Assembly (NCBI GenBank): GCA_016182235.1
Contig: JACOXT010000004.1
Span: forward strand, 28,537-92,536
Direction of reading: 5' to 3'
DNA from: Candidatus Levyibacteriota bacterium
GTDB lineage: Bacteria > Patescibacteriota > Microgenomatia > Levybacterales > UBA12049
DNA length: 64,000 nucleotides
Every line of letters starts with the position of its first letter. Positions within the stretch are counted from its first letter, which is position 1. The position numbers and the translations under genes are program-made. Positions 1 to 64,000 of the stretch are shown piece after piece. The notes beneath the pieces were generated by a model. The model did not search any database. It was given only the letters and a program-made list of their open reading frames with translations, and was not told the DNA's origin.

Positions 1-1
1 T

Positions 2-664
2 GTTCCTCTCGGAATAGACTCTGACAAATATAGTCCCGAAAATATAGCTGAAAAACGAAAAGAATGGAGAAACAAATTGCTCCCTGAAGATCTTCGATCA
101 AGTCTTAATTTCTATATGGTTGGAAGAATTGCTCCCCAAAAAAATCAATTAAACGCTGTCAAAGCATTCTGTGAGGCAATTAGAAAAACCGGAGATAGAA
201 ATCTAACTATGTCTATTTTTGGTGGCCCATTAGATAATAACACCTACTATAATGAACTAAAAGAATTTATAAAAACTCAACCAGAATATATACAAAGAAG
301 AATTTTATTCCATGGTGTTGTAGACGGAGAAATAGCTCATGCAGTAGGAGATATATTCGTTGGTCCTTCTATTTGGGAAACGTTCTTTCTTGCCGCAGCA
401 GAGGCAATGGCTAGCGGGAAACCAACGATTATTTCAGATAAGGCCATATTAAAAGAAGTTGCCGGAAAAGGCTCAATCTTTGTATCCGACTCTAAAATCG
501 ATAAGATAGCAGATTCCATAGCTATAATGGCAACAAATCCTGATTTTAGAAGCTTCTCCTCGCAGTATAATAAAAAAAGGGCATGGAAAAATTTTACATG
601 GGGAAAATCTGCCCAAACACTCGACGATGTGTGGAACAAGCTGAAGAAAAATAATATTGCATGA
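2..664 (+). CDS. GT4-family (GT-B) glycosyltransferase, C-terminal part; 5' end outside window
   Basis: The frame is open from nt 2 (VPLGIDSDKYSPE...). It has an E-x7-E motif (WETFFLAAAEAMASGKP) typical of retaining GT4 enzymes. The track start at 77 is an internal TTG. Confidence 0.8.
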   Translation, partial: VPLGIDSDKYSPENIAEKRKEWRNKLLPEDLRSSLNFYMVGRIAPQKNQLNAVKAFCEAIRKTGDRNLTMSIFGGPLDNNTYYNELKEFIKTQPEYIQRRILFHGVVDGEIAHAVGDIFVGPSIWETFFLAAAEAMASGKPTIISDKAILKEVAGKGSIFVSDSKIDKIADSIAIMATNPDFRSFSSQYNKKRAWKNFTWGKSAQTLDDVWNKLKKNNIA

Positions 665-1878
665 CATACAATATCATTAGCAAGTGTTATGGTTTAAGCA
701 CTAAAAACCTTATCCAAAACTCGACTAGATTTGGACTTTTAGCTGCCTCTCCAACAAATCTAGAAAGCAAAGCAAAAAACTATACTTCTCTTTTTACACG
801 CGATATTGGAGTTTCTTCCTTGGGAATCCTTTCTTCTCAAAACCAAAAACTAATTGATATTCTTAGGACTTCTTTAATTACGCTTACTGAATCTCAATCT
901 AAATTAGGTCAATTTCCTTTTTACTATATACCAGAAACTAAAACAGTAAGATGGTGGGCTCCGGGAGCAATCGATAGTACGCTATGGTGGTGTATAGCTT
1001 TTTTAAATTACTATAAATCTACTAACGACAAGCAATTCTTCGATAAATACAACTCCAATCTAGAAAAAGCTTTCACTTGGCTAACTTATCAGGATACCAA
1101 TAACGATAGTCTTTTGGAACAAGGGGAAAGTGCAGATTGGGCAGATGAAATGCCTCGCCACGGAACAGTTCTCTACTCTAATACTCTATGGTATTGGCTC
1201 GTAAAATTAAGGGCAGAAGTAGAAAAACGCAATGATTTAATACCTCTACAAACAGAAATTTATGAATCTTTTAACACATTGTTCTGGACACACAAGCAAG
1301 AAGACAATACTCTTAATTATGTTCCAGAAAATAATTTTACATTAAAGAACGTTTATTCAAAGGGGGTCATAGAATATACAAATACTCATGCCGTCTTTCT
1401 TCCTTATTATTTTGGATTTGTTTCATACAAGTCTTTCGAAATGAGATGCGATGTGTATGCAAATATTTTGGCGTGTTTAGTTGGTCTTGCAGATGAAATA
1501 AAAGCCAAGCTTATTACTGATTTTATTATAAGAAGTGGAAGCAATCTTCCTTACCCAGTAAAGGCTCTTTACCCACCTATTTATCCAGGCGAAAACGATT
1601 GGAAAGAGCAAATGAGTAAAGGAAGACAAAATTATCCATGGCAATATCATAACGGAGGCATATGGCCATATATCGGAGGTTTCTGGGTAAAATGGCTTTC
1701 AATTTACGATAAAGAAATTGCAAAAAAAGAACTGCAGAAATTAGCTCAAGCTAATAGCCTTAATCATTGGGAATTCAATGAATTTTTGCATGGTCAACTT
1801 GGAACCCCAATGGGAATCCCTTTACAATCATGGAATATGGCAATGTTTATTGAGGCATACAAATCTACTATTGAATAG
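661..1878 (+). CDS. Six-hairpin glycoside hydrolase, GH100 alkaline/neutral invertase-like or GDE_C-like
   Basis: Motifs LFTRDIGVSSL, PGAIDSTLWWCIAF, GESADWADEMPRHG and YHNGGIWPY resemble (alpha/alpha)6 invertase/debranching families as I recall them. There is a 4-nt overlap with the upstream GT gene. Confidence 0.55.
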   Translation: MTYNIISKCYGLSTKNLIQNSTRFGLLAASPTNLESKAKNYTSLFTRDIGVSSLGILSSQNQKLIDILRTSLITLTESQSKLGQFPFYYIPETKTVRWWAPGAIDSTLWWCIAFLNYYKSTNDKQFFDKYNSNLEKAFTWLTYQDTNNDSLLEQGESADWADEMPRHGTVLYSNTLWYWLVKLRAEVEKRNDLIPLQTEIYESFNTLFWTHKQEDNTLNYVPENNFTLKNVYSKGVIEYTNTHAVFLPYYFGFVSYKSFEMRCDVYANILACLVGLADEIKAKLITDFIIRSGSNLPYPVKALYPPIYPGENDWKEQMSKGRQNYPWQYHNGGIWPYIGGFWVKWLSIYDKEIAKKELQKLAQANSLNHWEFNEFLHGQLGTPMGIPLQSWNMAMFIEAYKSTIE

Positions 1879-1891
1879 ATTCCCAAATGAC

Positions 1892-2875
1892 ATGACTGAA
1901 AGCATTGAGAATCTTGCAAAAATTGACGTAACTCCTAAAGCACTCGTAATTGAGAATGAAGGCCTAAAAAAGGCTGTATGGGTGCTGTCTGATATTGACG
2001 GGACTGTTAATGATGAAGGGGAAATAGAAAGCGAAAGGATATACACAATTGAACCAGCAAAAGAGGCCTTTAGGGAGCTTGAGCAAAGAGGCATAAGCGT
2101 AGGACTTATTACGGCTAGAAGTTTTGCAGAAGCAGAAGAATACCAAACAAAATTATTAATATCAGGAAACATTGTTTGCGAAGACGGAGCAGTTATTGTG
2201 CTACCTAAATCCGCATCCACCAGAAACATGAGCGAACTGATTAAATTTGGAAAAATCGAAACTCATGAGGGAAGAGTTGTGCTTCTGCCAAAAGGAGACT
2301 TAGAAAAATCACCCATCACAACAGAAGATATAAAAAACTTAATTGAAGAAGTAGAATTATCAACAAAAACAAGGATAATTTCCTCATGCACAAGTGCACC
2401 AGACGAATTAAGGGTTGCTGCAAAACATGCGACACTTGAAGCTGCAAAATTAAGCCAAGACAGGCTAGCTTCTGCTTATGCAGTAAATTTAACAGAAGAG
2501 CAAAGAGAATTAGCTAAGGATCTATCTGACTCAAAGGGAATACGTACGTTTACAAATCCTGTTGACAAGATAACAATGTTTTTTCCTAAAGGCGTAAACA
2601 AAGGTCATGCTGTTGATATTTTACTTGAAATAACACCCCTACTTTACCCCTCTCTAAACGTTGAAGGAACATTCTTAATAGCAATTGGAAACAACAACAA
2701 TGACTCACCGTTCTTAAAAAAAGCAGACATAGCAGTAGTTGTAAGGAAGAAAAATGGAGATCTAGCTATCTTACCTGAAAATATTCCTCAAGGAACAATA
2801 ATTCCAAATGCCCCATTTAGCCATGGGGTCAAAGAAGCAGTCTCCCAAATACTAGAAGCACTAAAACCTAATTAA
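1892..2875 (+). CDS. HAD-IIB sugar-phosphate phosphatase (SPP/MPGP/Cof-like)
   Basis: HAD motif I is VLSDIDGTVN, motif II is GLITARS and motif IV is GNNNNDSPF. I moved the start to the in-frame ATG at 1892, because the track start at 1778 would overlap the upstream gene by about 100 nt. Confidence 0.7.
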   Translation: MTESIENLAKIDVTPKALVIENEGLKKAVWVLSDIDGTVNDEGEIESERIYTIEPAKEAFRELEQRGISVGLITARSFAEAEEYQTKLLISGNIVCEDGAVIVLPKSASTRNMSELIKFGKIETHEGRVVLLPKGDLEKSPITTEDIKNLIEEVELSTKTRIISSCTSAPDELRVAAKHATLEAAKLSQDRLASAYAVNLTEEQRELAKDLSDSKGIRTFTNPVDKITMFFPKGVNKGHAVDILLEITPLLYPSLNVEGTFLIAIGNNNNDSPFLKKADIAVVVRKKNGDLAILPENIPQGTIIPNAPFSHGVKEAVSQILEALKPN

Positions 2876-2889
2876 GTTGAGAAAAAACA

Positions 2890-2950
2890 ATGCAGATCAT
2901 TGATTTTAAAAAATTCAATAAATCTTCCTAAAAGAACTCATCGATGTGCT
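2890..2950 (+). repeat. Copy A of the hexokinase 5'-end repeat (decayed, frameshifted)
   Basis: An ATG at 2890 is followed 34 nt later by the exact core CTTCCTAAAAGAACT (2924-2938). The core is shared with copies at 3744-3758 and 4634-4648. Confidence 0.75.
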
Positions 2951-3067
2951 GGTAAAAGGATGACTTCTCTTAATCTAATATAATCTTTTAAGTCCAAATT
3001 TATCTATTTCATCTCTTATGTATGTTGTTCAGATACATACCTTTAGCGCAAGCTAATCGTCAGATAG

Positions 3068-3625
3068 ATGTCAGTAATAAGTCAAGCTATCCATCTGTAT
3101 ATACTTTATTATTCCCATATGCATATGGAAAATAAATCTGACTGGTCATCAAAAGAATCATTAAAGACTTTATCTACGCAAGCAAGAAATGAGGTACAAA
3201 AAATAACAGAAGCTCTTGTCCCGATAGATAGAAAAGTCGACAAGAAATCACCCCTTAATGAAAGAGCTAGGCAAAATTTAGGGTTCTTAAATGAATTATT
3301 AAATAAAGCGCCATTTTTACGAGAATATCTCACGCGTACAGGTAAGCAGATTATATTATCTAAAGCCTTCAATCCTTGGACTATTATTCCTATGCCGGAT
3401 ATAGCAATAGCCGACAGAACTTTAAGTAATAATGTAGGCTTTGATTCTCAAGGAGTTGTGATGTCATTCTTTAGTGATGCTGGATACAGGAAAAGAGTTC
3501 CATTATCAATTGGTTGGCTTGATACCTATTTTGAGACAGGGCATGCTGGAGCGTTGAGTCTTAAAAAGTTTGCAGACACAAGCAGAGAATCTTTGCTTAA
3601 AAAAATAGTTGCAGGAATTAAATAA
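3068..3625 (+). CDS. Hypothetical protein (orphan cassette ORF)
   Basis: A 185-aa ORF with no motif I recognise, bracketed by repeat copies A and B. The true start may be an internal Met (MHMENK...). Confidence 0.4.
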   Translation: MSVISQAIHLYILYYSHMHMENKSDWSSKESLKTLSTQARNEVQKITEALVPIDRKVDKKSPLNERARQNLGFLNELLNKAPFLREYLTRTGKQIILSKAFNPWTIIPMPDIAIADRTLSNNVGFDSQGVVMSFFSDAGYRKRVPLSIGWLDTYFETGHAGALSLKKFADTSRESLLKKIVAGIK

Positions 3626-3709
3626 TCACAACATTTCCTAATTTTCTACAAGACCTAAAATATTCTCTGAGGGAAAGAACTCATTCTTCCCCTAACCCTC
3701 AGTAAACCA

Positions 3710-3834
3710 ATGAAATTAAATATCTTAAAACCATTCAACAAAACTTCCTAAAAGAACTTCAACGGGCAAGCGGGCAAAAAGATAGTGTCAGCATTTCTGT
3801 CAAAAAAATACTTGACAGATTAAATGACGCCTGA
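3710..3834 (+). pseudogene. Copy B: truncated, frameshifted 5' fragment of a hexokinase-like gene
   Basis: About 79% identical to the first ~60 nt of the hexokinase gene at 4599, with a 1-nt deletion. The shifted frame reads NFLKELQRASGQKDSVSISVKKILDRLNDA and then a stop. Confidence 0.7.
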
Positions 3835-3840
3835 TAAGAT
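3812..3840 (+). promoter_or_regulatory. Sigma70-like promoter of the Phd-VapC operon (near-leaderless)
   Basis: TTGACA (3812-3817), a 17-nt spacer, then TAAGAT (3835-3840). The ATG lies 8 nt after the -10 element and no SD is visible. Confidence 0.6.
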
Positions 3841-3848
3841 ATCCTTCT

Positions 3849-4121
3849 ATGATTACCCCAGGCATTATCACAACTAGACAAATACTTAGAAGTTATAAAG
3901 AGATATTTGAAAGAGTCAAGAAAACCAAAGAGCCTCTTATTGTTGTAAGCAAGAAAAAACCACAAGTTGCTATTGTGAATCTGGATGACCTGGAAGAACT
4001 TAAAAAGCTTAAGAATAAAAGATCTACAAAAGCTCTATTAGACTTAGCAGGACTAATCCCAAAGGGAAGCGGCTTACCTTCTGATTTGTCTGAAAAGCAC
4101 AATGAATACACTTGGGATTAG
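3849..4121 (+). CDS. Type II antitoxin, Phd/YefM family
   Basis: 90 aa. The pattern ITTRQILRSYKEIFERVKKTKEPLIVVSKKKPQVAIVNLDDLEEL is typical of Phd/YefM N-domains. It overlaps the downstream PIN gene by 20 nt. Confidence 0.75.
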   Translation: MITPGIITTRQILRSYKEIFERVKKTKEPLIVVSKKKPQVAIVNLDDLEELKKLKNKRSTKALLDLAGLIPKGSGLPSDLSEKHNEYTWD

Positions 4122-4572
4122 TAATCCAATTGTTGTAGGCGATACCGATGGGCTTATCGCCATTATCCACGCGGAGGATAAGAATCATATTAAAGCAAAA
4201 GAGACAGTTTTAAGACTACTGCAAAATGATATCCAAACTTTATTTCCTTTAACCTGTATCGTTGAGACTGTTACGACTTTAAAACGAAAACTCAATAGCA
4301 CAACTCTTGCTGAGCTTGTAGTAGATAGAATTACAAATGGAACAATTACGATCGAAGATGTTGATATCAAACTCCTTTCTAGTGCTTTAGTTATATTTGA
4401 CCTAAAAGGCTCCAAGCAAAACACTTTGTTTGACGCAATTGTTGCTGCAACTGCTAAAAAACATAAATCAGAGTTTATTTTCTCTTTTGACAAATGGTAT
4501 GAGAAATTAGGATTTAGACTGGCTGTTGATTTGCAAAAACAGCTCCAAGGAACAAGTACGAGAAAGAATTAA
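4102..4572 (+). CDS. vapC: PIN-domain toxin, VapC-like
   Basis: The N-terminus has an acidic D-T-D pattern (VVGDTDGLIAI) and there is a C-terminal DAIVAATAKKH motif. The gene is paired with the antitoxin. Confidence 0.7.
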   Translation: MNTLGISNPIVVGDTDGLIAIIHAEDKNHIKAKETVLRLLQNDIQTLFPLTCIVETVTTLKRKLNSTTLAELVVDRITNGTITIEDVDIKLLSSALVIFDLKGSKQNTLFDAIVAATAKKHKSEFIFSFDKWYEKLGFRLAVDLQKQLQGTSTRKN

Positions 4573-4598
4573 GTGAGGAAAATCTTACGAGATGAAAA

Positions 4599-5702
4599 AT
4601 GAAACTTAGTACATTAAAAACCATCCGGCAAAACTTCCTAAAAGAACTCCAAGATGCAAATATAGGCAGGAAGAATAGCCTTGCTTTTATTGTTAATGAA
4701 ATTCCCAAAATTCCTCTTGTAGAAAATGGGAAAAGATTTCAGGTTTTGGTTGTCGGAGGAAGTATTTGCAAAAAAGCAATTCTTGTTAAGAAAGATAATG
4801 AGCTTGAGGTTGTTAAGAATGAAACAGCTAAACAACCTTCTTTTAATAATGAATTAGTTTTTTTGGAATTTATAGAAAAGAATCTTGAAGACAACATTAA
4901 CATTTTGGCTTTAAATTTTGCTTATCCCCTAAAACCCATCTTTATAAATAAAAAGCTTGACGGAATCCTTATAAAAGGTTCTAAGGAAAATTCTTTTGGT
5001 AATCTTGTTGGCAGAAAGATCGGAGAGGAGATAGAAAAATATGTACTTCAAAAAAATGGCAAAAAAATAATTGTCTCTCTGGCAAACGATACTATCTGTC
5101 TTCTGCTTTCGGGATTAACAAAATTTTCATGGGATAATCTTGCCGCAGGAATTGTCGGAACAGGACTTAACTTTGCGATATTTAAAAACAAAAACAAATT
5201 GGTTAATTTGGAGTCTGCAAATTTTGATAAATTCCCAAAAACAAAGGAGACACAAATTATAGATAGAGAATCAAATAATCCCGGAGGTTGGCTTTTTGAA
5301 AAAGAAACAACAGGCGCATATCTTTATAAACATTTTAATATAATCCTAAAAGCAAAAAATCTCCCATTCTCGCCTATCAATTCGACGGAAGATCTAAATG
5401 CTTTATGCTCTAAAAATATTCCCAAGATTTCCAAAATTGCACAAGACCTTTTAAATCAATCCGCTCAATTGGTTGCTTGTCAAATAGCCGGAATAACTGC
5501 ATTCAAAAAACCCCACTTCGCTAAAGCTTCGAGGGGCAAGCAAAATATGGTTTTTGTTATGGAAGGAAGTTTGTTTTGGAAAGGAAATAATTATAAAAAA
5601 ATAGTCAAAGAAACTGTTAGAAAATTAGTACCAGAATATAAAGTTGAATTTGTAGAAATAAAACAAAGCGGTATAATGGGCGGCGCAAAACTAATATGTT
5701 AA
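4599..5702 (+). CDS. Hexokinase-family sugar kinase (actin-fold ATPase)
   Basis: Motifs LALNFAYPL, LANDTICLLLSG, GIVGTGLNFA and EGSLF resemble hexokinase_1/2 domains. It contains a GC-rich insert at 5511-5541. Confidence 0.7.
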   Translation: MKLSTLKTIRQNFLKELQDANIGRKNSLAFIVNEIPKIPLVENGKRFQVLVVGGSICKKAILVKKDNELEVVKNETAKQPSFNNELVFLEFIEKNLEDNINILALNFAYPLKPIFINKKLDGILIKGSKENSFGNLVGRKIGEEIEKYVLQKNGKKIIVSLANDTICLLLSGLTKFSWDNLAAGIVGTGLNFAIFKNKNKLVNLESANFDKFPKTKETQIIDRESNNPGGWLFEKETTGAYLYKHFNIILKAKNLPFSPINSTEDLNALCSKNIPKISKIAQDLLNQSAQLVACQIAGITAFKKPHFAKASRGKQNMVFVMEGSLFWKGNNYKKIVKETVRKLVPEYKVEFVEIKQSGIMGGAKLIC

Positions 5703-6064
5703 TTTATTCAATGCCTCATTAACAAATCCATCTGCTTTTGTATTTTCCTCCCGAGGAATATGTTTATAATAAATAGGCAAAGTTATCTGCGCTTCCCTAT
5801 CTCTAATGGAAAAAAGTAAATTGCGAAGATCAGAATTTTTAACCTTGAAAACCCCTATTATTTGATAACAAACTAGTTTTGAATCAAGACCATTGCAGCA
5901 ATCACCGCTTTATATTCCGCAACATTATTGGTGGCAACTCCAATTGTCTTTCCAAAGCCACCAATCTTCTCTTCTTTACCATTTGTTATATATACTCCAA
6001 TTGCGGCAGGACCAGGATTTCCTCTTGCTCCTCCATCAGTAAATATTTTTATACTATCAATCAT
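5691..6064 (-). pseudogene. rnhA: RNase HI-like gene disrupted by a frameshift and short deletion
   Basis: The N-terminal part (MIDSIKIFTDGGARGNPGPAAIGV...TNNVAEYKAVIAA) stops at a TAG at 5873-5875. The C-terminal part (DSKLVCYQIIGVFKVKN...HIPREENTKADGFVNEAL) continues in another frame down to a TAG at 5691. Confidence 0.6.
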
Positions 6065-6170
6065 ATTATTTATTTTATCATAATTGACTTGTGGTTCGAA
6101 TAAATTTTCTCCTTGACCAAAAGCCCAAAAGTATGGTTCTTTGAAAAATAGATGGAGAGAAATGTGAAAT

Positions 6171-6656
6171 TTAGCGTGGCTTAACAACAAGAACTCTATC
6201 CCTGCCCTCTCCCTGAGATTCTGAAATTACCTCTTTGTCATCTTGAAGCTCCAAGTGAATAACTCTTCTCTCCCAAGACTTCATTTCCGGAATAATAATT
6301 TCTTTATTTTCCGACAGAACTCTTTCCTTGGTTTCTTGAGCCAGACTTTTTAGCCACTCTATTCTATTTTTTTTGTAATCCCCAACCTCCAAAGATACAC
6401 GAATAAATCTTCCTAATTTTTTAGCAATGCATAAAGAAAGTACAAGCTGCAATCCCTCCATAGTATCACCGTGATACCCAATTACAATTCCTGTATCTTT
6501 TGTATCCAAAATTATATCAACGCTTTCGCTTTCTTTATCCAGCACAGAATCGGTGCTGGATTTGTTCTCCAATATGTCAAATTTACCGTCAATATTCAAA
6601 AGCCCGAAGAGTTCGTCTGCAACAGTTTTTATAACTTTTATTTCTTTTTTATCCAT
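6171..6656 (-). CDS. jag: Jag/SpoIIIJ-associated RNA-binding protein (KH + R3H)
   Basis: The C-terminus is R3H-like (ERRVIHLELQDDKEVISESQGEGRDRVLVV). The gene lies immediately downstream of yidC with a 19-nt overlap. Confidence 0.8.
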   Translation of the reverse strand: MDKKEIKVIKTVADELFGLLNIDGKFDILENKSSTDSVLDKESESVDIILDTKDTGIVIGYHGDTMEGLQLVLSLCIAKKLGRFIRVSLEVGDYKKNRIEWLKSLAQETKERVLSENKEIIIPEMKSWERRVIHLELQDDKEVISESQGEGRDRVLVVKPR

Positions 6657-7471
6657 GAACTTAACCCTCCCAACCCCATAATTTTATATTGCTGTATGAT
6701 ACCAAAAATCGTGAACGTATTCCAGTATAAAGCAAGTCCTACGGGAAATTGCCATGAGAAAAATCCAACCATAAGGGGCATTAGATACATCATTTGACTT
6801 TGCATGGCGCTCATTGCGTCTGACGTAGTTTCTTTTTCTTTTTTCTCTTTAGGCGAATCCGATGGATAAGGCTTTACTGGTTTTCCCGCCATCATTTTTG
6901 ACTGAACAAATGTCAGAAAAGCTGTAACAACGGGGATTGACAAAAGCACCAATCCATACTGACCAAACTCCGATGGCTTACTAGCTAGGTTTAAACCTAA
7001 AAAGCTGGGATCCGGCATTTTCTGTAAGTCTGGTAAAAATGAATAGACGAGATCATTAATACGCCCTAGTCCTGATTTTGCATCAAAAAAAGCGAAAATT
7101 ACCTGATACAAAGCGAAAAAAACCGGAATTTGAATCAGAGCGGGTAAACATCCAGCTGCTGGATTTATGCCGTGCTCTTTAAAAAGCGCCATTTGCGCTT
7201 TTGCAAAGTTTTGCTGATCTCCCTTGTGTTTTTGTTTCAATCTATCCAAATGGGGTTTTAGCTCTGACATTTTTGAAGTAGAACGAAGCTGAGCAGACAT
7301 TAAGGGCCATATCAAAACCCGAATTATAGCAGTTAAGGCAATAATTGAAAGCCCAAGCGATCCCGGAATGCCCAAAAAGTTAAACCCGTGGATCAGGACA
7401 ACCATTACGTTAATAATGGGAACAAAAAATAATGTGTTAAATAAAGAAACTATTAATGAAAAAGGGTTCAT
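6638..7471 (-). CDS. yidC: Membrane protein insertase YidC
   Basis: A 277-aa multi-TM protein with MSELKPHLDRLKQKHKGDQQ and GCLPALIQIPVFFALY motifs, in conserved rnpA-yidC-jag synteny. Confidence 0.9.
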   Translation of the reverse strand: MNPFSLIVSLFNTLFFVPIINVMVVLIHGFNFLGIPGSLGLSIIALTAIIRVLIWPLMSAQLRSTSKMSELKPHLDRLKQKHKGDQQNFAKAQMALFKEHGINPAAGCLPALIQIPVFFALYQVIFAFFDAKSGLGRINDLVYSFLPDLQKMPDPSFLGLNLASKPSEFGQYGLVLLSIPVVTAFLTFVQSKMMAGKPVKPYPSDSPKEKKEKETTSDAMSAMQSQMMYLMPLMVGFFSWQFPVGLALYWNTFTIFGIIQQYKIMGLGGLSSWIKKK

Positions 7472-7478
7472 TCAAAAT

Positions 7479-7817
7479 TTATTTTAGGCGATTTATGAGC
7501 CTTGCTTTTTCCAAAACTCCTCTTATCTGTAAATCAATTTTGTTATTGGTTTTATTTAGAATTTCTTTCTTTACTATAAAAAGCATATCTTGCCCGCTAA
7601 TTATATCTTTATTCAAGTCAATAAGAATTGATCTAAAAATTCTTTTGATTTTATTTCTCACAGTACTCCTTTTGTCAATTTTCTTTGAAACTACAATCCC
7701 AAACCTATTTACAATTAATCCGTTTCCTTTTACTTTTAGCACAAAAAAGGGGGTGGAAAAAAAATTGGAATTATAAAATCCTACCCCCCTAGGAAGACGG
7801 TTTTGTCTTTTAAACAT
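7479..7817 (-). CDS. rnpA: Ribonuclease P protein component
   Basis: 112 aa and basic, with an FKRQNRLPRG start and the family's typical KKxxxxAVxRNxxKR-like region (SKKIDKRSTVRNKIKR). It sits between rpmH and yidC. Confidence 0.85.
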   Translation of the reverse strand: MFKRQNRLPRGVGFYNSNFFSTPFFVLKVKGNGLIVNRFGIVVSKKIDKRSTVRNKIKRIFRSILIDLNKDIISGQDMLFIVKKEILNKTNNKIDLQIRGVLEKARLINRLK

Positions 7818-7827
7818 TTTGTCCTGC

Positions 7828-7962
7828 CTAAATGGACACCTTTCCCCTTCTTTTTAATCTTCTTCTTTTAAGAGTTTTTTGTCCCCCATGAGATCGCATT
7901 TTTACCAAAAAACCGTGCTTTCTTTTTCTTTTTACTTTTTTTAATTTTACAAATTTCTCCAT
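7828..7962 (-). CDS. rpmH: 50S ribosomal protein L34 (not in ORF track; too short)
   Basis: Manual translation gives MEKFVKLKKVKRKRKHGFLVKMRSHGGQKTLKRRRLKRRGKVSI (44 aa). This carries the L34 signature KRKRxHGF..RM....G..vL.RRR.KGR. Confidence 0.9.
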   Translation of the reverse strand: MEKFVKLKKVKRKRKHGFLVKMRSHGGQKTLKRRRLKRRGKVSI

Positions 7963-8075
7963 ATAAAAATTATAACAAATCCATAACGCCTTTTAAAGTG
8001 GCAAAAAAAGATATAGTCTTATCTACTTTATCCGTCTTGACAAAAAGTTATCCACATAGTTAAACTTCTTGCTAC
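7963..8075. promoter_or_regulatory. rpmH-dnaA divergent intergenic region with DnaA boxes (oriC/dnaA promoter candidate)
   Basis: A perfect TTATCCACA box lies at 8048-8056. Weaker boxes are TTATCTACT at 8019-8027 and TTATCCGTC at 8028-8036. Confidence 0.65.
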
Positions 8076-9437
8076 ATGGTGAATGAAGAAAACTCCATTT
8101 TTTGGAAAAAAATTTTAGGAGAAATAGAAACAGAAATATCCAAAGCCACGTATCTAACACTATTTAAGTCAACTGCGTTGTTGTCTTTGGAAAACGGTGT
8201 TGCTTCGATTGCCGCCCCTTCAACCATGATCATAGACCTTCTCCAGAAACGCTTTTACCAAACGATAAAGCGTACTGTGGATAAACATACCGGCTTTGAT
8301 ACGAAAATACTATTCGTCCCAAAGGTCATCCCCATCCCATCAGGACAGAATACGAAAACCCCAAAAGAAGAAGCTCCTCTTTTTGTACATATCGAGAAAA
8401 AACCAACCATGGTAGGACACCTTCCCGGAGTGCGTCCAGACTATACTTTTCAAACAATGGCTGTTTCCTCAAGCAACCAACTCGCTTATGTCTCAGCCAC
8501 AACGGTCGCAAAAAAAATAGGCAGCTCCTACAACCCTCTTTTTATGTACGGCCCTGTTGGCGTTGGAAAAACTCATCTGATGCAGGCAATTGCAAACGAG
8601 GTTTATAAAAACAATCCCGAAAAAAAAATAATTTACATTACAAGCGAGGGGTTTACCAATGAAGTGGTTGAGGCGATAAGAAACAACGACACGTCAAGAA
8701 TGAAAAGAAGATTTAGGAGTATTGATCTTTTGATTGTAGATGATGTTCAGTTCTTTGCCGGAAAAGAAAAGGTTCAGGAAGAGCTTTTCCACACCTTCAA
8801 CATCCTTGTTGACGCGGGCGCACAAATCGTCCTTTCATCTGATCGCCCGCCGATGGAAATAAAAAAACTGGAAAAAAGGCTTTCATCTCGATTCTCCGGC
8901 GGTCTTACTGTTGACATTGAAGCTCCGGATTTTGAACTTAGATCCGCAATTTTACTCATCAAGGCAAAAAAACACGGTGTTGATTTGCCAATAGATGTGG
9001 CTAAGAAAATTGCCGAAAAAACTAATGACTCAAGAGAGCTCGAGGGACTGCTTGTCAGGGCAATTACAATATCCAAAACAAATGGGATCAAGATAACCAC
9101 AGACACAATAGATAAGACCTTAGATGAGGGGGATGGAGAAAGACACCGCTTCTTTCGTCCGGATGACATCATAAGAAATATTTGTTCTTTCTACAACATC
9201 AAGCCTACCCTTATGAAGGGGCCAAAAAGAGAAGCTCGTCTCGTGAAGGTAAGACAAATCACAATGTATATTCTTAAAAAAGAACTGGCCCTTAGCTTTG
9301 TCGAAATAGGAAACATCCTGGGAGGAAGAGATCACACAACAATTATGCATGGCGTTACCAAAATAGAAGGACTTCTGTTGAATAATTCTTTTTCTGAGGA
9401 AATGCTGAGGATAAAGTCTTTATTAAGAAACGCGTGA
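8076..9437 (+). CDS. dnaA: Chromosomal replication initiator DnaA
   Basis: Walker A is GPVGVGKTHL, followed by LLIVDDVQFF, the sensor region and a C-terminal HTH (GGRDHTTIMHG). Confidence 0.95.
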   Translation: MVNEENSIFWKKILGEIETEISKATYLTLFKSTALLSLENGVASIAAPSTMIIDLLQKRFYQTIKRTVDKHTGFDTKILFVPKVIPIPSGQNTKTPKEEAPLFVHIEKKPTMVGHLPGVRPDYTFQTMAVSSSNQLAYVSATTVAKKIGSSYNPLFMYGPVGVGKTHLMQAIANEVYKNNPEKKIIYITSEGFTNEVVEAIRNNDTSRMKRRFRSIDLLIVDDVQFFAGKEKVQEELFHTFNILVDAGAQIVLSSDRPPMEIKKLEKRLSSRFSGGLTVDIEAPDFELRSAILLIKAKKHGVDLPIDVAKKIAEKTNDSRELEGLLVRAITISKTNGIKITTDTIDKTLDEGDGERHRFFRPDDIIRNICSFYNIKPTLMKGPKREARLVKVRQITMYILKKELALSFVEIGNILGGRDHTTIMHGVTKIEGLLLNNSFSEEMLRIKSLLRNA

Positions 9438-9579
9438 GAAAACTAACCGGCTCTTCTTATCTTGTTATTAACCACCTCTTCCACAAGATATCCACATTTT
9501 TTCCTTCTTTCAGCCTTGCTTTTTTCCACTTTTCCATATACACTACTACAACTACAAGATTATAAATATAAGTAAATAA
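9438..9579. promoter_or_regulatory. dnaA-dnaN intergenic region with DnaA-box-like sites and an AT-rich tract (alternative oriC candidate)
   Basis: ATATCCACA lies at 9488-9496 (1 mismatch) and a TTTTCCACT-like site near 9532. An AT-rich stretch precedes the dnaN start. Confidence 0.45.
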
Positions 9580-10722
9580 ATGAAAGCTTCCTTTCTTTTA
9601 CAAAACCTTTCTAGGAGAATATCTTTTGTTAATCATGCTGTTTCGGCAAAAAGCCAACTCCCAATTCTTCTTAATTTCCTAATCGAAGCAAAAAAAGGAA
9701 GGTTAATAATAAGCGCAACGGATCTGGAAATTGGTATAGTAGCAGAAGTTCCGGCAAAAATAGAAGAAGAGGGCAGCGTAACAATTCCGGCAAAAGCAAT
9801 TACAGAGCTAATATCGGTAGCCCCAATAGAGAAAATAACGCTCCAAACCAAACCCGAGGGGCTTTTTTTGACAGGAGAAAGAGTAAAGACAACTTTTCAG
9901 ACAATGCCCACAGATGAGTTTCCCAAGCTTTATGGAGACAAAGGTTCAGAGCTAATAAGGCTTAAAAGAAATACGATTGACAAAGAATTTTCAAGGGTTG
10001 TTTTTGCGGCAAGTCAAGACGCAGAAAGACCAGCCCTTTCTGGGGTTTTGATAAAAGAGGGAGAGTCAATGAGTAAAGAGGGGTTTTCTCTTGTTGCGAC
10101 CGATGGGTATAGGCTGTCTTTACAAAGGGAAGCTTTGGGAGGTACTAAAAAGAAAAAAACCACAGATGCCTCAATGATTGTGCCGTCCCGAGTTATTAGG
10201 GAGCTTATTTTAATGAATAAGGAGGCTTCGGAAGGGGGCGACATAGGCGTTTACGTACCGCAAGAAACCAACCAGGTGATATTTTCTCAAAACGACGTAA
10301 CCATTGTGGGAAGGCTTATTGAGGCGGAATTTCCTAATTTTGAAAAAATAATCCCACAAGATTATTCAACAAAAACCATCTTTGAGAAAGAAGCCCTGCA
10401 AAGAGCTGTTAAAGCAAGCTACGTGTTCGCACGGCAAACCGCAAACATAGTAAAGCTTTCGATCATGAAAGATAAGATAGTTGTTTCCGCCAATGCTCCT
10501 TCTTTCGGAAGTAGCGTTATGGAAGTGGACGCAAAAACAACCGGCGAGGAGAATGAGATCGCTTTTAGCGTGCGTTACCTTTTGGATTTTTTTTCAAATA
10601 TCGACGGGGAGGAAGTTTCATTTGAAATGACCGGCCCGTTAAATCCCGGAGTTTTTAAAATAGTAGGGGATGATACATACCTGCATCTAATAATGCCAAT
10701 TCGGATACAACAAGAGGCCTAG
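9580..10722 (+). CDS. dnaN: DNA polymerase III beta sliding clamp
   Basis: 380 aa, directly downstream of dnaA. It has three-domain clamp-like motifs (LVATDGYRLS, MPIRI C-terminus). Confidence 0.9.
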   Translation: MKASFLLQNLSRRISFVNHAVSAKSQLPILLNFLIEAKKGRLIISATDLEIGIVAEVPAKIEEEGSVTIPAKAITELISVAPIEKITLQTKPEGLFLTGERVKTTFQTMPTDEFPKLYGDKGSELIRLKRNTIDKEFSRVVFAASQDAERPALSGVLIKEGESMSKEGFSLVATDGYRLSLQREALGGTKKKKTTDASMIVPSRVIRELILMNKEASEGGDIGVYVPQETNQVIFSQNDVTIVGRLIEAEFPNFEKIIPQDYSTKTIFEKEALQRAVKASYVFARQTANIVKLSIMKDKIVVSANAPSFGSSVMEVDAKTTGEENEIAFSVRYLLDFFSNIDGEEVSFEMTGPLNPGVFKIVGDDTYLHLIMPIRIQQEA

Positions 10723-12257
10723 GGGGTTGGTTGTGATGGGATAAGGGTTGGGGTGGGGGTTGGGGCGCTGCAACTTCTTATAAAAAGACCAGACTTAAAA
10801 TAGTACTGAGGTATCGCGCAATCATATACTCGCTTTTTGCTAGCATCAGCTGGCGAATATTCTATACAAAAGCCATGTTCAATGATACACACATTTGGAT
10901 CATCAAAGCAGCTATTGTAACTTGGGTTTTTGTCGCAAGCTATAATGCCATTCGTACACTTATCAACACAACTTGCCGTTATGGTAATCCCCTCCTCCCT
11001 GCTGTGATACTCGGCAAGATTCCTGGCGCATGCATTGCCATCGGCCACCATTATGTTGTTGCCGTTGGGGTCAGAGCAGTCAACCCCAAACAACTGATGA
11101 CCCTGACCGCCATCTCTTCCGGCAAGAAAGATTATGAGAAAAACAATTATGATGATTAAAATTATAACCCCAATTACAATCCATCCCACTGGATTTGACA
11201 CCAAAGCCCCAACACCTGTGGCTACAGCTCTTCCTGCGGCCATTCCGGCCTGAACAGCAAGTCTTCCCCCGATTCTCGCTATTCCCCTTCCTGCGCCGCC
11301 ACCCCCTCTTCCAAAAGTTCTTCCCAGAAATCTTCCCGCTCTGGTTGATTGGGAGGGGATGCGCGTAAGATTCGCGGGTCTTGATTCTTCCTGCTGGATT
11401 TTCCGTAAGATCCTAGAAATGTTTTGTGAGCTGGGCTTATCTTCCCTTTCCTCAGGCTTTATTTGTTCGCCCGAGTTTTTTTCATGCGAAAGAAGATTAT
11501 GTGAGTTTGTCTTTTCCGGGTGATCTTTTGCAAATTTTGACCACTCATGTTTCTTAATGGCATTACCAACCTCTTCCATAGAATAGTTTCCGCCACCTTT
11601 TTTTAGAAAGTCACTTCTCGCAACAACATGTTCTTCGATAGTTTTGTTTAACCTTATTATCGCGGGGTCGTTCTCGGGATTTTTATAAATTTTTTTCTTT
11701 TCCCTGTCGTATCTTTCCAGCCTTTTTGCGTACTTTGGGTTATCTCGGTATGTCTTTTGGGCATCTTTTGATAGCGAGGGGAGATCCTCGTTTTCTAAAG
11801 AACCATAAAGATAGTCTAGCCCCTCCTGTGAAGAAAAATCTTTTCCGGGATTTTTTTCAAGCCAATCTTTTTTAAGTTTTTCCTCAATTTTTTTATAGTC
11901 TTTATCGTCTTGGATAATCTTTGGGCGCTCAAGAAACATTGCGGCAAGAACAGGAACACCTGCTAGAGATTGCGGAACGTTAGATAGATCAACCGAGCCA
12001 TTTTTTTGCATTTGGATATCCTCATGCTGGCTCCTAAGATAATAATAGGTATCAGCTATTTCTTTCCCGATCCAGATGTCGGGATCTATGTTTTTCTGCC
12101 TTGCCCACCTATAGAATTCTTCTGGAGTTCCTATGCCAAGAGCTTCGGGGTATTTTCTTGAAAAGTTCTGCCATTCAAATGTTTTAGCGTCGGCTTCCTT
12201 GGGGCGTTCTCTTATAAACCTCTCGATTTGGGCAAAGTTTCTGATTTGTGGATCCAT
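10719..12257 (-). CDS. Hypothetical single-pass membrane protein with a Gly/Arg-rich juxtamembrane segment and a Cys-rich C-terminal ectodomain
   Basis: 512 aa. The G/R-rich segment is RTFGRGGGGAGRGIARIGG, followed by a TM helix (WIVIGVIILIIIIVFLIIFLAG), a C-rich tail and a PT linker. It is the last gene of the T4SS-like operon. Confidence 0.5.
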   Translation of the reverse strand: MDPQIRNFAQIERFIRERPKEADAKTFEWQNFSRKYPEALGIGTPEEFYRWARQKNIDPDIWIGKEIADTYYYLRSQHEDIQMQKNGSVDLSNVPQSLAGVPVLAAMFLERPKIIQDDKDYKKIEEKLKKDWLEKNPGKDFSSQEGLDYLYGSLENEDLPSLSKDAQKTYRDNPKYAKRLERYDREKKKIYKNPENDPAIIRLNKTIEEHVVARSDFLKKGGGNYSMEEVGNAIKKHEWSKFAKDHPEKTNSHNLLSHEKNSGEQIKPEEREDKPSSQNISRILRKIQQEESRPANLTRIPSQSTRAGRFLGRTFGRGGGGAGRGIARIGGRLAVQAGMAAGRAVATGVGALVSNPVGWIVIGVIILIIIIVFLIIFLAGRDGGQGHQLFGVDCSDPNGNNIMVADGNACARNLAEYHSREEGITITASCVDKCTNGIIACDKNPSYNSCFDDPNVCIIEHGFCIEYSPADASKKRVYDCAIPQYYFKSGLFIRSCSAPTPTPTLIPSQPTP

Positions 12258-12260
12258 AGG

Positions 12261-14258
12261 CTACTCTTTGGGTTTTTGCTGGTCAAATTGCGTGGCGTTG
12301 GTTTGCAGACTAGGCGGAAAATCATTGATAATTGTTGGTTCGGGCTGGGGCTTACTTGATGGAAAAAGTTTTTCTCTTAGTTCCTCAATGCTCTGCCGAG
12401 AAGATGTGTTGGTAGGGGGAGTTTGGGGTGGGTTATTCTGGTTGGATGGAGTCTCAGGGGGCGGTGGCTGGGGTAATGCCTCTTCTCTTTCTTTTATATC
12501 TTGCGGATTTGTTGTTGCGAGAGTTTTTTCAAAAGGTGCCGCAACTATTTTTATTGCCACATGGGACTGTCCGGCGAAAAATAATCCTTCGCCAACATCA
12601 ACCGCAAGAAGAAGCTCTTTTTCTCCTTTTGAGAGGTAAAATATTTGGGTTACCATGTCTATCTCGGTCGGACTCTGCTTTAGAAGAACTTGAATAGAAG
12701 AATTAGACAATACGGCTTTGCCATAGTCTGTCGAAAGAAAATCCTGAACATCCTGGGTGGCTGTTGTTAACGCCAGATAATACTTGCGTGCCCTTTTGGC
12801 AATCCCATACACGAAAGAGGCAGAATCTGGGTATTTCATCAAATGCCATGCCTCGTCTAAAATAAGAAGTCTTTTCTTAAGGCTGGACCTAACCCTTGTC
12901 CAAACAAAATCCAAGATAATATGCATCGCAATTGACCTAAGATTGTCCTCAAGTCCCCGGATTGAGAAAACAGTAAATGGATTGGTAATATTAAAATTTG
13001 ATTGCTGATTAAATATTCCGGAAAGTGATCCTTTTATGAATTTTTCCAAACGAAGCGCGAGTTCTTGGGCACGGCTTTCTTCCATTCCAAGTAAAACCTT
13101 GTATAAGTCCTCAAGAAGGGGCGGAGTTCTTTTTTGGGTTGACGGATCTATCGTTATACCTTTTTGTCTGTATGTCTCAACCAATGCCCTGTCTAAAATA
13201 GCATCATAGGCGGGGTCAAGGTCTCCCATTACAATTTTAAGAAGCCCATGAAGAGACAGAATCTTAAGCCCCAGCTCGTTTTCTTCTTCTTTGTAAAGCC
13301 CAGCCAGATCAAAGGGGTTAATTTTTATAGGGGATGTTGGGGTAAATACCACATATTCCCCCCCAAGGGTTTTTGTTATAGCCTCATACTCTCCCTCGGG
13401 GTCAATGATTATAATTTCTGTTCCAAACATAAATTGACGCATTGCCTCTAGTTTTATAAGAAAAGACTTTCCGGATCCGGATTTTCCAAAAACAACTTCG
13501 TTGGCGTTTTCAAGCGTAAACCTGTCAAACACAACAAGAGATCCGTTTTGCTGGTTAAGCCCATACATGATTCCCTTGTCTTGGGAGAGCGTTGCTGAAG
13601 TAAAAGGGAAGGTTGACGCAAGAGACGTAGTATCCATATTTCGGGCTATAAACAGATTGTCTACTCCAAGAGGTATGGTTGACTTGAACCCGGCCTCCAT
13701 TTGTAGGGTTGCCCTTTTTGGCAGTATAAGAAGAGAAGCAAGAATGGATTCAAGTCTTTTTGAGGCCTGTTCAATCTCGGGAAGATCTTCGCCATAAAGA
13801 GTTACATACAGACTCATCTGGAAAAATCGCTCAACTCCTTTGGCTAGTTCTTCGGCAAGATTTAACGCGTCATCTAGAGCAGCCTGAACTTTCGCGTCAG
13901 GCACAAGCCCCTGATCAACCTGAGAAGCGATAGTTGCTTCCATTTCCGCGGTTTTACGCCTTATATCAGATAAGACATCCGTAGATGACGTTGGGTATAC
14001 AAACATAGATATGTTAAGAGAATGATTAAAGTCAATAAGGGGAGACAGCCAGTTTGGGGAGACATAGCGAGGATAACCTACGATAAAAAAGGTTTTATAA
14101 AAGTTTTGACCTACTCTTATAAAATTAAAATCCACTTCAACTGAGGATGGCGCTATAACGTCAACAATTGAAACCATTCCTTTCTCAAGGTAAACTAGGG
14201 GTGAATTGGAAGCGCTCTTGTTTTGAGCGGATGTTTTTTTATTATTTTTGAAAAACAT
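12261..14258 (-). CDS. VirB4/TraC/PrgJ-like type IV secretion ATPase
   Basis: Walker A is FGKSGSGKSFLIK and Walker B is RLLILDEAWHLM. Size and N-domain pattern fit VirB4. The C-terminal tail is Pro/Gln-rich. Confidence 0.85.
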   Translation of the reverse strand: MFFKNNKKTSAQNKSASNSPLVYLEKGMVSIVDVIAPSSVEVDFNFIRVGQNFYKTFFIVGYPRYVSPNWLSPLIDFNHSLNISMFVYPTSSTDVLSDIRRKTAEMEATIASQVDQGLVPDAKVQAALDDALNLAEELAKGVERFFQMSLYVTLYGEDLPEIEQASKRLESILASLLILPKRATLQMEAGFKSTIPLGVDNLFIARNMDTTSLASTFPFTSATLSQDKGIMYGLNQQNGSLVVFDRFTLENANEVVFGKSGSGKSFLIKLEAMRQFMFGTEIIIIDPEGEYEAITKTLGGEYVVFTPTSPIKINPFDLAGLYKEEENELGLKILSLHGLLKIVMGDLDPAYDAILDRALVETYRQKGITIDPSTQKRTPPLLEDLYKVLLGMEESRAQELALRLEKFIKGSLSGIFNQQSNFNITNPFTVFSIRGLEDNLRSIAMHIILDFVWTRVRSSLKKRLLILDEAWHLMKYPDSASFVYGIAKRARKYYLALTTATQDVQDFLSTDYGKAVLSNSSIQVLLKQSPTEIDMVTQIFYLSKGEKELLLAVDVGEGLFFAGQSHVAIKIVAAPFEKTLATTNPQDIKEREEALPQPPPPETPSNQNNPPQTPPTNTSSRQSIEELREKLFPSSKPQPEPTIINDFPPSLQTNATQFDQQKPKE

Positions 14259-14260
14259 AT

Positions 14261-14893
14261 TTAGGTAGTTTTTTTAACAATAGGAAATTCGAAATTGCCA
14301 GCGGCTTGATTTATGTGTTCGTATTCCCCGTTATATATTTCGTAAAACAGTCTTACCAAGTCTTCTTTTCCAAGCGTTTTTGCTTGTAAGCCAATTCGCC
14401 CCAATTGTGAATGTATAGACTCTCCTTTAATAGAAAGCCTTGCTTTTGCAGTTTTGAAGAAACTTCCCTGATCTTGTCCTAAGCCTGCCTCCAGGGAAGA
14501 GTGTGAACAAACTATATAAAATTTCTTATCTAAAACAGTATTTATGGTAACAAGTTCCTGTATAAAATCGCGATATTGTTTTATATGGCTTTTTAAAAGA
14601 GGATTCTGGCTTTCCGTAATTTCGTCGTCTAAAAGCTTAAGATATGACGATATATCGACCTTTTTACTTAGGACAACTATTTGGATAGGAAAAGACAGGG
14701 AGTTTAGAAGAGACGAATAAGAGAGCACTTTTGAGTCCTGCTCCTCTTTGGACAAAAGAGCAAAATTAGTCGCTTCAACTTCAATAATCAAACAGGCATT
14801 TCCAGAAGACAGTAAAACGACATTGTCTATAATATCCTGAATCTCAATAAATTTTTGGGTCGTTGTTCGAATTTTTTGGGCAGTTTTTTTCAT
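14261..14893 (-). CDS. Hypothetical protein resembling a VirB4 N-terminal domain, without ATPase motifs
   Basis: 210 aa. FIEIQDIIDNVVLLSSGNACLIIEVEATNFALLSKEEQ parallels the start of the adjacent VirB4-like protein. There is no Walker motif. Confidence 0.4.
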   Translation of the reverse strand: MKKTAQKIRTTTQKFIEIQDIIDNVVLLSSGNACLIIEVEATNFALLSKEEQDSKVLSYSSLLNSLSFPIQIVVLSKKVDISSYLKLLDDEITESQNPLLKSHIKQYRDFIQELVTINTVLDKKFYIVCSHSSLEAGLGQDQGSFFKTAKARLSIKGESIHSQLGRIGLQAKTLGKEDLVRLFYEIYNGEYEHINQAAGNFEFPIVKKTT

Positions 14894-14913
14894 AGTTTCG
14901 ACAAGCTCACTAT

Positions 14914-16113
14914 TTATTTGTCTCCAAAAAGGGATTTCCTAAGTTCCTCTCTTGTGTCTATGGATACGACTTCAAGAGGCATAATTATGTCACCTTTTAC
15001 CGTAATTTCTACGGCATCGAACTTGTGAATTTTCCTTGGGTCTTCAAATTCAATAGTGTAAATGCCGTTTATCAATGGGGTCGCGGAAATAAACCTGCCT
15101 AGCTCATTGGTCTTGAATGCCCTGACAGGATTTCCTTCCTTGTCCTTGACCTCAACCAAAATATTTGCCAGCATATTATCCCTTGAATCTTTTACAATAC
15201 CCGTTACGAGATTTGGGGCGCTTGGAGTTATTGGCAGACCTATATTTTTACCCATGTTTTGAGGTATGCGTATTACATTTTTAGTTTCTGTTTTTGGCAC
15301 AGCAGTAGAGGGAGTAAAGACATTCTTTGGTTTTGTCTCCATTTTTTGTCTTAGGGATAACAGCTCTTGTGCGAGTTGTTCTTTTTGAGAGTTTACTTCC
15401 TGGAGTTTGCTTTCCAGCTCTGAAACTTTTTTATGAGAGAGGTCTTCAGATTGTTTTTGCTCAGTTTGTTTTTGGACAACGGGAATTTGGATCTTTATGG
15501 GTTCGGGAGGTTTTTCTAAAATTGTAGGTATTTGGGGTTTATTTACTAAAGACTTTGGATTGTTAGCCTTCATGGGGGCGGGGGTAGGCGGATTGATAAA
15601 CCTGGGCATGGGTTGATTTTTGGGCGAAGGGGCAATGGCTTTTTGGCTAGCGGAGGTTAAATTGGAAAGAGACGCCAGAAAATTTGCTTCCTTGTCGTCT
15701 AATTTGTTTCCGGGATGTCTAGGAAGAGACCGAAGATACATTTTTAATCTGTCGTTATCGGAGGGTGGCAATTTTTTTATTTCTTTTTTTTGAGCTGGAT
15801 GAATGCTTGGGAAATAAAGTTGTCCTCCTGCTTTTTGATAAACAAATTGGGTTGGACTAATAAGAGCTTTAATAAAATGAGATATCATAGCATCAAGCGG
15901 ACGGCCCTCAACAGGTAAATATGCAAGGCTTATTCCCACGACCGCGAAAAAAACCGAGATTGGAAATTTAATGATAAAAAAAATTGGCATTTGCAAAATA
16001 AGCCATGCAAAAACAATACCTGTTATCAGATAGCTAAACTGCTTTATTGTCATATTGCCGATTAGCTTGAATTGAAATCCCGTTACGTCTTGAGGAATAG
16101 GATGATCTTCCAT
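14914..16113 (-). CDS. PrgI/VirB3-like membrane protein fused to a coiled coil and a carboxypeptidase-regulatory-like beta domain
   Basis: The N-terminus (IPQDVTGFQFKLIGNMTIKQFSYLITG plus 2 TM) looks like the PrgI family. The C-terminus (TGIVKDSRDNMLANILVEVKDKEGNPV) looks like a CarboxypepD_reg fold. Confidence 0.6.
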   Translation of the reverse strand: MEDHPIPQDVTGFQFKLIGNMTIKQFSYLITGIVFAWLILQMPIFFIIKFPISVFFAVVGISLAYLPVEGRPLDAMISHFIKALISPTQFVYQKAGGQLYFPSIHPAQKKEIKKLPPSDNDRLKMYLRSLPRHPGNKLDDKEANFLASLSNLTSASQKAIAPSPKNQPMPRFINPPTPAPMKANNPKSLVNKPQIPTILEKPPEPIKIQIPVVQKQTEQKQSEDLSHKKVSELESKLQEVNSQKEQLAQELLSLRQKMETKPKNVFTPSTAVPKTETKNVIRIPQNMGKNIGLPITPSAPNLVTGIVKDSRDNMLANILVEVKDKEGNPVRAFKTNELGRFISATPLINGIYTIEFEDPRKIHKFDAVEITVKGDIIMPLEVVSIDTREELRKSLFGDK

Positions 16114-16214
16114 ACAAACAGCATATATCGTGAAAAATTAGATTGCAACCCCTACAAAATATATCAAATCTAATAAATTATAAGTGTTTCTGTGAAAAAT
16201 GATAGAATGAAGCA

Positions 16215-16877
16215 ATGATCTATTTACTTTTACTATTTTTGGAAATCGCTTTGTTGTTTTTTCTTTCGCGCGCAGTGAGCCAGGCTCTTTCCCGATTCTT
16301 ATCCATACAAATTTTATCTTTTATTTTTTTGCCCGGGGTTATAATCCATGAGCTGTCCCATATGTTAGTCGCGTCAGTTTTGTTTGTCAGGGTAGGGGAT
16401 ATGGAGTTTTCTCCAAAAATTACAGAAGGAAAGCTCAAGTTGGGGAGTGTGGCAATCGCAAAAACCGACCCAGTAAGAAGGGCAATAATAGGCTTTGCGC
16501 CTGTTTTCACAGGCGTCTTAATAATTCTTGGAATTATATACTTTTTTTCCAATAGCTTCTTGCTCTTTCAGGAAAACCAAATATACATGACGGTATTTAT
16601 GGTTTTGGCAATCATTTATATTTTGTTTGCAATTTCAAATACTATGTTTTCAAGCAGGAGTGATATGGAAGGGACATTAGAGCTTATTATAGTTTTTTTG
16701 GTAATTTTTGCAGTTCTTTATTTTCTTGGCTTTCGTGTTCCTGTTTCTTTTTTAGAATATTTAAATACACCAGGTATCGTAAAGCTTTTCAAAGAAGCAT
16801 GTCTATTTCTTTCCGCGCCGATCGCAATAGACTTTGTTATATTAAGAGGAATTAAGCTTTTTAGAAAAGAATTATGA
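16215..16877 (+). CDS. Polytopic membrane protein with an HExxH motif (putative metalloprotease)
   Basis: 220 aa with about 5 TM helices. GVIIHELSHMLVA sits at a membrane boundary. The gene is embedded, on the opposite strand, in the pilin cluster. Confidence 0.5.
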   Translation: MIYLLLLFLEIALLFFLSRAVSQALSRFLSIQILSFIFLPGVIIHELSHMLVASVLFVRVGDMEFSPKITEGKLKLGSVAIAKTDPVRRAIIGFAPVFTGVLIILGIIYFFSNSFLLFQENQIYMTVFMVLAIIYILFAISNTMFSSRSDMEGTLELIIVFLVIFAVLYFLGFRVPVSFLEYLNTPGIVKLFKEACLFLSAPIAIDFVILRGIKLFRKEL

Positions 16878-16889
16878 ATCCAGCGCCTC

Positions 16890-17216
16890 TCAGCAGCCGA
16901 ATCCAAATGTTTTAATGCAGGGGACTTGAGTGACTTCGAATATAAGGTTTCGTATGAAAAAAGAAAATAGAACAAGCAAAAGCCCCACAATTGCAAATAT
17001 AAGCGTGTTTCTTGCCGATTCAAGAACTTTTGGATCTCCCGCAGAATGCATATACTTATAACCGCTAAAAATTATAAATACCAATGAAGTAATTCCCACA
17101 AACATTAAAAGAGCATTTATGATATTTAAGAAAACAGCAGGAATACAAGAAAGGGTGGCAACGCCATTCTCAACACAGTTAATTTTTAAAAATTCATCCC
17201 ATTGAAACTGAGGCAT
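16890..17216 (-). CDS. T4SS pilin-like protein (VirB2/TrbC-like), paralog 1
   Basis: Two-TM hairpin with the shared motif FSGYKYMHSAGDPKVLESARNTLIFAIVGLLLV. Confidence 0.7.
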   Translation of the reverse strand: MPQFQWDEFLKINCVENGVATLSCIPAVFLNIINALLMFVGITSLVFIIFSGYKYMHSAGDPKVLESARNTLIFAIVGLLLVLFSFFIRNLIFEVTQVPCIKTFGFGC

Positions 17217-17285
17217 AATTTAAGACTAGCAGAGAGAAAGCAAAAAAACAATAGTCTACAAAAAGCGTTTGATAAGCAAGAGAAG

Positions 17286-17750
17286 CTAGGAAGTAGGAGC
17301 AACTATTTTTGGAATCTTTAGATCAGTAAGGCTCAAATCGAAGGCCGCAAGAACAAGAGAAACAATAAAAATTGCCAGGAAAACAACTATAAGTCCGACT
17401 ACAGCGGCGATAATATGGTTTCTTGCCGCCTCAACTTGATCTTTTTCTCCTCTTGAAGTTATCCACTTTACCCCTCCATATAAGAGATACAAAAGTGCAA
17501 TAACAACAGCAATTACTATAATGGCAATTACTATATTGCCTAGTGTTTTAGAAGTTTGGTTTCCACCAATTGCACATAAGACATCAAGAAAGGGATTAAC
17601 TTCTTTACCGGGTCCGACTCCAACACACGGATCCACTTCTGTTTGCGCAAATGCGGGAAAAGCTAAAAGAGGATAAAGGAATGAAGCTTGAATAAAGAGA
17701 AATAATTTCTTCATTAAATTTATAGTAGAGGGTGTTTTCGCATTTGTCAA
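17286..17750 (-). CDS. T4SS pilin-like protein, paralog 2 (likely start at MKKLFLF, nt 17714)
   Basis: It has a signal peptide plus the motif YGGVKWITSRGEKDQVEAARNHIIAAVVGLIVV. Confidence 0.7.
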   Translation of the reverse strand: MTNAKTPSTINLMKKLFLFIQASFLYPLLAFPAFAQTEVDPCVGVGPGKEVNPFLDVLCAIGGNQTSKTLGNIVIAIIVIAVVIALLYLLYGGVKWITSRGEKDQVEAARNHIIAAVVGLIVVFLAIFIVSLVLAAFDLSLTDLKIPKIVAPTS

Positions 17751-17764
17751 GGGGTATCTTAGCT

Positions 17765-18097
17765 TTAATTTGACCCCAAAAGCTTTATTCCAAAAAATCC
17801 TCCTAAAAGACTTAATATAAATATTGTGAAGAAGATAACAAGTAACCCAATAATCGCGTATCTTAATCTTTCTCTGCCGTGAGCGAATCTTTCTTTATCT
17901 CCTCCTGATGTCATCATGTTGAATCCTGCAAGGAAGATGCTATAAACAGAAAAAATAAGCGCAGCAAGAATCAAAAATTCGATGACAACAGCAATGATAT
18001 TTTGGCCTCTTGGGAAAAGCCCGCCAGTCGGCACACCAGTTGGCAAGCCGATATCTATATTCGGAAATCCCGGTATTGAAAACGCAATCTTTTCCAT
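17765..18097 (-). CDS. T4SS pilin-like protein, paralog 3
   Basis: Carries the motif LAGFNMMTSGGDKERFAHGRERLRYAIIGLLVI. Confidence 0.65.
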   Translation of the reverse strand: MEKIAFSIPGFPNIDIGLPTGVPTGGLFPRGQNIIAVVIEFLILAALIFSVYSIFLAGFNMMTSGGDKERFAHGRERLRYAIIGLLVIFFTIFILSLLGGFFGIKLLGSN

Positions 18098-18098
18098 A

Positions 18099-18195
18099 TG
18101 ATTAATGATTGATGATTTCTGATTAATGAAAAAAATAATTATATTTTCTCAATTCTATATTCTTAAATCTTTAATCATTAATCTTAAATCAATTC
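18099..18195. repeat. Inverted pair of heptamer arrays forming a hairpin between two pilin genes
   Basis: The left arm is TGATTAA/TGATTGA/TGATTTC/TGATTAA (18099-18126). The right arm is TCTTAAA/TCTTTAA/TCATTAA/TCTTAAA/TCAATTC (18161-18195). The arms are mutually complementary. Confidence 0.8.
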
Positions 18196-18199
18196 AGTC

Positions 18200-19450
18200 C
18201 TACGGATTGAATCCGGGTATATGCAAAATATCCACTCCAATTACCTGAAGTATTACAAATGAGAATATGATAAACAAAAGCCCGATGATTGCGGATAATA
18301 GCTGGCCTCGAGCCGCCTGAAGAGCTTCCGGATTTCCCTGAGATGCTATGAATCTATATCCTGAAAGAATAATCAAGATTAATGCAATTCCTCCGGCCAA
18401 CCCCAAAACTATGCTATATATACGAGTTACAAAGTCCTTAGGTTGTGTACTAATACCGCCAATCGCTGTGTTAATTGTTCTGCATATTTTGTTATCATCA
18501 TTCTCGTCGGTCGGATTTCCATTCTCGTCAACCCATTCAGTGCAAACAGCAGCATTAGTCGGCGCAATATAAATATCGAAATTTACACACTTATATCGGG
18601 TGACATTATCTTCTACCGCAAATCTGCAGACTTTTCCCTCGGGACAGTTGTTTTTGCCCGGATCGCACTCAGATGTTCCCGGAGGGGCAGGTCGACAACA
18701 AAACTGTCCATTACAATCATCGCTTTTTCCTAAAAGTAGTGCGCCAGCAAAGATTGGACATTCGGAGGCTTTATTAACACAGATATCAGGAGAACTGCAA
18801 GTCACAAGAGTTTTTTGGCAGCATATTTCAGATTTACCACAATAATTTTCTCTTGGTCCCAGCGAATTTCCTCCATCGTTGCGACATTCTCCTTCTGATG
18901 CACAATAATTAGGAGATAGGCAAGCCGTTCCCGGATCTGGCGGAGCTGGTTGGCAGCATATTTCAGGACTCTCACATTTCTTATCTACTAGTGGACTTCC
19001 GTTATTTGTTTTACATTCATCACTTGATGTGCAATAATTGGGGACTGAACACAATTGTTGAATTGGAATTGGGGTGGGGGTGGGGGTAGGAGTAGGGGCA
19101 TCAGCACATTGTAAGGCGTTGCAAAAATTACTGCAGCATTGATTGTTTTGTATACATCCCTTGCCGTTTGATTGGCAGAATGGAGTTGGAGTAGGCGTAG
19201 GTTTGCCGGTTGGGGTGGGAGTGAGTGTTGGAGTAGGAGTTCGTGTGGGCGTTGGGGTCCCGAATTGGTGGGGACAGCTATTGTTCGGATCATCGCAATA
19301 CTGTCCGAAGTCATCTCTTAGACACTGGTCGTTAGGGGAGCATGTGTCAGCGCCGCAGTTGCCATTACAGTGACTTGCTTGCGCGGAATTTACAGGAACT
19401 AAAAAAAGAAGTAAAAACAAAAACAAACCAAATAATACCTTAATCTTCAT
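18200..19450 (-). CDS. Secreted Cys-rich modular protein with a C-terminal T4SS pilin-like domain (pilin fusion)
   Basis: It has a signal peptide, PT linkers, and three CxxP(N/D)xC...EC...(I/F)CC(Q/R)P modules. The C-terminal motif is LSGYRFIASQGNPEALQAARGQLLSAIIGLLFI. Confidence 0.7.
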   Translation of the reverse strand: MKIKVLFGLFLFLLLFLVPVNSAQASHCNGNCGADTCSPNDQCLRDDFGQYCDDPNNSCPHQFGTPTPTRTPTPTLTPTPTGKPTPTPTPFCQSNGKGCIQNNQCCSNFCNALQCADAPTPTPTPTPIPIQQLCSVPNYCTSSDECKTNNGSPLVDKKCESPEICCQPAPPDPGTACLSPNYCASEGECRNDGGNSLGPRENYCGKSEICCQKTLVTCSSPDICVNKASECPIFAGALLLGKSDDCNGQFCCRPAPPGTSECDPGKNNCPEGKVCRFAVEDNVTRYKCVNFDIYIAPTNAAVCTEWVDENGNPTDENDDNKICRTINTAIGGISTQPKDFVTRIYSIVLGLAGGIALILIILSGYRFIASQGNPEALQAARGQLLSAIIGLLFIIFSFVILQVIGVDILHIPGFNP

Positions 19451-19451
19451 G

Positions 19452-19898
19452 TTATTCAGTTCTATCTCCTACCATACGAATTATTCCGTCTGATTTATCC
19501 ACAAAAACCTCTATGGTGTAATCCGGAATTTCCGGTGATCGAAGATAATATGGATTATCTAGCGTCATACCAAATATCCACATTTCTTTTTTTGCACGTT
19601 CTTTATACAAGGGGGGTATGCGGTAAGAGGTTTCTTCTTTTTTTACATATTCTACTTTTCCCGGATGTTTTTGAAGGACGATATCTATTGCTTCCTCGCA
19701 GGATATCTCTCCATCAACTGATTGGTAATTAGAACAAAGGTTAGAGTAAACATTATTTTGTGAATTGGTTGGCTGAATAATGGCTGGTTGATTTGGGATA
19801 TTGGTTTCTTGAGGTTTTGTATTATTTGTCCATAGGAGAAAAACTACTATTACAATAACAGTCAAAAGAATAAATACAAGAATATTTGTTCTTCCCAC
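19452..19898 (-). CDS. Membrane-anchored hypothetical protein (possibly PepSY-like)
   Basis: An N-terminal TM helix. EISCEEAIDIVLQKHPGKVEYVKKEE vaguely resembles PepSY. Confidence 0.35.
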   Translation of the reverse strand: MGRTNILVFILLTVIVIVVFLLWTNNTKPQETNIPNQPAIIQPTNSQNNVYSNLCSNYQSVDGEISCEEAIDIVLQKHPGKVEYVKKEETSYRIPPLYKERAKKEMWIFGMTLDNPYYLRSPEIPDYTIEVFVDKSDGIIRMVGDRTE

Positions 19899-19936
19899 AT
19901 ATTTATAGTAGTAGACCCAAGAAAGAATTGCAATAT

Positions 19937-20785
19937 CTAAAGAGTGTGTGGCAAGTGGTGCTTGAAGGAGTTTTTGTTGGCATAATCAATAATTTTTTGC
20001 GCGTTTGGAAAACCAATTTTGGAAATTTCTGAAATAGTCATTTTTTTATCAAAATAAAGAAACAAAACATTGTCAGCCTCTTTGTATGAAAATCCAAATT
20101 CACCTTCATCGCTTTGTCCCTCCCAAAGCCCTGCGGTTGGAGGCTTGTCAATTATATTTTGTGGGATTTTAAGATATCTGGCAAGTTGATAAACTTGCGT
20201 CTTATATAGGTGCTGTATGGGTTCAAAATCAGACGCCTCATCTCCATGACGAGTGAAATATCCTAAAAGATGCTCAGATTTGTTTTCTGTTCCCGCGACA
20301 AGGCAATTGTGTTTCTTGGCAAGATCAAAAAGAATAATCATTCTTACACGAGCCATGATATTGCCGAGACGGATACGGTTCACCTCGGAGGAGTCATTTC
20401 GCAACACCTCGAAGGTGGCCGACTCGCCCGGCGAAGCCTTGGCGAAGCGGGGATGGACTCCTTCGAGGTGGGATTGGAACGCCCTCACCATAGGTTCAAT
20501 AGACAGTTCATAAATATTTTCTTTTGGAATCTTTGCTTCTTTTAAAATCGGCTCTATCTCATTAAAATAAGATTTAAAATAATAAAGATGTGCGACGAAA
20601 ATGTTTTGAGGGGCAAGAACTTCTCTCAAAAGATAAAAACTGGTTGTTGAGTCAATTCCGCCTGACATTCCTATAACAACCTTTTCAAAACCACTATCTT
20701 GCAATGTCTTTCTAATAAAGGAGGTAATTTTGTTTGTTTCGGCAAAAGGATTTATGTTAAGTAGATTGTTGTTCAATTGTTTCAT
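19937..20785 (-). CDS. nadE: NH3-dependent NAD+ synthetase
   Basis: PP-loop SGGIDS (VIGMSGGIDSTT) and the C-terminal family pattern. It carries an in-frame GC-rich palindromic insert at 20405-20470. Confidence 0.85.
   Translation of the reverse strand: MKQLNNNLLNINPFAETNKITSFIRKTLQDSGFEKVVIGMSGGIDSTTSFYLLREVLAPQNIFVAHLYYFKSYFNEIEPILKEAKIPKENIYELSIEPMVRAFQSHLEGVHPRFAKASPGESATFEVLRNDSSEVNRIRLGNIMARVRMIILFDLAKKHNCLVAGTENKSEHLLGYFTRHGDEASDFEPIQHLYKTQVYQLARYLKIPQNIIDKPPTAGLWEGQSDEGEFGFSYKEADNVLFLYFDKKMTISEISKIGFPNAQKIIDYANKNSFKHHLPHTL
20405..20470. repeat. GC-rich palindromic element, long form, inside nadE
   Basis: 11-bp inverted repeats: CACCTCGAAGG at 20405-20415 and CCTTCGAGGTG at 20460-20470. 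The core CCCGGCGAAGCCTTGGCGAAGCGGGG is at 20427-20452. GC content is far above the surroundings. Confidence 0.8.
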
Positions 20786-20825
20786 TGTTGTCGCTCGTTT
20801 CGCTCGCTCATTGTTATATTGTTAG

Positions 20826-20857
20826 CAATGGAGCAATGTAACAATGCAACAATGATA
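20826..20857. repeat. Octamer array CAATGNNN x4 in the nadE 5' leader
   Basis: CAATG starts at 20826, 20834, 20842 and 20850. On the nadE mRNA strand this reads CATTGTTG CATTGTTA CATTGCTC CATTGCTA. Confidence 0.75.
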
Positions 20858-20864
20858 GTGGAAA

Positions 20865-21524
20865 CTATAAGTATAGTTTCTTTTGTATTATATACTCTTC
20901 AATCTTTTCCGGCACGAGGACGGTTATTGACTTTCCTTCTTTAACTCTTTTTCGTACTTCAGTGGATGAGATGTTAATTGGAATGAAATGTAGCCAAATT
21001 AGCTTCCCACCTCGAAGGTGGCCGAATGGACTCCTTCGAGGTGAACGAATGTGTCTCGAAACTATTATTAATCCAAACTTTTCTATTATTTCTCTCCAGT
21101 TCTTCCATTTTTTAAAATCTTTTATATTATCAGAACCGATTATCCAAAAGAAATGGTCACTTGGAGATTGTTTTTGCAAAGTTTTTAGAGTGTCAATAGA
21201 ATAACTCGTTGATTGTTTTCTAAGTTCTAGATCAGAGACTTCTATGTCTCTTTCGTCATTCTGGCTTGTCCAGAATCTCTTATTGCCGCTAGGGATTCTG
21301 GAGTCGCTCCGCTCCCCAGAATGACGTTTATAAAGTTCATTTGCTAGTAATTTTGCCATTTCGAGTCTGTGGCGAGAGATTGACATTTTTTTAGCAAAAG
21401 GGTGAATTCTCGCAGGCATCAGTATTACTTTTTGGATTATTTGAGATTTCAAAAGACATCTGGCAATTGCTAAATGACCATTGTGCGGGGGATCAAAGCT
21501 GCTACCCAAAATAGCGGTGTTCAT
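20865..21524 (-). CDS. nadD: Nicotinate-nucleotide adenylyltransferase
   Basis: GSSFDPPHNGHLAIA (HxGH motif) and ISSTEVR (the ISST motif). It contains two in-frame palindromic inserts. Confidence 0.85.
   Translation of the reverse strand: MNTAILGSSFDPPHNGHLAIARCLLKSQIIQKVILMPARIHPFAKKMSISRHRLEMAKLLANELYKRHSGERSDSRIPSGNKRFWTSQNDERDIEVSDLELRKQSTSYSIDTLKTLQKQSPSDHFFWIIGSDNIKDFKKWKNWREIIEKFGLIIVSRHIRSPRRSPFGHLRGGKLIWLHFIPINISSTEVRKRVKEGKSITVLVPEKIEEYIIQKKLYL
21008..21043. repeat. GC-rich palindromic element, short form, inside nadD
   Basis: It has the same 11-bp arms as the nadE element (CACCTCGAAGG 21008-21018, CCTTCGAGGTG 21033-21043) with a 14-nt loop. Confidence 0.8.
21254..21326. repeat. 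Nested palindromic element (CGTCATTCTGG ... CCAGAATGACG) inside nadD
   Basis: The outer 11-bp inverted repeats are at 21254-21264 and 21316-21326. Inner sub-hairpins include CTGGCTTGTCCAG. It is translated in frame as HSGERSDSRIPSGNKRFWTSQNDE. Confidence 0.75.
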
Positions 21525-21583
21525 GGTTTGTGCTTATTTTAACCCGTTTGGCCAATATTGGCAAGACGAAACAAGTTTAAAAT

Positions 21584-21646
21584 AATAGACGGTAGAAGAT
21601 GGAGGATAGAAGGTGGTATTTTGAAGATAGAAGATTGAGGATAGAC
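21584..21646. repeat. Purine-rich heptamer array (9 units), left arm flanking the four-helix-bundle ORF
   Basis: The units are AATAGAC GGTAGAA GATGGAG GATAGAA GGTGGTA TTTTGAA GATAGAA GATTGAG GATAGAC. Confidence 0.85.
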
Positions 21647-21648
21647 TA

Positions 21649-22011
21649 CTAAAAGGTTTTCCAGTTGTTTCGAAGATTAGTAAGTTTTCCTCCTAATAAC
21701 AGGTATCTATTGATAAGGTCGTTGCAAAAATTCTTTTCCCAAAAAACTAAATCTCTTGCCAAGCTGATATGGACTTCCATTTCATTACAAGATCCAATTG
21801 CTGAATCTAAATGCAGCTTGAATTGTTTATCAAATCTTCTTTTTGCCCAACCTTCTGCAATATTTGCAGGAACAGATTTAGAGGCTTTTCTTAACTGCAA
21901 GCCAAGGTCATTCCTTTCAAATAGGGGAAGTTTATTAACATTTCTATTAACTGTAAGAGCTAATTCGTAGGCTTCTTTATACACTTCCAAATCTCTAAAG
22001 CTCTTGATCAT
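21649..22011 (-). CDS. Four-helix-bundle protein (23S rRNA intervening-sequence protein family)
   Basis: 120 aa. FRDLEVYKEAYELALTV and ANIAEGWAKR motifs are typical of this family. Confidence 0.8.
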   Translation of the reverse strand: MIKSFRDLEVYKEAYELALTVNRNVNKLPLFERNDLGLQLRKASKSVPANIAEGWAKRRFDKQFKLHLDSAIGSCNEMEVHISLARDLVFWEKNFCNDLINRYLLLGGKLTNLRNNWKTF

Positions 22012-22026
22012 AAATAGAGTTTATAG

Positions 22027-22089
22027 TTTCTACCTTCCATCTTCAACCCTCAAAGTACTATCTTCTACCTTCTACTTTCTATCGTCTAA
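22027..22089. repeat. Pyrimidine-rich heptamer array (9 units), right arm, inverted relative to 21584-21646
   Basis: The units are TTTCTAC CTTCCAT CTTCAAC CCTCAAA GTACTAT CTTCTAC CTTCTAC TTTCTAT CGTCTAA. The reverse complement aligns unit by unit with the left arm at roughly 75% identity. Confidence 0.85.
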
Positions 22090-22202
22090 TCTCTGTCAGG
22101 TTCGCGGTCAGAAAAAAGTCAAGCTATTTAAGGAGTTTGGGAGTAGACTGCGGGCCATGATCCTTCGACAAGCTCAGGATCATACTGAACGGAGTTGAAC
22201 GT

Positions 22203-25200
22203 ATGAAACAGGAATTATTGAACCAAACCTTGACAAGCCCACCTCAAACACCCTATTCTAGGGATGGAGCTATTTTTATGGAGGTAGTGAAAGATATGCC
22301 TAATTCCGCAAACCAACCCAAAAACCCAGAGAGAACAGAAAATAGGCCTTTAGATAAAGTAAGGGTAGAAGTAAACAACACATCCAAAAAAGAAGAAACT
22401 TCTTCAAAATCTCCCCAGTCAGTTTCCGAAGAAAAGAAGGGGTCTCCTGTCGAAGCAAAAATTACAAAAGTCGATTCTAAAAAAATAGATAATGAGGAGT
22501 TAAGAAAAGAATGGCATAAAGTATTTACACCAGAAGAGTTAAAAAATCCCGATACAAGATCAACTATAGAATTAGCTATCAAACTGGGCTATAGTCCTGA
22601 GAGCATTACATCAAAAGGCCCATTGGAATTTAAAGCAAAAGATGTTATCGCAAATGCTTTACTTGATGATCAACAGCGCATTGAGAAGGCTGAAGAACTG
22701 CTTGGGCGATCTTTGTCAATAAAACAACGAGAATTACTTCTGAAAGCACACTATGCATCAAAAGGTAAGACTGGTAAAGATGGTCGTGGGGCAGGAGTGT
22801 TCAATTTAGAAAGAAAACAACTTGCAGAAGAAGCAAGGATACTTAGTAACGAAGAAGGTTTTACTGACAAAGAAAGACGTATACTTATTGAAGCTGGTCT
22901 AGCAGCAACTCTTATTCCTAATATCTATACGGATCCCACTTTGCAACTTATTGCCGAACAATACATTAATGAGGTAAACCGTATAAATGCAACTAATCCA
23001 AGTGAACATGTAGACCCCAATTTTCTCATTCGACTAATGACTGATGTTGAAAGACGAGCTCGTGACGGCCTAGTAGACAGAACGCAAGCACTAAATCTAC
23101 TAAATGAATTTCAAACCATATTTGCTGATGAGAATCCTGCTCAAGGAGAGAGCCCTTTGACTAGAGAGATTAATCTAATCAAAGGTCTGCAAGGACAAGA
23201 CAGAAGGGATGCATTACTTAATTTATTGAGGGCTTATCCTCCCCTGAGTGCTCCTTTACCGCACGAAATTATAGAATTAACAATGGAGGATGATGAATCC
23301 TTTGAATCCTTAGTCAATAGAATTGTTTCTCTTCCACTTGACAAAGAGACCTCTGACTATACTCTCGGACTCTATGGCTCAGGAAATCTTGAAACGATTA
23401 GCGATGCACTTACTCAAAAATTAGATACTGAGACAGATCCCGATGAGAGAGATAGACTTAGTAGGTTAAAAGATAGATTTAATCTGGCTACAGAATCATT
23501 TACTTTAACCCACAATATGAATACTCGAATAGTCACTGGAGAAATACAGGAATTTATTCGTACCGCGGAAAGAATTCTACCCCCTCATCTTAATTATCTT
23601 CAAAAATTAAACGGTGTAAGCGAAGCGATGAGAATTTATGAAGAAACCTATGATAGATATCTTGCAAAGTATGGATGGATGTATCCTTTTGCATCAGTAC
23701 TATTGCATTACGAAGTTTTCAGCAAGCTAAGAGAACTAAATGATGCGGGGGGGCTTGGCGTAGCAAAGGCAATGGATGGGGAACTAAGATTAATAAAACT
23801 GGAAGAGTGGGAGTTAAGAAGAGCATATAATATAGCAAGAAAATTTTATAACAATACATTTAGATCATCAGAAAAAGTTGCTACCGGGACAGTCCCTCGC
23901 AATATGGAAGGTGAGGAGAGACAGGAAATATTGGCAGAAATCCAAGACGCGATAGATTCAGGAAACACAAATAAAGAGGCTTTACTTAGAAATGAACTGG
24001 CTGACGCTGAAGAAAGGGGACAATCTAGGTATTCTTCTTTTGCGTTAGAATCAGCTGCCAGAATTATGAATCCAATACAGCTTCTTATATATCGTTTTCA
24101 AATAGCGGGTGAGGAACATGGATTGGTTTTCCTTAAAAAAGCAAAAGAGTACTATCTAGAATTTTTGAGACATAACTATAAACTTGGAATAAATAAAATA
24201 ACCACTCTTGGTGGGGTAAACGTTGAAGAGATGGAGGTTGGAGGAGTATTTGGGGTTTCAGGATTCTATAGTTCATGGAGAACAGAAAATATCGCCATAA
24301 GCCAGATGAAAGTTAATATTGGTGGACAGGAATTAACAATAAGAAGATGGTTAGCGGAAACTACATATGAAATTGAACAAGCTAATACGGCATTCAAAGA
24401 TGCAGGGCAGAATAGACAGTTAAAGCATAACGCGCAAGTACAATTAGCTGATGCCCTAAAGCCCCTTATTGATAATGTTCATGTTGGATTAGGCATGTTG
24501 TTAAGACAGCCAGCTTTTGGTGGTGAAATAGGTTATGAAGCAAGAAAGTTACTATGGGAGAAAATTGTGAAAGGAAATGATCCAGCAAACAATAATCCAA
24601 GGGAAGGAAATCTAGATGTAGCAATAAACTATTTAACAAAGTTAAAAATTCAGGATGGAAGTATAAGATCACTAGAAGAAATTAAATCAAGTGGTGGAAA
24701 TTATTGGGACGTTCCTTCAGGAGACCCATTGACGACTCCATGGGAAATACTGAGAAGAAAAATTCTTTTGCAACATCAGAAAAATATTAGGAAATCGTTT
24801 GATACTAATGTCAATTTAATTCCTGATCAAGATTTTGATGCAAATGAAACTCGTTTAATACTTACAATTAAAGAAGAAGGCAGAAAGCTCGCTCAACATC
24901 TGGCCGACATATCATTTCCATATGTACCCTTCATGAATGACGCGCCTTTCGAAATTTTTGATTATACGCTGGCAGGAGACGAGGTTTATAGAAGAAGGGC
25001 AGGAGGAGATATACCTAGCTATTTTGAAGGGTCTAACGCGTTTGTGGCTATTGTTGATAATCCTGGCGGAATTGGTGATGAAAAAGCAATGGAGAATTTC
25101 CTTAAGCTTGAAAGAGGAGTTGAATCTCCTCAAGGACGACCAGATGCCCAAAGAAGAACATACCCACTTTTTAAAGCTTGGCTAGAATGGGTAATGACCA

Positions 25201-25502
25201 AGCCTGGACAAAGACAAGAGCAATTTAAAGCGATTAAGCAAACATTATTACATCCTACCTCTGAAGCACAGGAACATTCAGGTATGGAGGCAATGTCAAT
25301 AAATGAAGAACAAGCAAGAAAGTTTATAGACCATGCTGTATTAGCAAACTTTTTGAATGAGGAGCTGGCAGATGAGCTAAAAAAGGAAAAAAATCTTAAA
25401 TTTGTAGGTATGCTTTGGGCACTCTTTAGAGATATGTTTATTACAGTTATTCCTGCAGCTGTCGTATATAGCTTTGGTAAAGAGGTATTGAAAACAAAGT
25501 GA
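22203..25502 (+). CDS. Large hypothetical protein (1099 aa) with a C-terminal TM anchor
   Basis: A long uninterrupted ORF, mostly helical and charged, with no motif I recognise. The C-terminal hydrophobic helix is FVGMLWALFRDMFITVIPAAVVYSFG. Confidence 0.6.
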   Translation: MKQELLNQTLTSPPQTPYSRDGAIFMEVVKDMPNSANQPKNPERTENRPLDKVRVEVNNTSKKEETSSKSPQSVSEEKKGSPVEAKITKVDSKKIDNEELRKEWHKVFTPEELKNPDTRSTIELAIKLGYSPESITSKGPLEFKAKDVIANALLDDQQRIEKAEELLGRSLSIKQRELLLKAHYASKGKTGKDGRGAGVFNLERKQLAEEARILSNEEGFTDKERRILIEAGLAATLIPNIYTDPTLQLIAEQYINEVNRINATNPSEHVDPNFLIRLMTDVERRARDGLVDRTQALNLLNEFQTIFADENPAQGESPLTREINLIKGLQGQDRRDALLNLLRAYPPLSAPLPHEIIELTMEDDESFESLVNRIVSLPLDKETSDYTLGLYGSGNLETISDALTQKLDTETDPDERDRLSRLKDRFNLATESFTLTHNMNTRIVTGEIQEFIRTAERILPPHLNYLQKLNGVSEAMRIYEETYDRYLAKYGWMYPFASVLLHYEVFSKLRELNDAGGLGVAKAMDGELRLIKLEEWELRRAYNIARKFYNNTFRSSEKVATGTVPRNMEGEERQEILAEIQDAIDSGNTNKEALLRNELADAEERGQSRYSSFALESAARIMNPIQLLIYRFQIAGEEHGLVFLKKAKEYYLEFLRHNYKLGINKITTLGGVNVEEMEVGGVFGVSGFYSSWRTENIAISQMKVNIGGQELTIRRWLAETTYEIEQANTAFKDAGQNRQLKHNAQVQLADALKPLIDNVHVGLGMLLRQPAFGGEIGYEARKLLWEKIVKGNDPANNNPREGNLDVAINYLTKLKIQDGSIRSLEEIKSSGGNYWDVPSGDPLTTPWEILRRKILLQHQKNIRKSFDTNVNLIPDQDFDANETRLILTIKEEGRKLAQHLADISFPYVPFMNDAPFEIFDYTLAGDEVYRRRAGGDIPSYFEGSNAFVAIVDNPGGIGDEKAMENFLKLERGVESPQGRPDAQRRTYPLFKAWLEWVMTKPGQRQEQFKAIKQTLLHPTSEAQEHSGMEAMSINEEQARKFIDHAVLANFLNEELADELKKEKNLKFVGMLWALFRDMFITVIPAAVVYSFGKEVLKTK

Positions 25503-25549
25503 TTTCTCGTAGGACTTCTTAGATCAGTCTTTATATCTTGAATTCTTAC

Positions 25550-27172
25550 TTAACGAAACATGCGTTTGAGTACTCCTTGTATTCCTTCAGCCTTAGTAGG
25601 AGAAGGCAATTTAGATTTATAGGCAACTATTGTCCCTACAGTTTCCCTACCTATTCCAATCGCACCTCCGACTGGTGCAAAAGCAGATCCGGTCTCAACC
25701 TTTGGAGCCTTGAGCATAGCTTTGAGCATGTTGACGACATTCGGCGTCATAAGAATAATGCCAAGCCCAATTAAAGCTCCGATATGATCTTCGTTGGCGC
25801 GGGCTCCAATAAGAGGAGGAACGAACAAGGTATTTTCCGGAAATCCGCCAAAAGCTGCCATAAATACTTTTCCAAGTAAAAACATGGCAATTACAGCAGG
25901 AAATGCGGCGAGATTTGCGATCAAATCTCGGAACCATCCTCCAACATTTATCGGACTTCCAGGAATTAATCCGCCAATAATCCAAAATGGTGCTAAGATA
26001 ACATCAATTAATATATGAACATAAGCAAAAAGAAGAGTAAACCAAAGTCTAAAAAGAGCAATTAAAAGTGCAATTGAGATTATTATAAAAGCAAGAAATC
26101 CAACAAACGTACCTAGTACTACGTGAAGCATTTTGAATAGTATATCTGCAACTGCATTTGTTGCTACATTTTCTATATTGGTAATCCAATTAAGAGGGTT
26201 CCACCATGTGCCTCCTTCGCCTGCACCAGGAAGAGCCACACCAACAACTACTTTAGACACAAATGTAGAAAAACTATTTAAAAAAGGGTCATAAAAATTT
26301 GCAAGAACTTCACTAATTGCTAGAGAAGGTTCTTCTATAAGCCTCCACATTCCACCATAAGCATTTCCTCCTCCTGCGCCAACTTCTGCTGCTGCTGAGA
26401 AAGGATTAGTTTTTTGTGAAAGTTGCGTAGGAAGACTTTTGTCTAATCCAGCGGAATCAACAATAAGATTACCAATTACATGAGTTGATACATACATCAT
26501 GTCTATCAAAAACCCCGCTATAGCATAGGAAAAAGTTACAAGAAGTATGCCGATTATAATTTTGGGTATCTGGTTTTGGATAGACATTACAGTTCTAGGA
26601 TCAATTTTTACTCTAAGCATAATTGCGAGTCCTATAACAACAAATACCAAAACAAAGAAAAGATAAACGATATTTCTAAATCCTTCCCACACCCTTAGAA
26701 GTGGTTTAAGTCCTTCAAACCCAGTTCCTGTTTGAGCATAAGCTATTTTTGAAATACCGAAATTCTGCGCCAGATATTGAAAATAGTCGCCGGTACGAAG
26801 AGGGGGAGTATAAAGAGAGGCTATCAAATTGTTCATTCCTCCAATTGCTCCTCCAATCTCTCCTTTTTCCAAATCCCCTTTTGGCAAAAAACCAATTTTT
26901 CCTGTTTTCGGATCAGCTCCAAGGCAGGTGCCTTTGGGATTTGTAGGATCAATGCCTGAAATCTGGCAGGAAAGCGCGCTTGCTACCTCAATCATCACAG
27001 TCTGAGTCCAGTTATGTAAGTTATTTGGAACTTCGGGGTTGGTATTGGGAGGTGGAGGATTTATTCGGGGAAGCTCTTGAGCATTGACTGAAGTAGGAAG
27101 TAGGAAGTATGAAGTAAGAAGTAAGAGAGCAGAGAAAATGAAAACAAAAAGGAGTCGGGCAGGAATTTTCAT
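25550..27172 (-). CDS. VirB6/TrbL-like polytopic membrane protein
   Basis: 540 aa with a signal peptide and then at least 6 TM helices. The size and topology match T4SS channel subunits found next to VirB4 in Gram-positive/CPR loci. The assignment rests on context and topology only. Confidence 0.5.
   Translation of the reverse strand: MKIPARLLFVFIFSALLLLTSYFLLPTSVNAQELPRINPPPPNTNPEVPNNLHNWTQTVMIEVASALSCQISGIDPTNPKGTCLGADPKTGKIGFLPKGDLEKGEIGGAIGGMNNLIASLYTPPLRTGDYFQYLAQNFGISKIAYAQTGTGFEGLKPLLRVWEGFRNIVYLFFVLVFVVIGLAIMLRVKIDPRTVMSIQNQIPKIIIGILLVTFSYAIAGFLIDMMYVSTHVIGNLIVDSAGLDKSLPTQLSQKTNPFSAAAEVGAGGGNAYGGMWRLIEEPSLAISEVLANFYDPFLNSFSTFVSKVVVGVALPGAGEGGTWWNPLNWITNIENVATNAVADILFKMLHVVLGTFVGFLAFIIISIALLIALFRLWFTLLFAYVHILIDVILAPFWIIGGLIPGSPINVGGWFRDLIANLAAFPAVIAMFLLGKVFMAAFGGFPENTLFVPPLIGARANEDHIGALIGLGIILMTPNVVNMLKAMLKAPKVETGSAFAPVGGAIGIGRETVGTIVAYKSKLPSPTKAEGIQGVLKRMFR
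27090..27124. repeat. Heptamer array GAAGTAG x5 inside the VirB6-like signal-peptide region
   Basis: The units are GAAGTAG GAAGTAG GAAGTAT GAAGTAA GAAGTAA. On the minus strand they are translated as LLLTSYFLLPTS. Confidence 0.85.
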
Positions 27173-27209
27173 TCTTTCTTAGTTTGGATTATTCTTTCAC
27201 AAAAGTCAA

Positions 27210-27228
27210 GCGGAGAGGGCGAGATTCG
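27210..27228 (-). repeat. Orphan 19-nt copy of a tRNA-Ser 3' end (T-loop to discriminator)
   Basis: The reverse complement CGAATCTCGCCCTCTCCGC is identical to 29347-29365 of tRNA-Ser(UGA). It lies 6 nt downstream of the GIY-YIG stop. Confidence 0.8.
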
Positions 27229-27234
27229 CCACGG

Positions 27235-27525
27235 TCATTCGACGTGGCGTCCCGTCGGATGACGGGACGGACCCCCTCTTTTTATAATATCACGGTACTG
27301 TTGTTTTAGCATACGTATACCCTCTGTAGATTTCAGATACTTTTCTCTTCTGATCGCATCACTCTTCAACAGATAAGCTTCATAGCCAATAAGCTTAACA
27401 GGTCTGGAACTTTTTGTTGATTTAACTTTACCGCTTTGATGATCTTTAATTCTTAGTCGTAAATCGTTTGACTGGCCTTTATAAATATTTCCACTTGATA
27501 ACATCAGGAAATAAACATAGTGCAT
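27235..27525 (-). CDS. GIY-YIG domain protein (UPF0213-like small nuclease)
   Basis: It has YVYFLMLSSGNIYKGQSNDLRLRIKDH (GIY...YxG) and an REKYLK motif. Its start codon is 2 nt from the tRNA-Ser(GGA) 3' end. Confidence 0.8.
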   Translation of the reverse strand: MHYVYFLMLSSGNIYKGQSNDLRLRIKDHQSGKVKSTKSSRPVKLIGYEAYLLKSDAIRREKYLKSTEGIRMLKQQYRDIIKRGGPSRHPTGRHVE

Positions 27526-27526
27526 G

Positions 27527-27613
27527 CGGTGAGGGAGGGATTCGGACCCTCGATAGTCTTACGACTATGCACGCTCTCCAAGCGTGTCGATTCAACCGCT
27601 CTCGCACCTCACC
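27527..27613 (-). tRNA. tRNA-Ser(GGA)
   Basis: The acceptor is GGTGAGG/CCTCACC and the anticodon stem-loop is CACGC-TTGGAGA-GCGTG. It has a long variable arm and the T-loop GGTCCGAATCC. CCA is not encoded. Confidence 0.85.
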
Positions 27614-28052
27614 TTATTATTTTTTTGGCTTCTTGCCAAACTTTTTTGTCCGATGGGTAAGTCAGTCTTTTTTCAACCACATCTATTGGCAGCCATTCAA
27701 CATTTTCCATCTCCAGATCATGCTTACTTATATCGCCAGAAACATATTTCATTAGAAAATAATACACTTTTTTCTTGATTGTCTCATTCTGAAATTTAAA
27801 CCAATATTCTACCGGAGTTAGAGCCTTAATAATTTTCGCATCAACTCCTGTTTCTTCTCTGACTTCCCTAAGTGCTGCTTCCTCTTTTGTTTCTCTTCTT
27901 GATTCCTGATTCCTAATTCCTGATTCCTTCTTATCGATTAATCCTTTTGGAAAAACCCATCCATGATGTTGAGAGTGCTGCGCAACCAAAATAAATGTCT
28001 GGCCACTTTCTTTTTTATAAACTACTCCTCCAGCTGAAAATTGAAATTTCAT
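27609..28052 (-). CDS. NUDIX hydrolase
   Basis: The Nudix box is split by an insert: FPKGLIDKKE-[SGIRNQESRR]-ETKEEAALREVREETG. The stop codon overlaps the tRNA-Ser(GGA) 5' end. Confidence 0.8.
   Translation of the reverse strand: MKFQFSAGGVVYKKESGQTFILVAQHSQHHGWVFPKGLIDKKESGIRNQESRRETKEEAALREVREETGVDAKIIKALTPVEYWFKFQNETIKKKVYYFLMKYVSGDISKHDLEMENVEWLPIDVVEKRLTYPSDKKVWQEAKKIIR
27899..27926. repeat. Heptamer array TGATTCC x4 inside the NUDIX gene
   Basis: The units are TGATTCC TGATTCC TAATTCC TGATTCC. Confidence 0.85.
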
Positions 28053-28054
28053 AG

Positions 28055-28129
28055 TGTCCCCGGCGGGAGTTGAACCCGCAAATCTTCAGGTTCGGAACCT
28101 GACGCTCTATCCAATTGAACTACGAGGAC
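28055..28129 (-). tRNA. tRNA-Arg(CCG)
   Basis: GTCCTCGTAGTTCAATTGGATAGAGCGTCAGGTTCCGAACCTGAAGATTTGCGGGTTCAACTCCCGCCGGGGACA. The anticodon loop is TTCCGAA. Confidence 0.85.
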
Positions 28130-28136
28130 TCCAATG

Positions 28137-28222
28137 CGGAGAGAGTGAGATTCGAACTCACGGTCGCCTAAGGCGACAGCGGTTTTCGAAACCGCCGCAC
28201 TCGTCCACTATGCGATCTCTCC
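28137..28222 (-). tRNA. tRNA-Ser(CGA)
   Basis: The acceptor is GGAGAGA/TCTCTCC and the anticodon loop is TTCGAAA. It has a long variable arm and the T-arm GTGAGTTCGAATCTCAC. Confidence 0.85.
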
Positions 28223-28241
28223 CATTTTCGACTTTCTTTGG

Positions 28242-28314
28242 TGTGCCCGGTGGGAGTTGAACCCGCAATCGCTGGGTCCGCAACCCAGTGCTCTATCCAT
28301 TAAGCTACGGGCAC
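28242..28314 (-). tRNA. tRNA-Arg(GCG), with a C-A mismatch in the T stem
   Basis: GTGCCCGTAGCTTAATGGATAGAGCACTGGGTTGCGGACCCAGCGATTGCGGGTTCAACTCCCACCGGGCACA. The anticodon loop is TTGCGGA. Confidence 0.7.
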
Positions 28315-28315
28315 A

Positions 28316-28432
28316 GAGAGTAGAAAACAGAAAGTAAAAAGCTGAAGGTAGATTATTGGAAATGTTTAACTCCATCCTCTAGCTTCTATCATCAAAATAC
28401 TATCTTCTACCTTCCATCTTCCACCGTCTATT
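28316..28432. repeat. Heptamer-array hairpin without cargo (6 purine-rich units, 12-nt spacer, 9 pyrimidine-rich units)
   Basis: The left arm is GAGAGTA GAAAACA GAAAGTA AAAAGCT GAAGGTA GATTATT (28316-28357). The right arm is CTCCATC CTCTAGC TTCTATC ATCAAAA TACTATC TTCTACC TTCCATC TTCCACC GTCTATT (28370-28432). The right arm closely matches the reverse complement of 21584-21646. Confidence 0.85.
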
Positions 28433-28469
28433 TTATCCTATTGCAGATTATGAAGCAAATTTGACTAGA

Positions 28470-29096
28470 TTAACTTGTCTTTTCCAGGGGGAAATTGCGG
28501 GATAGCCAATCGCCGGATTTCTCCATGAATGTTGGTTTTATATATTCCCTATACGGAAGATAGGGGAGTAAGGCTGTCTTAATATGTTCTCGATCTACAT
28601 TCCCAAGCGTCAATGTTAATTCGCCGGGAATAAATGAATGAGTTCGTATATGAACAACATCTACTCCCTCTCTTTTTTTAAAGTAGAAGTCATATAATTC
28701 CTGCCAGAGGAAAAAATGATCCTCTATTGTTAGTCCTTCTGTACTTATTCTATAGCGGAAATTTGAAGGCGGAACCGTATTTAAGGCAAAAGCGACAAAC
28801 ACTAAAGACGCAACAACAAGCATCAAGAGGTATTGAGAAAATAGAAAAAGAATAATTTCAATAAGAAGCATTATTAGAATACTTGTTAAATAATATTGAC
28901 TGCCTCTTTTTCTAAAAGGTCTCCCGGGAGCACTCCACTCAAGTAGTGTTTTAATCTCATGTAGGTTATCGTCATGATGAATATTTTTAGTTTGCTGAGG
29001 ATCATTTTTGTCAACTTGAGGCTCAGAAAGCTCGAGAGGCTCTTTGGGGAGATCCAAGGGCTCTTTTGGAAGAAAAGGTTGTTCTTGAGCAGCCAT
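28470..29096 (-). CDS. Hypothetical 2-TM membrane protein (PH-like C-terminal domain)
   Basis: 208 aa, with an N-terminal repeated PKEPL(D/E)L, a central TM hairpin and a soluble C-domain. Confidence 0.5.
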   Translation of the reverse strand: MAAQEQPFLPKEPLDLPKEPLELSEPQVDKNDPQQTKNIHHDDNLHEIKTLLEWSAPGRPFRKRGSQYYLTSILIMLLIEIILFLFSQYLLMLVVASLVFVAFALNTVPPSNFRYRISTEGLTIEDHFFLWQELYDFYFKKREGVDVVHIRTHSFIPGELTLTLGNVDREHIKTALLPYLPYREYIKPTFMEKSGDWLSRNFPLEKTS

Positions 29097-29164
29097 ACAT
29101 TTATAGTATAGCAGTATTTAGTATTAGTCAAGATAAGAGAATGATGATATAATAAGTTTGTCTG

Positions 29165-29254
29165 GGAGGAGTCGCATAGCTTGGTCAATTGCGAGGGTTT
29201 GCTAAACCCTTGAGCAATAAAATGCTCGCGTGGGTTCGAATCCCACCTCCTCCG
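29165..29254 (+). tRNA. tRNA-Ser(GCU)
   Basis: The acceptor is GGAGGAG/CTCCTCC and the anticodon loop is TTGCTAA. It has a long variable arm and the T-arm GTGGGTTCGAATCCCAC. Confidence 0.85.
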
Positions 29255-29277
29255 CTTCACCCCGCTAAGCGGGGTAG

Positions 29278-29364
29278 GGAGAGGTCGCATAGTGGCCGAG
29301 TGCGGATGTCTTGAAAACATCTAAGATAGTAATATCTTCGCGAGTTCGAATCTCGCCCTCTCCG
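29278..29364 (+). tRNA. tRNA-Ser(UGA)
   Basis: The acceptor is GGAGAGG/CCTCTCC and the anticodon stem-loop is GATGT-CTTGAAA-ACATC. It has a long variable arm and the T-arm GCGAGTTCGAATCTCGC. Confidence 0.85.
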
Positions 29365-29390
29365 CCCTCAATTTCTGCTAAACTGATTCC

Positions 29391-30077
29391 GTGAATATTC
29401 TTGATCTTATTTTTCCCAAATACTGTGTTAATTGCGGAAAGCAAGGAGAATATATCTGTACTAACTGTTTTTCCTTCATTTCATTTGATGTTTCGATGAT
29501 TTGCCTTGTCTGCGGAAGACCCACAATTGACGGGTTAACTCATCCAAGATGCCAAGGGAGATACGTAATTGATGGCGCTTTTGCGGCCCTTTCTTATAAA
29601 GGAATTGTTAAAAAGCTTATTTATCAATTTAAGTACAAGCCTTATTTATCTGATCTTAAAGATTCTTTAGTTGACCTTTTTTATGAAGCAATTATTCAGA
29701 ATGAAATTTTCCAGAAGATATATGAAAATAAACCAATTCTTGTACCAATTCCTCTTCACAAGACACGATTGAGGAATAGGGGATATAATCATGCCCAGAT
29801 TTTAGCAACTGGTCTTTCTGAAAAGTTAAATCTTGAGGCACTAGATTTACTAGAGAGAAATCGGGAAACCAAGTCTCAGTTTGGATTGGATTTAAAAAAA
29901 AGAAAAGAAAATTTAAAGGACGCGTTTATTCTCAATACTAAATACCCGCCTACCGGTAAGAATCTGTTATTGGTTGATGATATTCTTACAACAGGCTCAA
30001 CACTTTTTGAAGCGGCAAAAGAGCTTAAGAAAAAAGGAGTAAAAAGGGTTTGGGGACTAACTCTAGCAAGAGGTTAA
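29391..30077 (+). CDS. comFC: ComF-family phosphoribosyltransferase-domain protein
   Basis: An N-terminal double Cys zinc ribbon (CVNCG...CTNC, CLVCG...HPRC) and a PRTase motif (LLLVDDILTTGSTL). The start codon is GTG. Confidence 0.8.
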   Translation: MNILDLIFPKYCVNCGKQGEYICTNCFSFISFDVSMICLVCGRPTIDGLTHPRCQGRYVIDGAFAALSYKGIVKKLIYQFKYKPYLSDLKDSLVDLFYEAIIQNEIFQKIYENKPILVPIPLHKTRLRNRGYNHAQILATGLSEKLNLEALDLLERNRETKSQFGLDLKKRKENLKDAFILNTKYPPTGKNLLLVDDILTTGSTLFEAAKELKKKGVKRVWGLTLARG

Positions 30078-30826
30078 TCACGTTTTTTATGCCCATTTAA
30101 CTTAAAATAATTTATAGTTTCAGATATTCTATCAGTTACAATGTCTTTAATTCCAGCTTGATTGAAAAGTCTTAGGCCAGCATCGTTATTTATTACTCCT
30201 GCCATAACATTAAAGCCATTTTTTTCAAAGCGCGCTTTTAGTTTGAGCAACCTTCCTCTTGCGACTAGAGCTCTAAAAAATGTTTGGCTTCCGGGAATAC
30301 TATCAAGCCAGCCTAGAAAAATTCCATAGCTTTTTGGAGGCCTTTTTATAAAAGAGTATCTTGGGAAACGTAAAAATTGGTCTACCCTAAGTTTTGGATA
30401 GTAAGATTGCGCGCTTAATGAGTTTTTGAGAATAAAAGAAAACCCGACAACGTGAATTTGAGACCATAATTTTTTTTCCCGGGTTTTTTTAATAATAGCA
30501 TCAATCAGAAGCGGAGAAGATGATTTAACTTCCAGAAAGAATTCCGCTTGTTTCTGTGGGATATACTCAAAAAGCTCATCTAGCGTCAAAAGTTCTTCTG
30601 CGGCGTGCTTTCGCATTTCTAGAAGATCAGAGAATTTTGTATCTGAAATCTTAACACTTACGCCATTCAGCCTTAATTTGTTATTATGATTTACAACTAC
30701 TTTGTTATCGGATGTTAAACGCAAATCACACTCAATTCCTTCTGCGCCTGCCTTAATTGCGGCATCAAAAGCTCGTATTGTATTTTCTTGGTAAAGCTTG
30801 CTATAACCCCTATGGGCAATTATCAT
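30074..30826 (-). CDS. Glycerophosphodiester phosphodiesterase
   Basis: The GDPD signature is IIAHRGYS...ENTIRAFDAAIKAGAEGIECDLRLTSD. Confidence 0.8.
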   Translation of the reverse strand: MIIAHRGYSKLYQENTIRAFDAAIKAGAEGIECDLRLTSDNKVVVNHNNKLRLNGVSVKISDTKFSDLLEMRKHAAEELLTLDELFEYIPQKQAEFFLEVKSSSPLLIDAIIKKTREKKLWSQIHVVGFSFILKNSLSAQSYYPKLRVDQFLRFPRYSFIKRPPKSYGIFLGWLDSIPGSQTFFRALVARGRLLKLKARFEKNGFNVMAGVINNDAGLRLFNQAGIKDIVTDRISETINYFKLNGHKKRD

Positions 30827-31500
30827 GTTGTAAAGTCCAGTGCCTTTAGTGAGGCAGACTTCTTTTTATAATTGTATCTTTTAATAATAAAGTAAATAAG
30901 AGCCATTATCAATAGGATTATTGCTCCAACAAACAAACTATCACCAAAAAATCTTTTATACGCTTCTTCTCCCAAATAGAAGATCAGAATATCCGGAAGA
31001 CTTGCAATAAGCGTTGCTGCGGCAAATTTTTTGTAAGAAATTTTTGTAAATCCGGCAATATAGCTTGAAAAATCAATAACCGGCACTGTAAATAGTCTTA
31101 ATGCAACGATAGCTAAGAATTGTTTTTTAGTAGACATTTGTTTTTCAAGTTGGCGAATTTTCTGAAGAGGAATAAATTTTGCGACTAAAGGCTCTCTATA
31201 CTTTCTCGCAAGCCAAAAGGCAAGAGATGTACCAATAAATATTCCAGTTACTGTGTAAACATAAGTATTGAACCATCCCAATAACGGAACCAAAGCAAAA
31301 GATACAATTCCTCCCGGGATAAAAGGGAAAACTATGCCTATGATCCTGATTAAAACAAGGGAAAATGCCGCGATATAAAGATGCTCTTTGGTAAAAGTGG
31401 TTTCGGCCAGTTTGTATGGATTGATAAATATAAAAAAGGCCAATAATAAAGAAAGTGCTATTAGCGCGAGAATACTAATAGCAATATATTTTTTCCTCAT
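30823..31500 (-). CDS. DedA/VTT (TVP38/TMEM64)-family membrane protein
   Basis: 225 aa, multi-TM, with an FPFIPGG-type motif (IVFPFIPGGIVSF). Confidence 0.65.
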   Translation of the reverse strand: MRKKYIAISILALIALSLLLAFFIFINPYKLAETTFTKEHLYIAAFSLVLIRIIGIVFPFIPGGIVSFALVPLLGWFNTYVYTVTGIFIGTSLAFWLARKYREPLVAKFIPLQKIRQLEKQMSTKKQFLAIVALRLFTVPVIDFSSYIAGFTKISYKKFAAATLIASLPDILIFYLGEEAYKRFFGDSLFVGAIILLIMALIYFIIKRYNYKKKSASLKALDFTT

Positions 31501-31651
31501 CTTTTAATTGTAGCACAGTTTTAAGTGATCGATCCAATCATGAAAATTTTATCAGCTGGTAGGTTAGTTTGGGACTTGGACCTTTTTATATAATTTAAGC
31601 TGATAATTATGAAGAAAGAAATTCGAGGCTAATTTGAGGCTATTTGTACTA

Positions 31652-31680
31652 TTGACTTTGAGTAGGAAATCGTATACAAT
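31652..31680 (+). promoter_or_regulatory. Sigma70-like promoter of ssrA
   Basis: TTGACT (31652-31657), a 17-nt spacer, then TACAAT (31675-31680). The mature 5' end of tmRNA lies 11 nt downstream. Confidence 0.65.
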
Positions 31681-31690
31681 TCATGTTCTT

Positions 31691-32048
31691 GGGGATGAAC
31701 TGATTCGACGAGAATGCACTTTAAAAAACAGCAAGCCGACATTGATTGAAAGTCGTAAAACTCAATCAAAATATAAATGCTAACGATCAAAATCGTTATG
31801 CGTTCGCTTACGCCTAATAACGTTTAGGGAACTGTTTATAGAGTCTTTTCTCAATGGGACTTTATAAGCATAAATACAGTTGAGAAATAGTAAGGAAAGT
31901 TGGTTTTTGTCCTTATCGAATTTATAAACCTTGGTGTTATTGATTCTTGTTGATTAGAAAAAAATAGCGCGACTCAAAATAATCAACTAAGCTTGTAGAA
32001 GTTTTTAATGTAAATTCTTGGACTCCGGTTCATTGCCGGACATCTCCA
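31691..32048 (+). ncRNA. ssrA: tmRNA (SsrA)
   Basis: The 5' end is GGGGATGAACTGATTCGACG. The 3' end has a tRNA-like T-arm (TCCGGTTCATTGCCGGA) and acceptor CATCTCC-A, with a G3-U pair. The tag ORF at 31779-31817 is GCT AAC GAT CAA AAT CGT TAT GCG TTC GCT TAC GCC TAA TAA, giving ANDQNRYAFAYA. Confidence 0.9.
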
Positions 32049-32052
32049 CACA

Positions 32053-32081
32053 AACCCTGATTTTAAAAGATCGGGGTTTTT
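32053..32081 (+). terminator. Rho-independent terminator after ssrA
   Basis: A 9-bp stem (AACCCTGAT / ATCGGGGTT, including one G-U pair) with an 8-nt loop, followed by a T run. Confidence 0.6.
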
Positions 32082-32344
32082 AGTTGTCTTCTTTTTGTCT
32101 TTATTCTGTCAAGCCGAACTATTTTTTCTCTGATAAATTCAAAAATATGGAAAGAAGTCCAGAATTGAGGTCTTCGGTAATAGAAGTACCCCAGGAAATA
32201 AAAGATCCTGCAAAACTAAGTGAACCTTTTCCACAAGAGAAAAAGGCAATCGACGAAATTTTTACACTAAATCGGGAAATGGCAGAGTTTTACCGAAGAA
32301 ATGGTATGGGAGAGGGTGTTAATTGGTAGTTAAAAATAAAACGG

Positions 32345-32785
32345 TTAAATAGCGTCGCTTAATTCCTGTTCTTCTTCTCTTTGTATGTCTTTTCTTTTGA
32401 TCGCCTCTTTTTTGTCAAACTCTTTTTTTCCTTTTGCTAAAGCCAGTTCGACTTTTATAAGATGGGAAGTTGTATATAGGGAAATTGGCACAATAGCCAA
32501 ACCTTGTCCTTCAGTTTTTGATTTAAGAGCAATAATTTCTCTTTTGTGAAGGAGCAGTTTTCTCGTACGCCTCTCATCATAGCCCTCGGGACGTGCAAAT
32601 TTATAAGGAAAGATTTTTGCATTTATAAGATATGCCTCGCTTCCCAGAATTTTGACATGGCTTCCTGTTAAATCCGCATGGCCAAGCCTCACAGCTTTGA
32701 CCTCGGCTCCAAAAAGATTTATTCCAGCCTCAAATTTCTCCAAAATCCGATAGTCATAAAATGCCCGTCTATTCGTAATTTTCAT
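32345..32785 (-). CDS. smpB: SsrA-binding protein SmpB
   Basis: ITNRRAFYDYRILEKFEAGINLFGAEVKAVR and a basic C-terminal tail. Confidence 0.9.
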   Translation of the reverse strand: MKITNRRAFYDYRILEKFEAGINLFGAEVKAVRLGHADLTGSHVKILGSEAYLINAKIFPYKFARPEGYDERRTRKLLLHKREIIALKSKTEGQGLAIVPISLYTTSHLIKVELALAKGKKEFDKKEAIKRKDIQREEEQELSDAI

Positions 32786-32803
32786 GTTTTATAATACTTT
32801 AAA

Positions 32804-34234
32804 CTATTTGCCTATAATTATCAAAGCATCAGATGGCGACGAGGGGTTAAGGTCAGAAGATGAGGATGTGACTGTATAACTTTTCATAAGATCTTTTTTG
32901 AGTAGATCTAGAAAATTGCTTTTATCTTTTTTTACTTTGATGGTCACTCCTATATAATTATAATTGTCAGCATTTTCCGTTGAAACGACATTATAGCCAA
33001 GTTCTTTTAATATTTTTCCCCCTTTTCCCGCTGTGCCTTCAATTCCGCTGCCATTTGCAACAGAGATAGAAAGCTTACCTCTATCAATGCCATCTTTTAC
33101 CGTATCGACTTGAGAAAGCCCATTATTTATCTTAGCCAATAAATCTTGAATTTGTTTTTCTTCTTTTGATCCTTTTTCAAACTTCTCTTGGTTTTCTTGA
33201 AGTATCTTTTGTGCGGAAAGATATGAATCTCGGGCATAATTCCTATTCAGATCCAAAAGGCTTTGACCCTCATCAAATTTTTTTTCTGCCTGTGGATAGA
33301 TTTCATTAAAAAGAGCATTAGCTTTGGCGTTATTTTGGTTTTTTATGGCGCTTAAAATACTAGATATGAGAATAATTGTGATAACGATAGAGATTATTAA
33401 AAAGACTATTTTTTTTGGGTTAGATTTAAAACTCAGTCGTTTAATCCAAGAGCGAAATAGCGAAGGATAGTTGTCTATAAAAAGAGATACACTCTTCGTT
33501 ATCCCTAGTGACTTCCTAAGCTCGTCTCCGCCAGCCATATATGGATTGTAAACAGGCTGTATGTTAGACTGATCCTCATCAGATATAACTGCCGTTTGGT
33601 CAACAGCTTTAGGCTTATTATATTTAATAATAATTGCGGCTAGTCTTCCATCTTCGGTTTTATGTATTTTGGGGGCAAGTTGTTCTGTGGCATCAGACGG
33701 AAGGTTTTTCTCTAGGCTCGAAAAAAGATCGTCTGGGGAGATAATTTCTGAGAAAGCATCCGTTCCCAATACTATTAGATCATTGTCCTTAACAAGCCCA
33801 GAAGAAGAAGCAATATTGTCGGTATTCTCATCGGAGGAGCTCAAAATCTTGCCAAGTTTTCCTTCTCTTAGGAGAAGTACATTTCCCTTGCCCAATATAA
33901 AAGTATATAAAATATCTTCCCTAAAAAAACAACAAACAAAAGAGATAATTATTCCGCTTTTAACTTTTTCAAAAGTAGCAGAAATTGCATGTTTAATAGA
34001 TTCTAAATCTTTGGTTTCCGTAGAAAAGAATTCCTGTTCGAGCTTATCCAGTAAACTCTTGCCCAATATATTTAGAGAACCTAAATCATTGTCTTCACCA
34101 AGCTTAGTTTGATCTTGATTTCCGACCTTTTCAATAGACAGAGCTACAAAGAGTTTTCCGGCGTTATAGACTTGAGACCAAGAAGCTAGCCTTGGTGTTG
34201 CGACGATTTTCGAGAAAGATATACTAGCGTCCAT
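32804..34234 (-). CDS. Membrane protein with a cytoplasmic N-domain and an extracellular C-terminal LytR_C domain
   Basis: A central TM helix (IVFLIISIVITIILISSILSAI). The C-terminus (LSISVANGSGIEGTAGKGGKILKELGYNV...ADNYNY...ALIIIGK) matches the LytR_C pattern. Confidence 0.6.
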   Translation of the reverse strand: MDASISFSKIVATPRLASWSQVYNAGKLFVALSIEKVGNQDQTKLGEDNDLGSLNILGKSLLDKLEQEFFSTETKDLESIKHAISATFEKVKSGIIISFVCCFFREDILYTFILGKGNVLLLREGKLGKILSSSDENTDNIASSSGLVKDNDLIVLGTDAFSEIISPDDLFSSLEKNLPSDATEQLAPKIHKTEDGRLAAIIIKYNKPKAVDQTAVISDEDQSNIQPVYNPYMAGGDELRKSLGITKSVSLFIDNYPSLFRSWIKRLSFKSNPKKIVFLIISIVITIILISSILSAIKNQNNAKANALFNEIYPQAEKKFDEGQSLLDLNRNYARDSYLSAQKILQENQEKFEKGSKEEKQIQDLLAKINNGLSQVDTVKDGIDRGKLSISVANGSGIEGTAGKGGKILKELGYNVVSTENADNYNYIGVTIKVKKDKSNFLDLLKKDLMKSYTVTSSSSDLNPSSPSDALIIIGK

Positions 34235-34241
34235 TGTTTAC

Positions 34242-34478
34242 CTAAAGTATAACAAAGGCTCCCAAAAAAAGCGAAGCAGCAGCAATAATATTAATTATGG
34301 CTAGCGTCTCAAATAAAACTTCGGCATGAGGGAGATTAAGAATTTGACTCATTGCTCTTACTTGAGTAAAAATAACGACGCTAAAGATCAAATAAAACCC
34401 AATAATTATAAGAGTAACGATTTTAACAAAAAGAACTGGCTGAAAAAAATTAGCAAAATCTAAAGAATTAAAATCCAT
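34242..34478 (-). CDS. Small 2-TM membrane protein
   Basis: 78 aa with two hydrophobic helices. Its start is adjacent to the upstream gene's stop. Confidence 0.45.
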   Translation of the reverse strand: MDFNSLDFANFFQPVLFVKIVTLIIIGFYLIFSVVIFTQVRAMSQILNLPHAEVLFETLAIINIIAAASLFLGAFVIL

Positions 34479-35134
34479 TATTTTGCCTTTCCTATAAGGT
34501 CTCCGATTATATGAGTTGCTTCTCTTGGTTTTGGAACTGCTGTTGCTTCAAAATTAATTTCTGTTCCTGCTGTTTGGACAAAAAGATTGCCGTAATTAAA
34601 AAGAGTGGGAATAAATCCGGATTGAGTATAATTTACATCCTGAACATGACTAAGTTTAGTTACTGCAATATTATGTATCACAATATCTGAATAATCTATA
34701 TCAACGACGCGTTCTGAGGTAACGATAAATACATTATAAAACCAATGCAAGAAATTTACGAACACAAAAGAAAATACGATTAGATAATAAAAAAGAATAT
34801 AGACAGTCATGAAATGGCTTGCAATAGGAGAAGAAAGAATTCGTATCTCAAACAAGGAAGAAAATATTGCAATTATTAAAGGTATAAAAATAAGAACAAT
34901 ACTTATAGCTATCCAATATAAATTTGTTATAAAATGAGACCTTAAAAATAAGATAATAACCTCACCTTGTTTTTGAGTCTGAAACGTGACTCCTTTAGGA
35001 TCCTTACAGAAAGAGGAGAAAATATTCATATGCGGTCCATCTTGCTTTAACAATGAAAACAATTTCAATCCTCCAACATGCTTTTTTATTATATCTCCTT
35101 TATGGTTTTTTGGAGCAACGAAAATATCATTCAT
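34478..35134 (-). CDS. Hypothetical membrane protein (bPH/YdbT-like topology)
   Basis: 218 aa with a TM hairpin and then a soluble beta-rich C-domain. Confidence 0.45.
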   Translation of the reverse strand: MNDIFVAPKNHKGDIIKKHVGGLKLFSLLKQDGPHMNIFSSFCKDPKGVTFQTQKQGEVIILFLRSHFITNLYWIAISIVLIFIPLIIAIFSSLFEIRILSSPIASHFMTVYILFYYLIVFSFVFVNFLHWFYNVFIVTSERVVDIDYSDIVIHNIAVTKLSHVQDVNYTQSGFIPTLFNYGNLFVQTAGTEINFEATAVPKPREATHIIGDLIGKAK

Positions 35135-36852
35135 TTCTTTTCAATATTATACAATGGCGATTTTATAGAGACATATCCCGGTGCTCTTAGATTAAAAATC
35201 TGCTTGAATTCTGATCCGGAAATAGAAATACTACCCTTATTAGTATTGAATATTACATCCGCTGTTTTTCCATCTGTTGAGTACGTTACAGATACAGATG
35301 AGATAGAGTTAACGGATCCTCCGGAAGCGCTGTCAGCCAAACCTTTTACTTCTGCCATAGAATATGGATTACCGCCCCAGCAGGAGGTTGTTATGGGGGT
35401 AATGCGTCCATTGTCAACGCCACTTTTGTTTTGGATTAGGAAGCTATTTAAAACATCAGACATTTCTTCCAAAGTAAGCCAAGGATGAGAATGGCCGCAG
35501 TTAGCTGAGTTTATGTTGTAATTTTGAGTATACCAACCTTTATAAAACCATGGGCTCCCCGCTAATTTTTCGTAAGCGCCTCCTGTCCATGTATCTTTAT
35601 TTCCTGAGGTTGTATCCCAACCAGAATTGTTGCTATAGCCTCCTGTTGTAGATGAATATTGAGCATTTGGCCCGCCTTCCAAGACCCATCCTCGAGTTTG
35701 ATTTACCGCGTCTTCCCAGTTACCGCCCTTATTGATATCTTTGTAGACTTGACATGATTCTGTCGCACATATTGAGCTTCCTGATCTTATAGCATAAGTT
35801 CGCGCCGCTACCGCTTGAGCCTTCAAAGCTTCCATTGGAAATGAATTTGGCATTTCATAAATTCGCTTCATGTATTCATCCTCAAAACTACGATCTCCAA
35901 AACCTATGACATTTATAGTTGCTGGAACTCCATAGCTTTTGTTGATTGTTGCGCCAGGATAATAAAAAGACAAAATCTGCTCTGCAGATTGTCCTGCCTC
36001 AGCGCGTCCTTTTGCTCCGTATTGACTCATCCCGTTTCTGTGAGTAAAAGCGCCAAAGGAAAAAGCTGCGAATGCCGGAGAAAATCCAGGATTGAAGTTT
36101 GGGGATGCATTAGGATCATCAGCTAAAGGAACGTCACCAACTGAAGTTGTAAAAGTTCCGGATTTAGCAGAAAGTATTTCCTGCTGTTTTGCAGTAAGTT
36201 GAGCAATCTGACCTGATAAAGTTGATTGATAGGCTTTTGCGCCGGATACAATTTTCCCAATTTTTGTAGATTCATCATCAAGGGTTGCTTTTACAGAAAC
36301 AAGATTTTTTTGTTCAGTTTCTAGATTTTTTCTTTTAGTTTCCAAATCAAGAATAGAAAGAGCTATGTTTGTGATAGTTGCTTTATCTTGATCTGTAAGG
36401 ACTCTTTGATACGTTAAAACCTTTGTAATTTGAGAAGCAGAGCCTTGTGATAAAAATGCCAAGACAGGAGAGTTATAGTAACTTTTGATGTAGAAATCGC
36501 GGATAGTACGATTTAAAATTTCTTCTTGTTTTGTCAGATTTTTATAACCTTCGTTGATATTTTTTTCTTTTACCAAAAGATCCTGTTCAATTGTATCTAC
36601 TCGATTTTTGATTTCATTAATTTGAGACTGCATGGAGAGTAGCTGGGATTCCAAAGGTTGAGTTGCTTTGACAGACATATCATAGGCTTTCTGAATATCC
36701 GAAAGACATCTTCCAATTGCCTCTAGATTAAGAGTATTGGGGTTGGAGCAATTAGATTCTTCTCCGAAAACAGTTAAACTAAAAAACGGGGAAGAGAAAA
36801 AGATTGACATAAATAGGAAAATTATCAATGTAATTCCTGATACCTTTTTCAT
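35131..36852 (-). CDS. SpoIID/LytB-domain protein with an N-terminal coiled coil
   Basis: HRNGMSQYGAKGRAEAG and ALKAQAVAARTYAI are SpoIID signatures. It has a signal peptide and a long coiled-coil N-region. Confidence 0.8.
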   Translation of the reverse strand: MKKVSGITLIIFLFMSIFFSSPFFSLTVFGEESNCSNPNTLNLEAIGRCLSDIQKAYDMSVKATQPLESQLLSMQSQINEIKNRVDTIEQDLLVKEKNINEGYKNLTKQEEILNRTIRDFYIKSYYNSPVLAFLSQGSASQITKVLTYQRVLTDQDKATITNIALSILDLETKRKNLETEQKNLVSVKATLDDESTKIGKIVSGAKAYQSTLSGQIAQLTAKQQEILSAKSGTFTTSVGDVPLADDPNASPNFNPGFSPAFAAFSFGAFTHRNGMSQYGAKGRAEAGQSAEQILSFYYPGATINKSYGVPATINVIGFGDRSFEDEYMKRIYEMPNSFPMEALKAQAVAARTYAIRSGSSICATESCQVYKDINKGGNWEDAVNQTRGWVLEGGPNAQYSSTTGGYSNNSGWDTTSGNKDTWTGGAYEKLAGSPWFYKGWYTQNYNINSANCGHSHPWLTLEEMSDVLNSFLIQNKSGVDNGRITPITTSCWGGNPYSMAEVKGLADSASGGSVNSISSVSVTYSTDGKTADVIFNTNKGSISISGSEFKQIFNLRAPGYVSIKSPLYNIEKK

Positions 36853-36936
36853 ATAATACGCTGATTATATCAAATTACATTAATCATTAGGTTTCAAGTT
36901 GCAAAAAATAAAGATAGCTGATATTATAGGGGCATT

Positions 36937-37527
36937 ATGGATAATCAATTCCAGCCACCTCTGGCTCAAGCTAATTATCCTAATCAGGGATCAGGTAAAT
37001 CAAAAAAGTTTTTGTTCATAGTCATTTTTTTACTGCTTCTTCTTGGTGTTGGTTATCTGGTTGTTCAATATTTTCTTCCTTCAAAAAACGAAACAAAATC
37101 TTTAACTATTACGCCAACTCCAACAGAATATCAATTTCCAACAGATACCCCAACTCCGCAGGCGACTCCTACAGCTAGCCTAAAACCAACTACAGGCCCC
37201 ACAACAAAACCAACGACAAACCCAGTTGATCAAGCGTCAGGATTGGATAGAAGCACATTAAGTGTGGAAGTGCAGAATGGCAGCGGAGAAGCTGGGGTAG
37301 CTGCTAAGGCATCGGATATCCTTAAAGGCTTTGGTTATAAAGTTGCCTCAACCGGCAACGCAGATAATTATGATTATCAAGATGTAACAATTCAGGTTAA
37401 AAGTACAAAAAGCAAATATCTCACTCTTCTTAAGAAAGATTTAGGATTTAGCTACACAGTTGGTACAACTTCTGCTGATTTGTCTTCAGAATCAACCGCA
37501 GACGCACTGATTATTATTGGAAAGTAA
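36937..37527 (+). CDS. LytR_C-domain membrane-anchored protein
   Basis: A TM helix, a PT-rich linker, then LSVEVQNGSGEAGVAAKASDILKGFGYKV...ADNYDY...ALIIIGK. Confidence 0.7.
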   Translation: MDNQFQPPLAQANYPNQGSGKSKKFLFIVIFLLLLLGVGYLVVQYFLPSKNETKSLTITPTPTEYQFPTDTPTPQATPTASLKPTTGPTTKPTTNPVDQASGLDRSTLSVEVQNGSGEAGVAAKASDILKGFGYKVASTGNADNYDYQDVTIQVKSTKSKYLTLLKKDLGFSYTVGTTSADLSSESTADALIIIGK

Positions 37528-37586
37528 CTTCAAATCATAGGACAATTTTTGTTTCCTTTTTATTTCTTTTTTGCTAAAATATATCT

Positions 37587-38225
37587 ATGTTGGAGGTTAT
37601 TCCTGGGATTTTGGAGAAAGAGTGGAGTGAGATTGAGAGAAAGATAAATCTCGTAAAGTCATTTGCCAGGACAATACATATAGATATTATTGACGGAAAA
37701 TTTGCTCCGAATACCACTTTTCTTGACCCAACCCCATTTGCCAAATATGCCAAAGAATTAACATTGGAAATTCACATGATGGTTGAAAATCCTATTCAAT
37801 ATCTCAAGCCCTTTGCAGACGCTGGGTTTAGACGTTTTTTGGGACACGTTGAGAGAATGAATAATCAAGAAGAATTTGTAGCACAAGGAGAGCTTTTGGG
37901 GGAAGTAGGACTAGCGATTGATGGGCCAACCACCCTTGATGCCATTAAAGTTCCGTACAGAGATCTGGATTGCATCCTGGTAATGACAATAAAAGCTGGG
38001 GAGTCTGGTCAAGTCTTTGTTCAGGACAATTTGAAAAAAGTAGAAATTATTCGCAAAGCTTCGAATGATGTTCCTTTTTCGATTGAGGTTGATGGTGGGA
38101 TAAGCGATAAAACAATAAGTGAGTCAAAAAATAAAGGAGCAGTTCGTTTTGTCGCAAATAGCTTTATTTTTCAAAGTCAAGACCCCCACAATCAATTCAA
38201 CCTTCTTAAAAAATGCTTGGAATAG
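37587..38225 (+). CDS. rpe: Ribulose-phosphate 3-epimerase-like protein
   Basis: IHIDIIDGKFAPNTTF, HMMVENP and VDGGI motifs of the Rpe TIM barrel. Confidence 0.75.
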   Translation: MLEVIPGILEKEWSEIERKINLVKSFARTIHIDIIDGKFAPNTTFLDPTPFAKYAKELTLEIHMMVENPIQYLKPFADAGFRRFLGHVERMNNQEEFVAQGELLGEVGLAIDGPTTLDAIKVPYRDLDCILVMTIKAGESGQVFVQDNLKKVEIIRKASNDVPFSIEVDGGISDKTISESKNKGAVRFVANSFIFQSQDPHNQFNLLKKCLE

Positions 38226-38530
38226 ACATAGTATATTTGCCGGAATTTGAAGCTAGGATGAAGAACGTTTCTCTTGAGAAAGTTTTTTTACAAGTTGAAC
38301 TCTCTCAAAACAAAACTTCGGAAAATTTGGCTGGAATCTTTGCTGCAAAGGAAGCTTTTTTTAAGGCACTGGGTAAGAAAGCAAATTGGCTAGATGTTTG
38401 GATAGAGAAGAATAAATTCGGTATGCCGAGCCTTCACTCAAATATTGTTAATCCCTCTTATAATATGGAAGTTAGCATTTCTCATAAGAACAAATATGCC
38501 ATATCAGTAGTTTTCATATGGAAACATTAA
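38213..38530 (+). CDS. acpS: Holo-ACP synthase (4'-phosphopantetheinyl transferase)
   Basis: GIDIV at the N-terminus, AAKEAFFKALG, and SISHKNKYAISVV. It overlaps the downstream fusion gene by 13 nt. Confidence 0.8.
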   Translation: MLGIDIVYLPEFEARMKNVSLEKVFLQVELSQNKTSENLAGIFAAKEAFFKALGKKANWLDVWIEKNKFGMPSLHSNIVNPSYNMEVSISHKNKYAISVVFIWKH

Positions 38531-40971
38531 TTGACCTTTTGCCTCTTTTTAAAAAAAGAGGCAAAAAAGAAGTTTTTATATATAGAACCGGAATTCGAAG
38601 ATTCACATTTAGTTATAGACAGCTTTATGATTTGTCTCTTAAAATGGCATCTTATCTTGAAGAGCGGGGGATTAAAAAAGGAGATCGAGTTGCGCTTTGG
38701 GCGCCGAATAGTCCTTTTTGGGCTGTTTGTTTTTTCGGAATTTTATTAAAAGAGGCAATTGTTGTGCCAATTGATTTTGCATCCGGTAAACAAAGAGCGC
38801 AAAATATAATTAGGCTTTCAGGCTCAAGTTTTGTCATAGAAAGTAACTATAAATTTGAAAAGTTAAGTGGAATAAAAAGTATTGCAATTGAGGATCTGGA
38901 TTTTTTATTAAGGAATATTTCTTCTAAGTATAATTTTCCAAAACCTAAGCCAAATGATATCGCTGAAATTGTTTATACTTCCGGAACAACTGGCAATCCA
39001 AAGGGAGTTGAGCTTAATCATAAGAATCTTGTGACGAATATTTTGCAGGCGGAGCATCACATTCGTTTTCCGTCTCGGTTTTCATTCCTTTCAGTTTTGC
39101 CTCTTTCTCATTTATTTGAGCAGACTGCTGGATTTCTAACTCCTTTACACAGAGGAGATAAAATTGTCTACCTTCGAACCATAAAACCCTTGGCAATCAT
39201 GGAAGCATTTTCCCAAGAAAATGTTGCGGCAATGTTGGTTGTTCCGCGACTTTTACTTCTTCTTAAGAATTCAATTGAAAGAGAATTTGATTCGCTAGGT
39301 TTGAGAGGATTTTTAAATATCAATATCTTTAAAAAAATACTCTCTTATCCTGTTCATAGAAAAATAGGATCTAATTTTCAAATGTTTATCTCAGGAGGAG
39401 CGGGTTTGCCAACGGAGACTTACAGATTCTGGAATAGCATGGGGTTTAGGGTAGTTGAGGGATACGGCCTGACTGAATGTTCACCAATAGTTTGCGCCAA
39501 CACATTTGATAAACAAATTCCGGGGTCTGTCGGAAAGCTAGTCAAAGGCGTGAAAGTAAAGGTAGATAATGGAGAACTTTTGGTAAAAGGGGATAATGTT
39601 TTTTCAGGATATTACCGCAATGACAAAGAAACAGAGAAGGCTTTTAATAAAGACGGCTGGTTTAGAACAGGAGATTTAGCAAGTTTTGATAAGGAAGGGA
39701 ATATTTATATTAAAGGAAGGAAAAAAGATGTAATTATAACTCCATCCGGTGTCCATGTGTATCCGTTGGAGGTTGAAGAAGTACTAAATCACATAAGTGG
39801 AGTAAAAGAGTCTTGCGTTTTTGGTCTAAATAGAGGAAAAGGGGAAGAAACTCATGCCGTTTTGCTTCTTAATGACCCCAATGTCAATCCCTCAAAAATT
39901 ATTCAACTTGCCAATGAGAAACTTGATCCTTTAGCTCAAATTGAAGGCTTCTCCGTATGGAAGGATTATGATTTCCCAAGAACAACTACTCTTAAGGTCC
40001 AAAAATTTAAAGTTCTGGAAGCGGTATCGGGCAAAGTCAATGGGAATGATCCAAATCTCAAAGATGCCCTCGTCTCCCTTCTTTCTACGATGAGTAAAAA
40101 GCCAGGTGCAGATATACGAGAAAATTCAATATTAACTACAGATTTAGGATTAGACTCTATTTCAAGGCTCGAGCTTATTAACTTTTTGGAGCAGGAATAC
40201 CGTCTTGATTTGGAAGATTCAAATATTGATCAATATACCACAGTTTCTGATTTACGTCGGATGCTTGAGAAAAGAGGGGACCAGAAAAAAAAGTCAGGCT
40301 TGTGGTTTTGGACCAATAACAAGAGAGGGCGAATCCTTAGGAAATTTTTAGATAAAATATTTCACATACCCATCTCACATTTGTTTTTTGACTTAGAAGT
40401 TATAGGACTTTCCAATTTGAAAAACATAAAACCCCCTGTTGTTTTTATTTCAAATCATGTAAGTTATTTAGACCAGCCTGCTATTATGTTTGCTTTGCCG
40501 TCTATTTGGCGCTACTCAACTGCAAGCGCGGTACGGGAAGAATTCTTCTTTAATAGGGAAAATGAGTCTTTATTCCATAAACTTCTTTTTCCCTATACTA
40601 TATTTGCTTTTAATGGTTTTTTATTACCGCAAAAAAGCGGATTCAGAAAAAGCCTGTCATTTATGGGAAAACTCATTGATAACAACAGGAATATTCTGGT
40701 TTTTCCAGAAGGAACCAGATCAAAAAACGGAGAAATTTTACCTTTTATGCATGGTTTAGGAATTATCGTAAAGGAATTACAAGTTCCCTTAGTCACAATT
40801 AGAATTATAGGGATGGAGAAAATTTTTCCTAGAGGAAAATTTTTCCCAAAAAAAGGGAAATGTTTCATTGTTATTGGAAAAGCTTTAAATTTTACAACCG
40901 AAACGCCAAGTGAAATTGTTGAAAAATCGCGAAGAGCGATACTTTCCTTAGGTAATAAACTTGACATATAG
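38518..40971 (+). CDS. Tri-domain fusion: acyl-AMP ligase (FadD/AasS-like), acyl carrier domain, and PlsC-type lysophospholipid acyltransferase
   Basis: AMP-binding motifs are YTSGTTGNPKGV, GYGLTECSP and GWFRTGD...GRKKDVI. The carrier-domain motif is DLGLDSISRLEL. The acyltransferase motifs are NHVSYLD (HX4D) and FPEGTRS. Confidence 0.85.
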   Translation: METLIDLLPLFKKRGKKEVFIYRTGIRRFTFSYRQLYDLSLKMASYLEERGIKKGDRVALWAPNSPFWAVCFFGILLKEAIVVPIDFASGKQRAQNIIRLSGSSFVIESNYKFEKLSGIKSIAIEDLDFLLRNISSKYNFPKPKPNDIAEIVYTSGTTGNPKGVELNHKNLVTNILQAEHHIRFPSRFSFLSVLPLSHLFEQTAGFLTPLHRGDKIVYLRTIKPLAIMEAFSQENVAAMLVVPRLLLLLKNSIEREFDSLGLRGFLNINIFKKILSYPVHRKIGSNFQMFISGGAGLPTETYRFWNSMGFRVVEGYGLTECSPIVCANTFDKQIPGSVGKLVKGVKVKVDNGELLVKGDNVFSGYYRNDKETEKAFNKDGWFRTGDLASFDKEGNIYIKGRKKDVIITPSGVHVYPLEVEEVLNHISGVKESCVFGLNRGKGEETHAVLLLNDPNVNPSKIIQLANEKLDPLAQIEGFSVWKDYDFPRTTTLKVQKFKVLEAVSGKVNGNDPNLKDALVSLLSTMSKKPGADIRENSILTTDLGLDSISRLELINFLEQEYRLDLEDSNIDQYTTVSDLRRMLEKRGDQKKKSGLWFWTNNKRGRILRKFLDKIFHIPISHLFFDLEVIGLSNLKNIKPPVVFISNHVSYLDQPAIMFALPSIWRYSTASAVREEFFFNRENESLFHKLLFPYTIFAFNGFLLPQKSGFRKSLSFMGKLIDNNRNILVFPEGTRSKNGEILPFMHGLGIIVKELQVPLVTIRIIGMEKIFPRGKFFPKKGKCFIVIGKALNFTTETPSEIVEKSRRAILSLGNKLDI

Positions 40972-41048
40972 ATAGAAAAAGTGCCAAACTAAAAATAAAG
41001 ATATATGCCTGAAGAAGGAACTTGGCAGGAAGGAGGTGATAACTAAGT

Positions 41049-41234
41049 ATGGCGGAAGAAAGAATGATTCACCCCAATCCAGGGAAAATTTTCATGATAT
41101 TTGGTGTTCTAGCTATTGTCTATGGGATTATAAATTATTTCATGATGGCTATGAATTGGTCTCCGTATGCGTCATGGATTGTGGGTGGAGTTATTTTAAT
41201 TTTGGTCTCCTGGGCAATTAAATCAAAGATATAA
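41049..41234 (+). CDS. Small 2-TM membrane protein
   Basis: 61 aa with two hydrophobic helices. Confidence 0.4.
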   Translation: MAEERMIHPNPGKIFMIFGVLAIVYGIINYFMMAMNWSPYASWIVGGVILILVSWAIKSKI

Positions 41235-41237
41235 CTG

Positions 41238-43445
41238 CTAATTGTTTTTTATTAGGCTAGTTGATTTGGGAACAAAATTACAGTTGACAAGATTTTCTGT
41301 TCCTTGCATAAAATATTCTTCTCTTCCTAAGCATTTTTTCTTCACTACGCTAGACGGTATAACTATCTTGGTATTTTCTGAATTAGCAATAAGGTTAGTC
41401 ATTATATTATTCCAAATTGGCGCTGCGCCTGTGATGCCGGAAGCAAGATTTTGACTCATTGGAGAATTATCATTATTTCCTACCCATACGCCAACGACAT
41501 AGTGAGGCGTGTAGCCGATAGTCCAGTTATCTCTTTTATTGTCTGAGGTTCCTGTTTTAACTGAGACATTGTGGTTTGGAATATTAAGTGGAGAGTTGGA
41601 GCCAAATTCCATTTCGCGCGCTTTGTTATCAGAAAGAATATCTGAGATAATAAAAGCGACTCCCGGGTCAACCACCTCTTGTTTTTCGCTATTTGACGGA
41701 TCTTTTTTCTCCTCTAGTATATTTCCCTGCGAATCAGTAAGTTTAAGAATTGGATTAAGATCAACCCTATATCCGCCATTTGCAAGAACGCCATATACAG
41801 TCGCCATATCTATCATTTTTACCTCGGCTCCTCCTAATGTGATTGCTAAGCCGTAAGAATTTGGGTCTTTCCATGTTGTAATCCCCATCTCTCGGCCCAG
41901 ATTAACCATCGTTGGTATTCCAATTTTTGAAAGAACTTTTATGGCTGGAATATTTATTGAATTCCCCAAGGCTTGCCTTAACGTTACTAATCCATGGAAC
42001 TTGCCATCATAGTTAACAGGTGAGTATGGAGGGCTGCCCAGAGTTCTGTATGTAATAGGGCTGTCGTCAAGAATTGTCGCGGCAGTAAATCCTTGAGTAA
42101 GAGCAGCGGCATAGGTTACGACTTTTATGCTTGATCCTGGTTGTCGAAGCGCAGTAGTTACGTTAAAATTCCCAACATTAGGTTCTTGGTAGTCGCGGCT
42201 TCCAACCATTGATATTATGTCTCCATTCTTGGGATTAGTAACAAGGGAAGCTCCGTTTGTTAGATTAAGATACTCATTTTTTTCTACTTCTGCTTTTAGA
42301 ATTTTTTCGACCATTTCTTGTGTTTTAAGATCAATACTTGTTATCACTCTAAGTCCGCCTTTCTCGACCATCCCCAATCCATATTTTTTAACAAGATGCT
42401 CTTTCACATACATAACAAAATGAGGAGCGTGAATCGGGACCTCTTTATTAAAAAAAACAAGTTTTTCTTTAATAGCGTCTTCTTTTTGTTTAGAATTTAT
42501 ATATCCCAATTGGTTCATTTTTGTCAAAACTTCCACTTGACGTTTTTTCCAAAGATTTTGGGATTCTCCATATGGAGAATAAAGAGTTGGGGCTCTTGTT
42601 AATCCTGCTAAAAACGCACTTTGGGCAAGATTAAGATTCTTTATTGGTTTATCGAAATATACCTCAGCCGCAGAAGCAGCGCCCCAAGCAGTCCCTCCAT
42701 ATGGAATACGATTAAAATACATTTCCAGGATTTGATCTTTTGTATAGATTCTCTCTGCCCAAAATGCTAAGATTATTTCTTTAATTTTTCTTTTTACGCT
42801 GATTTCAGAAGTTAGTAAAGTTGATTTAATGAGCTGTTGAGTGATGGTCGAACCTCCTTGCAAGGGTTGTCCTGATAAATCAGCGATTGCTGCTCGAATA
42901 ATTGCAGAAATATCAAAGCCTGAATTGGAATAAAAGTTTTTATCTTCAGCTGCAATTGTGGCTTGCTGTAGATAGATAGAGATAGACTCTAAGGGCACTA
43001 AGGTTCTATTTTGACTTGTGTAGATTTGGTAAAGTAGAGTTCCATTTCTATCAAATAACTTTGTAGTAAGAGGAGCCTCCTGAAAATCCAACTCCTTGGG
43101 ATGAGGCAGTTCTTGTAAGAAAAGAATTAAAAGTAGCGGAAGGAAAACAAAAATAAAAGAGAAAATAGAGCCAATAACAAAATACTTAATTTTATATCTA
43201 ACAGGCAAAGGGAAGATGTTGATTTCTTTTACTCGTCTTTTACTTTTTGTTTTTAAACCAAGAGTTTTTTTGCGGCTTAATCCAAACTTTATCTTAATCT
43301 TTAAAATTAGCTTAAAGATTTTTTTTGTTGCCCTAGAGACAAACTTGAATATAAATATAGTAATATCTCCAGTGCCAATAAGGATTTTTATAAATAAAGC
43401 AAGAATATTAACAATGATATCCATATTTGAAAGGAATAGAGCCAA
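41238..43445 (-). CDS. Class A penicillin-binding protein (PBP1A-type glycosyltransferase/transpeptidase), copy 1
   Basis: GT51 motifs are AAEDKNFYSNSGFD, GGSTITQQL and RKIKE. The TP motifs are SSIK (SxxK) and KTGTS. Confidence 0.9.
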   Translation of the reverse strand: MALFLSNMDIIVNILALFIKILIGTGDITIFIFKFVSRATKKIFKLILKIKIKFGLSRKKTLGLKTKSKRRVKEINIFPLPVRYKIKYFVIGSIFSFIFVFLPLLLILFLQELPHPKELDFQEAPLTTKLFDRNGTLLYQIYTSQNRTLVPLESISIYLQQATIAAEDKNFYSNSGFDISAIIRAAIADLSGQPLQGGSTITQQLIKSTLLTSEISVKRKIKEIILAFWAERIYTKDQILEMYFNRIPYGGTAWGAASAAEVYFDKPIKNLNLAQSAFLAGLTRAPTLYSPYGESQNLWKKRQVEVLTKMNQLGYINSKQKEDAIKEKLVFFNKEVPIHAPHFVMYVKEHLVKKYGLGMVEKGGLRVITSIDLKTQEMVEKILKAEVEKNEYLNLTNGASLVTNPKNGDIISMVGSRDYQEPNVGNFNVTTALRQPGSSIKVVTYAAALTQGFTAATILDDSPITYRTLGSPPYSPVNYDGKFHGLVTLRQALGNSINIPAIKVLSKIGIPTMVNLGREMGITTWKDPNSYGLAITLGGAEVKMIDMATVYGVLANGGYRVDLNPILKLTDSQGNILEEKKDPSNSEKQEVVDPGVAFIISDILSDNKAREMEFGSNSPLNIPNHNVSVKTGTSDNKRDNWTIGYTPHYVVGVWVGNNDNSPMSQNLASGITGAAPIWNNIMTNLIANSENTKIVIPSSVVKKKCLGREEYFMQGTENLVNCNFVPKSTSLIKNN

Positions 43446-43545
43446 AATCGATCTTAAGCTGTAGAATTATACAACAAATATAACTTATTTGAATAGATGG
43501 TAAATTTATATTATCTAAGGCTTATAGTAGGGAAATATAAGGTAT

Positions 43546-45735
43546 TTAGTTAGGGGCAGAGGTGGGATTTTGTTCTCCGGTTGGGGTGGGATGAGGACAA
43601 GTTATACAGTATGGTTCGCCAGCTGCGTCGTTTATTAAAACTACTTCTTTTTCTTCAATATTCTCTGTTTGGTTTGGCTTTGCAAGATCCTGAGTTGTTT
43701 TATCTATTCTAACTTTTTGTAGTCCTTCTTCCTGTTTTTTGGGCTCAGTGCCTTTTAGGAAATATTCAAATCTAGTTTCACATTTTTCCCCATCCGATTT
43801 AGGAAGAAGCCCCGAAATTGAGCAGATACTCTTTTGGATGACGTTTGGCGGCCGCGGCAGGGGTTCTATAGGCTTGTCTTTCAAAAGATAAGTCATGATC
43901 TCGTTCCAAATTGGTGCTGCCCCTGTAACTCCGGAGGTAAGTCTACCCATGGGGGTGTTGTCATTGTTGCCAACCCAAACAGCAACCACAAAAGAAGGAG
44001 TATAGCCAATAGTCCAATTATCGCGAAGGTCATTGGTGGTTCCGGTTTTTACAGAAACAGTTCGGTCTGGTATTCGAAGGGATGAGTTTGACCCAAAGGC
44101 CATCATGCGTGAGTTATTATCAGCTAGAATATCAGAAATAATAAAAGCAACGCCTTCGGGAAGAACTTTCTTACCAAAAATTGGAGAAGAAAGAGGTTTA
44201 TATTCTTCCAGAACTTTTCCGCGACTATCGGTAATCTTAAGAATTGGATGAAGATTAATTCTATACCCTTGATTTGCAAAGACTGCGTAACTTTCTCCCA
44301 TATCAAGCATGGTAACTTCTCCTCCTCCCAAAGTTAGAGAAAGTCCGTATCTGTCAGGATCGTCAAAACTAGTAATTCCCATAGCCGACGCAGTTGAAAT
44401 CATGCTTTGTATGCCGTTAAGCTTTAGCATCTTCACTGCAGGGATATTTATAGAATTTCCCAAAGCATAACGCATCTGAACTACACCATGCCAATTCCCG
44501 TCATAATTGACAGGACAATAGTTTTTACCATCCAGAGTCGGAAAGCAGACAGGAGCGTCGATAAAAGGAGTCGCGGCAGTGTATCCTTTTATGAGTCCTA
44601 CAGCATAATTAACAGGTTTTATCGAAGATCCAGGCTGACGAAGCGAAAGAACAACATTTACATTGCCGTCTATTGAGTCGTCAAAATAGTCCCGGCTTCC
44701 AACCATTGCCAAAATTTCTCCAGTTCCCGGGATAGTCACCAAGGCTGCTCCATTGGTAACATGATAGCCGGCAAGCTCTTCAATATTTTTTTTGACAGTT
44801 TTTTGGGCGAAATCTTGAATTTCATAGTCAAGGCTTGTAATAACGTTTAACCCCCCCTCTTCTACTAGTTTTTCGCCGTACTTTTTGACCAACAGATCTT
44901 TTATATAAAGAACAAAATGGGGAGCAAGAATATTGTCATAAGCTGGCTTAAATTTAAGCTTTTGCTTTAGAGCTTTTTCTTTCTGAGAGACTGTTATATA
45001 TTTTTGCTCGTACATTTTGTTAAGAATTAGGGTTTGGCGTTTTTTGGCAAATTCCGGATGAGCCCCATATGGAGAGTTGGTAGTTGGAGATTCGGGTAAC
45101 CCAGCCAAAAGAGCGCTCTCTGCAAGATCTAAGCTGCTTGTTGACTTACCAAAATACGTTTGCGCTGCTGCTTCAATTCCCCAGGCAGTCCCCCCATATG
45201 GAACTTGATTAAGATACATTTCAAGTATTTTGTCTTTTGGATAGATTGCTTCAGTTACAAAAGATAAAATAACTTCTTTAATCTTTCTTGAGATAGTTCT
45301 CTCTGGAGTTAACAAACTGTTTTTGACTAATTGTTGGGTTAAAGTAGATCCGCCTTGAAGCTCTCTACGAAATATTATTGAAACTAAAGATCTAGAAATA
45401 GCTCGAAAATCTATTGCCCCATGAGAGTAGAAATCTTTGTCTTCAATAGCAATAGTTGCTTCACGCACATGTTTTGGAATTGACGATAGCGGAATAAATT
45501 TTTGATTTCTTGAGGAGTAAATGGAGTAGAGAAGACGTTTATTTCTGTCAAAAATTTGAGTAGATTGTGCGAAATCTAGGCTATTTAACTTTGTGGGAAA
45601 AGGTAAATCTTTTAAAATGAAAAGATAAAAAAGCATTGAAATCGTAACAAAAGCAATTAGTAAAAACCATAGCTTCTTTTTTAAGCGCAACGAAAAGATA
45701 CTTTTGTTTTTTTTCGAGTGCGGGAAGCTTTGCAT
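43546..45735 (-). CDS. Class A penicillin-binding protein, copy 2
   Basis: GT51 motifs are AIEDKDFYSHGAID, GGSTLTQQL and RKIKE. The TP motifs are SSIK and KTGTT. Confidence 0.9.
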   Translation of the reverse strand: MQSFPHSKKNKSIFSLRLKKKLWFLLIAFVTISMLFYLFILKDLPFPTKLNSLDFAQSTQIFDRNKRLLYSIYSSRNQKFIPLSSIPKHVREATIAIEDKDFYSHGAIDFRAISRSLVSIIFRRELQGGSTLTQQLVKNSLLTPERTISRKIKEVILSFVTEAIYPKDKILEMYLNQVPYGGTAWGIEAAAQTYFGKSTSSLDLAESALLAGLPESPTTNSPYGAHPEFAKKRQTLILNKMYEQKYITVSQKEKALKQKLKFKPAYDNILAPHFVLYIKDLLVKKYGEKLVEEGGLNVITSLDYEIQDFAQKTVKKNIEELAGYHVTNGAALVTIPGTGEILAMVGSRDYFDDSIDGNVNVVLSLRQPGSSIKPVNYAVGLIKGYTAATPFIDAPVCFPTLDGKNYCPVNYDGNWHGVVQMRYALGNSINIPAVKMLKLNGIQSMISTASAMGITSFDDPDRYGLSLTLGGGEVTMLDMGESYAVFANQGYRINLHPILKITDSRGKVLEEYKPLSSPIFGKKVLPEGVAFIISDILADNNSRMMAFGSNSSLRIPDRTVSVKTGTTNDLRDNWTIGYTPSFVVAVWVGNNDNTPMGRLTSGVTGAAPIWNEIMTYLLKDKPIEPLPRPPNVIQKSICSISGLLPKSDGEKCETRFEYFLKGTEPKKQEEGLQKVRIDKTTQDLAKPNQTENIEEKEVVLINDAAGEPYCITCPHPTPTGEQNPTSAPN

Positions 45736-45769
45736 TGTAGTATAATAGCATGATATTTTTGGGCTTACA

Positions 45770-46729
45770 ATGTTAGAACTTAACTGGGTTGATTACATAT
45801 TAATAATAATTTTGATTGTATATGCCTTTGAAGGATATTCTGTTGGATTTCTTAGTGCTTTTTTAGATTTAGTAAGTTTGATTGTATCTTTCGTTGTGGG
45901 GTTGAAGTTTTATGGATTTTTTGCAAATATTTTAATTGATAGATTATCTATTCCCCAAGGCTTTTCAAACGCGATAGGTTTTTTTATCGCGGCGCTTCTC
46001 ACAGATGTTATTATTAAAGCCTTGATAAGGAAATTTTTTGCCCCTCATCCTACAATGTTTAAAGATTTAAATCATGTAATGGGGGTTTTCCCTGGGGTTT
46101 TATCTGCGACAATTCTTCTTTCTTTTTTATTGACTTTAATTGTTGCACTTCCTGTATCTTCGTATGTCAAAAACTCTACTTTCTCGTCTAAGATGGGTAA
46201 ATTCCTGGTTTCCAATACTCAGGGCCTTGAGAAAGATATTAATGAAGTCTTTGGGGGAGCAGTTAATGAGACTATCAATTTTTTGACAGTTGAGCCTAAA
46301 AGCAATGAAATATTAAGCCTAAACTTTAAAACTGCAAACTTCAGCATAGACAGAAATGCGGAAAACGACATGTTTAATCTTATAAATAAAGAGAGAGTGA
46401 ATCGAGGAATAAAACAGCTTGTATTTGACGATAAGCTAAGAGATGTTGGAAGATCGCATTGTAAAGACATGTTTGAGAGGGGCTACTTTTCACACTACAC
46501 CTTGGAAGGAAATTCTCCTTTTGACAGGATGGAAGAGGAGAATATTGTATATAGTCAGGCCGGAGAGAACTTAGCTCTTTCTCCAAATACTGATCTCGCG
46601 ATGCAAGGACTGATGAATAGTGAAGGCCACAAAGCAAATATATTGTCTTCGGATTTTGGAAGAGTAGGAATTGGAGTAATAGACGGAGGGATATATGGAG
46701 AAATGTTTTGTCAGGAATTTACGGATTAA
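45770..46729 (+). CDS. CvpA-like membrane domain fused to a CAP/SCP (YkwD-like) domain
   Basis: The N-terminus has 4 TM helices and begins NWVDYILIIILIVYAFEGY. The C-terminus has HCKDM, FSHY...G, ENL and GHKANIL motifs of CAP domains. Confidence 0.65.
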   Translation: MLELNWVDYILIIILIVYAFEGYSVGFLSAFLDLVSLIVSFVVGLKFYGFFANILIDRLSIPQGFSNAIGFFIAALLTDVIIKALIRKFFAPHPTMFKDLNHVMGVFPGVLSATILLSFLLTLIVALPVSSYVKNSTFSSKMGKFLVSNTQGLEKDINEVFGGAVNETINFLTVEPKSNEILSLNFKTANFSIDRNAENDMFNLINKERVNRGIKQLVFDDKLRDVGRSHCKDMFERGYFSHYTLEGNSPFDRMEEENIVYSQAGENLALSPNTDLAMQGLMNSEGHKANILSSDFGRVGIGVIDGGIYGEMFCQEFTD

Positions 46730-47736
46730 GACTGAGGTTCTTTAATAAAATAATAAACTGTTTCTGGCCTTATTTCTGGTAATTTAATTTGATCTTTTGC
46801 TACTCTTTGTGCAATTACTTCTGGTTTTGGTTTCTTAGCATCGTGTTTTTGCAGAATGTCAAGCTTATCCTGAGAAGCTTTTTCCAAAAGTTCTGAATCG
46901 TAAATATATGCAACCATGCTTTCGCAAATATCCTCATCCGTATTCTGCTTGGCATAATAATTAATGCATTGTTCAGGTTGAAGAGGAAACCGCCATTGTG
47001 GCGCCATTTCACCAGTGTTTTTGTGAAAGTAAACTTTCTTTTTTCCATCTGGAGATTCCTTAAGCTCCCATTCATTAGGATAGGAGTCACAAAGTTCCCA
47101 TTTGAACTTTTCATTCCATTCTTTTCTAAAACCATCTACTATTAGGTGAGTTAATTCATGGGTAAGTGTTCCTTCAAAATTAGAAGCTTTCTGTATTCTA
47201 TGAGGCTCAAAAGACATTCCTCTTGGAAATAATCTAAACGTTTTCCATCTAGACCAAGAATTTCCATTAGCAGGATACTTATTTGGATCTCCCAAAAGAC
47301 TAGGTTCCTGATGATCTTCTATCAAGATCCATCTTAAGTTATTGAGTATTTGGGGAAATCTTGATCCAAGCTCTTGTAGAGCCTTCTTAGCTTCCTCTAT
47401 ATGTCTTTCAGTAAAAGGTTGTTCTTCGTTCCAATTATAAAGAGTTATAGGAGAATTATCGATGGTAAATTCAACTTGTTCATTAGGTTGTCCTTTTTTT
47501 CTCCAATACTCAGTCAGAAACCAATCTTTACTTTCTCTTTCTTTTCTTACCATTTGTATAATATCTTGGTCTTTTCTGGGTTTATTTTCCTGCCCTTTAA
47601 TCGTAACGGGTGAAATGCGCCACTGCTCATAGACAGCTTTTTTTTGATCATATGTTTGTTCGTAGGTGAAAGGGAGCGGGGCTAGTTCTTGGTTTGCCAA
47701 TTCTGTTTCCATAATTATATTGCATAAGTATATCAA
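46726..47736 (-). CDS. Hypothetical protein with an HExxH motif (putative metallopeptidase)
   Basis: GTLTHELTHLIVDGF. No signal peptide is seen. The start may be the internal METEL (nt 47712). Confidence 0.45.
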   Translation of the reverse strand: MIYLCNIIMETELANQELAPLPFTYEQTYDQKKAVYEQWRISPVTIKGQENKPRKDQDIIQMVRKERESKDWFLTEYWRKKGQPNEQVEFTIDNSPITLYNWNEEQPFTERHIEEAKKALQELGSRFPQILNNLRWILIEDHQEPSLLGDPNKYPANGNSWSRWKTFRLFPRGMSFEPHRIQKASNFEGTLTHELTHLIVDGFRKEWNEKFKWELCDSYPNEWELKESPDGKKKVYFHKNTGEMAPQWRFPLQPEQCINYYAKQNTDEDICESMVAYIYDSELLEKASQDKLDILQKHDAKKPKPEVIAQRVAKDQIKLPEIRPETVYYFIKEPQS

Positions 47737-47778
47737 CAGCTATGCTATTTTGCTATATTTGCAAGTTTGTTTCGACTA

Positions 47779-47807
47779 TTGACAAGTCAATGTACATCTT
47801 GTACACT
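47779..47807 (+). promoter_or_regulatory. Sigma70-like promoter of the second antitoxin-VapC operon (near-leaderless)
   Basis: TTGACA (47779-47784), a 17-nt spacer, then TACACT (47802-47807). The ATG lies 9 nt after the -10 element. GTACA direct repeats occur in the spacer. Confidence 0.55.
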
Positions 47808-47816
47808 AAGATCATT

Positions 47817-48107
47817 ATGAAGAATGTTTTATCCGCAACTGAAGCTAGAAACAGGTTTTTTGAGATGTTAGATATAGTTAAGGATAAGGGGGAAGAGTTT
47901 GTCGTTGAAAAGGACGGTAAGCCAATTGTTAAGGTCTCACCCGCAATTAAAAAAAGAGATCCAGAAGAAATAGATAAGATTCTCAGAGAAGTAAGGGAGA
48001 TTTTTGGTAAAAAGAAAAGGAAATATTGGTCTGTTATAGATACTCCAGCGTGGAAAAAGAAAGAAAGAAGATATTTAGAAAGACTATCCAAAGGAATAAT
48101 AGATTGA
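47817..48107 (+). CDS. Type II antitoxin, Phd/YefM-like
   Basis: It begins MKNVLSATEARNRFFEMLDIVKDKGEEFVVEKDGKPIVKV. I moved the start to the ATG downstream of the promoter. Confidence 0.7.
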   Translation: MKNVLSATEARNRFFEMLDIVKDKGEEFVVEKDGKPIVKVSPAIKKRDPEEIDKILREVREIFGKKKRKYWSVIDTPAWKKKERRYLERLSKGIID

Positions 48108-48508
48108 AAGCTATTGTTTTAGATACAAATATTTTAATAGACAATGTTCATGGTTTTGTACCATGGGTTGATTCCCTACAGAAAAGAGAACATGAATACC
48201 GCTTAATTTTACCAACAATTGTTGTAGCGGAATATCTAACTGCTAGGCAAGTAGAAACAACCGAAGGATATGAGAGGTCAAAAAGATATCTTTCTCTTTT
48301 TGAAAAGATGGACCTAACAGTAGAAATTGCCGAAATATTAGGTCAAATTCTAAGACGTAAGACTTATTCGCAAGGAGCAAATACGGCTGATTTAATTATT
48401 GCCTCAACTGCCATTTACCTAGATGGAGAACTTGCTACTAATAACAGAGCTGATTTTGCTAAAATCCCTGACTTGCGTTTATTTGATCCAAAAAAGTTGA
48501 AAAACTAA
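48104..48508 (+). CDS. vapC: PIN-domain toxin, VapC-like (probable TTG start overlapping the antitoxin stop)
   Basis: It reads (L/M)KAIVLDTNILIDN...TADLIIASTAI. The TTG at 48104 gives a 4-nt overlap with the antitoxin TGA. Confidence 0.7.
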   Translation: MKAIVLDTNILIDNVHGFVPWVDSLQKREHEYRLILPTIVVAEYLTARQVETTEGYERSKRYLSLFEKMDLTVEIAEILGQILRRKTYSQGANTADLIIASTAIYLDGELATNNRADFAKIPDLRLFDPKKLKN

Positions 48509-48509
48509 C

Positions 48510-49616
48510 ATGAATCTGTCAACAATAGAAAAAGTTAATGTTTCCGGTAAAAGGGTTTTTGTGAGAGCGGATTTGGATGTTCCTCTTTCCGAGACACGAG
48601 ATTCGCAACACGAGACACGAAAAATTGAGGATGAGACGAGGTTGAGAGCTGTGATGCCGACAATTGAGTATCTTCTGGGGCATAGAGCAAAGGTTATTGT
48701 TGGAGGACATTTGGGGAGACCGGAAGGATTTGATAAGAGTTTAAGCCTTGAGCCAGTCGCGAAATGGTTAAGTATTAAGTATAAAGTATTAAGTATAAAG
48801 TATGGAAAACGCGGGGAATTTGACGGGTGGGAAATAACTCCAGATCTTTTCATTCTGGAGAACTTAAGATTTTATAAAGGCGAGGAGGCCAATGATCTTA
48901 ATTTTGCAAAAAAACTGTCAAGCTTGGCAGACGTTTATGTTAACGACGCGTTTGCGATGTCGCATAGAAATCATGCCTCAATTGTCGGGATAACAAAATT
49001 TCTGCCTCATTATGCTGGTTTTCATTTGGCAAAAGAAATAGAAATGTTAGGTAAAGCTATGGATAATCCAAAGAGACCGCTTGTTGTAATTATAGGAGGC
49101 AAAAAAATTGAAACTAAGCTTCCGTTAGTTCATAGGATGCATGAAATTGCCGACTATGTGCTTGTTGGGGGAAAAATTGCCCAAGAATCCAAAGTTCTTC
49201 TGAAAGAACAGCACTCAAAATTAACCGGAAAGAAATCAGTGCTTTTAGTTGCAGATTCCAACAGTGACAAGTCAGACATAACAGAACAAGATGCTGAAAA
49301 TTTTTTGCAAATCATTAATACAGCGCGTACTGTTATTTGGAATGGAAGTATGGGGATAATAAGTGAAAAGCGAAAAGTGAAAAGCGAAAAGAATGATACA
49401 GAGAGGGGAACGCGCTTGATCGCTAAGGGCATTATGGAGAGCGGCGCTTATTCTGTGGTTGGCGGAGGAGATACGGTTGAATTTTTAAATAAACTGGGAA
49501 TTTTAGATAAATTTTCTTTTACCTCAACAGGCGGAGGAGCAATGCTAGCGTTTTTAAGTGGTGAAAAACTTCCAGGCATCGAAGCCCTGTTAAATAACGG
49601 GCTATATCACGCTTAA
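48510..49616 (+). CDS. pgk: Phosphoglycerate kinase, with three in-frame heptamer-array inserts
   Basis: Motifs are VRADLDVPL, LENLRFYKGEE, FAMSHRNHAS, GGKKIETKL, WNGSMG and GGGD(T). Inserts lie at 48591-48618, 48769-48803 and 49361-49388. Confidence 0.9.
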   Translation: MNLSTIEKVNVSGKRVFVRADLDVPLSETRDSQHETRKIEDETRLRAVMPTIEYLLGHRAKVIVGGHLGRPEGFDKSLSLEPVAKWLSIKYKVLSIKYGKRGEFDGWEITPDLFILENLRFYKGEEANDLNFAKKLSSLADVYVNDAFAMSHRNHASIVGITKFLPHYAGFHLAKEIEMLGKAMDNPKRPLVVIIGGKKIETKLPLVHRMHEIADYVLVGGKIAQESKVLLKEQHSKLTGKKSVLLVADSNSDKSDITEQDAENFLQIINTARTVIWNGSMGIISEKRKVKSEKNDTERGTRLIAKGIMESGAYSVVGGGDTVEFLNKLGILDKFSFTSTGGGAMLAFLSGEKLPGIEALLNNGLYHA

Positions 49617-52079
49617 ACACCAGGACTGTCCTTCCCGATCGGGGATTTTTGAGCATTCTTTTCTTACAGTTGTCTTATTTCTGTCCCAATCCAAGATTCC
49701 ATTTCCAATTTGCTTAAAGCAAATTTCTCTATTTTGGGAATCAGTTAATAGACAAAAATCAATCATTTTCTGCATATTTCCTACAAAACGATAAGACAGT
49801 GAAGACACAACTCCTCCAACGCAAACATCTTTAAAGTGTTCCGAAGGCATCAAATCGCAATCCTTCTTCATAGTTTCTAGCGATTGCGTAAATCCGACTT
49901 GGTTTGTTCCTATGGTTCTAAAACACCTGTCTTGATATTCTTGCGGAATTTGCAGACAAAGATCCGCAACTTTTTTCCAATCCTGGTTGCTAATTATAGA
50001 AAAATAGGAACTTTGATATTGCCAGCAGAGAGATTGATATTTTTCTTCCAAGACATTGCATGGATAGAAGGGATCGTCTTTTTTGATATAGCGACTCACA
50101 TGATCAAAAGAGGTAGAGGATGAGGAATTTTCCATAAATACTCCCGTATAACATCTTTCTTTGTGTTCCTGGTTTGAAATTGAATCGCAGAGTTTTAAAG
50201 ATTCCTTAAGTTCCATTTCCGTTACAAACATTGCGGCATGTCCCATGCCGTGAAGACATTCGTTAAATTCAATAGGCTTTTGATAGTCGTTTTCACTTCC
50301 GCAAACTTTGGCAAAATTCGCATTTGAATTTCGCTTTAAATATGCCTCAAGCGTCCCGTGGTAACATCCTCCATGGCAAGTTGAATCGCACTGAGCATAA
50401 ACTTTGGAAATACTTTGCTGTTTCTCATATTCAAGGCGGGAAAGATAGTGTGTTGTCTCGTGGCAGCGTGCATAAACTTCAGTAAATTGTTCATTTTCTT
50501 TAAAAATATTAAGCGTTTTAGCTAACCCGAACTGACTGTACAAAACATCTGCTGCTTTCTTATAACATCCATCGCGGCCGTCTGATTCATAACACGTCTT
50601 CATAACCTTTCTGGTATATGAGTTAATAGCCTCAGAAGCCAGTTTTGGAGGAAAATTAATTTGCGCTTGTCGATTGTATTCCTTAATTAGCCTTTCAATA
50701 TGCTCAAGGCACTCTTTTTGACCAAAACCTACGCCATTACATACTTGAAGGGATTTCTCAGACCAGCCGGGAACTTCTTGGAAAACCAACTCTCCGGCCG
50801 CAGACTTAATGCATTTTGCTATGAATTCATCTACTCCGATTTTTTGACATCCTGTAATTATTTGTTGTGTATTACCAGTTGAAGCTAATGAAAATCCCAA
50901 AGAGTCAATGCATGCATTTTTAAATGGGCTGGAATTTGAATTAATACAGACTTTCACGACTTCGTCAAACCCCATCTTATATCTTCCCATCAAAAGGGAA
51001 GACTGATTTCTTCCGCAGGCAAATGAATAGGAATAGCCATATTTTCTCTCGAGAAAGTTACAAGGATAGTATGGATCATTGTTTTTGAAAAAGGTATCGG
51101 GCGCAGATCTTACAAATTCCATAAATACTCCGTCAAAACAATATTCATTGCCTGATGTTAATTTGCGGCATGTGATAAGTGCTTTTTCTAAATCAGAAGT
51201 TCTGTAAAAAGATGCAATCCCATGTCCAATGCCATGAATACAGCTTGCTGCCGGACCGGTAATTGTTCCCGCTTGCGAGCTTAATTTAAGACACGCATCT
51301 TGCGCGTCTAATAAATGATCTAAATTTTTAGCAAAAGCCTTGTCCAAAAATCCGTGATAACAACCAAATGCAAATTTGGCTGAGCAGTCAGAAATACCGT
51401 TAAAACCTTTTTGTTCATAAATTAAAATGCCGGATAAATGAGCAAGATCATGAATGTTGCCAGTTGATCCTGCCTCATTGCCGAAGACATCTTGTATATA
51501 TTTCCAAGAAGCTGATGGTCCATTTGCCTTGGCAATTTCCGTCAGAGTTTTGGATTGAGCATCATAGACACTGTTTTTAAATGTTTCTTTATTTGGCAAT
51601 TGACTTTGTTGTACGGATTTAGGCTTTGGCTTAAATAGATTTTTTACTTTATTTACTATATTATTAATAAAACTTTTAAATTTAGTTAGAATATTATTAG
51701 GCGGAGAAGATGGCTCCTCAGGCTTGTCTTCATCTACAACAATTATAACTCCTCTCATATGGGGAAAGTTGTGATCATGGTATTTCCATTCTCCGGCCTT
51801 TGTTGGTTTGAATGTCCATGATTCTTCTGGATCAATATTTTTCCTAGGGTCAAGCTCGGGATATATTTCGTGAGTTGGGTGGACATTACTCGCAGGCCAG
51901 CGTGGCTTGGTGTCTTTATTCACAAAGATTACAGTCGAATCCGTATCGATCATGATCTCTGAAGGAGTAAAGCCGTTTTCATTCATCTCTATAATCCTAA
52001 CTTCAGAGTGAGCTGAAGTGTTTATGGGTAAAATTAGGGATGCTATTACAAATACCAGCAGAAGGAGTATTTTTTTCAT
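49602..52079 (-). CDS. Secreted protein: cupredoxin-like N-domain plus two copies of a Cys/His-motif domain
   Basis: It has a signal peptide. The cupredoxin-like segment is FVNKDTKPRWPASNVHP...WKYHDHNFPHMRGVIIV. The motif series CYHG / C(I/L)HG(I/M)GH / GVFME / DP(Y/F)YPCN then occurs twice. Confidence 0.6.
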   Translation of the reverse strand: MKKILLLLVFVIASLILPINTSAHSEVRIIEMNENGFTPSEIMIDTDSTVIFVNKDTKPRWPASNVHPTHEIYPELDPRKNIDPEESWTFKPTKAGEWKYHDHNFPHMRGVIIVVDEDKPEEPSSPPNNILTKFKSFINNIVNKVKNLFKPKPKSVQQSQLPNKETFKNSVYDAQSKTLTEIAKANGPSASWKYIQDVFGNEAGSTGNIHDLAHLSGILIYEQKGFNGISDCSAKFAFGCYHGFLDKAFAKNLDHLLDAQDACLKLSSQAGTITGPAASCIHGIGHGIASFYRTSDLEKALITCRKLTSGNEYCFDGVFMEFVRSAPDTFFKNNDPYYPCNFLERKYGYSYSFACGRNQSSLLMGRYKMGFDEVVKVCINSNSSPFKNACIDSLGFSLASTGNTQQIITGCQKIGVDEFIAKCIKSAAGELVFQEVPGWSEKSLQVCNGVGFGQKECLEHIERLIKEYNRQAQINFPPKLASEAINSYTRKVMKTCYESDGRDGCYKKAADVLYSQFGLAKTLNIFKENEQFTEVYARCHETTHYLSRLEYEKQQSISKVYAQCDSTCHGGCYHGTLEAYLKRNSNANFAKVCGSENDYQKPIEFNECLHGMGHAAMFVTEMELKESLKLCDSISNQEHKERCYTGVFMENSSSSTSFDHVSRYIKKDDPFYPCNVLEEKYQSLCWQYQSSYFSIISNQDWKKVADLCLQIPQEYQDRCFRTIGTNQVGFTQSLETMKKDCDLMPSEHFKDVCVGGVVSSLSYRFVGNMQKMIDFCLLTDSQNREICFKQIGNGILDWDRNKTTVRKECSKIPDREGQSWCLSVI

Positions 52080-52124
52080 CGTCTTATTATTGCATAAAAT
52101 TAGATGCGAAGAAATTATGAAGAT

Positions 52125-54824
52125 TTAATAGCCAAAGACTTTACCCAGGGAGTTATTCCAGAGTAGTTCTAATAAGCTAATTGATGTTGAGACTCCTTGA
52201 GTTCCAGAAGGTGTCGGATAGGAATAAGATTCGGAAGGTGTACCATAGGAAGGAGTGCCGTATTCTGGTGTCCCGTAAGATGGAGTTCCATAACTTGGGG
52301 TTCCATAGCTTTCAGAAGGAGTGCCGTAGGATGGCGTACCATAAGTTGGAGTTCCATATGTTGGTGAGGGATAAGAGTAGCTGGTTCCTGGCGTTGGATA
52401 GGCATACCCTGTAGATGGAGAGGGATAACTAGTATCAGAGGGCGTTGGATAGTAATAGGTGTTTGGCGTTGGGTAATAGTATCCGCTTCCGGGTGTCGGG
52501 TAACCGTAAACCGGGCTTTGATCGCTTCCTCCTGGTGTTGGGTAACCGTATGCTCCGCCGGGTGTTGGGTAGTAATACGGAGTTTGGTATACAGTACTTG
52601 GTGTTGGATAATTTGATGTTGGCGAAGTATATCCACTACCTGGTGTGTAATACGGGCTGGTATATGTTCCACCGGGCGTGTAGTAGGAAGGAGAATAGTA
52701 AGAAGGCGTTAAGTAGTTTGGAGTTATGTAAGGCGTGTAATAGCTTGGGCTTGTATACGTTGATCCAGGAGGAGGTGTGTAATAAGTAGGCGATGAATAA
52801 GGGGTGTAGTAGGAAGGAGTTGGATAAAAGCCAGGTGTGTAATATGAAGGGGTAGGATAGCTTGCCGGCGAGTAATAGCTAGGAGACGTATATGTTGATC
52901 CTGGAGGAGGAGTGTTGTAGGAAGGAGAGGTATAAGCGATAGGGGATGTGTATGTTGGAGGCGTTGGGTATGTGCCTGGAGTATAGTAATTCGGTGTTGT
53001 ATAGCGAGGTGGCGGCGTATAGTATGAAGGCGTTGTATAGTTTGATCCTACAGGGGGAGTATAGTAAGTTGGAGTTGTATAAGTTGGAGGAGTGAAATAA
53101 ACAGGTGTAGTATAGCCGCCCCCGGTGTATGGCGTGTAATACTGAGGTGTTGTATATGGTGGGGGTGTTGAATAGGTCGGAGTAGTATAGTTGGAAGATA
53201 TACCACCTTGACCGGGAGTATAATAGTAAGGTGTTGAATATTGTGGAGGTGTGTAATAATAAGGAGTAGTATAGCCGCTTCCTACCGGAGGAGTATAATA
53301 AGTTGGACTTGCATAGCTTGGTGTTGGATACTCACCGGTTGGCGTAGTATAGTTGCCCCAAGGAGTATAGTAATTGGGGGTTGGGTAATTTGATCCCGAT
53401 GGAGGCGTTTGATAAGAAGGTGTTGAATACATGCCTGGCGTGTAGTATTGAGGCGTTGTATAAGTCGATCCTGTTGGCGGGGTATAATAAATGGGTGTTG
53501 TATAAAAACTGGTTGTTGGCGGAGTCGCATAAGCTATATCACTGGGCGGTGTATAATATGTTCCGGGAATATAAGATTCGGGGGGTCTTGGAGAATTTGG
53601 ACTAAAGCCTTCGCATCCTCCCGGATTGTCCGAACAATAATCATAACATGCTGCAGGAGATGTGCATCCACCCATTGACTCAATAGGCTCATGCGTTACT
53701 TGGTCTCCGGGGGTGTAGTAAAGATATGGATTGTAACTGTCGGTTGGTCTGGAAGTAGTAGCATCAAAGCCAGGGCAGACGCTTGCCCCATTCACAAGAT
53801 TATCCTTACAATAGTCATAACATTCTCCAGGAGTTGAACAATTTCCCATCTCCGGCCGAGATTCAAAATGAGCAGATAGAATATCTGTTGCGATACCTAT
53901 TGGTGGTTGATCTTGACAAGAAGAACCATTCCAGAACTTGTCAGCTCCTACGCAATTAATCGCTTCTTGTGTTTGAGTTGGTAGGGTGCAAACACCGCCC
54001 GGGCCGTGTTGCTCGCCATTTGGACAAACTAGAGAAGCATAAACTCCGTTTGAGCCGGGCGAATAACTTCGGCAATCTTGTGGGTTTTGATCGCAGTATG
54101 TTCTGCAGCTTTCTTCACTAGTGCATCCGCCAGGACCGCTAAACGATCCGCCATCTGTTGGGGGATAGGTGTTGCAAAGAGAGAAATTAGCTGGATCGGA
54201 ACAGAAGGCAGAACATGTCTCAGCACTCTGACAGCCCCCTGGTCCTTCGGTGGTATTACCTCCCAATAACCCGACTTGACTAGCAAAATCTGAACAAGAT
54301 TGGCTGTTAGCTGGATTGTCACAGAAGGTTGCACAAGAATCTAATGAGTCACAACCCAATACATCTTGGGCGATTTCCAGAAATTCAGGCTTGTCTGGAT
54401 TTTCTGTATATCCACCTGTGATTTCATTTCTTTTCGCCCAAGCATCGCAAGCTTCATGGTTTTCCGTCTTAGAACAGAAATCCAAACATGTATCTTTGGA
54501 GTCACAACCGAACTCGTCTTTTGCGCTTTCTAAAAGCTCACTGTCATATGTGACTGGATTATCTTTATAAAAACCATGCTCTTTGGCAAACGTACTGCAA
54601 CTGTTATAGTTGACAGGGTCTTCACAATAGTTGGTGCAAGTATCAATATCGTTGCATCCGCCTAGTTCTTCAATAGGAAACGAAAATTCGGAGGAAGGAT
54701 CTGGAGAAACCTCGGGTGAGGGAGTTTGGGAGAAAACATTAGTTGCTACGAAAAACAACAAGGCTAAAGTAATGCTTGTTATAGTCAAAAATTTAATTAA
54801 ATTAGGCCGTAAAATAGTTGTCAT
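52125..54824 (-). CDS. Secreted protein: about 7 four-Cys modules followed by a roughly 480-aa Tyr/Thr/Pro-rich repeat region
   Basis: It has an N-terminal signal/anchor. The modules fit GGCxSxExCxxYCxDPxNxxxC. A long YYTP / TPSYGTP low-complexity tract follows. Confidence 0.6.
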   Translation of the reverse strand: MTTILRPNLIKFLTITSITLALLFFVATNVFSQTPSPEVSPDPSSEFSFPIEELGGCNDIDTCTNYCEDPVNYNSCSTFAKEHGFYKDNPVTYDSELLESAKDEFGCDSKDTCLDFCSKTENHEACDAWAKRNEITGGYTENPDKPEFLEIAQDVLGCDSLDSCATFCDNPANSQSCSDFASQVGLLGGNTTEGPGGCQSAETCSAFCSDPANFSLCNTYPPTDGGSFSGPGGCTSEESCRTYCDQNPQDCRSYSPGSNGVYASLVCPNGEQHGPGGVCTLPTQTQEAINCVGADKFWNGSSCQDQPPIGIATDILSAHFESRPEMGNCSTPGECYDYCKDNLVNGASVCPGFDATTSRPTDSYNPYLYYTPGDQVTHEPIESMGGCTSPAACYDYCSDNPGGCEGFSPNSPRPPESYIPGTYYTPPSDIAYATPPTTSFYTTPIYYTPPTGSTYTTPQYYTPGMYSTPSYQTPPSGSNYPTPNYYTPWGNYTTPTGEYPTPSYASPTYYTPPVGSGYTTPYYYTPPQYSTPYYYTPGQGGISSNYTTPTYSTPPPYTTPQYYTPYTGGGYTTPVYFTPPTYTTPTYYTPPVGSNYTTPSYYTPPPRYTTPNYYTPGTYPTPPTYTSPIAYTSPSYNTPPPGSTYTSPSYYSPASYPTPSYYTPGFYPTPSYYTPYSSPTYYTPPPGSTYTSPSYYTPYITPNYLTPSYYSPSYYTPGGTYTSPYYTPGSGYTSPTSNYPTPSTVYQTPYYYPTPGGAYGYPTPGGSDQSPVYGYPTPGSGYYYPTPNTYYYPTPSDTSYPSPSTGYAYPTPGTSYSYPSPTYGTPTYGTPSYGTPSESYGTPSYGTPSYGTPEYGTPSYGTPSESYSYPTPSGTQGVSTSISLLELLWNNSLGKVFGY

Positions 54825-55084
54825 TTACTTACTACAAAAGGATTTTTATACGTGTCAAATGGATTAACGTATTGAGTTTCTTTAGCAAACGGGTTTTTAT
54901 ATTCGGTTTTAAGCTTAACTTGTGCTTTTTTCTCAAGAAGCGGGGACGTAGGAAGCCCTGGAACTTTAATAACTCCCAAAAGAAAACCAATTGCAACAAT
55001 AAGGAGCGTAACTAATATTCCTATTCTGACTGACTTTTTCTTAAATACTCCTCCGACAACCTCTCTATTCAACTGATTATCCAT
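54821..55084 (-). CDS. Small membrane-anchored protein with three NPF motifs
   Basis: 87 aa with one TM helix. The C-terminus is YKNPFAKETQYVNPFDTYKNPFV. There is a 4-nt overlap with the downstream gene. Confidence 0.45.
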   Translation of the reverse strand: MDNQLNREVVGGVFKKKSVRIGILVTLLIVAIGFLLGVIKVPGLPTSPLLEKKAQVKLKTEYKNPFAKETQYVNPFDTYKNPFVVSK

Positions 55085-55151
55085 TTTGGTTAATATATTA
55101 ATTAAAGAACTGTTTATTCTAATTTGTCAAGCTGGTAAATTGAAGCTAAAA

Positions 55152-56324
55152 TTAGTTAGATAGATTGGAGATCTGACCAAAACACTGATTGTTAAAAGGA
55201 GATTCGATTTTTTGACAGAGCATTTGTTTTTGGTTTACGTCAATTGGATCTGAGGCAATTTGCCCAATTACTCTTTGGTAGCATTCATCTTTTAGGTGAG
55301 GAGGGACATTTTGACAGATAAATATTGCTTCGTCTCGACCTCCAACAGAGTAAAATGATCCGGCATTAACAACCAAACAATCATCGTACCAATCTTGTCC
55401 TTCTTGTTGGCAAAGCTCAAATGATTTTGCAGGATCTCCTAGGGTCAGAGGATGGATTTGTCTTGCGACATTATCCATGCACCAAGCTTCATATTCTTCA
55501 TTTTCAACCGTTTGGCAAAGCTCTGATGTTTTGACTATGTCTCCGTTGTTCATTTGGTAGATTCTTGCTGCCTGATTTAGCCAGCAGCCTCTTTGATATT
55601 TTTCGGGAAAAGCATTACAGGGGAAATAAGGGTCATCTGATATCCAGTCTCGTATTTGTTCTTTACCCGTACCCCAATCATGAACACCAAAAAGATTTTC
55701 CATAAAAGCGCCGTTATGGCAGGACGATAAGGCTTCAGGAAACTGAGCTTCTTTTTCATAGAGCTCATCGCAAGTTGTGAGTGCCTTGGGCAATTCATAA
55801 TTCCACATGGCAAGTATTGAGTGTCCGGCGGCATGGACACATTGAAAATAACGAACAGAAGACTCCTTGCATTTGTCAGTCATCTTTTCAATTGCTTCAA
55901 ATCCCTGGTCTGAGGCTGCCTCAATTATTGTTCCGTGATAACATGCGTAGAGAAAATAGTCTTTGCATTTGAGAATCGAATCAGCGCCGTATTTTTTGTA
56001 AGCAAAAAATCCGATTTGATGTACGACTAAATGTCCCTCTCCTGTATGAGGAAGAGGAGAATGTTCTAGGATTTCTAGGGCTTCCTCCACATCTACTCTT
56101 TCAACGAGTTTCCTTGCAGCCTTTAGTCTTTTTTCTTGATCTTTAGGATCTAATATATCTTTCATCTCCGGAACGTCTTTATAAGAGGTTGAAGTTATTT
56201 GAGTTTCTGCAATAGGTGCGGACTTAATAAGGGTTTTGCTCCACTTATTAATCGATGGGGTTGCGTTTACTATTCCAGCCAATAAACCGCCTAACAAAAT
56301 AATTATAACTATCTTTTTTATCAT
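55152..56324 (-). CDS. Secreted protein with a single copy of the Cys/His-motif domain (paralog of 49602-52079)
   Basis: It has a signal peptide and the motifs ACYHGTIIEA, CVHAAGHS, CHNGAFMEN and DDPYFPCN. Confidence 0.6.
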   Translation of the reverse strand: MIKKIVIIILLGGLLAGIVNATPSINKWSKTLIKSAPIAETQITSTSYKDVPEMKDILDPKDQEKRLKAARKLVERVDVEEALEILEHSPLPHTGEGHLVVHQIGFFAYKKYGADSILKCKDYFLYACYHGTIIEAASDQGFEAIEKMTDKCKESSVRYFQCVHAAGHSILAMWNYELPKALTTCDELYEKEAQFPEALSSCHNGAFMENLFGVHDWGTGKEQIRDWISDDPYFPCNAFPEKYQRGCWLNQAARIYQMNNGDIVKTSELCQTVENEEYEAWCMDNVARQIHPLTLGDPAKSFELCQQEGQDWYDDCLVVNAGSFYSVGGRDEAIFICQNVPPHLKDECYQRVIGQIASDPIDVNQKQMLCQKIESPFNNQCFGQISNLSN

Positions 56325-56416
56325 TGAGTCAGAACTCGCAAATTAATTATACATTTTCTGATATAACTGTAAATACCCTCTTGTCCCTAAGTTTTTAAAC
56401 CCTTATACTATATTAT

Positions 56417-57499
56417 ATGATTCGGGTTGCGATTAATGGATATGGAAGGATAGGCAGAGTTGCTCACAGAGTAATTTTGGAAAAGCATTCCTCAGAAATT
56501 GATGTTGTTGCTATAAATGCCGGTTCTTCTACTGATATAAAAGGATGGATGTACCTGCTTCGGTATGATTCTTCGTATGGAATACTTCAGAATCATACCT
56601 TGAATTTCCAATTTCCAATTTCCAATTTCCAATCAAATCAAAATAATCAATTTTCAAATGTTCAAAATAGAGATGACTATATTGGCTCACTTATCATTGA
56701 CAGCAAAAAGATTCCGGTATTTTCGCAGAAGGACCCGAGTCTTTTGCCTTGGCGAGATTTAAATGTCGACGTAGTCATTGAGTCAACCGGGCATTTTACC
56801 ACAGAAGAAAAGCTTAAGACTCATATTACAGCTGGAGCGAAAAAGGTACTTTTGTCAGCTCCGGCAAAAGGTGGAGAAGTTTCGACTTATGTCCTCTCGG
56901 TCAATGATAAGGATTATAAAGGAGAGTCTCTTATAAATAATGCCTCATGTACAACAAATTGTATTGCGCCAGTTGCTAAGATAATGGTTGCTAATTTTGG
57001 AGTGGAGAAGGCAATGATGACGACAATTCATGGCTATACATCTGACCAAAGACTCCAAGACGGGGGGCATAAAGACTACAGGCGTGCGCGGGCGGCAGGA
57101 GAAAATATTGTTCCAACATCAACCGGAGCAACAATCGCGGCAAGTGAAGGAGTTCCGGAGCTTAAGGGAATATTTTCTGGATTGGCAATTAGAGTTCCGG
57201 TTCCGGTTGGGTCACTTTCGGATTTTACCTTTCTTCTTAAAAAAAATACAACTGTTGAAGAGATAAATGAAGTAATGAGAAGCGAAGCTCAAAATCCTAC
57301 ATATAATGGTATATTAGAAGTAACAGAAGATCCAATTGTTTCTTCAGATATAATCGGTAACTCTCACTCCTCAATCGTTGATTTGTCTCTTACTCAAGTT
57401 GTCGGCGGAAACATGGCTAAAGTTATTGCCTGGTATGACAACGAGTATGGATATGCAAATAGATTGGTGGAAGAAGTAGTTATGGTTGGAAAATCATAG
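56417..57499 (+). CDS. gap: Glyceraldehyde-3-phosphate dehydrogenase, with an in-frame heptamer-array insert
   Basis: Motifs are INGYGRIGR, the catalytic SCTTNC, WYDNEYGY. An insert of about 25 aa (LNFQFPISNFQSNQNNQFSNVQN) follows LLRYDSSYG. Confidence 0.9.
   Translation: MIRVAINGYGRIGRVAHRVILEKHSSEIDVVAINAGSSTDIKGWMYLLRYDSSYGILQNHTLNFQFPISNFQSNQNNQFSNVQNRDDYIGSLIIDSKKIPVFSQKDPSLLPWRDLNVDVVIESTGHFTTEEKLKTHITAGAKKVLLSAPAKGGEVSTYVLSVNDKDYKGESLINNASCTTNCIAPVAKIMVANFGVEKAMMTTIHGYTSDQRLQDGGHKDYRRARAAGENIVPTSTGATIAASEGVPELKGIFSGLAIRVPVPVGSLSDFTFLLKKNTTVEEINEVMRSEAQNPTYNGILEVTEDPIVSSDIIGNSHSSIVDLSLTQVVGGNMAKVIAWYDNEYGYANRLVEEVVMVGKS
56604..56668. repeat. Heptamer array ATTTCCA x4, then degenerate (A/T)TCAAAT-like units, inside gap
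   Basis: ATTTCCA is exact four times (56604-56631). The 7-nt periodicity then continues in degenerate form to about 56668. Confidence 0.85.
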
Positions 57500-57500
57500 G

Positions 57501-57570
57501 TGTCATGCCGAACTAGTTTCGGCATCTAGTTTTTTCAGGAATAAGATCCTGAAACAAGTTCAGGATGACA
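57501..57570. repeat. Nested palindromic element (TGTCAT ... ATGACA) between gap and the kinase-like gene; includes a terminator-like hairpin
   Basis: The inner hairpin is ATGCCGAA-CTAGT-TTCGGCAT (57505-57525), followed by a T6 run. A second hairpin is TCAGG...CCTGA. The outer arms are TGTCAT (57501-57506) and ATGACA (57565-57570). Confidence 0.7.
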
Positions 57571-58194
57571 AGAATAATTATGTTTACTCCTATTTCTCTG
57601 CCCAATATTAAAAACATCACTGTTTCAGGTCGAATTGGCTCTGGTACAACGACTCTTGCAAAGGGTTTGTCAAAAGCTCTAGGATGGTCACTTCTTGAAG
57701 GAGGAGTGTTATTTGAGAAAATTCATAAAGAGATCTTAAATGACAAATCAGAACTAGCAGTAGATGCCCGGCCGGATAAATTTGATCTTGAATACGAAGA
57801 GAAAATAAAAAAGATGTTAAAAGACGCAAAAAATCAGATTATACAAAGTCACTTAGCTGGCTTTGACGCACAGGGCATGGAAGGTGTTTTTAAGATTTTA
57901 GTGCTATGTACAGATGATGAGGGAAATGACAAGACTGGGATTAGAATAGATAGATTAGTCAACAGACGAGGTGTTTCAATCGAAGAGGCAAAAGAAGATG
58001 TTCTAATGAGAGAAAAACGTAACTTAGATAAATGGCGAAAGCTTTATGCAGAAGGGGATTCTAATTGGGTATATTGGGACAGAAAGTATTATGATCTTGT
58101 GATCAATACCTACTCCCACAATCAAGACGAGACTCTAAAAGTAGCTCTTAAGGCAATTGGGTTGAAGTATCGACAGCCCTCAATTGAGGTCTAG
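57565..58194 (+). CDS. Cytidylate-kinase-like P-loop kinase
   Basis: The P-loop is VSGRIGSGTTTLAK. The size and pattern fit the cytidylate kinase-like family. The start may be the Met at 57580, since 57565 lies inside the palindromic element. Confidence 0.6.
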   Translation: MTRIIMFTPISLPNIKNITVSGRIGSGTTTLAKGLSKALGWSLLEGGVLFEKIHKEILNDKSELAVDARPDKFDLEYEEKIKKMLKDAKNQIIQSHLAGFDAQGMEGVFKILVLCTDDEGNDKTGIRIDRLVNRRGVSIEEAKEDVLMREKRNLDKWRKLYAEGDSNWVYWDRKYYDLVINTYSHNQDETLKVALKAIGLKYRQPSIEV

Positions 58195-59068
58195 GCTCCC
58201 TACAGATAATAACAGGCAATTTTCTTAAAGGACCATTTGAGGTTTGGAAAAATCTGTAATCCAGAGGTGGATTCACTGTGACAAGAGTTCTAGAGACTCC
58301 GTTGAAATTTCTTTCTACTAGATTTCTTTGTTCGTCATTCATTCCTCCTTCGTAACCAGCATGATATCCAAAAAAGGCAAAAACTCCATCGGGCTCTAAG
58401 CATTTTACCAAAGTTTCCAGATCTAATAAGTCGTTTACGCTTCGTTCATCCTCGGATAGTGGAAATGTGTCAGAAATAATAATATCAAATTTTTTTCCTT
58501 CTCCTGCTAATCTTCTAGTTTCCTCAAATGCATCTCCTTCTATAACTTCAATTCCTACATTGAGCCCTCTAAATATACCCCCAATTTCACTAGTGGCTTT
58601 AGCTCTAGATATGGTAGTCTGTTTTTGTCTCCAAGTTGTATTGGCGTAATTGGCAACTTTTCTATTAAGTTCAATAACAGTATAGCTACCGCCTAAGTCC
58701 CTTAGATAATCCATAACCTGCGTAGCTATTAAACCTAATCCAAATCCTCTTTCTAAGACCCTCACGTCTTTTTTGTCACCAAGTTCCTCAAATGCTTCAA
58801 ATGCTTTACGAACTGTTTCCTCTGCCCAAGGTTTTTGACAGGAATCCATTACCTCATCTTGATCTCCTATCCAAAGCCTTACGCCTGCTGAATATTCATA
58901 GATATTTCCTTCTCCATCAACAGCCGTTCCATGTCGATATCTCGAAATATCTTGCGGCGCGTTTCTCCACTTCTCAACCAGTACCTCTCTGGGCGTTAGC
59001 TTTTCGGCTTGCCCACTATCGAAGGAAGCTTCAGTTGGTATGCATGCTGGTTGCGCTTCGCTATTCAT
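58148..59068 (-). CDS. Class I SAM-dependent methyltransferase / spermidine-synthase-like fold
   Basis: Motif I is VLERGFGLGLIA, and an acidic DIIISDTF follows. The 3' end overlaps the convergent kinase-like gene by 47 nt. Confidence 0.55.
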   Translation of the reverse strand: MNSEAQPACIPTEASFDSGQAEKLTPREVLVEKWRNAPQDISRYRHGTAVDGEGNIYEYSAGVRLWIGDQDEVMDSCQKPWAEETVRKAFEAFEELGDKKDVRVLERGFGLGLIATQVMDYLRDLGGSYTVIELNRKVANYANTTWRQKQTTISRAKATSEIGGIFRGLNVGIEVIEGDAFEETRRLAGEGKKFDIIISDTFPLSEDERSVNDLLDLETLVKCLEPDGVFAFFGYHAGYEGGMNDEQRNLVERNFNGVSRTLVTVNPPLDYRFFQTSNGPLRKLPVIICREPRPQLRAVDTSTQLP

Positions 59069-59190
59069 ATAATATATTAATTATAGCATGGATAGGATAC
59101 TTAGAATAAGTCCCTTATTCTATAGTCTTTTATGCGTAAAGTCAATGACCATTGATAATTATTAGATTTGGTGATATATTTAGGGCGCTT

Positions 59191-60444
59191 ATGAAAGTAG
59201 CTGATGCAATGTCAAGGCAAGTCGATTATGTATCTTTGGATGCTAGACTAAAAGATGTTGCGAAACTTATTTTTGGACGAGGAGTAAATGGAGTTCCTGT
59301 TGTAGATAATAAGAAGAAATTAATAGGTTTTGTTACCGAGAAAGATATACTCTCTAAATTTTATCCCTCAATGCAAGAATACGTAGAAGATCCATTTCAT
59401 TCTTCGGATTTTGAGATTATGGAAGGGAAGATAGATGAAATTCTTGAAATGCCAGTAGATAGAATAATGAGTAAGAATCCCGTTACCGTAAATGCGAATA
59501 CGCCGCTTCTTAAAGCACAGTCTATAATGTTTGTAGAAAAAGTTGGAAGACTTCCTGTTGTAGACAAGGAGAATAAGTTAGTTGGAATAATTTCAAAAGG
59601 AGATATATTCAAGGTAATGGTAGGAGAAAAACTCCCTTTAGAGGAAGATGAGAAATTTCATGATTGGTTGTCTCGAAGATACGATCTTATTATTGATCAA
59701 AAAGTAAGACTTTCCAAAGAGATTCCAGATTTAACAAAGAAGCTTAAGGATCTAAATGTAAAAACTATTATTGATATTGGTTGTGGTACCGGCGTACACA
59801 CTGTAGCACTTGCCCAAGAGGGTTTTGAAGTGTTGGGGATGGATAGAAGTAGCAGAATGATTGATGAGGCTCGAATGAAATTGAAATCTTTTTCCAAGCA
59901 AGTATATCAAAAAATAAAATTTATAAGTAAAGATTACAAGAACTTAGATAAGTTATTAGATGAAAGGTTTGACGCTGTAATATTTATGGGGTCTGCGCTT
60001 GCCCACGTAGAAGATCCTCAGCAGACATTAAAAGAAGTAAGTAAAATTCTTAATAATAATGCTGTAGTAATATGTCAGATTACAAATTACGAGAAAGTTT
60101 TGAAATTAAACAAAGGATTCATGGACTTCAATATTAGAAATTCTCCGCATTCAAATGATGATAGAGAGGCGTTTTTAAGATTTTTTGACGAGGGAGCTGA
60201 AGGTTTTTTGTCACAAAACGTAAGCGTTTTTACTAGAATCTCGAAAAAATGGACGTTTAGAGGCTTGAGATCTATGCGGGTATATCACTTGACTAAGGAC
60301 AAAATAACATCTTTTCTCAAAAATATCAATTTCTCGGATATTAAATATTATGGTGGAGAAAAGGGGTTTTTCTACGATAATTTATTTAGAACACCTTTCA
60401 AAGAGTTAGAAAGTGACGTACTAACTGTGGTTGCGAGAAGATAA
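59191..60444 (+). CDS. CBS-pair domain fused to a class I SAM-dependent methyltransferase
   Basis: It has two CBS repeats (GVPVVDNKKKLIGFVTEKDI, RLPVVDKENKLVGIISKGDI) and MTase motif I (IIDIGCGTGVHT). I chose the ATG at 59191 (MKVADAM). Confidence 0.7.
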   Translation: MKVADAMSRQVDYVSLDARLKDVAKLIFGRGVNGVPVVDNKKKLIGFVTEKDILSKFYPSMQEYVEDPFHSSDFEIMEGKIDEILEMPVDRIMSKNPVTVNANTPLLKAQSIMFVEKVGRLPVVDKENKLVGIISKGDIFKVMVGEKLPLEEDEKFHDWLSRRYDLIIDQKVRLSKEIPDLTKKLKDLNVKTIIDIGCGTGVHTVALAQEGFEVLGMDRSSRMIDEARMKLKSFSKQVYQKIKFISKDYKNLDKLLDERFDAVIFMGSALAHVEDPQQTLKEVSKILNNNAVVICQITNYEKVLKLNKGFMDFNIRNSPHSNDDREAFLRFFDEGAEGFLSQNVSVFTRISKKWTFRGLRSMRVYHLTKDKITSFLKNINFSDIKYYGGEKGFFYDNLFRTPFKELESDVLTVVARR

Positions 60445-61063
60445 TATGCTAAAGACAAAATATTTATTCTTTTTGCTGTTATTCTTTTTAAGTTTCTGGG
60501 TTTTTGTCTCAGTTGATAAGTCACATGCGCAGGAAGACACTAACATGGTTCCTTCTCCAACACCTCAAGTACAAAATACAGTAGAATACGAACTTCCTTA
60601 TCCAGGACTTTTGCCTGATAATCCTTTATATTTTCTTAAAGTAATAAGAGATAGAGTTGTAAGTTTTCTCATATCTGATCCCAAGAAAAAAGCGGAATTT
60701 AATTTACTCCAAGCTGACAAAAGACTAAATGCCGGCTTGTATCTCTTTAATTCTGCAAAGTCGGGTACTGTCCAGAACCCGACAAAGGAAAATGAGAAGA
60801 AAATAAATCTAGCAATCTCGACTATTTCAAAAGCTGAAAATTATTTTTTCGAAGCGATCTTAGAAATTAATAAAGCAAAGACTCAAGGAATAGATATAAC
60901 TAATCTAGCGGGAAGACTTTTAACATCTTCCGAAAAACACCAAGAAATAATAATATCTTTGGAAAAAAGATCAAAAGGAAACATTAAGGAAAGTTTGATG
61001 GGGGAGCGAAAAAGGACAGAGAGTTTTGAAAAACAGGTTAGAGAGATTTTGTTAGGAAAATAG
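60431..61063 (+). CDS. Secreted hypothetical protein
   Basis: 210 aa with a signal peptide and a helical body. YELPYPGLLPDNPLYFLK is a motif common in small CPR secreted proteins, as I recall. Confidence 0.5.
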   Translation: MREDNMLKTKYLFFLLLFFLSFWVFVSVDKSHAQEDTNMVPSPTPQVQNTVEYELPYPGLLPDNPLYFLKVIRDRVVSFLISDPKKKAEFNLLQADKRLNAGLYLFNSAKSGTVQNPTKENEKKINLAISTISKAENYFFEAILEINKAKTQGIDITNLAGRLLTSSEKHQEIIISLEKRSKGNIKESLMGERKRTESFEKQVREILLGK

Positions 61064-61177
61064 GAATAAAGCTTGTATTTTGAGAACATTTTTTCCTCTT
61101 GTTATTTTTTAAAACAGCCAAAAAACTAAACTGAGGCTAAAAAAACTACTGATCTTTTTTGATACACAAATTTCTAG

Positions 61178-61206
61178 TTGACATAGTAGATTTAGTGTTT
61201 TAATAT
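61178..61206 (+). promoter_or_regulatory. Sigma70-like promoter of nrdR-nrdJ
   Basis: TTGACA (61178-61183), a 17-nt spacer, then TAATAT (61201-61206). Confidence 0.6.
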
Positions 61207-61214
61207 ACTTATGA

Positions 61215-61229
61215 ACACTATTAGTAGTG
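61215..61229 (+). promoter_or_regulatory. NrdR-box-like palindrome
   Basis: ACACTATTAGTAGTG (inverted repeat CACTA-n4-TAGTG) sits just downstream of the -10 element. It resembles the NrdR box consensus acaCwAtATaTwGtgt. A weaker ACATAGTAGATTTAGTGT lies at 61181-61198, about 33 nt centre to centre. Confidence 0.45.
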
Positions 61230-61248
61230 CTTGAGCGTTAACAAGTTT

Positions 61249-61698
61249 ATGAAGTGTCCTTACTGCGGATCGAAAGATACAGAAGTAGTTGAAACACGCG
61301 CAAGCGAAGATTTAGATATTATTAGAAGAAGAAGAGAGTGTTTAAAATGTCAAAAAAGATTTACAACATACGAGCGGATTGAAAATATTAATTTGGTCGT
61401 CATTAAAAAAGACGGAAAAAGAGAGCAATTCGACAGAGATAAACTAAAAAACGGAATAATAAGAAGTTGCGAGAAAACAAAGGTCTCAATAGAGCAGATT
61501 GAAAAGATAGTTACGGAGATCGAGAGGGAATTAAGAAGCGCGGATTCAGTTGAGGTAGAAAGCAAAAAAATCGGCCAGATGGTAGCAGGAAAACTAAAAA
61601 AGATTGACAAAGTTGCGTATATTAGATTTTCAAGTGTATTTAAGAGGTTTGTTGACGTAGAGGATTTTGAGAAAGAAGTCAGGAGGCTAATAAAATAA
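61249..61698 (+). CDS. nrdR: Transcriptional repressor NrdR
   Basis: The zinc ribbon is MKCPYCGS...CLKCQKRFTTYE, followed by an ATP-cone. I moved the start to the ATG at 61249; the track used an upstream TTG. Confidence 0.9.
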   Translation: MKCPYCGSKDTEVVETRASEDLDIIRRRRECLKCQKRFTTYERIENINLVVIKKDGKREQFDRDKLKNGIIRSCEKTKVSIEQIEKIVTEIERELRSADSVEVESKKIGQMVAGKLKKIDKVAYIRFSSVFKRFVDVEDFEKEVRRLIK

Positions 61699-61700
61699 TT

Positions 61701-64000
61701 ATGAAGCTTGATGGAATAAGGGGAAAAGTATTTTTGGACAGATACGCTCTCAAGGGAGTGAAGGGTGAGCTTTTGGAGCATACGCCCCCTCAGATGTGGA
61801 AAAGGGTTGCTCGCGGAATTGCCCAGAACGAAAAACCAAAAGATAGAAAGTATTGGGAGAAAAAGTTCTACTCGGTTATGGAAGATTTCAAATTCGTACC
61901 CGGGGGAAGGATACTATCAGGCGCCGGAACAAAATATCAGGTAACTTATTTTAATTGCTTTGTAATCCCGTCCCCTAAAGATTCAAGAGAGGGTATTGTG
62001 GATTCTCTTAAGCAGTTAATTGAAATCCAGTCCCGCTCAGGAGGAGTAGGGCTTAATCTCTCATCTCTTAGGCCCCGAGGAGCTCGGGTCAAAAAGGTAA
62101 ATGGGACTTCTTCAGGTCCTGTTACTTGGGCCGGGCTTTTCTCATACGCGACACATGACGTAGTCCAGCAGGGAGGGACAAGACGAGGCGCGACAATGCT
62201 TATGCTTTGGGATTGGCATCCCGACATAGAAGAATTTATAACAGTCAAACAGGACCCATCTAAAATTAACGGAGCAAATCTTTCAGTTTGTATATCTGAT
62301 AGCTTTATGGACGCGGTTAAAAAAGATAAGAATTGGGATTTAGTCTATCCGGATTTAGATGATCCTAATTATGATTCGAAATGGAATGGCGAGATAGACG
62401 AATGGCGTAAAATGAATGGTAAAGTAAAAGTATATAAAACGGTTAAGGCTAAGTATCTTTGGAATCTTATATGTACAGCCGCATGGAGATCTGCAGAGCC
62501 GGGGCTTCATTTCCTAGAGCGCTCCAACAAAAGATCAAATACAGCGTATTTTGAGAAATTAATTGCCACAAATCCGTCACTTAGAGCAGGAACTCGAGTT
62601 TTGACCAAAGAGGGAATTTTTCCAATAGAAGAATTAGAAGGTAAAAAAATTGTTGTTAAGAATTTAGACGGTAAATGGGCCAATGCAGAGTGTTTTTTAT
62701 CTGGGGAAAATAAGGAACTTTATAAAATAACACTTAATAATGGCAAAGAGATATTTGCAACAGCTGAGCATAAATGGCCTGTTCTTCTTGTGGGCGGAGG
62801 TTTTGGTAAAGTTGCAACAGATAAATTACTGACAGGCAATATTTTGCCTTTTCCAAAAACAGAGGATATCCAGTTTAATGCAAGAACAACTTTTTCAAAA
62901 GAAGAAGGATTTATGCTTGGTTGGTTATATGGGGACGGATGGATTTCAATTAGAGGGATAAAAGCTAAAGTTGATACTCTGCCGTTTCCTTATAAGAATT
63001 CTTTTATGGGGCCAACTAATATTCGCAATTTTTCTCCTGAACCCATATTGTCGATTAATAGCATATCTTCTATTCATCACGATATCCATAAGGAAGATAA
63101 AAAAGCAGTTTATTCGAAAAAGAAAGAAGAATGGGTATTTGGTTTTCTTTTTTCAGAAGAAGATGAGGCTTTGGCAGGTAGAATAGAAAGTCAAGTAAAT
63201 AAACTTAAAAGAGTGAAAAGTAATCTGAGGAAAGCAAGCGGTAATACGTATACTATACAAGTTACATCTTTGGAATTTGCAGAAAAACTTGCTTCCCTTT
63301 ATGGAGTTGGTAAAAAAGAAAAAGGATTGCCGTCATCTGTTTGGGGATCAGGAAGTGATTTTATTAAAGGGTTTGTGGATGGGTTGATAAGCTCCGATGG
63401 GTTTATTGCTAGGAATGCAAATAGGATTATTCTTACAACCAAACACAAGAAGATAGCTGAGGATTTTTCTGACCTCTTAAGCTTCTACGGTATTAAAAAT
63501 AATATTAGAAGAAGTGAATCTGAGAATATCAAGTTTCCGAATGGAAAAAAGTATTACAGAACCTATGAGAGATATGATGTAAGCATAGATGGGCATAACG
63601 TAGTCCAGTTTGGCAAGATTTTTAAATTATCTCATCCAAGAAAGCAGAGAAATCTTCAAAGAATAATAAGCGAATATACATCATCACGCAAATCACCAGA
63701 TGAAGAGTTGATACGAATAAAGTCAGTTGAAAAAACCAACATAAGAGAAAATGTATGGGACGTCTCTGTTTATGATGATGCACACTGTTTTTACATTAGT
63801 CATTGTATTACTGGCAATTGTGGCGAACAGCCCCTTGGGGCTTGGGCTGTTTGTAATTTAGGGGCAATGAATTTGGCCGCTTATGTCGGGAACGGTAAAT
63901 TTGATTATAAAAATTTTGGCCTTGATCTAAAGGTAGCACTTCGATTATTGGATAACGTTATTGATCAAACATATTACTTCTTCAAGGAGAACGAAAAGTG
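61701..64000 (+). CDS. nrdJ: Class II (B12-dependent) ribonucleotide reductase NrdJ, 3' end outside window, interrupted by an intein
   Basis: By manual translation the frame is open from the ATG at 61701 to the window end. Motifs are FLDRYALK, TYFNCFV, GGVGLNLSSLRPRGA and GGTRRGA. The active-site motif NP|CGEQPL is split at 62576/63819. Confidence 0.9.
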   Translation, partial: MKLDGIRGKVFLDRYALKGVKGELLEHTPPQMWKRVARGIAQNEKPKDRKYWEKKFYSVMEDFKFVPGGRILSGAGTKYQVTYFNCFVIPSPKDSREGIVDSLKQLIEIQSRSGGVGLNLSSLRPRGARVKKVNGTSSGPVTWAGLFSYATHDVVQQGGTRRGATMLMLWDWHPDIEEFITVKQDPSKINGANLSVCISDSFMDAVKKDKNWDLVYPDLDDPNYDSKWNGEIDEWRKMNGKVKVYKTVKAKYLWNLICTAAWRSAEPGLHFLERSNKRSNTAYFEKLIATNPSLRAGTRVLTKEGIFPIEELEGKKIVVKNLDGKWANAECFLSGENKELYKITLNNGKEIFATAEHKWPVLLVGGGFGKVATDKLLTGNILPFPKTEDIQFNARTTFSKEEGFMLGWLYGDGWISIRGIKAKVDTLPFPYKNSFMGPTNIRNFSPEPILSINSISSIHHDIHKEDKKAVYSKKKEEWVFGFLFSEEDEALAGRIESQVNKLKRVKSNLRKASGNTYTIQVTSLEFAEKLASLYGVGKKEKGLPSSVWGSGSDFIKGFVDGLISSDGFIARNANRIILTTKHKKIAEDFSDLLSFYGIKNNIRRSESENIKFPNGKKYYRTYERYDVSIDGHNVVQFGKIFKLSHPRKQRNLQRIISEYTSSRKSPDEELIRIKSVEKTNIRENVWDVSVYDDAHCFYISHCITGNCGEQPLGAWAVCNLGAMNLAAYVGNGKFDYKNFGLDLKVALRLLDNVIDQTYYFFKENEK
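62577..63818 (+). mobile_element. Intein (414 aa) with a LAGLIDADG homing-endonuclease domain
   Basis: It starts SLRAGTRVLTKEG (Ser1) and has block B TAEH. The DOD motifs are LGWLYGDGWI and FVDGLISSDGFI. It ends ...ISHCITGN, followed by the extein Cys+1 (CGEQPL). Confidence 0.85.

Follow-up and report, generated by a model that had tools for sequence, protein, structure and literature searches.

Does the short heptanucleotide array at the start of a 540-aa membrane protein gene in a Candidatus Levybacteria genome serve as an on/off switch? The gene lies on the reverse strand at 25550-27172 (ATG at 27172) of the window, i.e. the whole 64,000-nt stretch of DNA that was analysed, which comes from a MAG of an uncultured organism of this lineage (CPR, Microgenomatia), and its product is 100% identical to HYT07_03595. 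An earlier note on this DNA had described GAAGTAG x5 of exact periodicity, translated within the signal peptide of a VirB6-like protein, and had proposed that gain or loss of one unit might switch a T4SS channel subunit on and off.

A period-7 array is indeed found at 27090-27124 on inspection of the sequence, and TRF reported it at 27090-27123 with period 7, 4.9 copies and 92% matches. The array in this reverse-strand gene consists of five tandem units, GAAGTAG, GAAGTAG, GAAGTAT, GAAGTAA and GAAGTAA, and is read on the coding strand as CTTACTT CTTACTT CATACTT CCTACTT CCTACTT. Only position 7 of the unit varies, reading G, G, T, A and A in turn, while the other six are constant; the description as five exact copies was overstated in view of this variation and of the 92% matches given by TRF. 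With three unit variants, two interruptions and at most two identical units in succession, this is not a long uninterrupted tract. Block shuffles of the window gave ~0 arrays as good as this one, whatever the period, so that the array is far beyond chance. It occupies nt 48-82 of the ORF (codons 16-28), where all three phases are used to encode the peptide (L)LLLTSYFLLPT(S), and units of the CTACTTC type translate to an N-terminal three-phase 7-aa repeat, LLPTSYF.

The N-terminus of the 540-aa protein is a predicted Sec signal peptide with the n-h-c layout, encoded by 31 codons (27080-27172, reverse strand). Its segments, as read from the sequence, are the n-region MKIPAR, the hydrophobic core LLFVFIFSALLLLTSYFLL and PTSVNA|QE, with cleavage expected after V-N-A by the -3/-1 rule; A-x-A-Q at the cleavage region is conserved in orthologues. 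The array encodes LLLTSYFLLPTS of this peptide, inside MKIPARLLFVFIFSALLLLTSYFLLPTSVNA|QE, and its translation within the signal peptide had therefore been stated correctly. In the AlphaFold model, the N-terminus forms a helix at residues 5-23 and is disordered at 25-40. Upstream of the gene, a putative promoter at 27180-27209 (reverse strand) comprises TTGACT (27204-27209), an 18-nt spacer and AAACTA (27180-27185), followed after 7 nt by the ATG. This arrangement is conserved across species; a consensus promoter scan did not detect it at 27180-27209. The mRNA is probably leaderless. The 5' 120 nt of the RNA fold no better than shuffles (z = 0.17), and a role for the array in RNA structure was rejected on this ground, as was a known RNA family, no Rfam family overlapping the array.

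The name VirB6-like is plausible but unproven. The 540-aa protein gave no meaningful Pfam match even at E <= 10 and none in NCBIfam, and family profiles built from 20 and 101 sequences matched no solved structure among PDB sequences. An AlphaFold2 model based on 101 homologues (pLDDT 78.9, pTM 0.66; an earlier model from 20 sequences, at pLDDT 53.5, was too poor for use) is a bundle of very long helices. When this model was compared with the PDB using Foldseek, TrwI/VirB6 chains of the R388 T4SS (PDB 7o3v) took ranks 1-5, though weakly (E 0.07-0.3, best probability 0.99, TM 0.2-0.4). The window further includes genes for a VirB4/TraG-like ATPase (12261-14258), a PrgI/VirB3-like protein (14914-16113) and a T4SS-pilin domain protein (18200-19450), and the homologue P0108 carries the UniRef name TrbL/VirB6. 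Like TrwI, the 540-aa protein would be long-helical and polytopic; VirB4-like, PrgI and T4SS-pilin genes are encoded in the same window. It differs in matching TrwI at E = 0.07 and TM 0.2-0.4 only, in having no family profile, and in the distance of these genes, which lie ~6-15 kb away with unrelated genes intervening, the VirB4-like gene being 11 kb off. The earlier naming therefore stands on the structural side, TrwI/VirB6 being the best if weak matches, and on the T4SS genes of the window, but not on family databases. According to a 2025 survey, Microgenomatia have few recognisable VirB6 homologues, "suggesting extreme sequence divergence" (PMC12102498), and the family of the 540-aa protein is a candidate for this highly divergent VirB6; by model, structural match, neighbouring genes and homologue name, the protein at 25550-27172 would be a divergent VirB6/TrbL of a T4SS-like system of Levybacteria.

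The mechanical premise of a switch was confirmed in silico. Adding or removing one or two units brought a stop at codon 35-53 and a product of 34-52 aa, the frameshift falling ~25 codons downstream of the start codon, soon after it as had been claimed. A change of three units kept the frame and gave a signal peptide of 24 or 38 aa. The array could accordingly be taken for a contingency locus, at which slipped-strand mispairing would switch a VirB6-like T4SS subunit and selection for mutability would keep the periodicity. In addition to the non-triplet unit in codons 16-28 and its truncating effect, this explanation can draw on the product, a probable component of cell-surface machinery, and on a precedent. 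The closest known mechanism is the heptanucleotide VNTR of neuO in the E. coli K1 prophage CUS-3, where AAGACTC repeats lie just 3' of the start codon (PMC3046976). The array shares with neuO a 7-nt unit near the 5' end of the coding sequence that is translated in three phases, three units making a 7-aa heptad. In both, any gain or loss other than of three units or a multiple thereof leads to a frameshift and a truncated protein (PMC3046976). However, the neuO units are perfect, occur in 2-93 copies and vary between isolates with documented ON/OFF states (PMC3046976), whereas the units here are five, imperfect and constant in number. The array is also placed within the signal peptide, while that of neuO forms an extension that the protein can do without, and Levybacteria have many more such arrays, some of them in essential genes. 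The SSR contingency loci of Haemophilus, Neisseria and Campylobacter share the position of the repeat near the 5' end and the surface-associated function, but their tracts are long, perfect and strain-polymorphic, and no polymorphism was found here.

The data on variation are a small sample of consensus assemblies, three of them from this organism, and have low power. Within them, the array is identical in length in the window, L001 and L002 (three assemblies, including the independent Logan assemblies SRR12113420 and SRR12113430; consensus only). No unit-number change was seen in nine orthologue clusters at >=90% identity (~25 sequences), where the N-termini differ by point changes only. A scan of JGI metagenomes with a flank-plus-gap pattern revealed no length variant of the window array. 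The 540-aa protein is alone in its 90% cluster, and the matches listed include no shorter or truncated version that is nearly identical to it. As counted by eye in the aligned array-bearing orthologues, the copy number is ~4.3-5.6, i.e. about five units, as against 2-93 in neuO. No out-of-frame allele was found at any of 85 loci, comprising 80 orthologous loci and five seemingly truncated homologues. The latter (P0007, P0012, P0105, P0107 and P0134) had been considered as OFF alleles since no signal peptide was called in them, and were rejected as start-calling artefacts, an intact, in-frame signal peptide being present upstream of each called start. Metagenomic variants of the perfect arrays of L010 and L062 were also sought; the three contigs found were uninformative because they are identical re-assemblies. 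Interrupted microsatellites are expected to show low slippage. The window tract is interrupted twice, never has more than two identical units together, and should hence be comparatively stable.

The earlier note had looked, as evidence against a switch, to a copy number invariant across deep population data together with orthologues that have the same peptide without nucleotide periodicity. The copy number proved invariant, in data that are thin, but the orthologues retain the periodicity. A period-7 signal (threshold >=16/21 matches) lies within or immediately before the signal peptide in ~20 of 80 orthologues. The arrays of L010, L012, L062 and L063 are perfect, some with ~5.5 units. Three sub-sites are used, namely the 5'UTR between a TTGACA-N18-AAACTA promoter-like element and the ATG (TAGCGTY type), the n-region (TCATTAA, TCATTTT and AATTTTC types) and the h-region (TTCTAYY type), and some orthologues have two 5' arrays in tandem. 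In a codon alignment of 14 orthologues, 13 share the register CTA YTY TCT AYY TTC TAT YTT CTA YYT TCY. The unit itself changes from species to species, being TTCTCTA in L010 and L062, TTCTATT in L012 and alternately TTTCTAT and CTTCTAT in L056, and the CTTCCTA-type unit of the window differs in all units from that of its closest relative, L009. The orthologous arrays have thus evolved in concert. One of them, that of L026, has decayed when compared with L056. Strong 5' arrays are concentrated in this gene family, where 16 of 79 ORFs have one, as compared with 14 of the 645 remaining ORFs (odds ratio 11 and p = 4e-9, although the orthologues do not count as independent events), a hotspot such as a contingency locus would lead one to expect.

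Arrays of this kind are not confined to the 540-aa gene. In the window, period 7 accounts for 3-5 strong arrays. Of the remaining periods in the range 4-15, the double period of 14 has up to two and each of the others no more than one; shuffles give ~0. In 1.27 Mb from 80 related Levybacteria loci, 29 arrays were found at period 7, nine at period 14 and 0-2 at the other periods. Period 7 is therefore the sole class of tandem repeat in excess in the window and these loci, and there is no excess at periods divisible by three, even within genes. Literature searches for heptanucleotide and tandem repeats gave no description of such arrays in CPR bacteria or Levybacteria.

Among the further arrays in the window, one of the GAATCAG type (27896-27929, reverse strand; 4.7 units) lies in the upstream Nudix gene, where it forms an 11-aa insert inside the Nudix box that recurs in orthologues. 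The Nudix box consensus is GX5EX7REUXEEXGU, and in this protein the distance from the Nudix-box Glu to REVREETG is 18 residues as compared with the canonical 7, the excess of 11 aa matching the size of the array. The phosphoglycerate kinase (PGK) gene has two arrays on the forward strand, TTAAGTA (48768-48803; 5.1 units) at codons 85-98 and AAGYGAA (49361-49391; 4.4 units) at a point where 8 aa are inserted as compared with a solved PGK. In the GAPDH gene, 4.4 perfect units of AATTTCC (56603-56633, forward strand) encode LNFQFPISNFQS, within ~24 aa that are inserted in comparison with solved GAPDHs. A degenerate TTCTAYC array (22028-22088) occupies the divergent intergenic region between a 23S-rRNA-IVP gene and a gene for a 1099-aa protein. 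Other species have the Nudix and GAPDH arrays at the corresponding position, the units having drifted, and GAPDH orthologues have heptamer-type peptides at the same loop. Length variation in the GAPDH clusters was considered as a possible case of heptamer slippage and rejected, since most of it reflects start calls and the sole loop indel is an 18-nt duplication.

In the window and the loci together, 37 of 63 arrays lie inside ORFs and 26 outside; on the assumption of ~90% coding density, the density outside ORFs is estimated to be ~6x higher per base. The in-ORF units that were inspected are stop-free in every coding-strand phase and several intergenic units include TAA or TAG, as would be expected if arrays arose without regard to sequence and were then sifted by selection.

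Synonymous change in the arrays was assessed in pairs of orthologues having the same amino acid at a column, as the fraction in which the codon differs. In the target gene, the codon differs in 181 of 577 comparisons at array columns (31%) and in 11649 of 20366 in the rest of the gene (57%). In GAPDH (five species), the respective values are 18/140 (13%) and 1323/2830 (47%). In the 13 orthologues of common register, Leu is encoded by CTA or CTT at fixed array columns, and L010 and L062 share at least 44 nt of uninterrupted identity spanning the array at a gene identity of ~75-80%. Codon differences in the arrays are thus halved or less, and therefore something in addition to the demands on the protein keeps the 7-nt periodicity, in the essential GAPDH also.

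These values contradict an explanation by selection on the protein alone, under which a peptide of the LLPTSYF type would matter and the nucleotide periodicity would be incidental. A motif, S-x-F-Y-F/L-L-x-S, does recur in the signal peptides of the orthologues, as such selection would predict. It would, however, leave synonymous sites free, contrary to the fixed Leu codons and the halved codon differences, and it has no bearing on the same periodicity in non-coding 5'UTRs and intergenic DNA. As a rule, nearly any hydrophobic stretch can serve as the core of a signal peptide. Selection on the protein alone is accordingly most improbable.

The conservation of periodicity at synonymous sites and the purity of the tracts are compatible with a contingency locus as well, but the GAPDH array is equally conserved, and switching of GAPDH is implausible. 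Moreover, virB6 is essential for epibiotic growth of S. epibionticum, a Saccharimonadia strain belonging to another Patescibacteria class (PMC12102498), and the product considered here is likely essential. With equivalent arrays in GAPDH and PGK, and neither length variation nor an OFF allele across assemblies, clusters and loci, the array as an on/off switch is mechanically valid but unsupported, and we regard a contingency locus as unlikely.

The observed periodicity might instead be held in place because the arrays are functional nucleic-acid elements, or because a dedicated process acts on heptamers, such as a factor recognising 7-nt periodicity in DNA or mRNA, or an activity that writes repeats or converts them. 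The strict 7-nt specificity and the suppression of synonymous change even in the essential GAPDH, both of which plain slippage explains poorly, would be accounted for in this way, as would the retention of orthologous positions while the units change in concert, the estimated higher density outside ORFs and the location of some arrays between the -10 box and the ATG. On the other hand, the units are unrelated (e.g. GAATCAG, TTCTATT, TAGCGTC and AATTTCC), and a binder specific for one sequence would not suit them all. The 5' RNA lacks any unusual structure or Rfam overlap, as shown above, some orthologous arrays have decayed, as in L026, and neither a candidate enzyme nor a concrete mechanism has been identified. 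Functional elements or a dedicated process are thus rather improbable, though less so than selection on the protein alone.

The reading that we prefer, with a probability of roughly 55%, is that the array is a coding heptanucleotide microsatellite of a lineage-wide kind, which is tolerated in the signal-peptide core, homogenised by slippage and held in frame and length by selection, so that it would be a by-product and not a tuned switch. A lineage-specific process that is specific for 7 nt would generate arrays, one of which fell in the hydrophobic core of this signal peptide. The pyrimidine-rich unit, with no stop in any phase, would read L-L-P-T-S-Y-F, and the array would be tolerated because such a unit yields hydrophobic and small residues whichever phase is read. 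The array is likely to be old, as ~20 species have an orthologous array at the same place. Occasional replication slippage or template switching would re-homogenise the units and so keep the periodicity, while selection would purge length changes that break the frame or the signal peptide, and the array would for this reason stay at about five units. We infer both the homogenisation and the absence of an adaptive switching role. As a one-unit slip amounts to a knockout of the gene, rare OFF cells must arise, but as a by-product.

In favour of such a passive microsatellite are the arrays of the same kind that form in-frame loop insertions in GAPDH, PGK (two) and Nudix, and the essentiality of virB6 for epibiotic growth in the other Patescibacteria class. 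The 7-nt specificity, the conserved 5' site, the concerted change of units, the suppressed synonymous divergence, the interrupted tract and the lack of length variants or OFF alleles in the sequences examined also speak for it. Other observations fit it less well. Selection for mutability would likewise be expected to give a repeat that is pure at the nucleotide level in the 5' region of a gene for surface machinery, and 27 of the 37 in-ORF arrays lie within the first 45 codons, which elsewhere is a signature of phase variation, frameshifting repeats being enriched at the N-terminus in SSR contingency loci (PMC3315296). Slippage in essential genes would pass through lethal frameshifts unless it proceeds in three-unit steps or by out-and-back template switching, neither of which was observed. 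The constancy of copy number, finally, comes from three assemblies and consensus sequences and is thin as population data.

A joint explanation may also be drawn, in which a Levybacteria heptamer process (a dedicated activity that generates repeats or performs gene conversion), or selection for periodicity, installs and maintains arrays of ~5 x 7 nt and the VirB6-like gene additionally gains a low-frequency heritable OFF/ON heterogeneity of the T4SS-like machine for host interaction; this is doubtful, in much the same measure as a contingency locus. The targets of such a process would include 5'UTRs as well as, in frame, GAPDH, PGK, Nudix and the candidate for the missing VirB6 of Microgenomatia, and span species-level divergence.

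The closest genome-wide parallel is with the heptanucleotide STRR repeats of cyanobacteria, reportedly described by Mazel et al. in 1990. The two would share a lineage-wide excess of tandem 7-nt repeats with unrelated units and no known mechanism, and the genome-wide dispersal is met in Levybacteria too. STRRs are longer, mainly intergenic and found in heterocystous cyanobacteria, whereas the arrays of Levybacteria, a CPR lineage, are often in frame inside genes, and their units are diverse, unlike the specific STRR unit sequences of the cyanobacterial hosts. A second comparison is with Borg tandem repeats, whose units within genes have lengths divisible by 3 nt and change quickly in evolution, whereas the Levybacteria unit has 7 nt, the frame is kept by total length only, and the arrays are old and conserved in position. 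What they have in common is that tandem nucleotide repeats inside ORFs add new peptide segments, which in Borgs create disordered protein regions (PMC9879509).

Had the switch reading been true, this array would have been the first sign of phase variation in the host-contact machinery of a CPR episymbiont, which the evidence does not support. The oddity observed here is a different one, namely 7-nt arrays lying in frame in essential glycolytic enzymes, at orthologous positions and with synonymous change reduced to about half its usual level or below. This bears on the origin of new protein loops and signal-peptide cores, and on the limits or drivers of microsatellite dynamics in minimal genomes. 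The heptamer arrays are conserved in Levybacteria.

The arrays also affect annotation, as the true starts of the five homologues with repeat-encoded or low-complexity N-termini were missed by gene callers. A weak residual period-7 signal is further seen in the segment coding for LLFVFIFSAL, which lies in the signal peptide upstream of the array.

A TTGACA-N18-AAACTA element is conserved upstream of the ATG of the VirB6-like genes, both in the window (27180-27209, reverse strand) and in the related Levybacteria loci L003, L004, L068 and L083. As this promoter-like element lies ~7 nt before the ATG, it suggests that the VirB6-like mRNA is leaderless. The four orthologues at L003, L004, L068 and L083 have an inserted TAGCGTY heptamer array, roughly 33 nt long, that separates the element from the start codon. 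The public gene calls for five homologues (P0007, P0012, P0105, P0107 and P0134, from loci L083-L087) begin 3' of the true start and omit an in-frame signal peptide. The N-termini of three of these five mis-started homologues (at L083, L084 and L087) are encoded by heptamer repeats.

Heptamer arrays were also found within genes for glycolytic enzymes. In the essential enzyme GAPDH (ORF 56417-57499, forward strand), a perfect AATTTCC x4.4 array (56603-56633) encodes LNFQFPISNFQS within an insertion of ~24 aa, the remainder of which looks like a decayed AATCAAA array. Four further species have the identical repeat-encoded peptide, with codons almost unchanged. The only indel polymorphism found across the repeat-bearing sites is an 18-nt tandem duplication (ISNDQS), which accounts for the length difference in the repeat-bearing GAPDH loop of the P0180 cluster (P0288-P0292, 90% identity) and is not a heptamer step. 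The phosphoglycerate kinase (PGK) gene (ORF 48510-49616, forward strand) contains two arrays, at 48768-48803 and 49361-49391, both with a perfect higher-order structure of 14 nt, and the second lies where the protein has 8 aa inserted compared with a solved PGK.

In the Nudix ORF at 27609-28052 (reverse strand), a GAATCAG-type array (27896-27929) encodes an 11-aa insert in the Nudix box, located between the Glu and REVREETG. Arrays with drifted units occupy the same Nudix site at loci L010, L018 and L021. A GAATCAG-type array is likewise present at L016, where it lies outside all called ORFs.

Outside genes, heptamer arrays can become long and break assemblies. Non-coding examples are a TAATTCC array of at least 17 units with an assembly gap within it (L039, 5345-5568), a contig-terminal ACTCATA array of at least 8 units (L047, 17575-17635) and a CTTAGCT x5 array at a contig start (L082, 1-39). 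In the window, intergenic degenerate arrays of period 7 or 14 lie at 18098-18190, 3' of the pilin-domain gene, and at 28313-28423, beside a tRNA-Arg gene.

The T4SS-like gene set (10719-19450, reverse strand) includes an unassigned 512-aa ORF (10719-12257), a VirB4/TraG-like ATPase (12261-14258), a PrgI family gene (14914-16113) and a 416-aa protein that carries a T4SS-pilin domain at its C-terminus (18200-19450). Convergent with the VirB6-like gene is a gene for a 1099-aa protein (22203-25502, forward strand), for which Pfam and NCBIfam returned no match. At L001/L002, from other assemblies of the same organism, and at L083-L087, the VirB6-like gene has a neighbour of ~950-1200 aa arranged as in the window, and the pairing is therefore conserved.

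Six tRNA genes (four Ser, two Arg) adjoin the VirB6-like gene at 27235-29366, and a GIY-YIG ORF (27235-27525) adjoins tRNA-Ser. The tmRNA lies at 31691-32049. A degenerate TTCTAYC array is located immediately upstream of the 23S-rRNA-intervening-sequence-protein gene (~21649-22011).

Follow-up and report, generated by a model that had tools for sequence, protein, structure and literature searches.

The window, by which we mean the whole 64-kb stretch of DNA that was analysed, carries an overlapping string of three genes, rpe-acpS-fusion, in which the last gene encodes an 817-amino-acid protein that joins an adenylating domain, an acyl carrier domain, and an acyltransferase domain. A protein identical to the fusion is annotated in a metagenome-assembled genome (MAG) of Candidatus Levybacteria, a tiny symbiotic CPR bacterium, and databases name it a long-chain acyl-CoA synthetase. 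The features of the locus are as follows.

30074..30826, reverse strand: glycerophosphodiester phosphodiesterase (PF03009, E 1.3e-22)
30823..31500, reverse strand: DedA/VTT membrane protein, overlapping the glycerophosphodiesterase gene (PF09335, E 2.5e-17)
37587..38225, forward strand: rpe, ribulose-phosphate 3-epimerase, first gene of the overlapping string (Pfam PF00834, E 9e-35; NCBIfam)
38213..38530, forward strand: acpS, predicted 105-aa group I 4'-phosphopantetheinyl transferase (PF01648, TIGR00556)
38518..38530, forward strand: 13-nt acpS/fusion overlap, ATGGAAACATTAA (read directly from the sequence)
38518..40971, forward strand: tri-domain fusion gene, 817 aa, stop codon included (ORF list, Pfam, NCBIfam)
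38518..40032, forward strand: ANL adenylate-forming domain, residues 1-505 (PF00501, E 3.3e-72)
40060..40272, forward strand: acyl carrier domain, residues 515-585 (PF00550, 31.5 bits)
40306..40968, forward strand: PlsC/AGPAT-type acyltransferase domain, residues 597-817 (PF01553, E 5.7e-16)

The 13-nt overlap between acpS and the fusion gene, described in the first-pass annotation, was borne out by direct reading of the sequence: the fusion ATG lies at 38518 and the acpS TAA at 38528-38530. The overlap between rpe and acpS is also 13 nt (ATGCTTGGAATAG, 38213-38225). With its start codon inside the end of acpS, the fusion gene has an arrangement that would allow translational coupling. In homologous loci, the two genes as called are separated by up to 16 nt or overlap by up to 56 nt, and in most of these loci the overlap does not exceed 13 nt. 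Since the N termini of both proteins are conserved (M1, T3, L4, D6, and L7 of the fusion are invariant or nearly so among 41 homologues, and AcpS retains MLGIDIV), both start codons are supported. The fusion reading frame spans 817 codons in 36% G+C DNA and has more than 7,900 homologues at E ≤ 1e-10; the frame and its domains are therefore not due to chance.

Pfam profiles, an AlphaFold2 model of the 817-residue protein (mean pLDDT, 83.3; pTM, 0.84), and fold searches agree on three domains in one polypeptide, as had been proposed, and the motifs quoted for them earlier were all found (TSGTTGNPKG at residue 154, FRTGD at 382, DLGLDS at 542, HVSYLD at 647, and FPEGTR at 729). The N-terminal domain consists of a core (residues 1-405) and a C-terminal subdomain (residues 406-505). 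It belongs to the ANL superfamily, fatty-acid ligase type, since it passes the profile threshold (PF00501 at residues 13-366, 243.9 bits against a cut-off of 29.9) and contains core motifs A3, A5, A7, A8, and A10. These are the P-loop (A3; nt 38977-39006), GYGLTE (A5) at residue 315, FRTGD (A7), GRKKD (A8) at residue 400, and PRTTTLK (A10) at residues 487-493 (nt 39976-39996), which includes Lys493. The core motifs, T154-G163 and K493 among them, are invariant in 41 sequences. The AMP-binding_C profile matches residues 418-491 with 22.7 bits, under its cut-off of 24.5. The top PDB matches of the domain are MatB, FadD13, and MenE, and the acyl-ACP synthetase AasS (8hsy) matches with an E value of 1.7e-24. 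In the FAAL subclass of these enzymes, an insertion in the N-terminal domain blocks CoA use. Assignment to this subclass was rejected: in the profile alignment, positions 7-384 are covered by residues 13-366 and no additional segment intervenes, an approximate comparison based on profile coverage, and the closest PDB relatives are CoA ligases and AasS rather than FAALs.

The middle domain is a carrier protein by both fold and motif. PF00550 matches residues 517-582 above its cut-off of 20.8 bits, and NCBIfam ACP models match as well. The absence of a carrier fold, which the first-pass annotation had named as grounds for discarding its reading of this segment, was not observed. Instead, Foldseek recovered the four-helix ACP fold against the type II ACPs PfACP (3gzl), B. 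subtilis ACP (2x2b), 2ehs, and E. coli AcpP (target TM, 0.79-0.87; rmsd, 1.6-2.0 Å). The D-x-G-x-D/T-S serine motif is present as DLGLDS at residues 542-547, its predicted phosphopantetheine-attachment residue, Ser547, is encoded at 40156-40158, and in the AlphaFold2 model a helix (residues 547-561) begins at this serine. Neither Ser547 nor Asp542 varies among 41 sequences, which extend down to 49% identity. Judged from its sequence and model, the carrier resembles the FAS-type ACPs. FAS-type ACPs are the natural clients of AcpS-type transferases. The linkers that flank the carrier (residues 507-514 and 586-591) have pLDDT values below 50.

The C-terminal domain is a PF01553 acyltransferase (residues 627-763, 59 bits against a cut-off of 23). 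Its HX4D motif, HVSYLD, occupies residues 647-652 (nt 40456-40473), motif III, FPEGTR, begins at residue 729 (nt 40702-40719), and VPLVTI at residue 756 corresponds to motif IV (VPxxPx). H647, D652, F729, P730, E731, and G732 are invariant across the 41 homologues. The domain opens with an amphipathic helix of high hydrophobic moment (residues 597-620; 40306-40377), and no transmembrane helix was found in it. The only PDB sequence match of the domain is Thermotoga maritima PlsC (5kym; E 2.7e-10), which is also the best Foldseek match (E 3.4e-10), followed by GPATs and PatA. The domain scores 44 bits against TIGR00530, for which the cut-off is 102.95, and its next NCBIfam matches are AGPAT and Aas-type phospholipid acyltransferases. 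The AGPAT motif II region reads REEFFF in the family (consensus TATAAxEEFFF in the 41 homologues) and could not be aligned with the canonical acceptor-binding motif.

AcpS matches PF01648 (E 4.5e-10; 40 bits, cut-off 25) and TIGR00556 (49.4 bits, cut-off 45.35) and falls under the cut-off of the equivalog TIGR00516 (47.2 bits against 59.8). Its closest solved relative is B. subtilis AcpS (1f7l; E 2.6e-8), with which AAKEAFFKA and SISH align, and GIDIV (containing Asp5), AAKEA, and SISH are conserved in eight AcpS orthologues. On these sequence features we assign it to the group I phosphopantetheinyl transferases and predict that it primes the fused carrier domain.

The pairing of the two genes is conserved. 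Directly upstream of the fusion gene lies acpS in each of the seven Levybacteria-type loci that were inspected (the window, which also turned up as L169, together with L003/4, L007/8, L170, and L171), and the full rpe-acpS-fusion order recurs in L003, L007, and L170. The same placement of acpS was found in seven other loci, including those of Sungbacteria (L005/6) and Kaiserbacteria (L024) as well as L019, L020, L026, L090, and L092. Among AcpS clusters on contigs of at least 2.9 kb, 31 of 48 share their longest contig with a fusion cluster. The tight coupling of AcpS to the fusion that had been claimed thus holds, both in the overlap itself and in a pairing kept across CPR lineages.

The fusion itself is not unique to these organisms. 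The carrier-acyltransferase core is common to at least 583 clusters at 50% identity, homologues of the same architecture are found at 46 to 49% identity in Geobacteraceae, which are not CPR bacteria, and more distant ones (about 32 to 37% identity) occur in Planctomycetia and Chloroflexota. At approximately 38 same-architecture genes from Geobacteraceae, Planctomycetia, Chloroflexota, and metagenome contigs, no acpS was found beside the fusion. Because Geobacteraceae presumably possess FAS II and synthesize fatty acids themselves, having the enzyme as such does not imply auxotrophy. A specific link of the fusion to lipid auxotrophs is not supported; its pairing with acpS in CPR bacteria is.

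Outside Levybacteria, the acpS-linked genes are flanked by patatin-like hydrolases with a conserved Ser/Asp dyad in five loci, by an alpha/beta hydrolase in two, and by a cyclopropane-fatty-acyl-phospholipid synthase (CFA synthase) in two. These phospholipase-like and CFA-synthase neighbors in other CPR bacteria fit lipid salvage. Against this reading, the upstream gene in Levybacteria is rpe rather than a lipase, and no patatin homologue was found in the 64-kb window. In Levybacteria, the fusion gene sits among cell wall genes (SpoIID, LytR_C, and two class A PBPs). These cell wall neighbors are not conserved outside Levybacteria, whereas the lipid hydrolases are.

No free ACP reading frame, fab gene, or pls gene was found in the 64-kb window. 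The earlier statement that the window contains no fatty-acid synthesis genes is accordingly true, but for 64 kb it is weak evidence. CPR bacteria have been described as unable to make fatty acids, and their membranes are nonetheless reported to be fatty-acid based and rich in lysolipids (PMC7906910, PMC7242380); some Patescibacteria do carry acpP (PMC12455944). The glycerophosphodiesterase and DedA genes to which the first-pass annotation drew attention are real and lie approximately 7 to 8 kb upstream on the opposite strand. They are possible accessory genes of lipid salvage, and their functional link to the acpS-fusion pair is one of proximity only. A VTT-domain gene also lies approximately 5 kb upstream of the Sungbacteria acpS-fusion pair.

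One of the closest known systems, E. coli Aas, the bifunctional 2-acylglycerophosphoethanolamine acyltransferase/acyl-ACP synthetase that also occurs in MFS-fused LplT-Aas forms, follows the logic proposed for the fusion: a free fatty acid is activated with ATP and loaded on the phosphopantetheine of an ACP, and a PlsC-family domain then passes it to a lysophospholipid. NCBIfam Aas models are matched by both halves of the fusion. The positions of these matches (acyltransferase at 13-147 of 719 or 425-568 of 1140 and ligase at 913-1097 of 1140) confirm the earlier observation that the domain order, adenylation, carrier, acyltransferase, is the reverse of that of Aas, in which the acyltransferase comes first. 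The fusion is not an Aas orthologue, as it scores far below the curated Aas cut-offs and its order is reversed. Aas also uses a separate ACP subunit, whereas the fusion has its ACP as a covalent domain and, unlike Aas, a presumably dedicated acpS in its operon. Vibrio AasS and Chlamydia AasC are ANL enzymes like the N-terminal domain and supply membrane synthesis by attaching exogenous fatty acids to ACP. Unlike the fusion, they work in trans on free AcpP, with neither a carrier nor an acyltransferase attached. T. maritima PlsC, a 1-acyl-sn-glycerol-3-phosphate acyltransferase, shares HX4D, FPEGTR, VPxxPx, and an N-terminal helical membrane-association element with the C-terminal domain. However, it stands alone, uses free acyl-ACP, is only 19 to 24% identical to the domain, and seems to differ in the acceptor-binding region.

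From this anatomy, we conclude that in this CPR bacterium, Candidatus Levybacteria, the gene pair probably serves as a module for fatty-acid salvage and re-acylation, and that the fusion is best read as an Aas-like, cis-acting enzyme with a dedicated primer. The overlap of the two genes suggests that they are probably co-translated. AcpS would move 4'-phosphopantetheine from CoA to Ser547 of the carrier. The ANL domain would then use ATP to adenylate a free fatty acid, exogenous or recycled, and attach it in cis to the holo-carrier as a thioester, so that it would work as an acyl-ACP synthetase with a built-in ACP. The carrier, held on its two flexible linkers, would bring the acyl chain to the PlsC-like domain, which may rest on the membrane through its amphipathic helix. 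There, the chain would be esterified to a glycerolipid by means of the His647/Asp652 pair of the HX4D motif, a lysophospholipid or lysophosphatidic acid being the likeliest acceptor. Such a function would give the two genes a physiological role in an organism that lacks FAS II. The lipid-scavenging reading is upheld as far as the domains, the conserved acpS pairing, the CPR host, and the lipid-gene neighbors are concerned, and is not upheld as something specific to auxotrophs. To call the module self-contained was too strong, since the acceptor lipid, the CoA for priming, and the fatty-acid source lie outside the gene pair.

Three other explanations were weighed. The fusion may be a specialized-lipid enzyme like ElbD, the multidomain ether-lipid enzyme of Myxococcus xanthus, so that its A-ACP-AGPAT core makes a particular lipid class (for example, ether-lipid precursors through DHAP or G3P acylation, or another non-bulk lipid) instead of serving general salvage. 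Compared by its published description (PMC9131029), ElbD has the same domains in the same order, and the order seen here is that of ElbD minus the reductase, so it is not new. ElbD-like proteins without the reductase have already been noted in several other phyla (PMC9131029; preprint 10.64898/2026.06.23.733905), and the fusion family is widespread outside CPR. ElbD is the one protein with this core that has been studied: ACS and ACP activities were shown for it, and acyltransferase activity was not detected in vitro (PMC9131029), a result that weighs against the salvage reading. However, ElbD has an N-terminal FAR-like reductase and elbB-E neighbors. Pfam finds no reductase or FAR domain in the fusion, neither the window nor the homologous loci contain elbB-, elbC-, or elbE-like neighbors, and the genes nearby in Levybacteria are rpe, acpS, PBPs, SpoIID, and LytR_C. 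Elsewhere in CPR, the neighbors are phospholipase-like hydrolases and CFA synthase, whose substrates are ordinary ester phospholipids, and the CPR lipids reported so far are acylglycerols (PMC7242380). The CPR context of acpS, patatin, and cfa points to ester-phospholipid remodelling, unlike ElbD, and we consider an ElbD-like role unlikely.

It is similarly improbable that the acceptor is something other than a phospholipid (a glycolipid or lipoteichoic-acid anchor, a lyso-aminolipid, or an envelope polymer), such that the module decorates the envelope and not the bulk membrane. The atypical motif II region and the cell wall genes around the Levybacteria locus are consistent with such a function, as is the inclusion among PF01553-fold enzymes of OlsA and of PatA, which acylates phosphatidylinositol mannosides. 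Both of these are weaker matches than the lysophosphatidic acid acyltransferase PlsC, the best match in sequence and fold, the next NCBIfam matches are phospholipid acyltransferases, and it is the lipid hydrolases and not the cell wall genes that are kept outside Levybacteria. The database name of the fusion, the CoA ligases among the best A-domain profile matches, and the modest PP-binding score of 31.5 bits would suit an ordinary acyl-CoA synthetase with a vestigial carrier, acpS being either a chance neighbor or the partner of a free AcpP from another locus. This explanation is very improbable: Ser547, Asp542, and other carrier residues are invariant down to 49% identity, the ACP fold is confidently recovered, and at least 12 distinct loci, spread over several CPR lineages, have acpS next to the fusion gene, far beyond chance.

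The salvage and re-acylation reading has a wider form, which we offer tentatively as a serious possibility rather than an expectation. A patatin-like or alpha/beta hydrolase, acpS, the fusion, and in some loci CFA synthase may together be the missing route from host lipids to membranes in FAS-less CPR/Patescibacteria, a "Lands cycle" within one polypeptide, in which the fusion would be the only phosphopantetheinylated protein of the cell and AcpS would be kept solely for it. If true, this would also account for the lysolipids in which CPR cells are reportedly enriched and would overturn the statement that CPR genomes encode no enzymes that make or use ACP. The pair would represent Aas-type chemistry that occurs naturally with the ACP fused in cis, which is of interest for carrier-protein channelling. 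If essential, the module would be a plausible vulnerability of epibiotic CPR bacteria. CPR/Patescibacteria make up a large share of the diversity of bacteria, and the synthesis of fatty acids and of most lipids is reportedly missing from them; how they acquire their membranes is an open question. The acpS-fusion pair is a concrete candidate and provides a testable route from scavenged lipids to membranes in bacteria unable to make fatty acids.

The open reading frame (ORF) table places three consecutive genes on the plus strand:

37587-38225 (+), rpe, the ribulose-phosphate 3-epimerase gene
38213-38530 (+), AcpS-like gene, 105 aa
38518-40971 (+), fusion gene, 817 aa

The rpe/acpS and acpS/fusion junctions are each a 13-nt overlap with the pattern ATG-N7-stop (ATGCTTGGAATAG and ATGGAAACATTAA), and the start codons of acpS and of the fusion gene are backed by N-termini kept in homologues. 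Promoter and terminator scans around the genes gave counts no better than chance. Pfam resolved the fusion into the following domains:

residues 13-366, AMP-binding (E = 3.3e-72)
residues 418-491, AMP-binding_C (22.7 bits, just under the cutoff of 24.5)
residues 517-582, PP-binding (31.5 bits; cutoff, 20.8)
residues 627-763, Acyltransferase, PF01553 (E = 5.7e-16)

The protein also carries the remaining core motifs of adenylating (ANL) enzymes and AGPAT motif IV. AcpS matches PF01648 (ACPS) and, among the NCBIfam models, passes TIGR00556 but fails the stricter acpS equivalog model. The first-pass annotation had described an acpS gene overlapping a tri-domain fusion by 13 nt; ORFs, Pfam, and motifs confirmed every detail, and all of the motifs quoted there were found in the fusion.

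Conservation was assessed in an alignment of 41 full-length homologues that are 49 to 69% identical to the query. The P-loop, the A10 lysine (Lys493), Asp542 and Ser547 of the carrier, and the acyltransferase residues His647/Asp652, F729, P730, E731, and G732 were invariant. An AlphaFold2 model of the whole fusion built from this alignment was confident (mean pLDDT, 83.3; pTM, 0.84), with low-confidence linkers at residues 507-514 and 586-591, in keeping with a carrier that moves. Its carrier segment was helical, and Ser547 opened the helix spanning residues 547-561. Because Foldseek matched the whole model to ANL enzymes only (MatB, FadD13, MenE, luciferases, and the McyG A-PCP didomain), residues 508-817 were modeled separately from a second alignment (pLDDT, 79.4) and compared with the PDB. 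The acyltransferase half matched Thermotoga maritima PlsC (5kym; E = 3.4e-10), followed by GPATs of plants and humans and by PatA of mycobacteria; by sequence, 5kym was the only PDB match of the C-terminal domain. The carrier half matched many type II fatty acid synthase (FAS) ACPs, including those of P. falciparum, B. subtilis, A. aeolicus, T. maritima, and H. pylori and E. coli AcpP (target TM score, 0.79 to 0.87; root mean square deviation, 1.6 to 2.0 Å), and the excised carrier matched NCBIfam ACP models and not nonribosomal peptide synthetase carrier models. The middle segment, on whose fold the first-pass annotation had made its reading depend, therefore has a carrier-protein fold. AcpS-type transferases classically serve FAS-type ACPs, so the pairing of acpS with a fusion bearing a FAS-type carrier fits. 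AcpS itself aligned with B. subtilis AcpS (1f7l; E = 2.6e-8) across the AAKEAFxKA and SxSH segments.

The adenylating domain was nearest to ANL enzymes of the fatty-acid/CoA-ligase type, with the acyl-ACP synthetase AasS also matched; its alignment with the Pfam profile showed no insertion of the FAAL type. No transmembrane helix was found in the fusion; a hydrophobic peak at residues 67-85 was rejected as a candidate because it is part of the adenylating-domain core. An amphipathic helix rich in basic and aromatic residues (597-620) stands before the acyltransferase core, and we take it to resemble the membrane-association element of T. maritima PlsC. The ANL, ACP, and PlsC domains of the fusion are ordinary members of their families.

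More than 7,900 homologues of the fusion were retrieved at E ≤ 1e-10, and nearly all of the best 120 are 810 to 860 aa long with the same three Pfam domains. Searched against 1.84 billion representatives, a carrier-acyltransferase profile matched at least 583 clusters (50% identity; E ≤ 1e-30), most of them 790 to 860 aa in length; carrier-acyltransferase proteins of approximately 300 to 370 aa also occur among the cluster representatives. Levybacteria-type fusions are 57 to 69% identical to the query, those of Sungbacteria and Geobacteraceae (Geotalea, Geomonas, and Geobacter) approximately 50%, and those of Kaiserbacteria, Planctomycetia, Dehalococcoidia, and Limnocylindria 32 to 39%. ElbD, an ether-lipid enzyme of Myxococcus xanthus, is a reductase-A-ACP-AGPAT protein (PMC9131029), and the ElbD-like proteins noted in other phyla have, for the most part, no reductase (PMC9131029; 2026 preprint 10.64898/2026.06.23.733905). 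As judged from its published description, ElbD shares its core architecture with the fusion, whereas its defining reductase and gene context are absent from the latter. The architecture of the fusion is therefore not new, nor is the fusion restricted to lipid auxotrophs. The first-pass proposal of a lipid-scavenging module held in part: its domains and fold are supported, but the fusion is shared with Geobacteraceae, which we assume to have FAS II, and its domain order with ElbD. The fusion is predicted to work like E. coli Aas, but it is not an orthologue, since its domain order is reversed, as the first-pass annotation had observed, its ACP is fused, and its scores fall under the cutoffs.

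Several homologous loci depart from the common form. A Planctomycetia homologue (L017, 2098-4953) bears at its C terminus an additional glutaredoxin/thioredoxin-like domain (PF05768; E = 1.3e-12). In L025 (5926-8495), L023, and L027 (5200-8514), the tri-domain gene is in pieces, either as a ligase alone plus a carrier-acyltransferase or as three pieces, which may be genuine variants or frameshifts. The Acidobacteriaceae locus L027 was rejected as ElbD-like, as it has no recognizable reductase domain and its gene is split or frameshifted.

All fetched loci were searched for acpS with an AcpS HMM and gene calls. The acpS-fusion pair was present in every Levybacteria-type locus examined (the window, recovered again as L169; L003/4; L007/8; L170; and L171), in Sungbacteria (L005/6) and Kaiserbacteria (L024), and in five loci of unverified taxonomy (L019, L020, L026, L090, and L092). 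In these loci the gene immediately before the fusion gene is acpS; by the gene calls, the two are up to 16 nt apart or overlap by up to 56 nt. No acpS was found within the flanks of approximately 38 loci of the same architecture (Geobacteraceae, Planctomycetia, and Chloroflexota genomes and metagenome contigs); these counts are not frequencies, since the metagenome and genome scans, with at least some 600 pattern matches, sampled the family unevenly. In the reverse search, all 175 AcpS relatives retrieved were Levybacteria-like. For 31 of the 48 on contigs of at least 2.9 kb, the longest contig was exactly equal in size to that of a fusion cluster; of the other 17, the 2 that were inspected both had the pair. 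In a neighbor-joining tree (no support values), acpS-linked fusions formed two groups around a Geobacterales clade, which suggests, as an indication only, that the gene may have been exchanged between CPR bacteria and Geobacterales. In Levybacteria (the window, L003, L007, and L170), rpe has the same orientation as acpS and usually overlaps it.

The most informative result of the analysis is the gene neighborhood. Outside Levybacteria, the pair is flanked by lipid enzymes at six loci:

L005: patatin-like gene, acpS, fusion; flanking lipid gene at 4798-5697
L092: patatin-like gene, acpS, fusion, CFA synthase gene (PF02353, 1.5e-88); flanking genes at 1576-2460 and 5631-6755
L024: two patatin paralogues, acpS, fusion, CFA synthase gene (7.7e-86); flanking genes at 3839-5685 and 8429-9631
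L090: serine hydrolase gene, acpS, fusion, patatin gene (2e-20); flanking genes at 595-1167 and 3900-4733
L019: alpha/beta hydrolase gene with PGAP1/LCAT-like matches, acpS, fusion; flanking gene at 786-1487
L020: divergently transcribed patatin gene, then acpS, fusion; flanking gene at 146-1036

An alignment of the patatin-like neighbors showed that the GG element and the Ser/Asp dyad are kept. Among the fetched loci, no lipid hydrolase or CFA synthase neighbor was found beside fusion genes without acpS. The hydrolases and the acpS-fusion pair, with CFA synthase in two loci, form a recurrent, presumably lipid-remodeling cluster outside Levybacteria. No description of this cluster was found in the literature searched, where absence is no proof, and the CPR-specific coupling to acpS, lipid hydrolase, and CFA synthase genes appears to be undescribed there. 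In the window, a DedA/VTT gene and a glycerophosphodiester phosphodiesterase gene (30074-31500, minus strand) overlap by 4 nt, and a VTT-domain gene (L005, 389-994) lies approximately 5 kb upstream of the Sungbacteria pair; DedA/VTT and glycerophosphodiesterase may be accessory lipid-salvage functions.

A protein identical to the fusion, encoded on a 96,418-bp contig, bears the NCBI annotation "AMP-binding protein [Candidatus Levybacteria bacterium]," and a shorter copy of that contig is present in groundwater run SRR12113420. The window is typical of CPR by G+C content (approximately 36 to 38% over most of its length) and gene content (dnaA/dnaN, a type IV-secretion-like cluster, glycolytic genes, class A penicillin-binding proteins, and a tRNA cluster with tmRNA). 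Its other features include the following:

4599-5702 (+), hexokinase-family gene with domains of the eukaryote type (PF03727, PF00349) adjoining a PIN-domain gene, upstream of yidC/jag and the dnaA-dnaN origin region
10719-19450 (-), type IV-secretion-like cluster (VirB4/TraG P-loop ATPase, PrgI-family protein, T4SS pilin-domain protein, and several genes without a Pfam match), with a higher G+C (0.43) in the part at 10 to 14 kb than elsewhere; the cluster may be either an apparatus conserved in CPR or an element that has integrated
27526-29366 and 31691-32051 (both strands), six tRNA genes (four Ser, two Arg), then tmRNA with tag ANDQNRYAFAYA
41238-45735 (-), a tandem pair of class A penicillin-binding proteins (transglycosylase plus transpeptidase) directly downstream of the fusion, a synteny kept in Levybacteria loci L003 and L169
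52125-54824 (-), 899-aa predicted secreted protein without a Pfam match, with N-terminal Cys-rich repeat modules (GGCxSxxxCxxYCxDP...) and then approximately 450 aa of Tyr/Thr/Pro/Ser-rich low complexity (YYTP, TPSYGTP), coinciding with the top G+C of the window (0.45) and a GC skew of 0.36

As the first-pass annotation had noted, the window has no fatty acid synthesis genes: no fab, acc, or pls gene was found. Neither a second PF01553 protein nor a free ACP (carrier-domain HMM and phmmer with E. coli AcpP on all ORFs of ≥40 aa) was found there, and at 64 kb these absences are weak evidence. CPR bacteria are reported to be incapable of de novo fatty acid synthesis although their membranes are built on fatty acids (He et al. 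2021, PMC7906910), and CPR-rich size fractions are enriched in lysolipids (Probst et al., PMC7242380). The acpS-fusion pair is at odds with the view of Probst et al. that CPR genomes are without ACP-making and ACP-using enzymes.

The pair is probably an Aas-like system for salvage and re-acylation, in which the enzyme carries its ACP in cis and has a primer of its own. From the anatomy, folds, conserved residues, and synteny observed directly, we infer priming, substrates, transfer in cis, and physiological role as follows. AcpS would place phosphopantetheine from CoA on Ser547, and the ANL domain would adenylate a free fatty acid and thioesterify it onto the carrier. The acyl-carrier would then swing over to the membrane-associated PlsC-like domain, where His647/Asp652 would catalyze the O-acylation of LPA or a lysophospholipid. 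In loci that have them, the phospholipase-like neighbors would release fatty acid and lysolipid from phospholipids that the cell has acquired, and CFA synthase would act on the lipids made. Hydrolases, fusion, and CFA synthase together would constitute a bacterial "Lands cycle."

Several observations weigh against this reading or qualify it. The acceptor-binding region of the fusion is atypical, Geobacteraceae share the enzyme, and in Levybacteria the gene upstream of the pair is rpe and not a lipase. The acyltransferase activity of ElbD could not be shown in vitro (PMC9131029), and acpP is present in some Patescibacteria (PMC12455944). A role as an ElbD-like specialized-lipid enzyme is unlikely, since the fusion has no reductase, no elb-like genes occur in the window or the homologous loci, and the CPR context opposes it. 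Acylation of a non-phospholipid envelope acceptor draws some support from the cell wall gene neighbors in Levybacteria, but these neighbors are not conserved outside Levybacteria and PlsC is the best match; we consider it equally improbable. We consider it least probable that the fusion is an ordinary acyl-CoA synthetase whose carrier is vestigial and whose acpS neighbor is there by coincidence, a reading contradicted by the invariance of Ser547, the fold of the ACP, and the repeated adjacency of acpS. The fusion-acpS cluster makes the question of how CPR bacteria acquire their membranes experimentally testable.

Follow-up and report, generated by a model that had tools for sequence, protein, structure and literature searches.

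Three in-frame heptanucleotide repeat arrays in the phosphoglycerate kinase gene of Candidatus Levybacteria

The phosphoglycerate kinase (PGK) gene of this Candidatus Levybacteria genome contains three tandem arrays with a period of 7 nt, all translated in frame, and loop lengths among PGK homologues change in quanta of seven residues. This kind of repeat is already known (heptamer microsatellites, STRR-like); it is the coding setting that is unusual. We consider it probable, at roughly three in four, that the arrays arose by replication slippage with a bias for heptamers and that selection let through only 21-nt steps in permissive loops.

The pgk gene and its arrays

The host ORF matches Pfam PF00162, as do all homologue matches, and its product is 100% identical to an NCBI 'Candidatus Levybacteria' PGK. 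Solved PGKs were retrieved in a PDB sequence search (E 1e-68), and the AF2 model of the protein (pLDDT 87.8) aligns to E. coli and B. anthracis PGK with a TM-score of 0.80. The invariant PGK residues (R19, D21, R44, H67-R70, R120, H152-R153, and GGGD318-321) are present, and the full-length family and fold match together with these conserved substrate-binding motifs identifies the protein as a PGK. The homologues are likewise full-length in 119 of the 120 listed. The three arrays had been located by an initial annotation, and Tandem Repeats Finder (TRF) agreed with its positions; all lie in one ORF, the translation of which carries SETRDSQHETRK, LSIKYKVLSIKYG, and SEKRKVKSEKN (Table 1). With 4.4–5.1 copies in TRF and in our own scan, they are heptanucleotide simple sequence repeats (SSRs), i.e. 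head-to-tail 7-nt units in at least three copies.

Table 1. Positions of pgk and of the period-7 arrays in the window, i.e. the whole 64,000-nt stretch of DNA analysed
Feature	Position	Strand	Repeat	Translation	Source
pgk, uninterrupted phosphoglycerate kinase ORF hosting arrays 1–3	48510-49616	+		368 aa	ORF list
Array 1 (site 1)	48591-48620	+	GAGACAC GAGATTC GCAACAC GAGACAC GA	ETRDSQHETR	TRF (48590-48620)
Array 2 (site 2)	48768-48803	+	TTAAGTA TTAAGTA TAAAGTA TTAAGTA TAAAGTA T	LSIKYKVLSIKY	TRF
Array 3 (site 3)	49361-49391	+	AGTGAAA AGCGAAA AGTGAAA AGCGAAA AG	SEKRKVKSEK	TRF
Array in gap (GAPDH ORF 56417-57499)	56603-56633	+	AATTTCC x4.4, perfect	NFQFPISNFQ, after YDSSYG	TRF, own scan
Array in NUDIX hydrolase gene (27609-28052)	27896-27928	-	TTCCTGA type	ESGIRNQES	own scan
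Array in 540-aa ORF (25550-27172)	27090-27126	-	GAAGTAG x4.9 (sense CTACTTC)		TRF, own scan
Inverted pair, intergenic between two T4SS-pilin-domain genes	18097-18191	.	GATTNNN heptamers		
Degenerate array, intergenic	22028-22088	.	TTCTACC, 7.7 copies, 68% matches		TRF, own scan
Two degenerate arrays adjoining a three-tRNA cluster	28313-28430	.	ACAGAAAGTAGAAA x2.9 and ATCTTCC x3.1		TRF

Array 1 (4.4 copies, 66% matches at period 7 in TRF) is degenerate at lag 7 and perfect at lag 21 over 9 nt, being basically GAGACACGA repeated 21 nt apart. Taken alone it falls below the threshold of our own scorer; it is validated by orthologues that have cleaner arrays at the same codons. In a codon alignment it is a 21-nt (7-aa) insertion after DVPLS, exactly 21 nt longer than the insert-free orthologue L121, and site 1 has seven more residues than all distant PGKs compared. 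L121 reads tcc GAAAGCC GA agc at this position, i.e. one heptamer plus GA, and six lineages have exactly four heptamers plus GA, the units in each matching its own first unit. The local seeding by slippage suggested in the initial annotation fits these data, but the downstream DETR codons proposed as the seed of array 1 were rejected, since L121 and the six lineages point to the local S-E-(S/T)-R codons instead. Site 1 is a true insertion that is predicted to form a surface β-hairpin (strands 26-31 and 34-39 of the AF2 model, pLDDT about 70-79).

Array 3 (4.4 copies, 87% matches at period 7 and 100% at period 14) follows WNGSMGII and makes the site 21 nt longer than in L119, which reads agt gaa aaa gaa gat there, and eight residues longer than in distant PGKs. 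This site, too, is a true insertion, modelled as a low-confidence coil in which residues 288-291 have pLDDT values below 50.

At site 2, by contrast with the other two, no length has been added. Array 2 (5.1 copies, 89% matches at period 7 and 100% at period 14) occupies a segment equal in length to or shorter than its equivalent in other PGKs, and the block has a pLDDT of 94. Site 2 is thus not an insertion but a conserved, array-derived segment where the fold is predicted with confidence, so that the assignment of all three arrays to short PGK loops held for sites 1 and 3 only. Its peptide is common to L001 and L119 except at residue 1, where L119 has F instead of L, and the DNA of the two differs within the array only by synonymous changes in Ile codons. 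A T>A change in the third unit abolishes the TAA stop codon that a perfect array would have in the pgk frame.

Period-7 arrays in the window and in other loci

The excess of period-7 arrays over shuffled controls that had been anticipated was evident with our own repeat scorer (match +1, mismatch -2, score at least 11). Eight such arrays were observed in the window, compared with 0.05 expected from dinucleotide shuffles, and five within its ORFs, compared with 0.02 after codon shuffling. Every other period from 4 to 22 yielded 0–3 arrays, and period 7 is the only over-represented one. The excess holds likewise in Levybacteria-like loci, and 854 kb of unrelated PGK neighbourhoods (a control set of metagenome-scan loci, mostly with distant PGKs) contain 47 period-7 arrays as against 1–13 for any other period. 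The excess is therefore special neither to heterocystous cyanobacteria nor to the genome of the window. According to PMC4679880 and PMC4692102, Mrazek 2007 reported that heptamers outnumber all other long SSR classes in most prokaryotes, and polymerase slippage with a footprint of roughly 7 nt is proposed for their general excess. Arrays occur at the same sites in dozens of independent NCBI, JGI, ENA, and Logan assemblies, and an assembly artefact was rejected as their source.

Among the further arrays that had been noted, those in gap and the NUDIX hydrolase gene were recovered. L003 shares the AATTTCC array of the window gap, L122 and L121 carry different heptamer arrays (TCAAAGT and others) at the same site, and more distant gap genes have no heptamer array there. 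The peptide encoded in the NUDIX gene sits within the G-x5-E loop of the Nudix box. The GAAGTAG array encodes LLLLTSYFLLPTS, the hydrophobic core of the predicted signal peptide of the 540-aa ORF; the VirB6-like annotation of this ORF was not confirmed, as it has no Pfam match. Four intergenic hairpin arms had also been described, of which one clear inverted pair stood (18097-18130 and 18153-18186, 76% complementary); a hairpin function of this pair was not supported, because its fold is no better than those of shuffled sequences (z -1.1). The degenerate TTCTACC array lies ~115 nt upstream of a 1099-aa ORF, and the ATCTTCC array near the tRNA cluster resembles positions 22058-22088.

With ORFs called crudely by a greedy longest-ORF procedure, 45 of 88 arrays lie within ORFs, and array density is ~7–8 times higher outside them; about half of the arrays are nevertheless in ORFs because the genomes are ~90% coding. 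Lengths of 30–34 nt were found for 26 of 45 coding arrays and 11 of 38 intergenic arrays (p = 0.014). Units are diverse in both settings: 31 distinct sense-strand units were counted among the 45 coding arrays and 29 among the 38 intergenic ones. Since one and the same site carries different units in different lineages, a sequence-specific mobile element is excluded. Within a locus, similar units are shared more often than in permutations (36 vs 21.3, p about 0.003), which leaves room for some copying between sites.

No signal of stop-codon avoidance was detected in the units of coding arrays: if perfect, 19 of the 45 would hold a sense-strand stop codon, near the 36% of random genomic heptamers that bear one, and the real arrays evade stops via single variant units. 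A general preference for period 14 was likewise unsupported among coding arrays, in which lag 14 beats lag 7 in 11 cases and loses in 13. Identity does not decay with lag in coding arrays, whereas it does in intergenic arrays. Arrays 2 and 3 of the window and those at site 1 of L119 and L002 are perfect at period 14, with two unit variants alternating, which hints at 14-nt events or intra-array conversion beyond a simple model.

Loop lengths and strain differences

Among the 120 PGK homologues, site 1 is 6–7 residues long in 52, 13–15 in 42, and of other length in only three; the loop after GHLGRP measures 7–8 residues in 81 and 13–14 in 21, and site 3 goes from 10–11 to 17–18. Residue identity in the homologues is 0.23–0.27 at lag 7, as against 0.02–0.11 at lags 3–10. 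A protein-level 7-residue repeat was rejected as the primary cause, because a 7-nt period is visible in the DNA inside each 21 nt, as in the perfect AATTTCC array of gap.

Among proteins with 93–99% identity, no part of pgk varies more than site 1, which reads SKSGIQDSEFR, SESGVNSSGLE, or AKSGVRGSEFG, or is absent. Array turnover between strains is recent, and copy-number differences between relatives are multiples of the unit: 21-nt indels in L123/L124/L125 and in the PPDK ORF of L127/L128 (3 x CAATTAA), and an additional 7 nt in L030. L123 and L124, whose pgk genes share 96.3% identity, are set apart at site 1 by a single 21-nt indel. This case may represent loss or recombinational exchange rather than fresh expansion, since the L124 array is imperfect although the strain is only 3.7% diverged from the insert-free L123. 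L127 and L128 (pgk 99.6% identical) differ at site 1 by a 45-nt, heptamer-flanked indel. The core of a 45-nt insert, CCTTCGAC...CTCAGGA, has one match in the window and matches in two further loci only. GC-rich hairpin mini-inserts occur inside some arrays, in PGK and GAPDH loops of relatives; these are separate from the arrays and may be mobile mini-elements.

The prediction that a change of one unit would frameshift pgk has an exact counterpart in the related MAG L030 (JBDRBE01), in which a surplus AAATGGC at site 3 puts the gene out of frame; the frame returns when one unit is removed. This allele may be an artefact of assembly or of the consensus.

Origin of the arrays and comparison with known repeats

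Under the reading that we favour, the pgk arrays would be heptanucleotide microsatellites, i.e. STRR-like long simple-sequence repeats, that form and change length through slipped-strand mispairing in DNA synthesis, and slippage would have a strong preference for 7-nt steps in the Levybacteria lineage and in many others. In non-coding DNA, an array of any copy number would survive; inside genes, the frame would be kept only where the net gain or loss is three units (21 nt, 7 codons), which would account for coding arrays of ~4.4 units or 30–34 nt (a native seed plus three copies). A coding array would be read successively in all three frames, giving a peptide with 7-residue periodicity. Selection would confine the survivors to permissive spots, which in PGK would be the loops after strand A (site 1), after GHLGRP (where the window pgk has no array), and after WNGxMG (site 3). 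Such sites would keep 'breathing' by gain and loss of 21 nt and by homogenisation of units within an array, so that orthologous sites would come to carry different units in each lineage, and an array would occasionally be frozen into the fold and evolve from then on as ordinary coding sequence, as may have happened at site 2 (SIKYKVLSIKY). Gained and lost three units at a time, pgk arrays would stay readable and would thus be a visible source of new protein loops. We infer that slippage is the molecular mechanism, that the 21 nt were gained either in one event or in steps, and that the inserts are neutral. A single step from one to four units is at odds with simple slippage, which does not predict it, and stepwise growth would go through frameshifted pgk alleles.

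PGK and GAPDH have surface 'moonlighting' roles in other bacteria, and it is conceivable, though unlikely, that diversifying selection keeps hypervariable 7-residue segments in loops with which these enzymes meet a variable host, phage, or partner. The microsatellites would then be a contingency-like mutational device that changes a sequence rather than switching a gene off. Such selection would fit the variability of site 1, the repeated hits at the same places in PGK and GAPDH loops, and the protein conservation of site 2, which suggests that array-derived peptides can matter. However, arrays are also found in NUDIX and PPDK genes and in a signal peptide and are far denser in intergenic DNA, as predicted by blind mutation plus purifying selection, and alleles without the insert are no rarer than those with it (52 vs 42 at site 1).

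Somewhat less probable again is the spread of pre-formed arrays or small elements by copying and pasting, through template switching, gene conversion, or a mobile mini-element. At site 1, the outermost units carry on from the native S-E-x-R codons, and what is inserted always measures exactly 21 nt, without target duplication or foreign flanks; together with the high diversity of units, this argues against insertion of ready-made copies. Certain units are indeed found at more than one place: GAAGTAT occurs twice in the L001 pgk, FKVQSSKFKV at both sites 1 and 2 of P0036, AAAGTTC in the L004 pgk, the L122 gap, and an L016 ORF, and GAATCAG in the window NUDIX gene and the L003 pgk. To these can be added the within-locus sharing above permutation and the GC-rich hairpin mini-inserts inside some arrays, but the recurring units are A/T-rich strings of the sort expected from composition and from stop avoidance in three frames. 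Phase-variable control of glycolysis, in which one-unit slippage would switch pgk on and off, is very improbable despite a unit length that is no multiple of three and the L030 allele, given that the arrays are short (4–5 units) and imperfect, implying low slippage rates, that all but one of the 120 homologues are full-length, that pgk is a housekeeping gene rather than a surface or restriction gene, and that the same kind of arrays occurs in many unrelated genes.

The closest known counterparts of the arrays are the prokaryotic heptanucleotide SSRs, including the STRR of Calothrix and Nostoc (Mrazek 2007, as described in PMC4679880 and PMC4692102), which they resemble in their head-to-tail 7-nt units, in the prominence of period 7, in being densest in intergenic DNA, and in varying in length between close relatives. 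Inverted pairs, too, are frequent among these SSRs, and the window has one clear case. Cyanobacterial STRR, GGGAATC of Xanthomonas, and TAACTGA of Beggiatoa are built from a small number of consensus heptamers specific to the genome and lie in intergenic DNA in the great majority of cases; the present coding arrays share no such small set of units, about half of the arrays are inside ORFs as crudely called, including those of conserved glycolytic enzymes, and the host belongs to a CPR lineage. The literature searched contained no description of coding heptamer arrays in CPR, in line with the initial annotation, and the 21-nt, three-unit quantum and the recurrent loop hot spots documented here go beyond known heptamer SSRs.

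The TAACTGA repeats of Beggiatoaceae and cyanobacteria are direct heptamers in 2–6 copies, mostly just upstream of start codons, with a single conserved unit and a proposed regulatory role (MacGregor 2015, PMC4679880). Some lie in ORFs, where translation in three frames gives the 7-residue repeat LSVISYQ, as in our arrays; these copies are at protein termini or in hypothetical proteins, whereas the present arrays are internal to conserved enzyme domains and have many local units. Borg tandem repeats (PMC9879509) similarly arise within unbroken ORFs, evolve fast, and can add disordered segments (cf. site 3), but their in-ORF unit lengths are divisible by three. Here the unit is 7 nt, only the 21-nt block is divisible by three so that the frame is kept by three-unit steps alone, and the arrays are short and lie in core metabolic enzymes. 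Contingency loci such as those of Haemophilus (PMC2651432) share with the pgk arrays an in-gene SSR with a unit not divisible by three and, in L030, a frameshifted allele. They are long, near-perfect tracts with one-unit on/off switching, unlike our tracts of 4–5 imperfect units in housekeeping genes, in which variation is mostly in frame (21 nt) and L030 is the sole out-of-frame allele. Rickettsia palindromic elements are selfish palindromes inserted in frame in protein genes. They, too, are extra segments tolerated at surface positions of conserved proteins, and the GC-rich hairpin mini-inserts of relatives resemble them. The heptamer arrays differ from these and from other mobile mini-elements (MITEs, REPs) in being non-palindromic direct repeats of diverse units that continue local codons, apparently grown from local sequence, with no dispersed copies of a single element.

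That heptamer repeats are the most frequent long microsatellite of bacteria has been known for decades, but they have been treated as an intergenic curiosity and are still unexplained. Here they can be observed acting on essential enzymes, where selection would force a non-triplet repeat into 21-nt quanta: a 7-residue signature is seen in loop lengths across more than 100 PGKs, near-identical strains are polymorphic, and a frameshifted intermediate occurs. In practice, the arrays make sequences look more diverged than they are, disrupt alignments at fixed sites, and can yield false pseudogene calls in CPR MAGs. They offer a tractable natural system in which to study the entry of new loops and short segments into conserved proteins and the reason why bacterial slippage moves in steps of 7 nt. 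More tentatively, heptamer 'stuttering' in Levybacteria and some other CPR might be a major, ongoing generator of protein novelty, supplying 7-residue cassettes, possibly three units at once, at recurrent hot spots in core enzymes and other proteins (PGK, GAPDH, PPDK, the Nudix box, and signal peptides), with turnover between strains and occasional fixation in the fold, as at site 2. If this is true, a non-triplet microsatellite process would shape essential proteins of reduced genomes, and the heptamer step would be a direct readout of the geometry of whichever replicative or repair machinery makes it.

Heptamer arrays in pgk and in the rest of the window

The host of the window is a metagenome-assembled genome (MAG) of Candidatus Levybacteria (Microgenomates, CPR). 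The product of its pgk ORF matches solved phosphoglycerate kinases (PGKs) at E 1e-68 in sequence searches, and the AlphaFold model (mean pLDDT 87.8) superposes on the E. coli and B. anthracis PGKs with a TM-score of 0.80. The three in-frame heptamer arrays proposed for this gene in the initial annotation were all detected by Tandem Repeats Finder, and the ORF translates through them without interruption; they are located after DVPL (site 1), after SLxPVA (site 2), and after WNGxMG (site 3). Array 1 is degenerate, i.e. the 9-nt GAGACACGA recurs 21 nt apart and the units between are decayed. Several arrays alternate two unit variants and are perfect at period 14; no general preference for lag 14 was found across all arrays. 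Compared with other bacterial PGKs, the Levybacteria PGKs and those of loci L006 and L007 lack two stretches of the C-terminal domain (alignment A4, columns 257-320), one of about 15 residues following GGK(I)A and one of about 20 preceding the nucleotide-binding region, which explains the short length (340-380 aa) of this group.

Features of the window and of related PGK loci (window positions unless a locus is named)
Feature	Location	Strand	Description
pgk ORF	48510-49616	+	100% identity to NCBI 'phosphoglycerate kinase [Candidatus Levybacteria bacterium]'
Array 1	48590-48620	+	period 7, 4.4 copies, 66% matches; encodes ETRDSQHETR
Array 2	48768-48803	+	period 7, 5.1 copies, 89% matches; encodes LSIKYKVLSIKY
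Array 3	49361-49391	+	period 7, 4.4 copies, 87% matches; encodes SEKRKVKSEK
gap array	56603-56633		perfect AATTTCC x4.4
NUDIX array	27896-27928 (gene 27609-28052)	-	lengthens G-x5-E loop of Nudix box: PKGLIDKKESGIRNQESRRETKEEAALREVREETG
Signal-peptide array	27090-27126 (540-aa ORF 25550-27172)	-	codes predicted signal-peptide hydrophobic core ALLLLTSYFLLPTSVNA
Inverted pair of GATTNNN arrays	18097-18191		34-nt arms, 76% complementary; between two T4SS-pilin-domain genes
Similar stretches of about 35 nt	22058-22090 and 28396-28430		heptamer substructure; tactatcttctaccttc...cgtcta
tRNA genes Arg-CCG, Ser-CGA, Arg-GCG	28054-28314	-	
GC-rich palindromic/hairpin mini-inserts	L044:121-132 and 558-570; L039 pgk site 1; L002 gap (about 12100); L030 pgk site 1; L004 pgk site 3; L127:4820-4864		

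Arrays were scored from self-identity runs at each lag (match +1, mismatch -2, cut-off at least 11), a detection that is threshold-dependent. The comparison with shuffled controls, which the initial annotation proposed genome-wide, revealed a clear period-7 excess in the window: eight arrays were observed versus 0.05 expected from dinucleotide-preserving shuffles, and five inside ORFs versus 0.02 when codons were shuffled within genes. Any other period from 4 to 22 gave at most three arrays. The arrays previously reported in gap and the NUDIX gene are indeed present, and the label 'VirB6-like' given to the ORF with the signal-peptide array is unsupported, as this ORF has no Pfam family. Three window arrays are intergenic, and the per-base density is 0.57/kb outside ORFs versus 0.085/kb inside (approximately 7-fold). 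The hairpin predicted at the inverted GATTNNN pair is no more stable than shuffles (z -1.1). The two similar stretches, one upstream of a 1099-aa ORF and the other adjoining the three tRNA genes, may represent a dispersed repeat or a promoter-associated element.

Seven-residue steps in PGK loops

PGK loci of relatives (L numbers) were sampled from species-representative genomes, metagenomes, and contigs encoding individual homologues, and their ORFs were mapped by greedy longest-ORF calls. In alignments, sites 1 and 3 are both insertions of 7-8 residues relative to Bacillus PGKs and to array-free CPR PGKs. Site 1 is modelled as a protruding beta-hairpin (strands 26-31 and 34-39, pLDDT about 70-79) and site 3 as coil (pLDDT <50). 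The earlier view that the arrays extend short PGK loops thus holds for these two sites but not for site 2, whose segment does not exceed the length found in other PGKs. In the predicted structure, site 2 takes in the last part of helix 81-90 together with a turn and strand 97-101, with a pLDDT of 94. The window, L001, and L119 share the same peptide here, SIKYKVLSIKY, and their arrays differ only in synonymous Ile codons. A perfect TTAAGTA array in this frame would contain a TAA stop, which is abolished by a T>A change in unit 3 common to the same three sequences. Site 2 is therefore an old array, absorbed into the fold and currently maintained by purifying selection, and not a short-loop insert.

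Codon alignment of site 1 shows tcc GAAAGCC GA agc in the insert-free locus L121, whereas in the window, L119, L120, L002, L003, and L004 the same position holds four heptamers followed by GA, a length difference of exactly 21 nt. At site 3, the window likewise exceeds L119 by 21 nt. Among the 120 best PGK homologues, the DVPL-DDTR loop has 6-7 residues in 52 and 13-15 in 42, and only three other values occur; following GHLGRP, 81 loops have 7-8 residues and 21 have 13-14, and the loop after WNGxMG steps from 10-11 to 17-18. Residue identity in the longer loop classes is 0.23-0.27 at lag 7, compared with 0.02-0.11 at lags 3-10. These data indicate that PGK loops change by seven residues, i.e. 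three heptamers, and that the additional residues come from translation of a 7-nt repeat in all three frames.

Arrays have turned over recently. Among PGKs that share a protein cluster at 90% identity and are otherwise 93-99% identical, site 1 is present in some, missing from others, and different in yet others. The pgk genes of L123 (tcg GAGTTCG GA gta) and L124 (tcg AAGTCCG GAATTCA GGATTCG GAATTCA GA gta) are 96.3% identical and differ by one 21-nt indel at site 1. Those of L127 and L128 are 99.6% identical and differ by a 45-nt insertion at site 1 flanked by GCCATCA units; within ORFs, the 6.9 kb shared contain no indels other than this insertion, a 21-nt indel (three CAATTAA units) inside the pyruvate phosphate dikinase ORF, and one 3-nt indel. 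An allele frameshifted by a one-unit change, as had been anticipated, is present in the consensus assembly of L030 (Levyibacteriota MAG JBDRBE010000003, 10921-10951), where site 3 carries one extra AAATGGC (AAATGGC AAATGGC AAAT); removal of one unit restores the frame (...GIINGKLIGDDTEMGTKRIAE...) to the normal stop. This allele may be fixed, a minority variant, or an error. With the extra unit comes an in-frame ATG, at which separate synthesis of the C-terminal 70-odd residues could in principle start. Another Levybacteria-like MAG (L005:9225-9240) has an in-frame TAA in pgk (RP*VVIIGG) where all homologues have Leu; this may indicate a pseudogene or an error in sequencing. In two pairs of homologues from the same 90% cluster or otherwise near-identical (P0014 and P0155, P0007 and P0017; alignments A1 and A3), the site-3 segments are entirely different and the flanking residues also differ, which suggests that strains exchange site-3 loop alleles by recombination.

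Unit diversity and origin of the arrays

The site-1 unit is GAGACAC in the window, GAAACAC/GGGACAC in L119, GAAATTC in L120, GAAGGGG/AAAGCGG in L002, GAAGTCG in L003, GAAGTTA/GAGGTCA in L004, and AAGTATG in the closest relative, L001 (73% identity). At site 3, L121 has CGCAAGC CACAAGT CAAAAGC CAAAAG and the window GAAAAGC GAAAAGT GAAAAGC GAAAAG; each of the four units has a different first base in the two loci, and the C/T alternation at the last base is common to both. Such differences between lineages at the same site point to arrays that are either homogenised internally or repeatedly re-created, a concerted behaviour in both cases, rather than to the decay of one ancient insertion. The 45 coding arrays of all low-GC loci comprise 31 different units, which rules out an element tied to one sequence, as TAACTGA and GGGAATC are. 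Within loci, similar units recur somewhat more often than under permutation (36 versus 21.3, p about 0.003), and L001 and homologue P0036 have an identical unit at two pgk sites; some inter-site copying is possible.

The best-supported origin is heptamer-biased slipped-strand mispairing filtered by selection. Part of the observations can also be accounted for by diversifying selection acting on the loops, by phase variation of pgk, or by copy-and-paste spread of existing arrays, but none of these three agrees as well with the excess of intergenic arrays, the locally available seeds, the diversity of units, and the mostly in-frame alleles. Under slippage, a frame filter would limit survival within ORFs to net three-unit changes, with which the clustering of coding arrays at 30-34 nt (26/45 versus 11/38 intergenic arrays, p = 0.014) is consistent. 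A second filter, of place, would retain arrays solely in permissive loops; by the greedy ORF calls, arrays are approximately 7-8-fold depleted in ORFs of the window and loci. Insert-free site-1 alleles already carry GA...GA at 7-nt spacing, a microhomology that would suffice for the first slip. The step from one to four units could be a single multi-unit 'stutter', a fast succession via transient null alleles such as that of L030, or recombinational import.

Heptamers beyond the window and known repeat systems

Levybacteria-like PGK loci carry period-7 arrays, also within their own pgk, at a density close to that of the window, and no period-7 arrays were found in the Roizmanbacteria, Paceibacteria, and Saccharibacteria loci of the fetched set. 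A diverse set of PGK neighbourhoods totalling 854 kb, many with high GC content, contained 47 period-7 arrays versus 1-13 for each other period; the period-7 arrays were nearly all intergenic and often in inverted pairs. The heptamer excess is therefore not CPR-specific, and this result agrees with the predominance reported for prokaryotes: according to the summaries of Mrazek et al. (2007) given in PMC4679880 and PMC4692102, heptanucleotides are the most abundant long simple-sequence repeat (SSR) class in most prokaryotic genomes, the polymerase is proposed to hold approximately 7 nt, which would favour slips of that size, and units divisible by three are expected inside genes. Heptamers are the dominant tandem repeats in unrelated, non-CPR, high-GC metagenome contigs (L061, L063, L068, L082, L102, L109, and L110), with same-unit inverted pairs, for example, in L110 (CAGGTGT / CTGACAC) and L061 (AGTAATG / ACTCATC).

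GC-rich mini-inserts, e.g. CCGCCAGCTGGCGG, CCCGCCTGCCA...TGGCGGGCAGG (encoding RLPTPGTGGQ), and GGGAACAAAAATTTTC...GAAAATTTTGTTCCC, occur in frame in the same PGK/GAPDH loops as the heptamer arrays, often within arrays, and one of 45 nt is present or absent between 99.6%-identical pgk genes. They appear to form a class of their own, as small selfish elements inserted in frame. In the window, CCTTCGACAAGCTCAGGA (22162-22179) is similar to the core of the 45-nt L127 insert (CCTTCGACTCCGCTCAGGA) and matches only two other fetched loci, L064 and L122.

By mechanism and anatomy, the arrays are heptanucleotide SSRs of the STRR/LSSR kind. The STRR1-3, GGGAATC, and TAACTGA families consist of few conserved units located mainly between genes; the present arrays, with their many different units, fall outside this narrower definition. 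For Beggiatoa and cyanobacteria, in-ORF heptamers have been described, but these lie at the ends of proteins or within hypothetical ones, and Borg repeats also build peptide repeats, but every in-ORF unit there is divisible by three. The literature searched, the coverage of which is incomplete, yielded no account of CPR heptamer arrays or of a 7-residue quantum in conserved enzymes. The three-unit quantum is the key result of this analysis.
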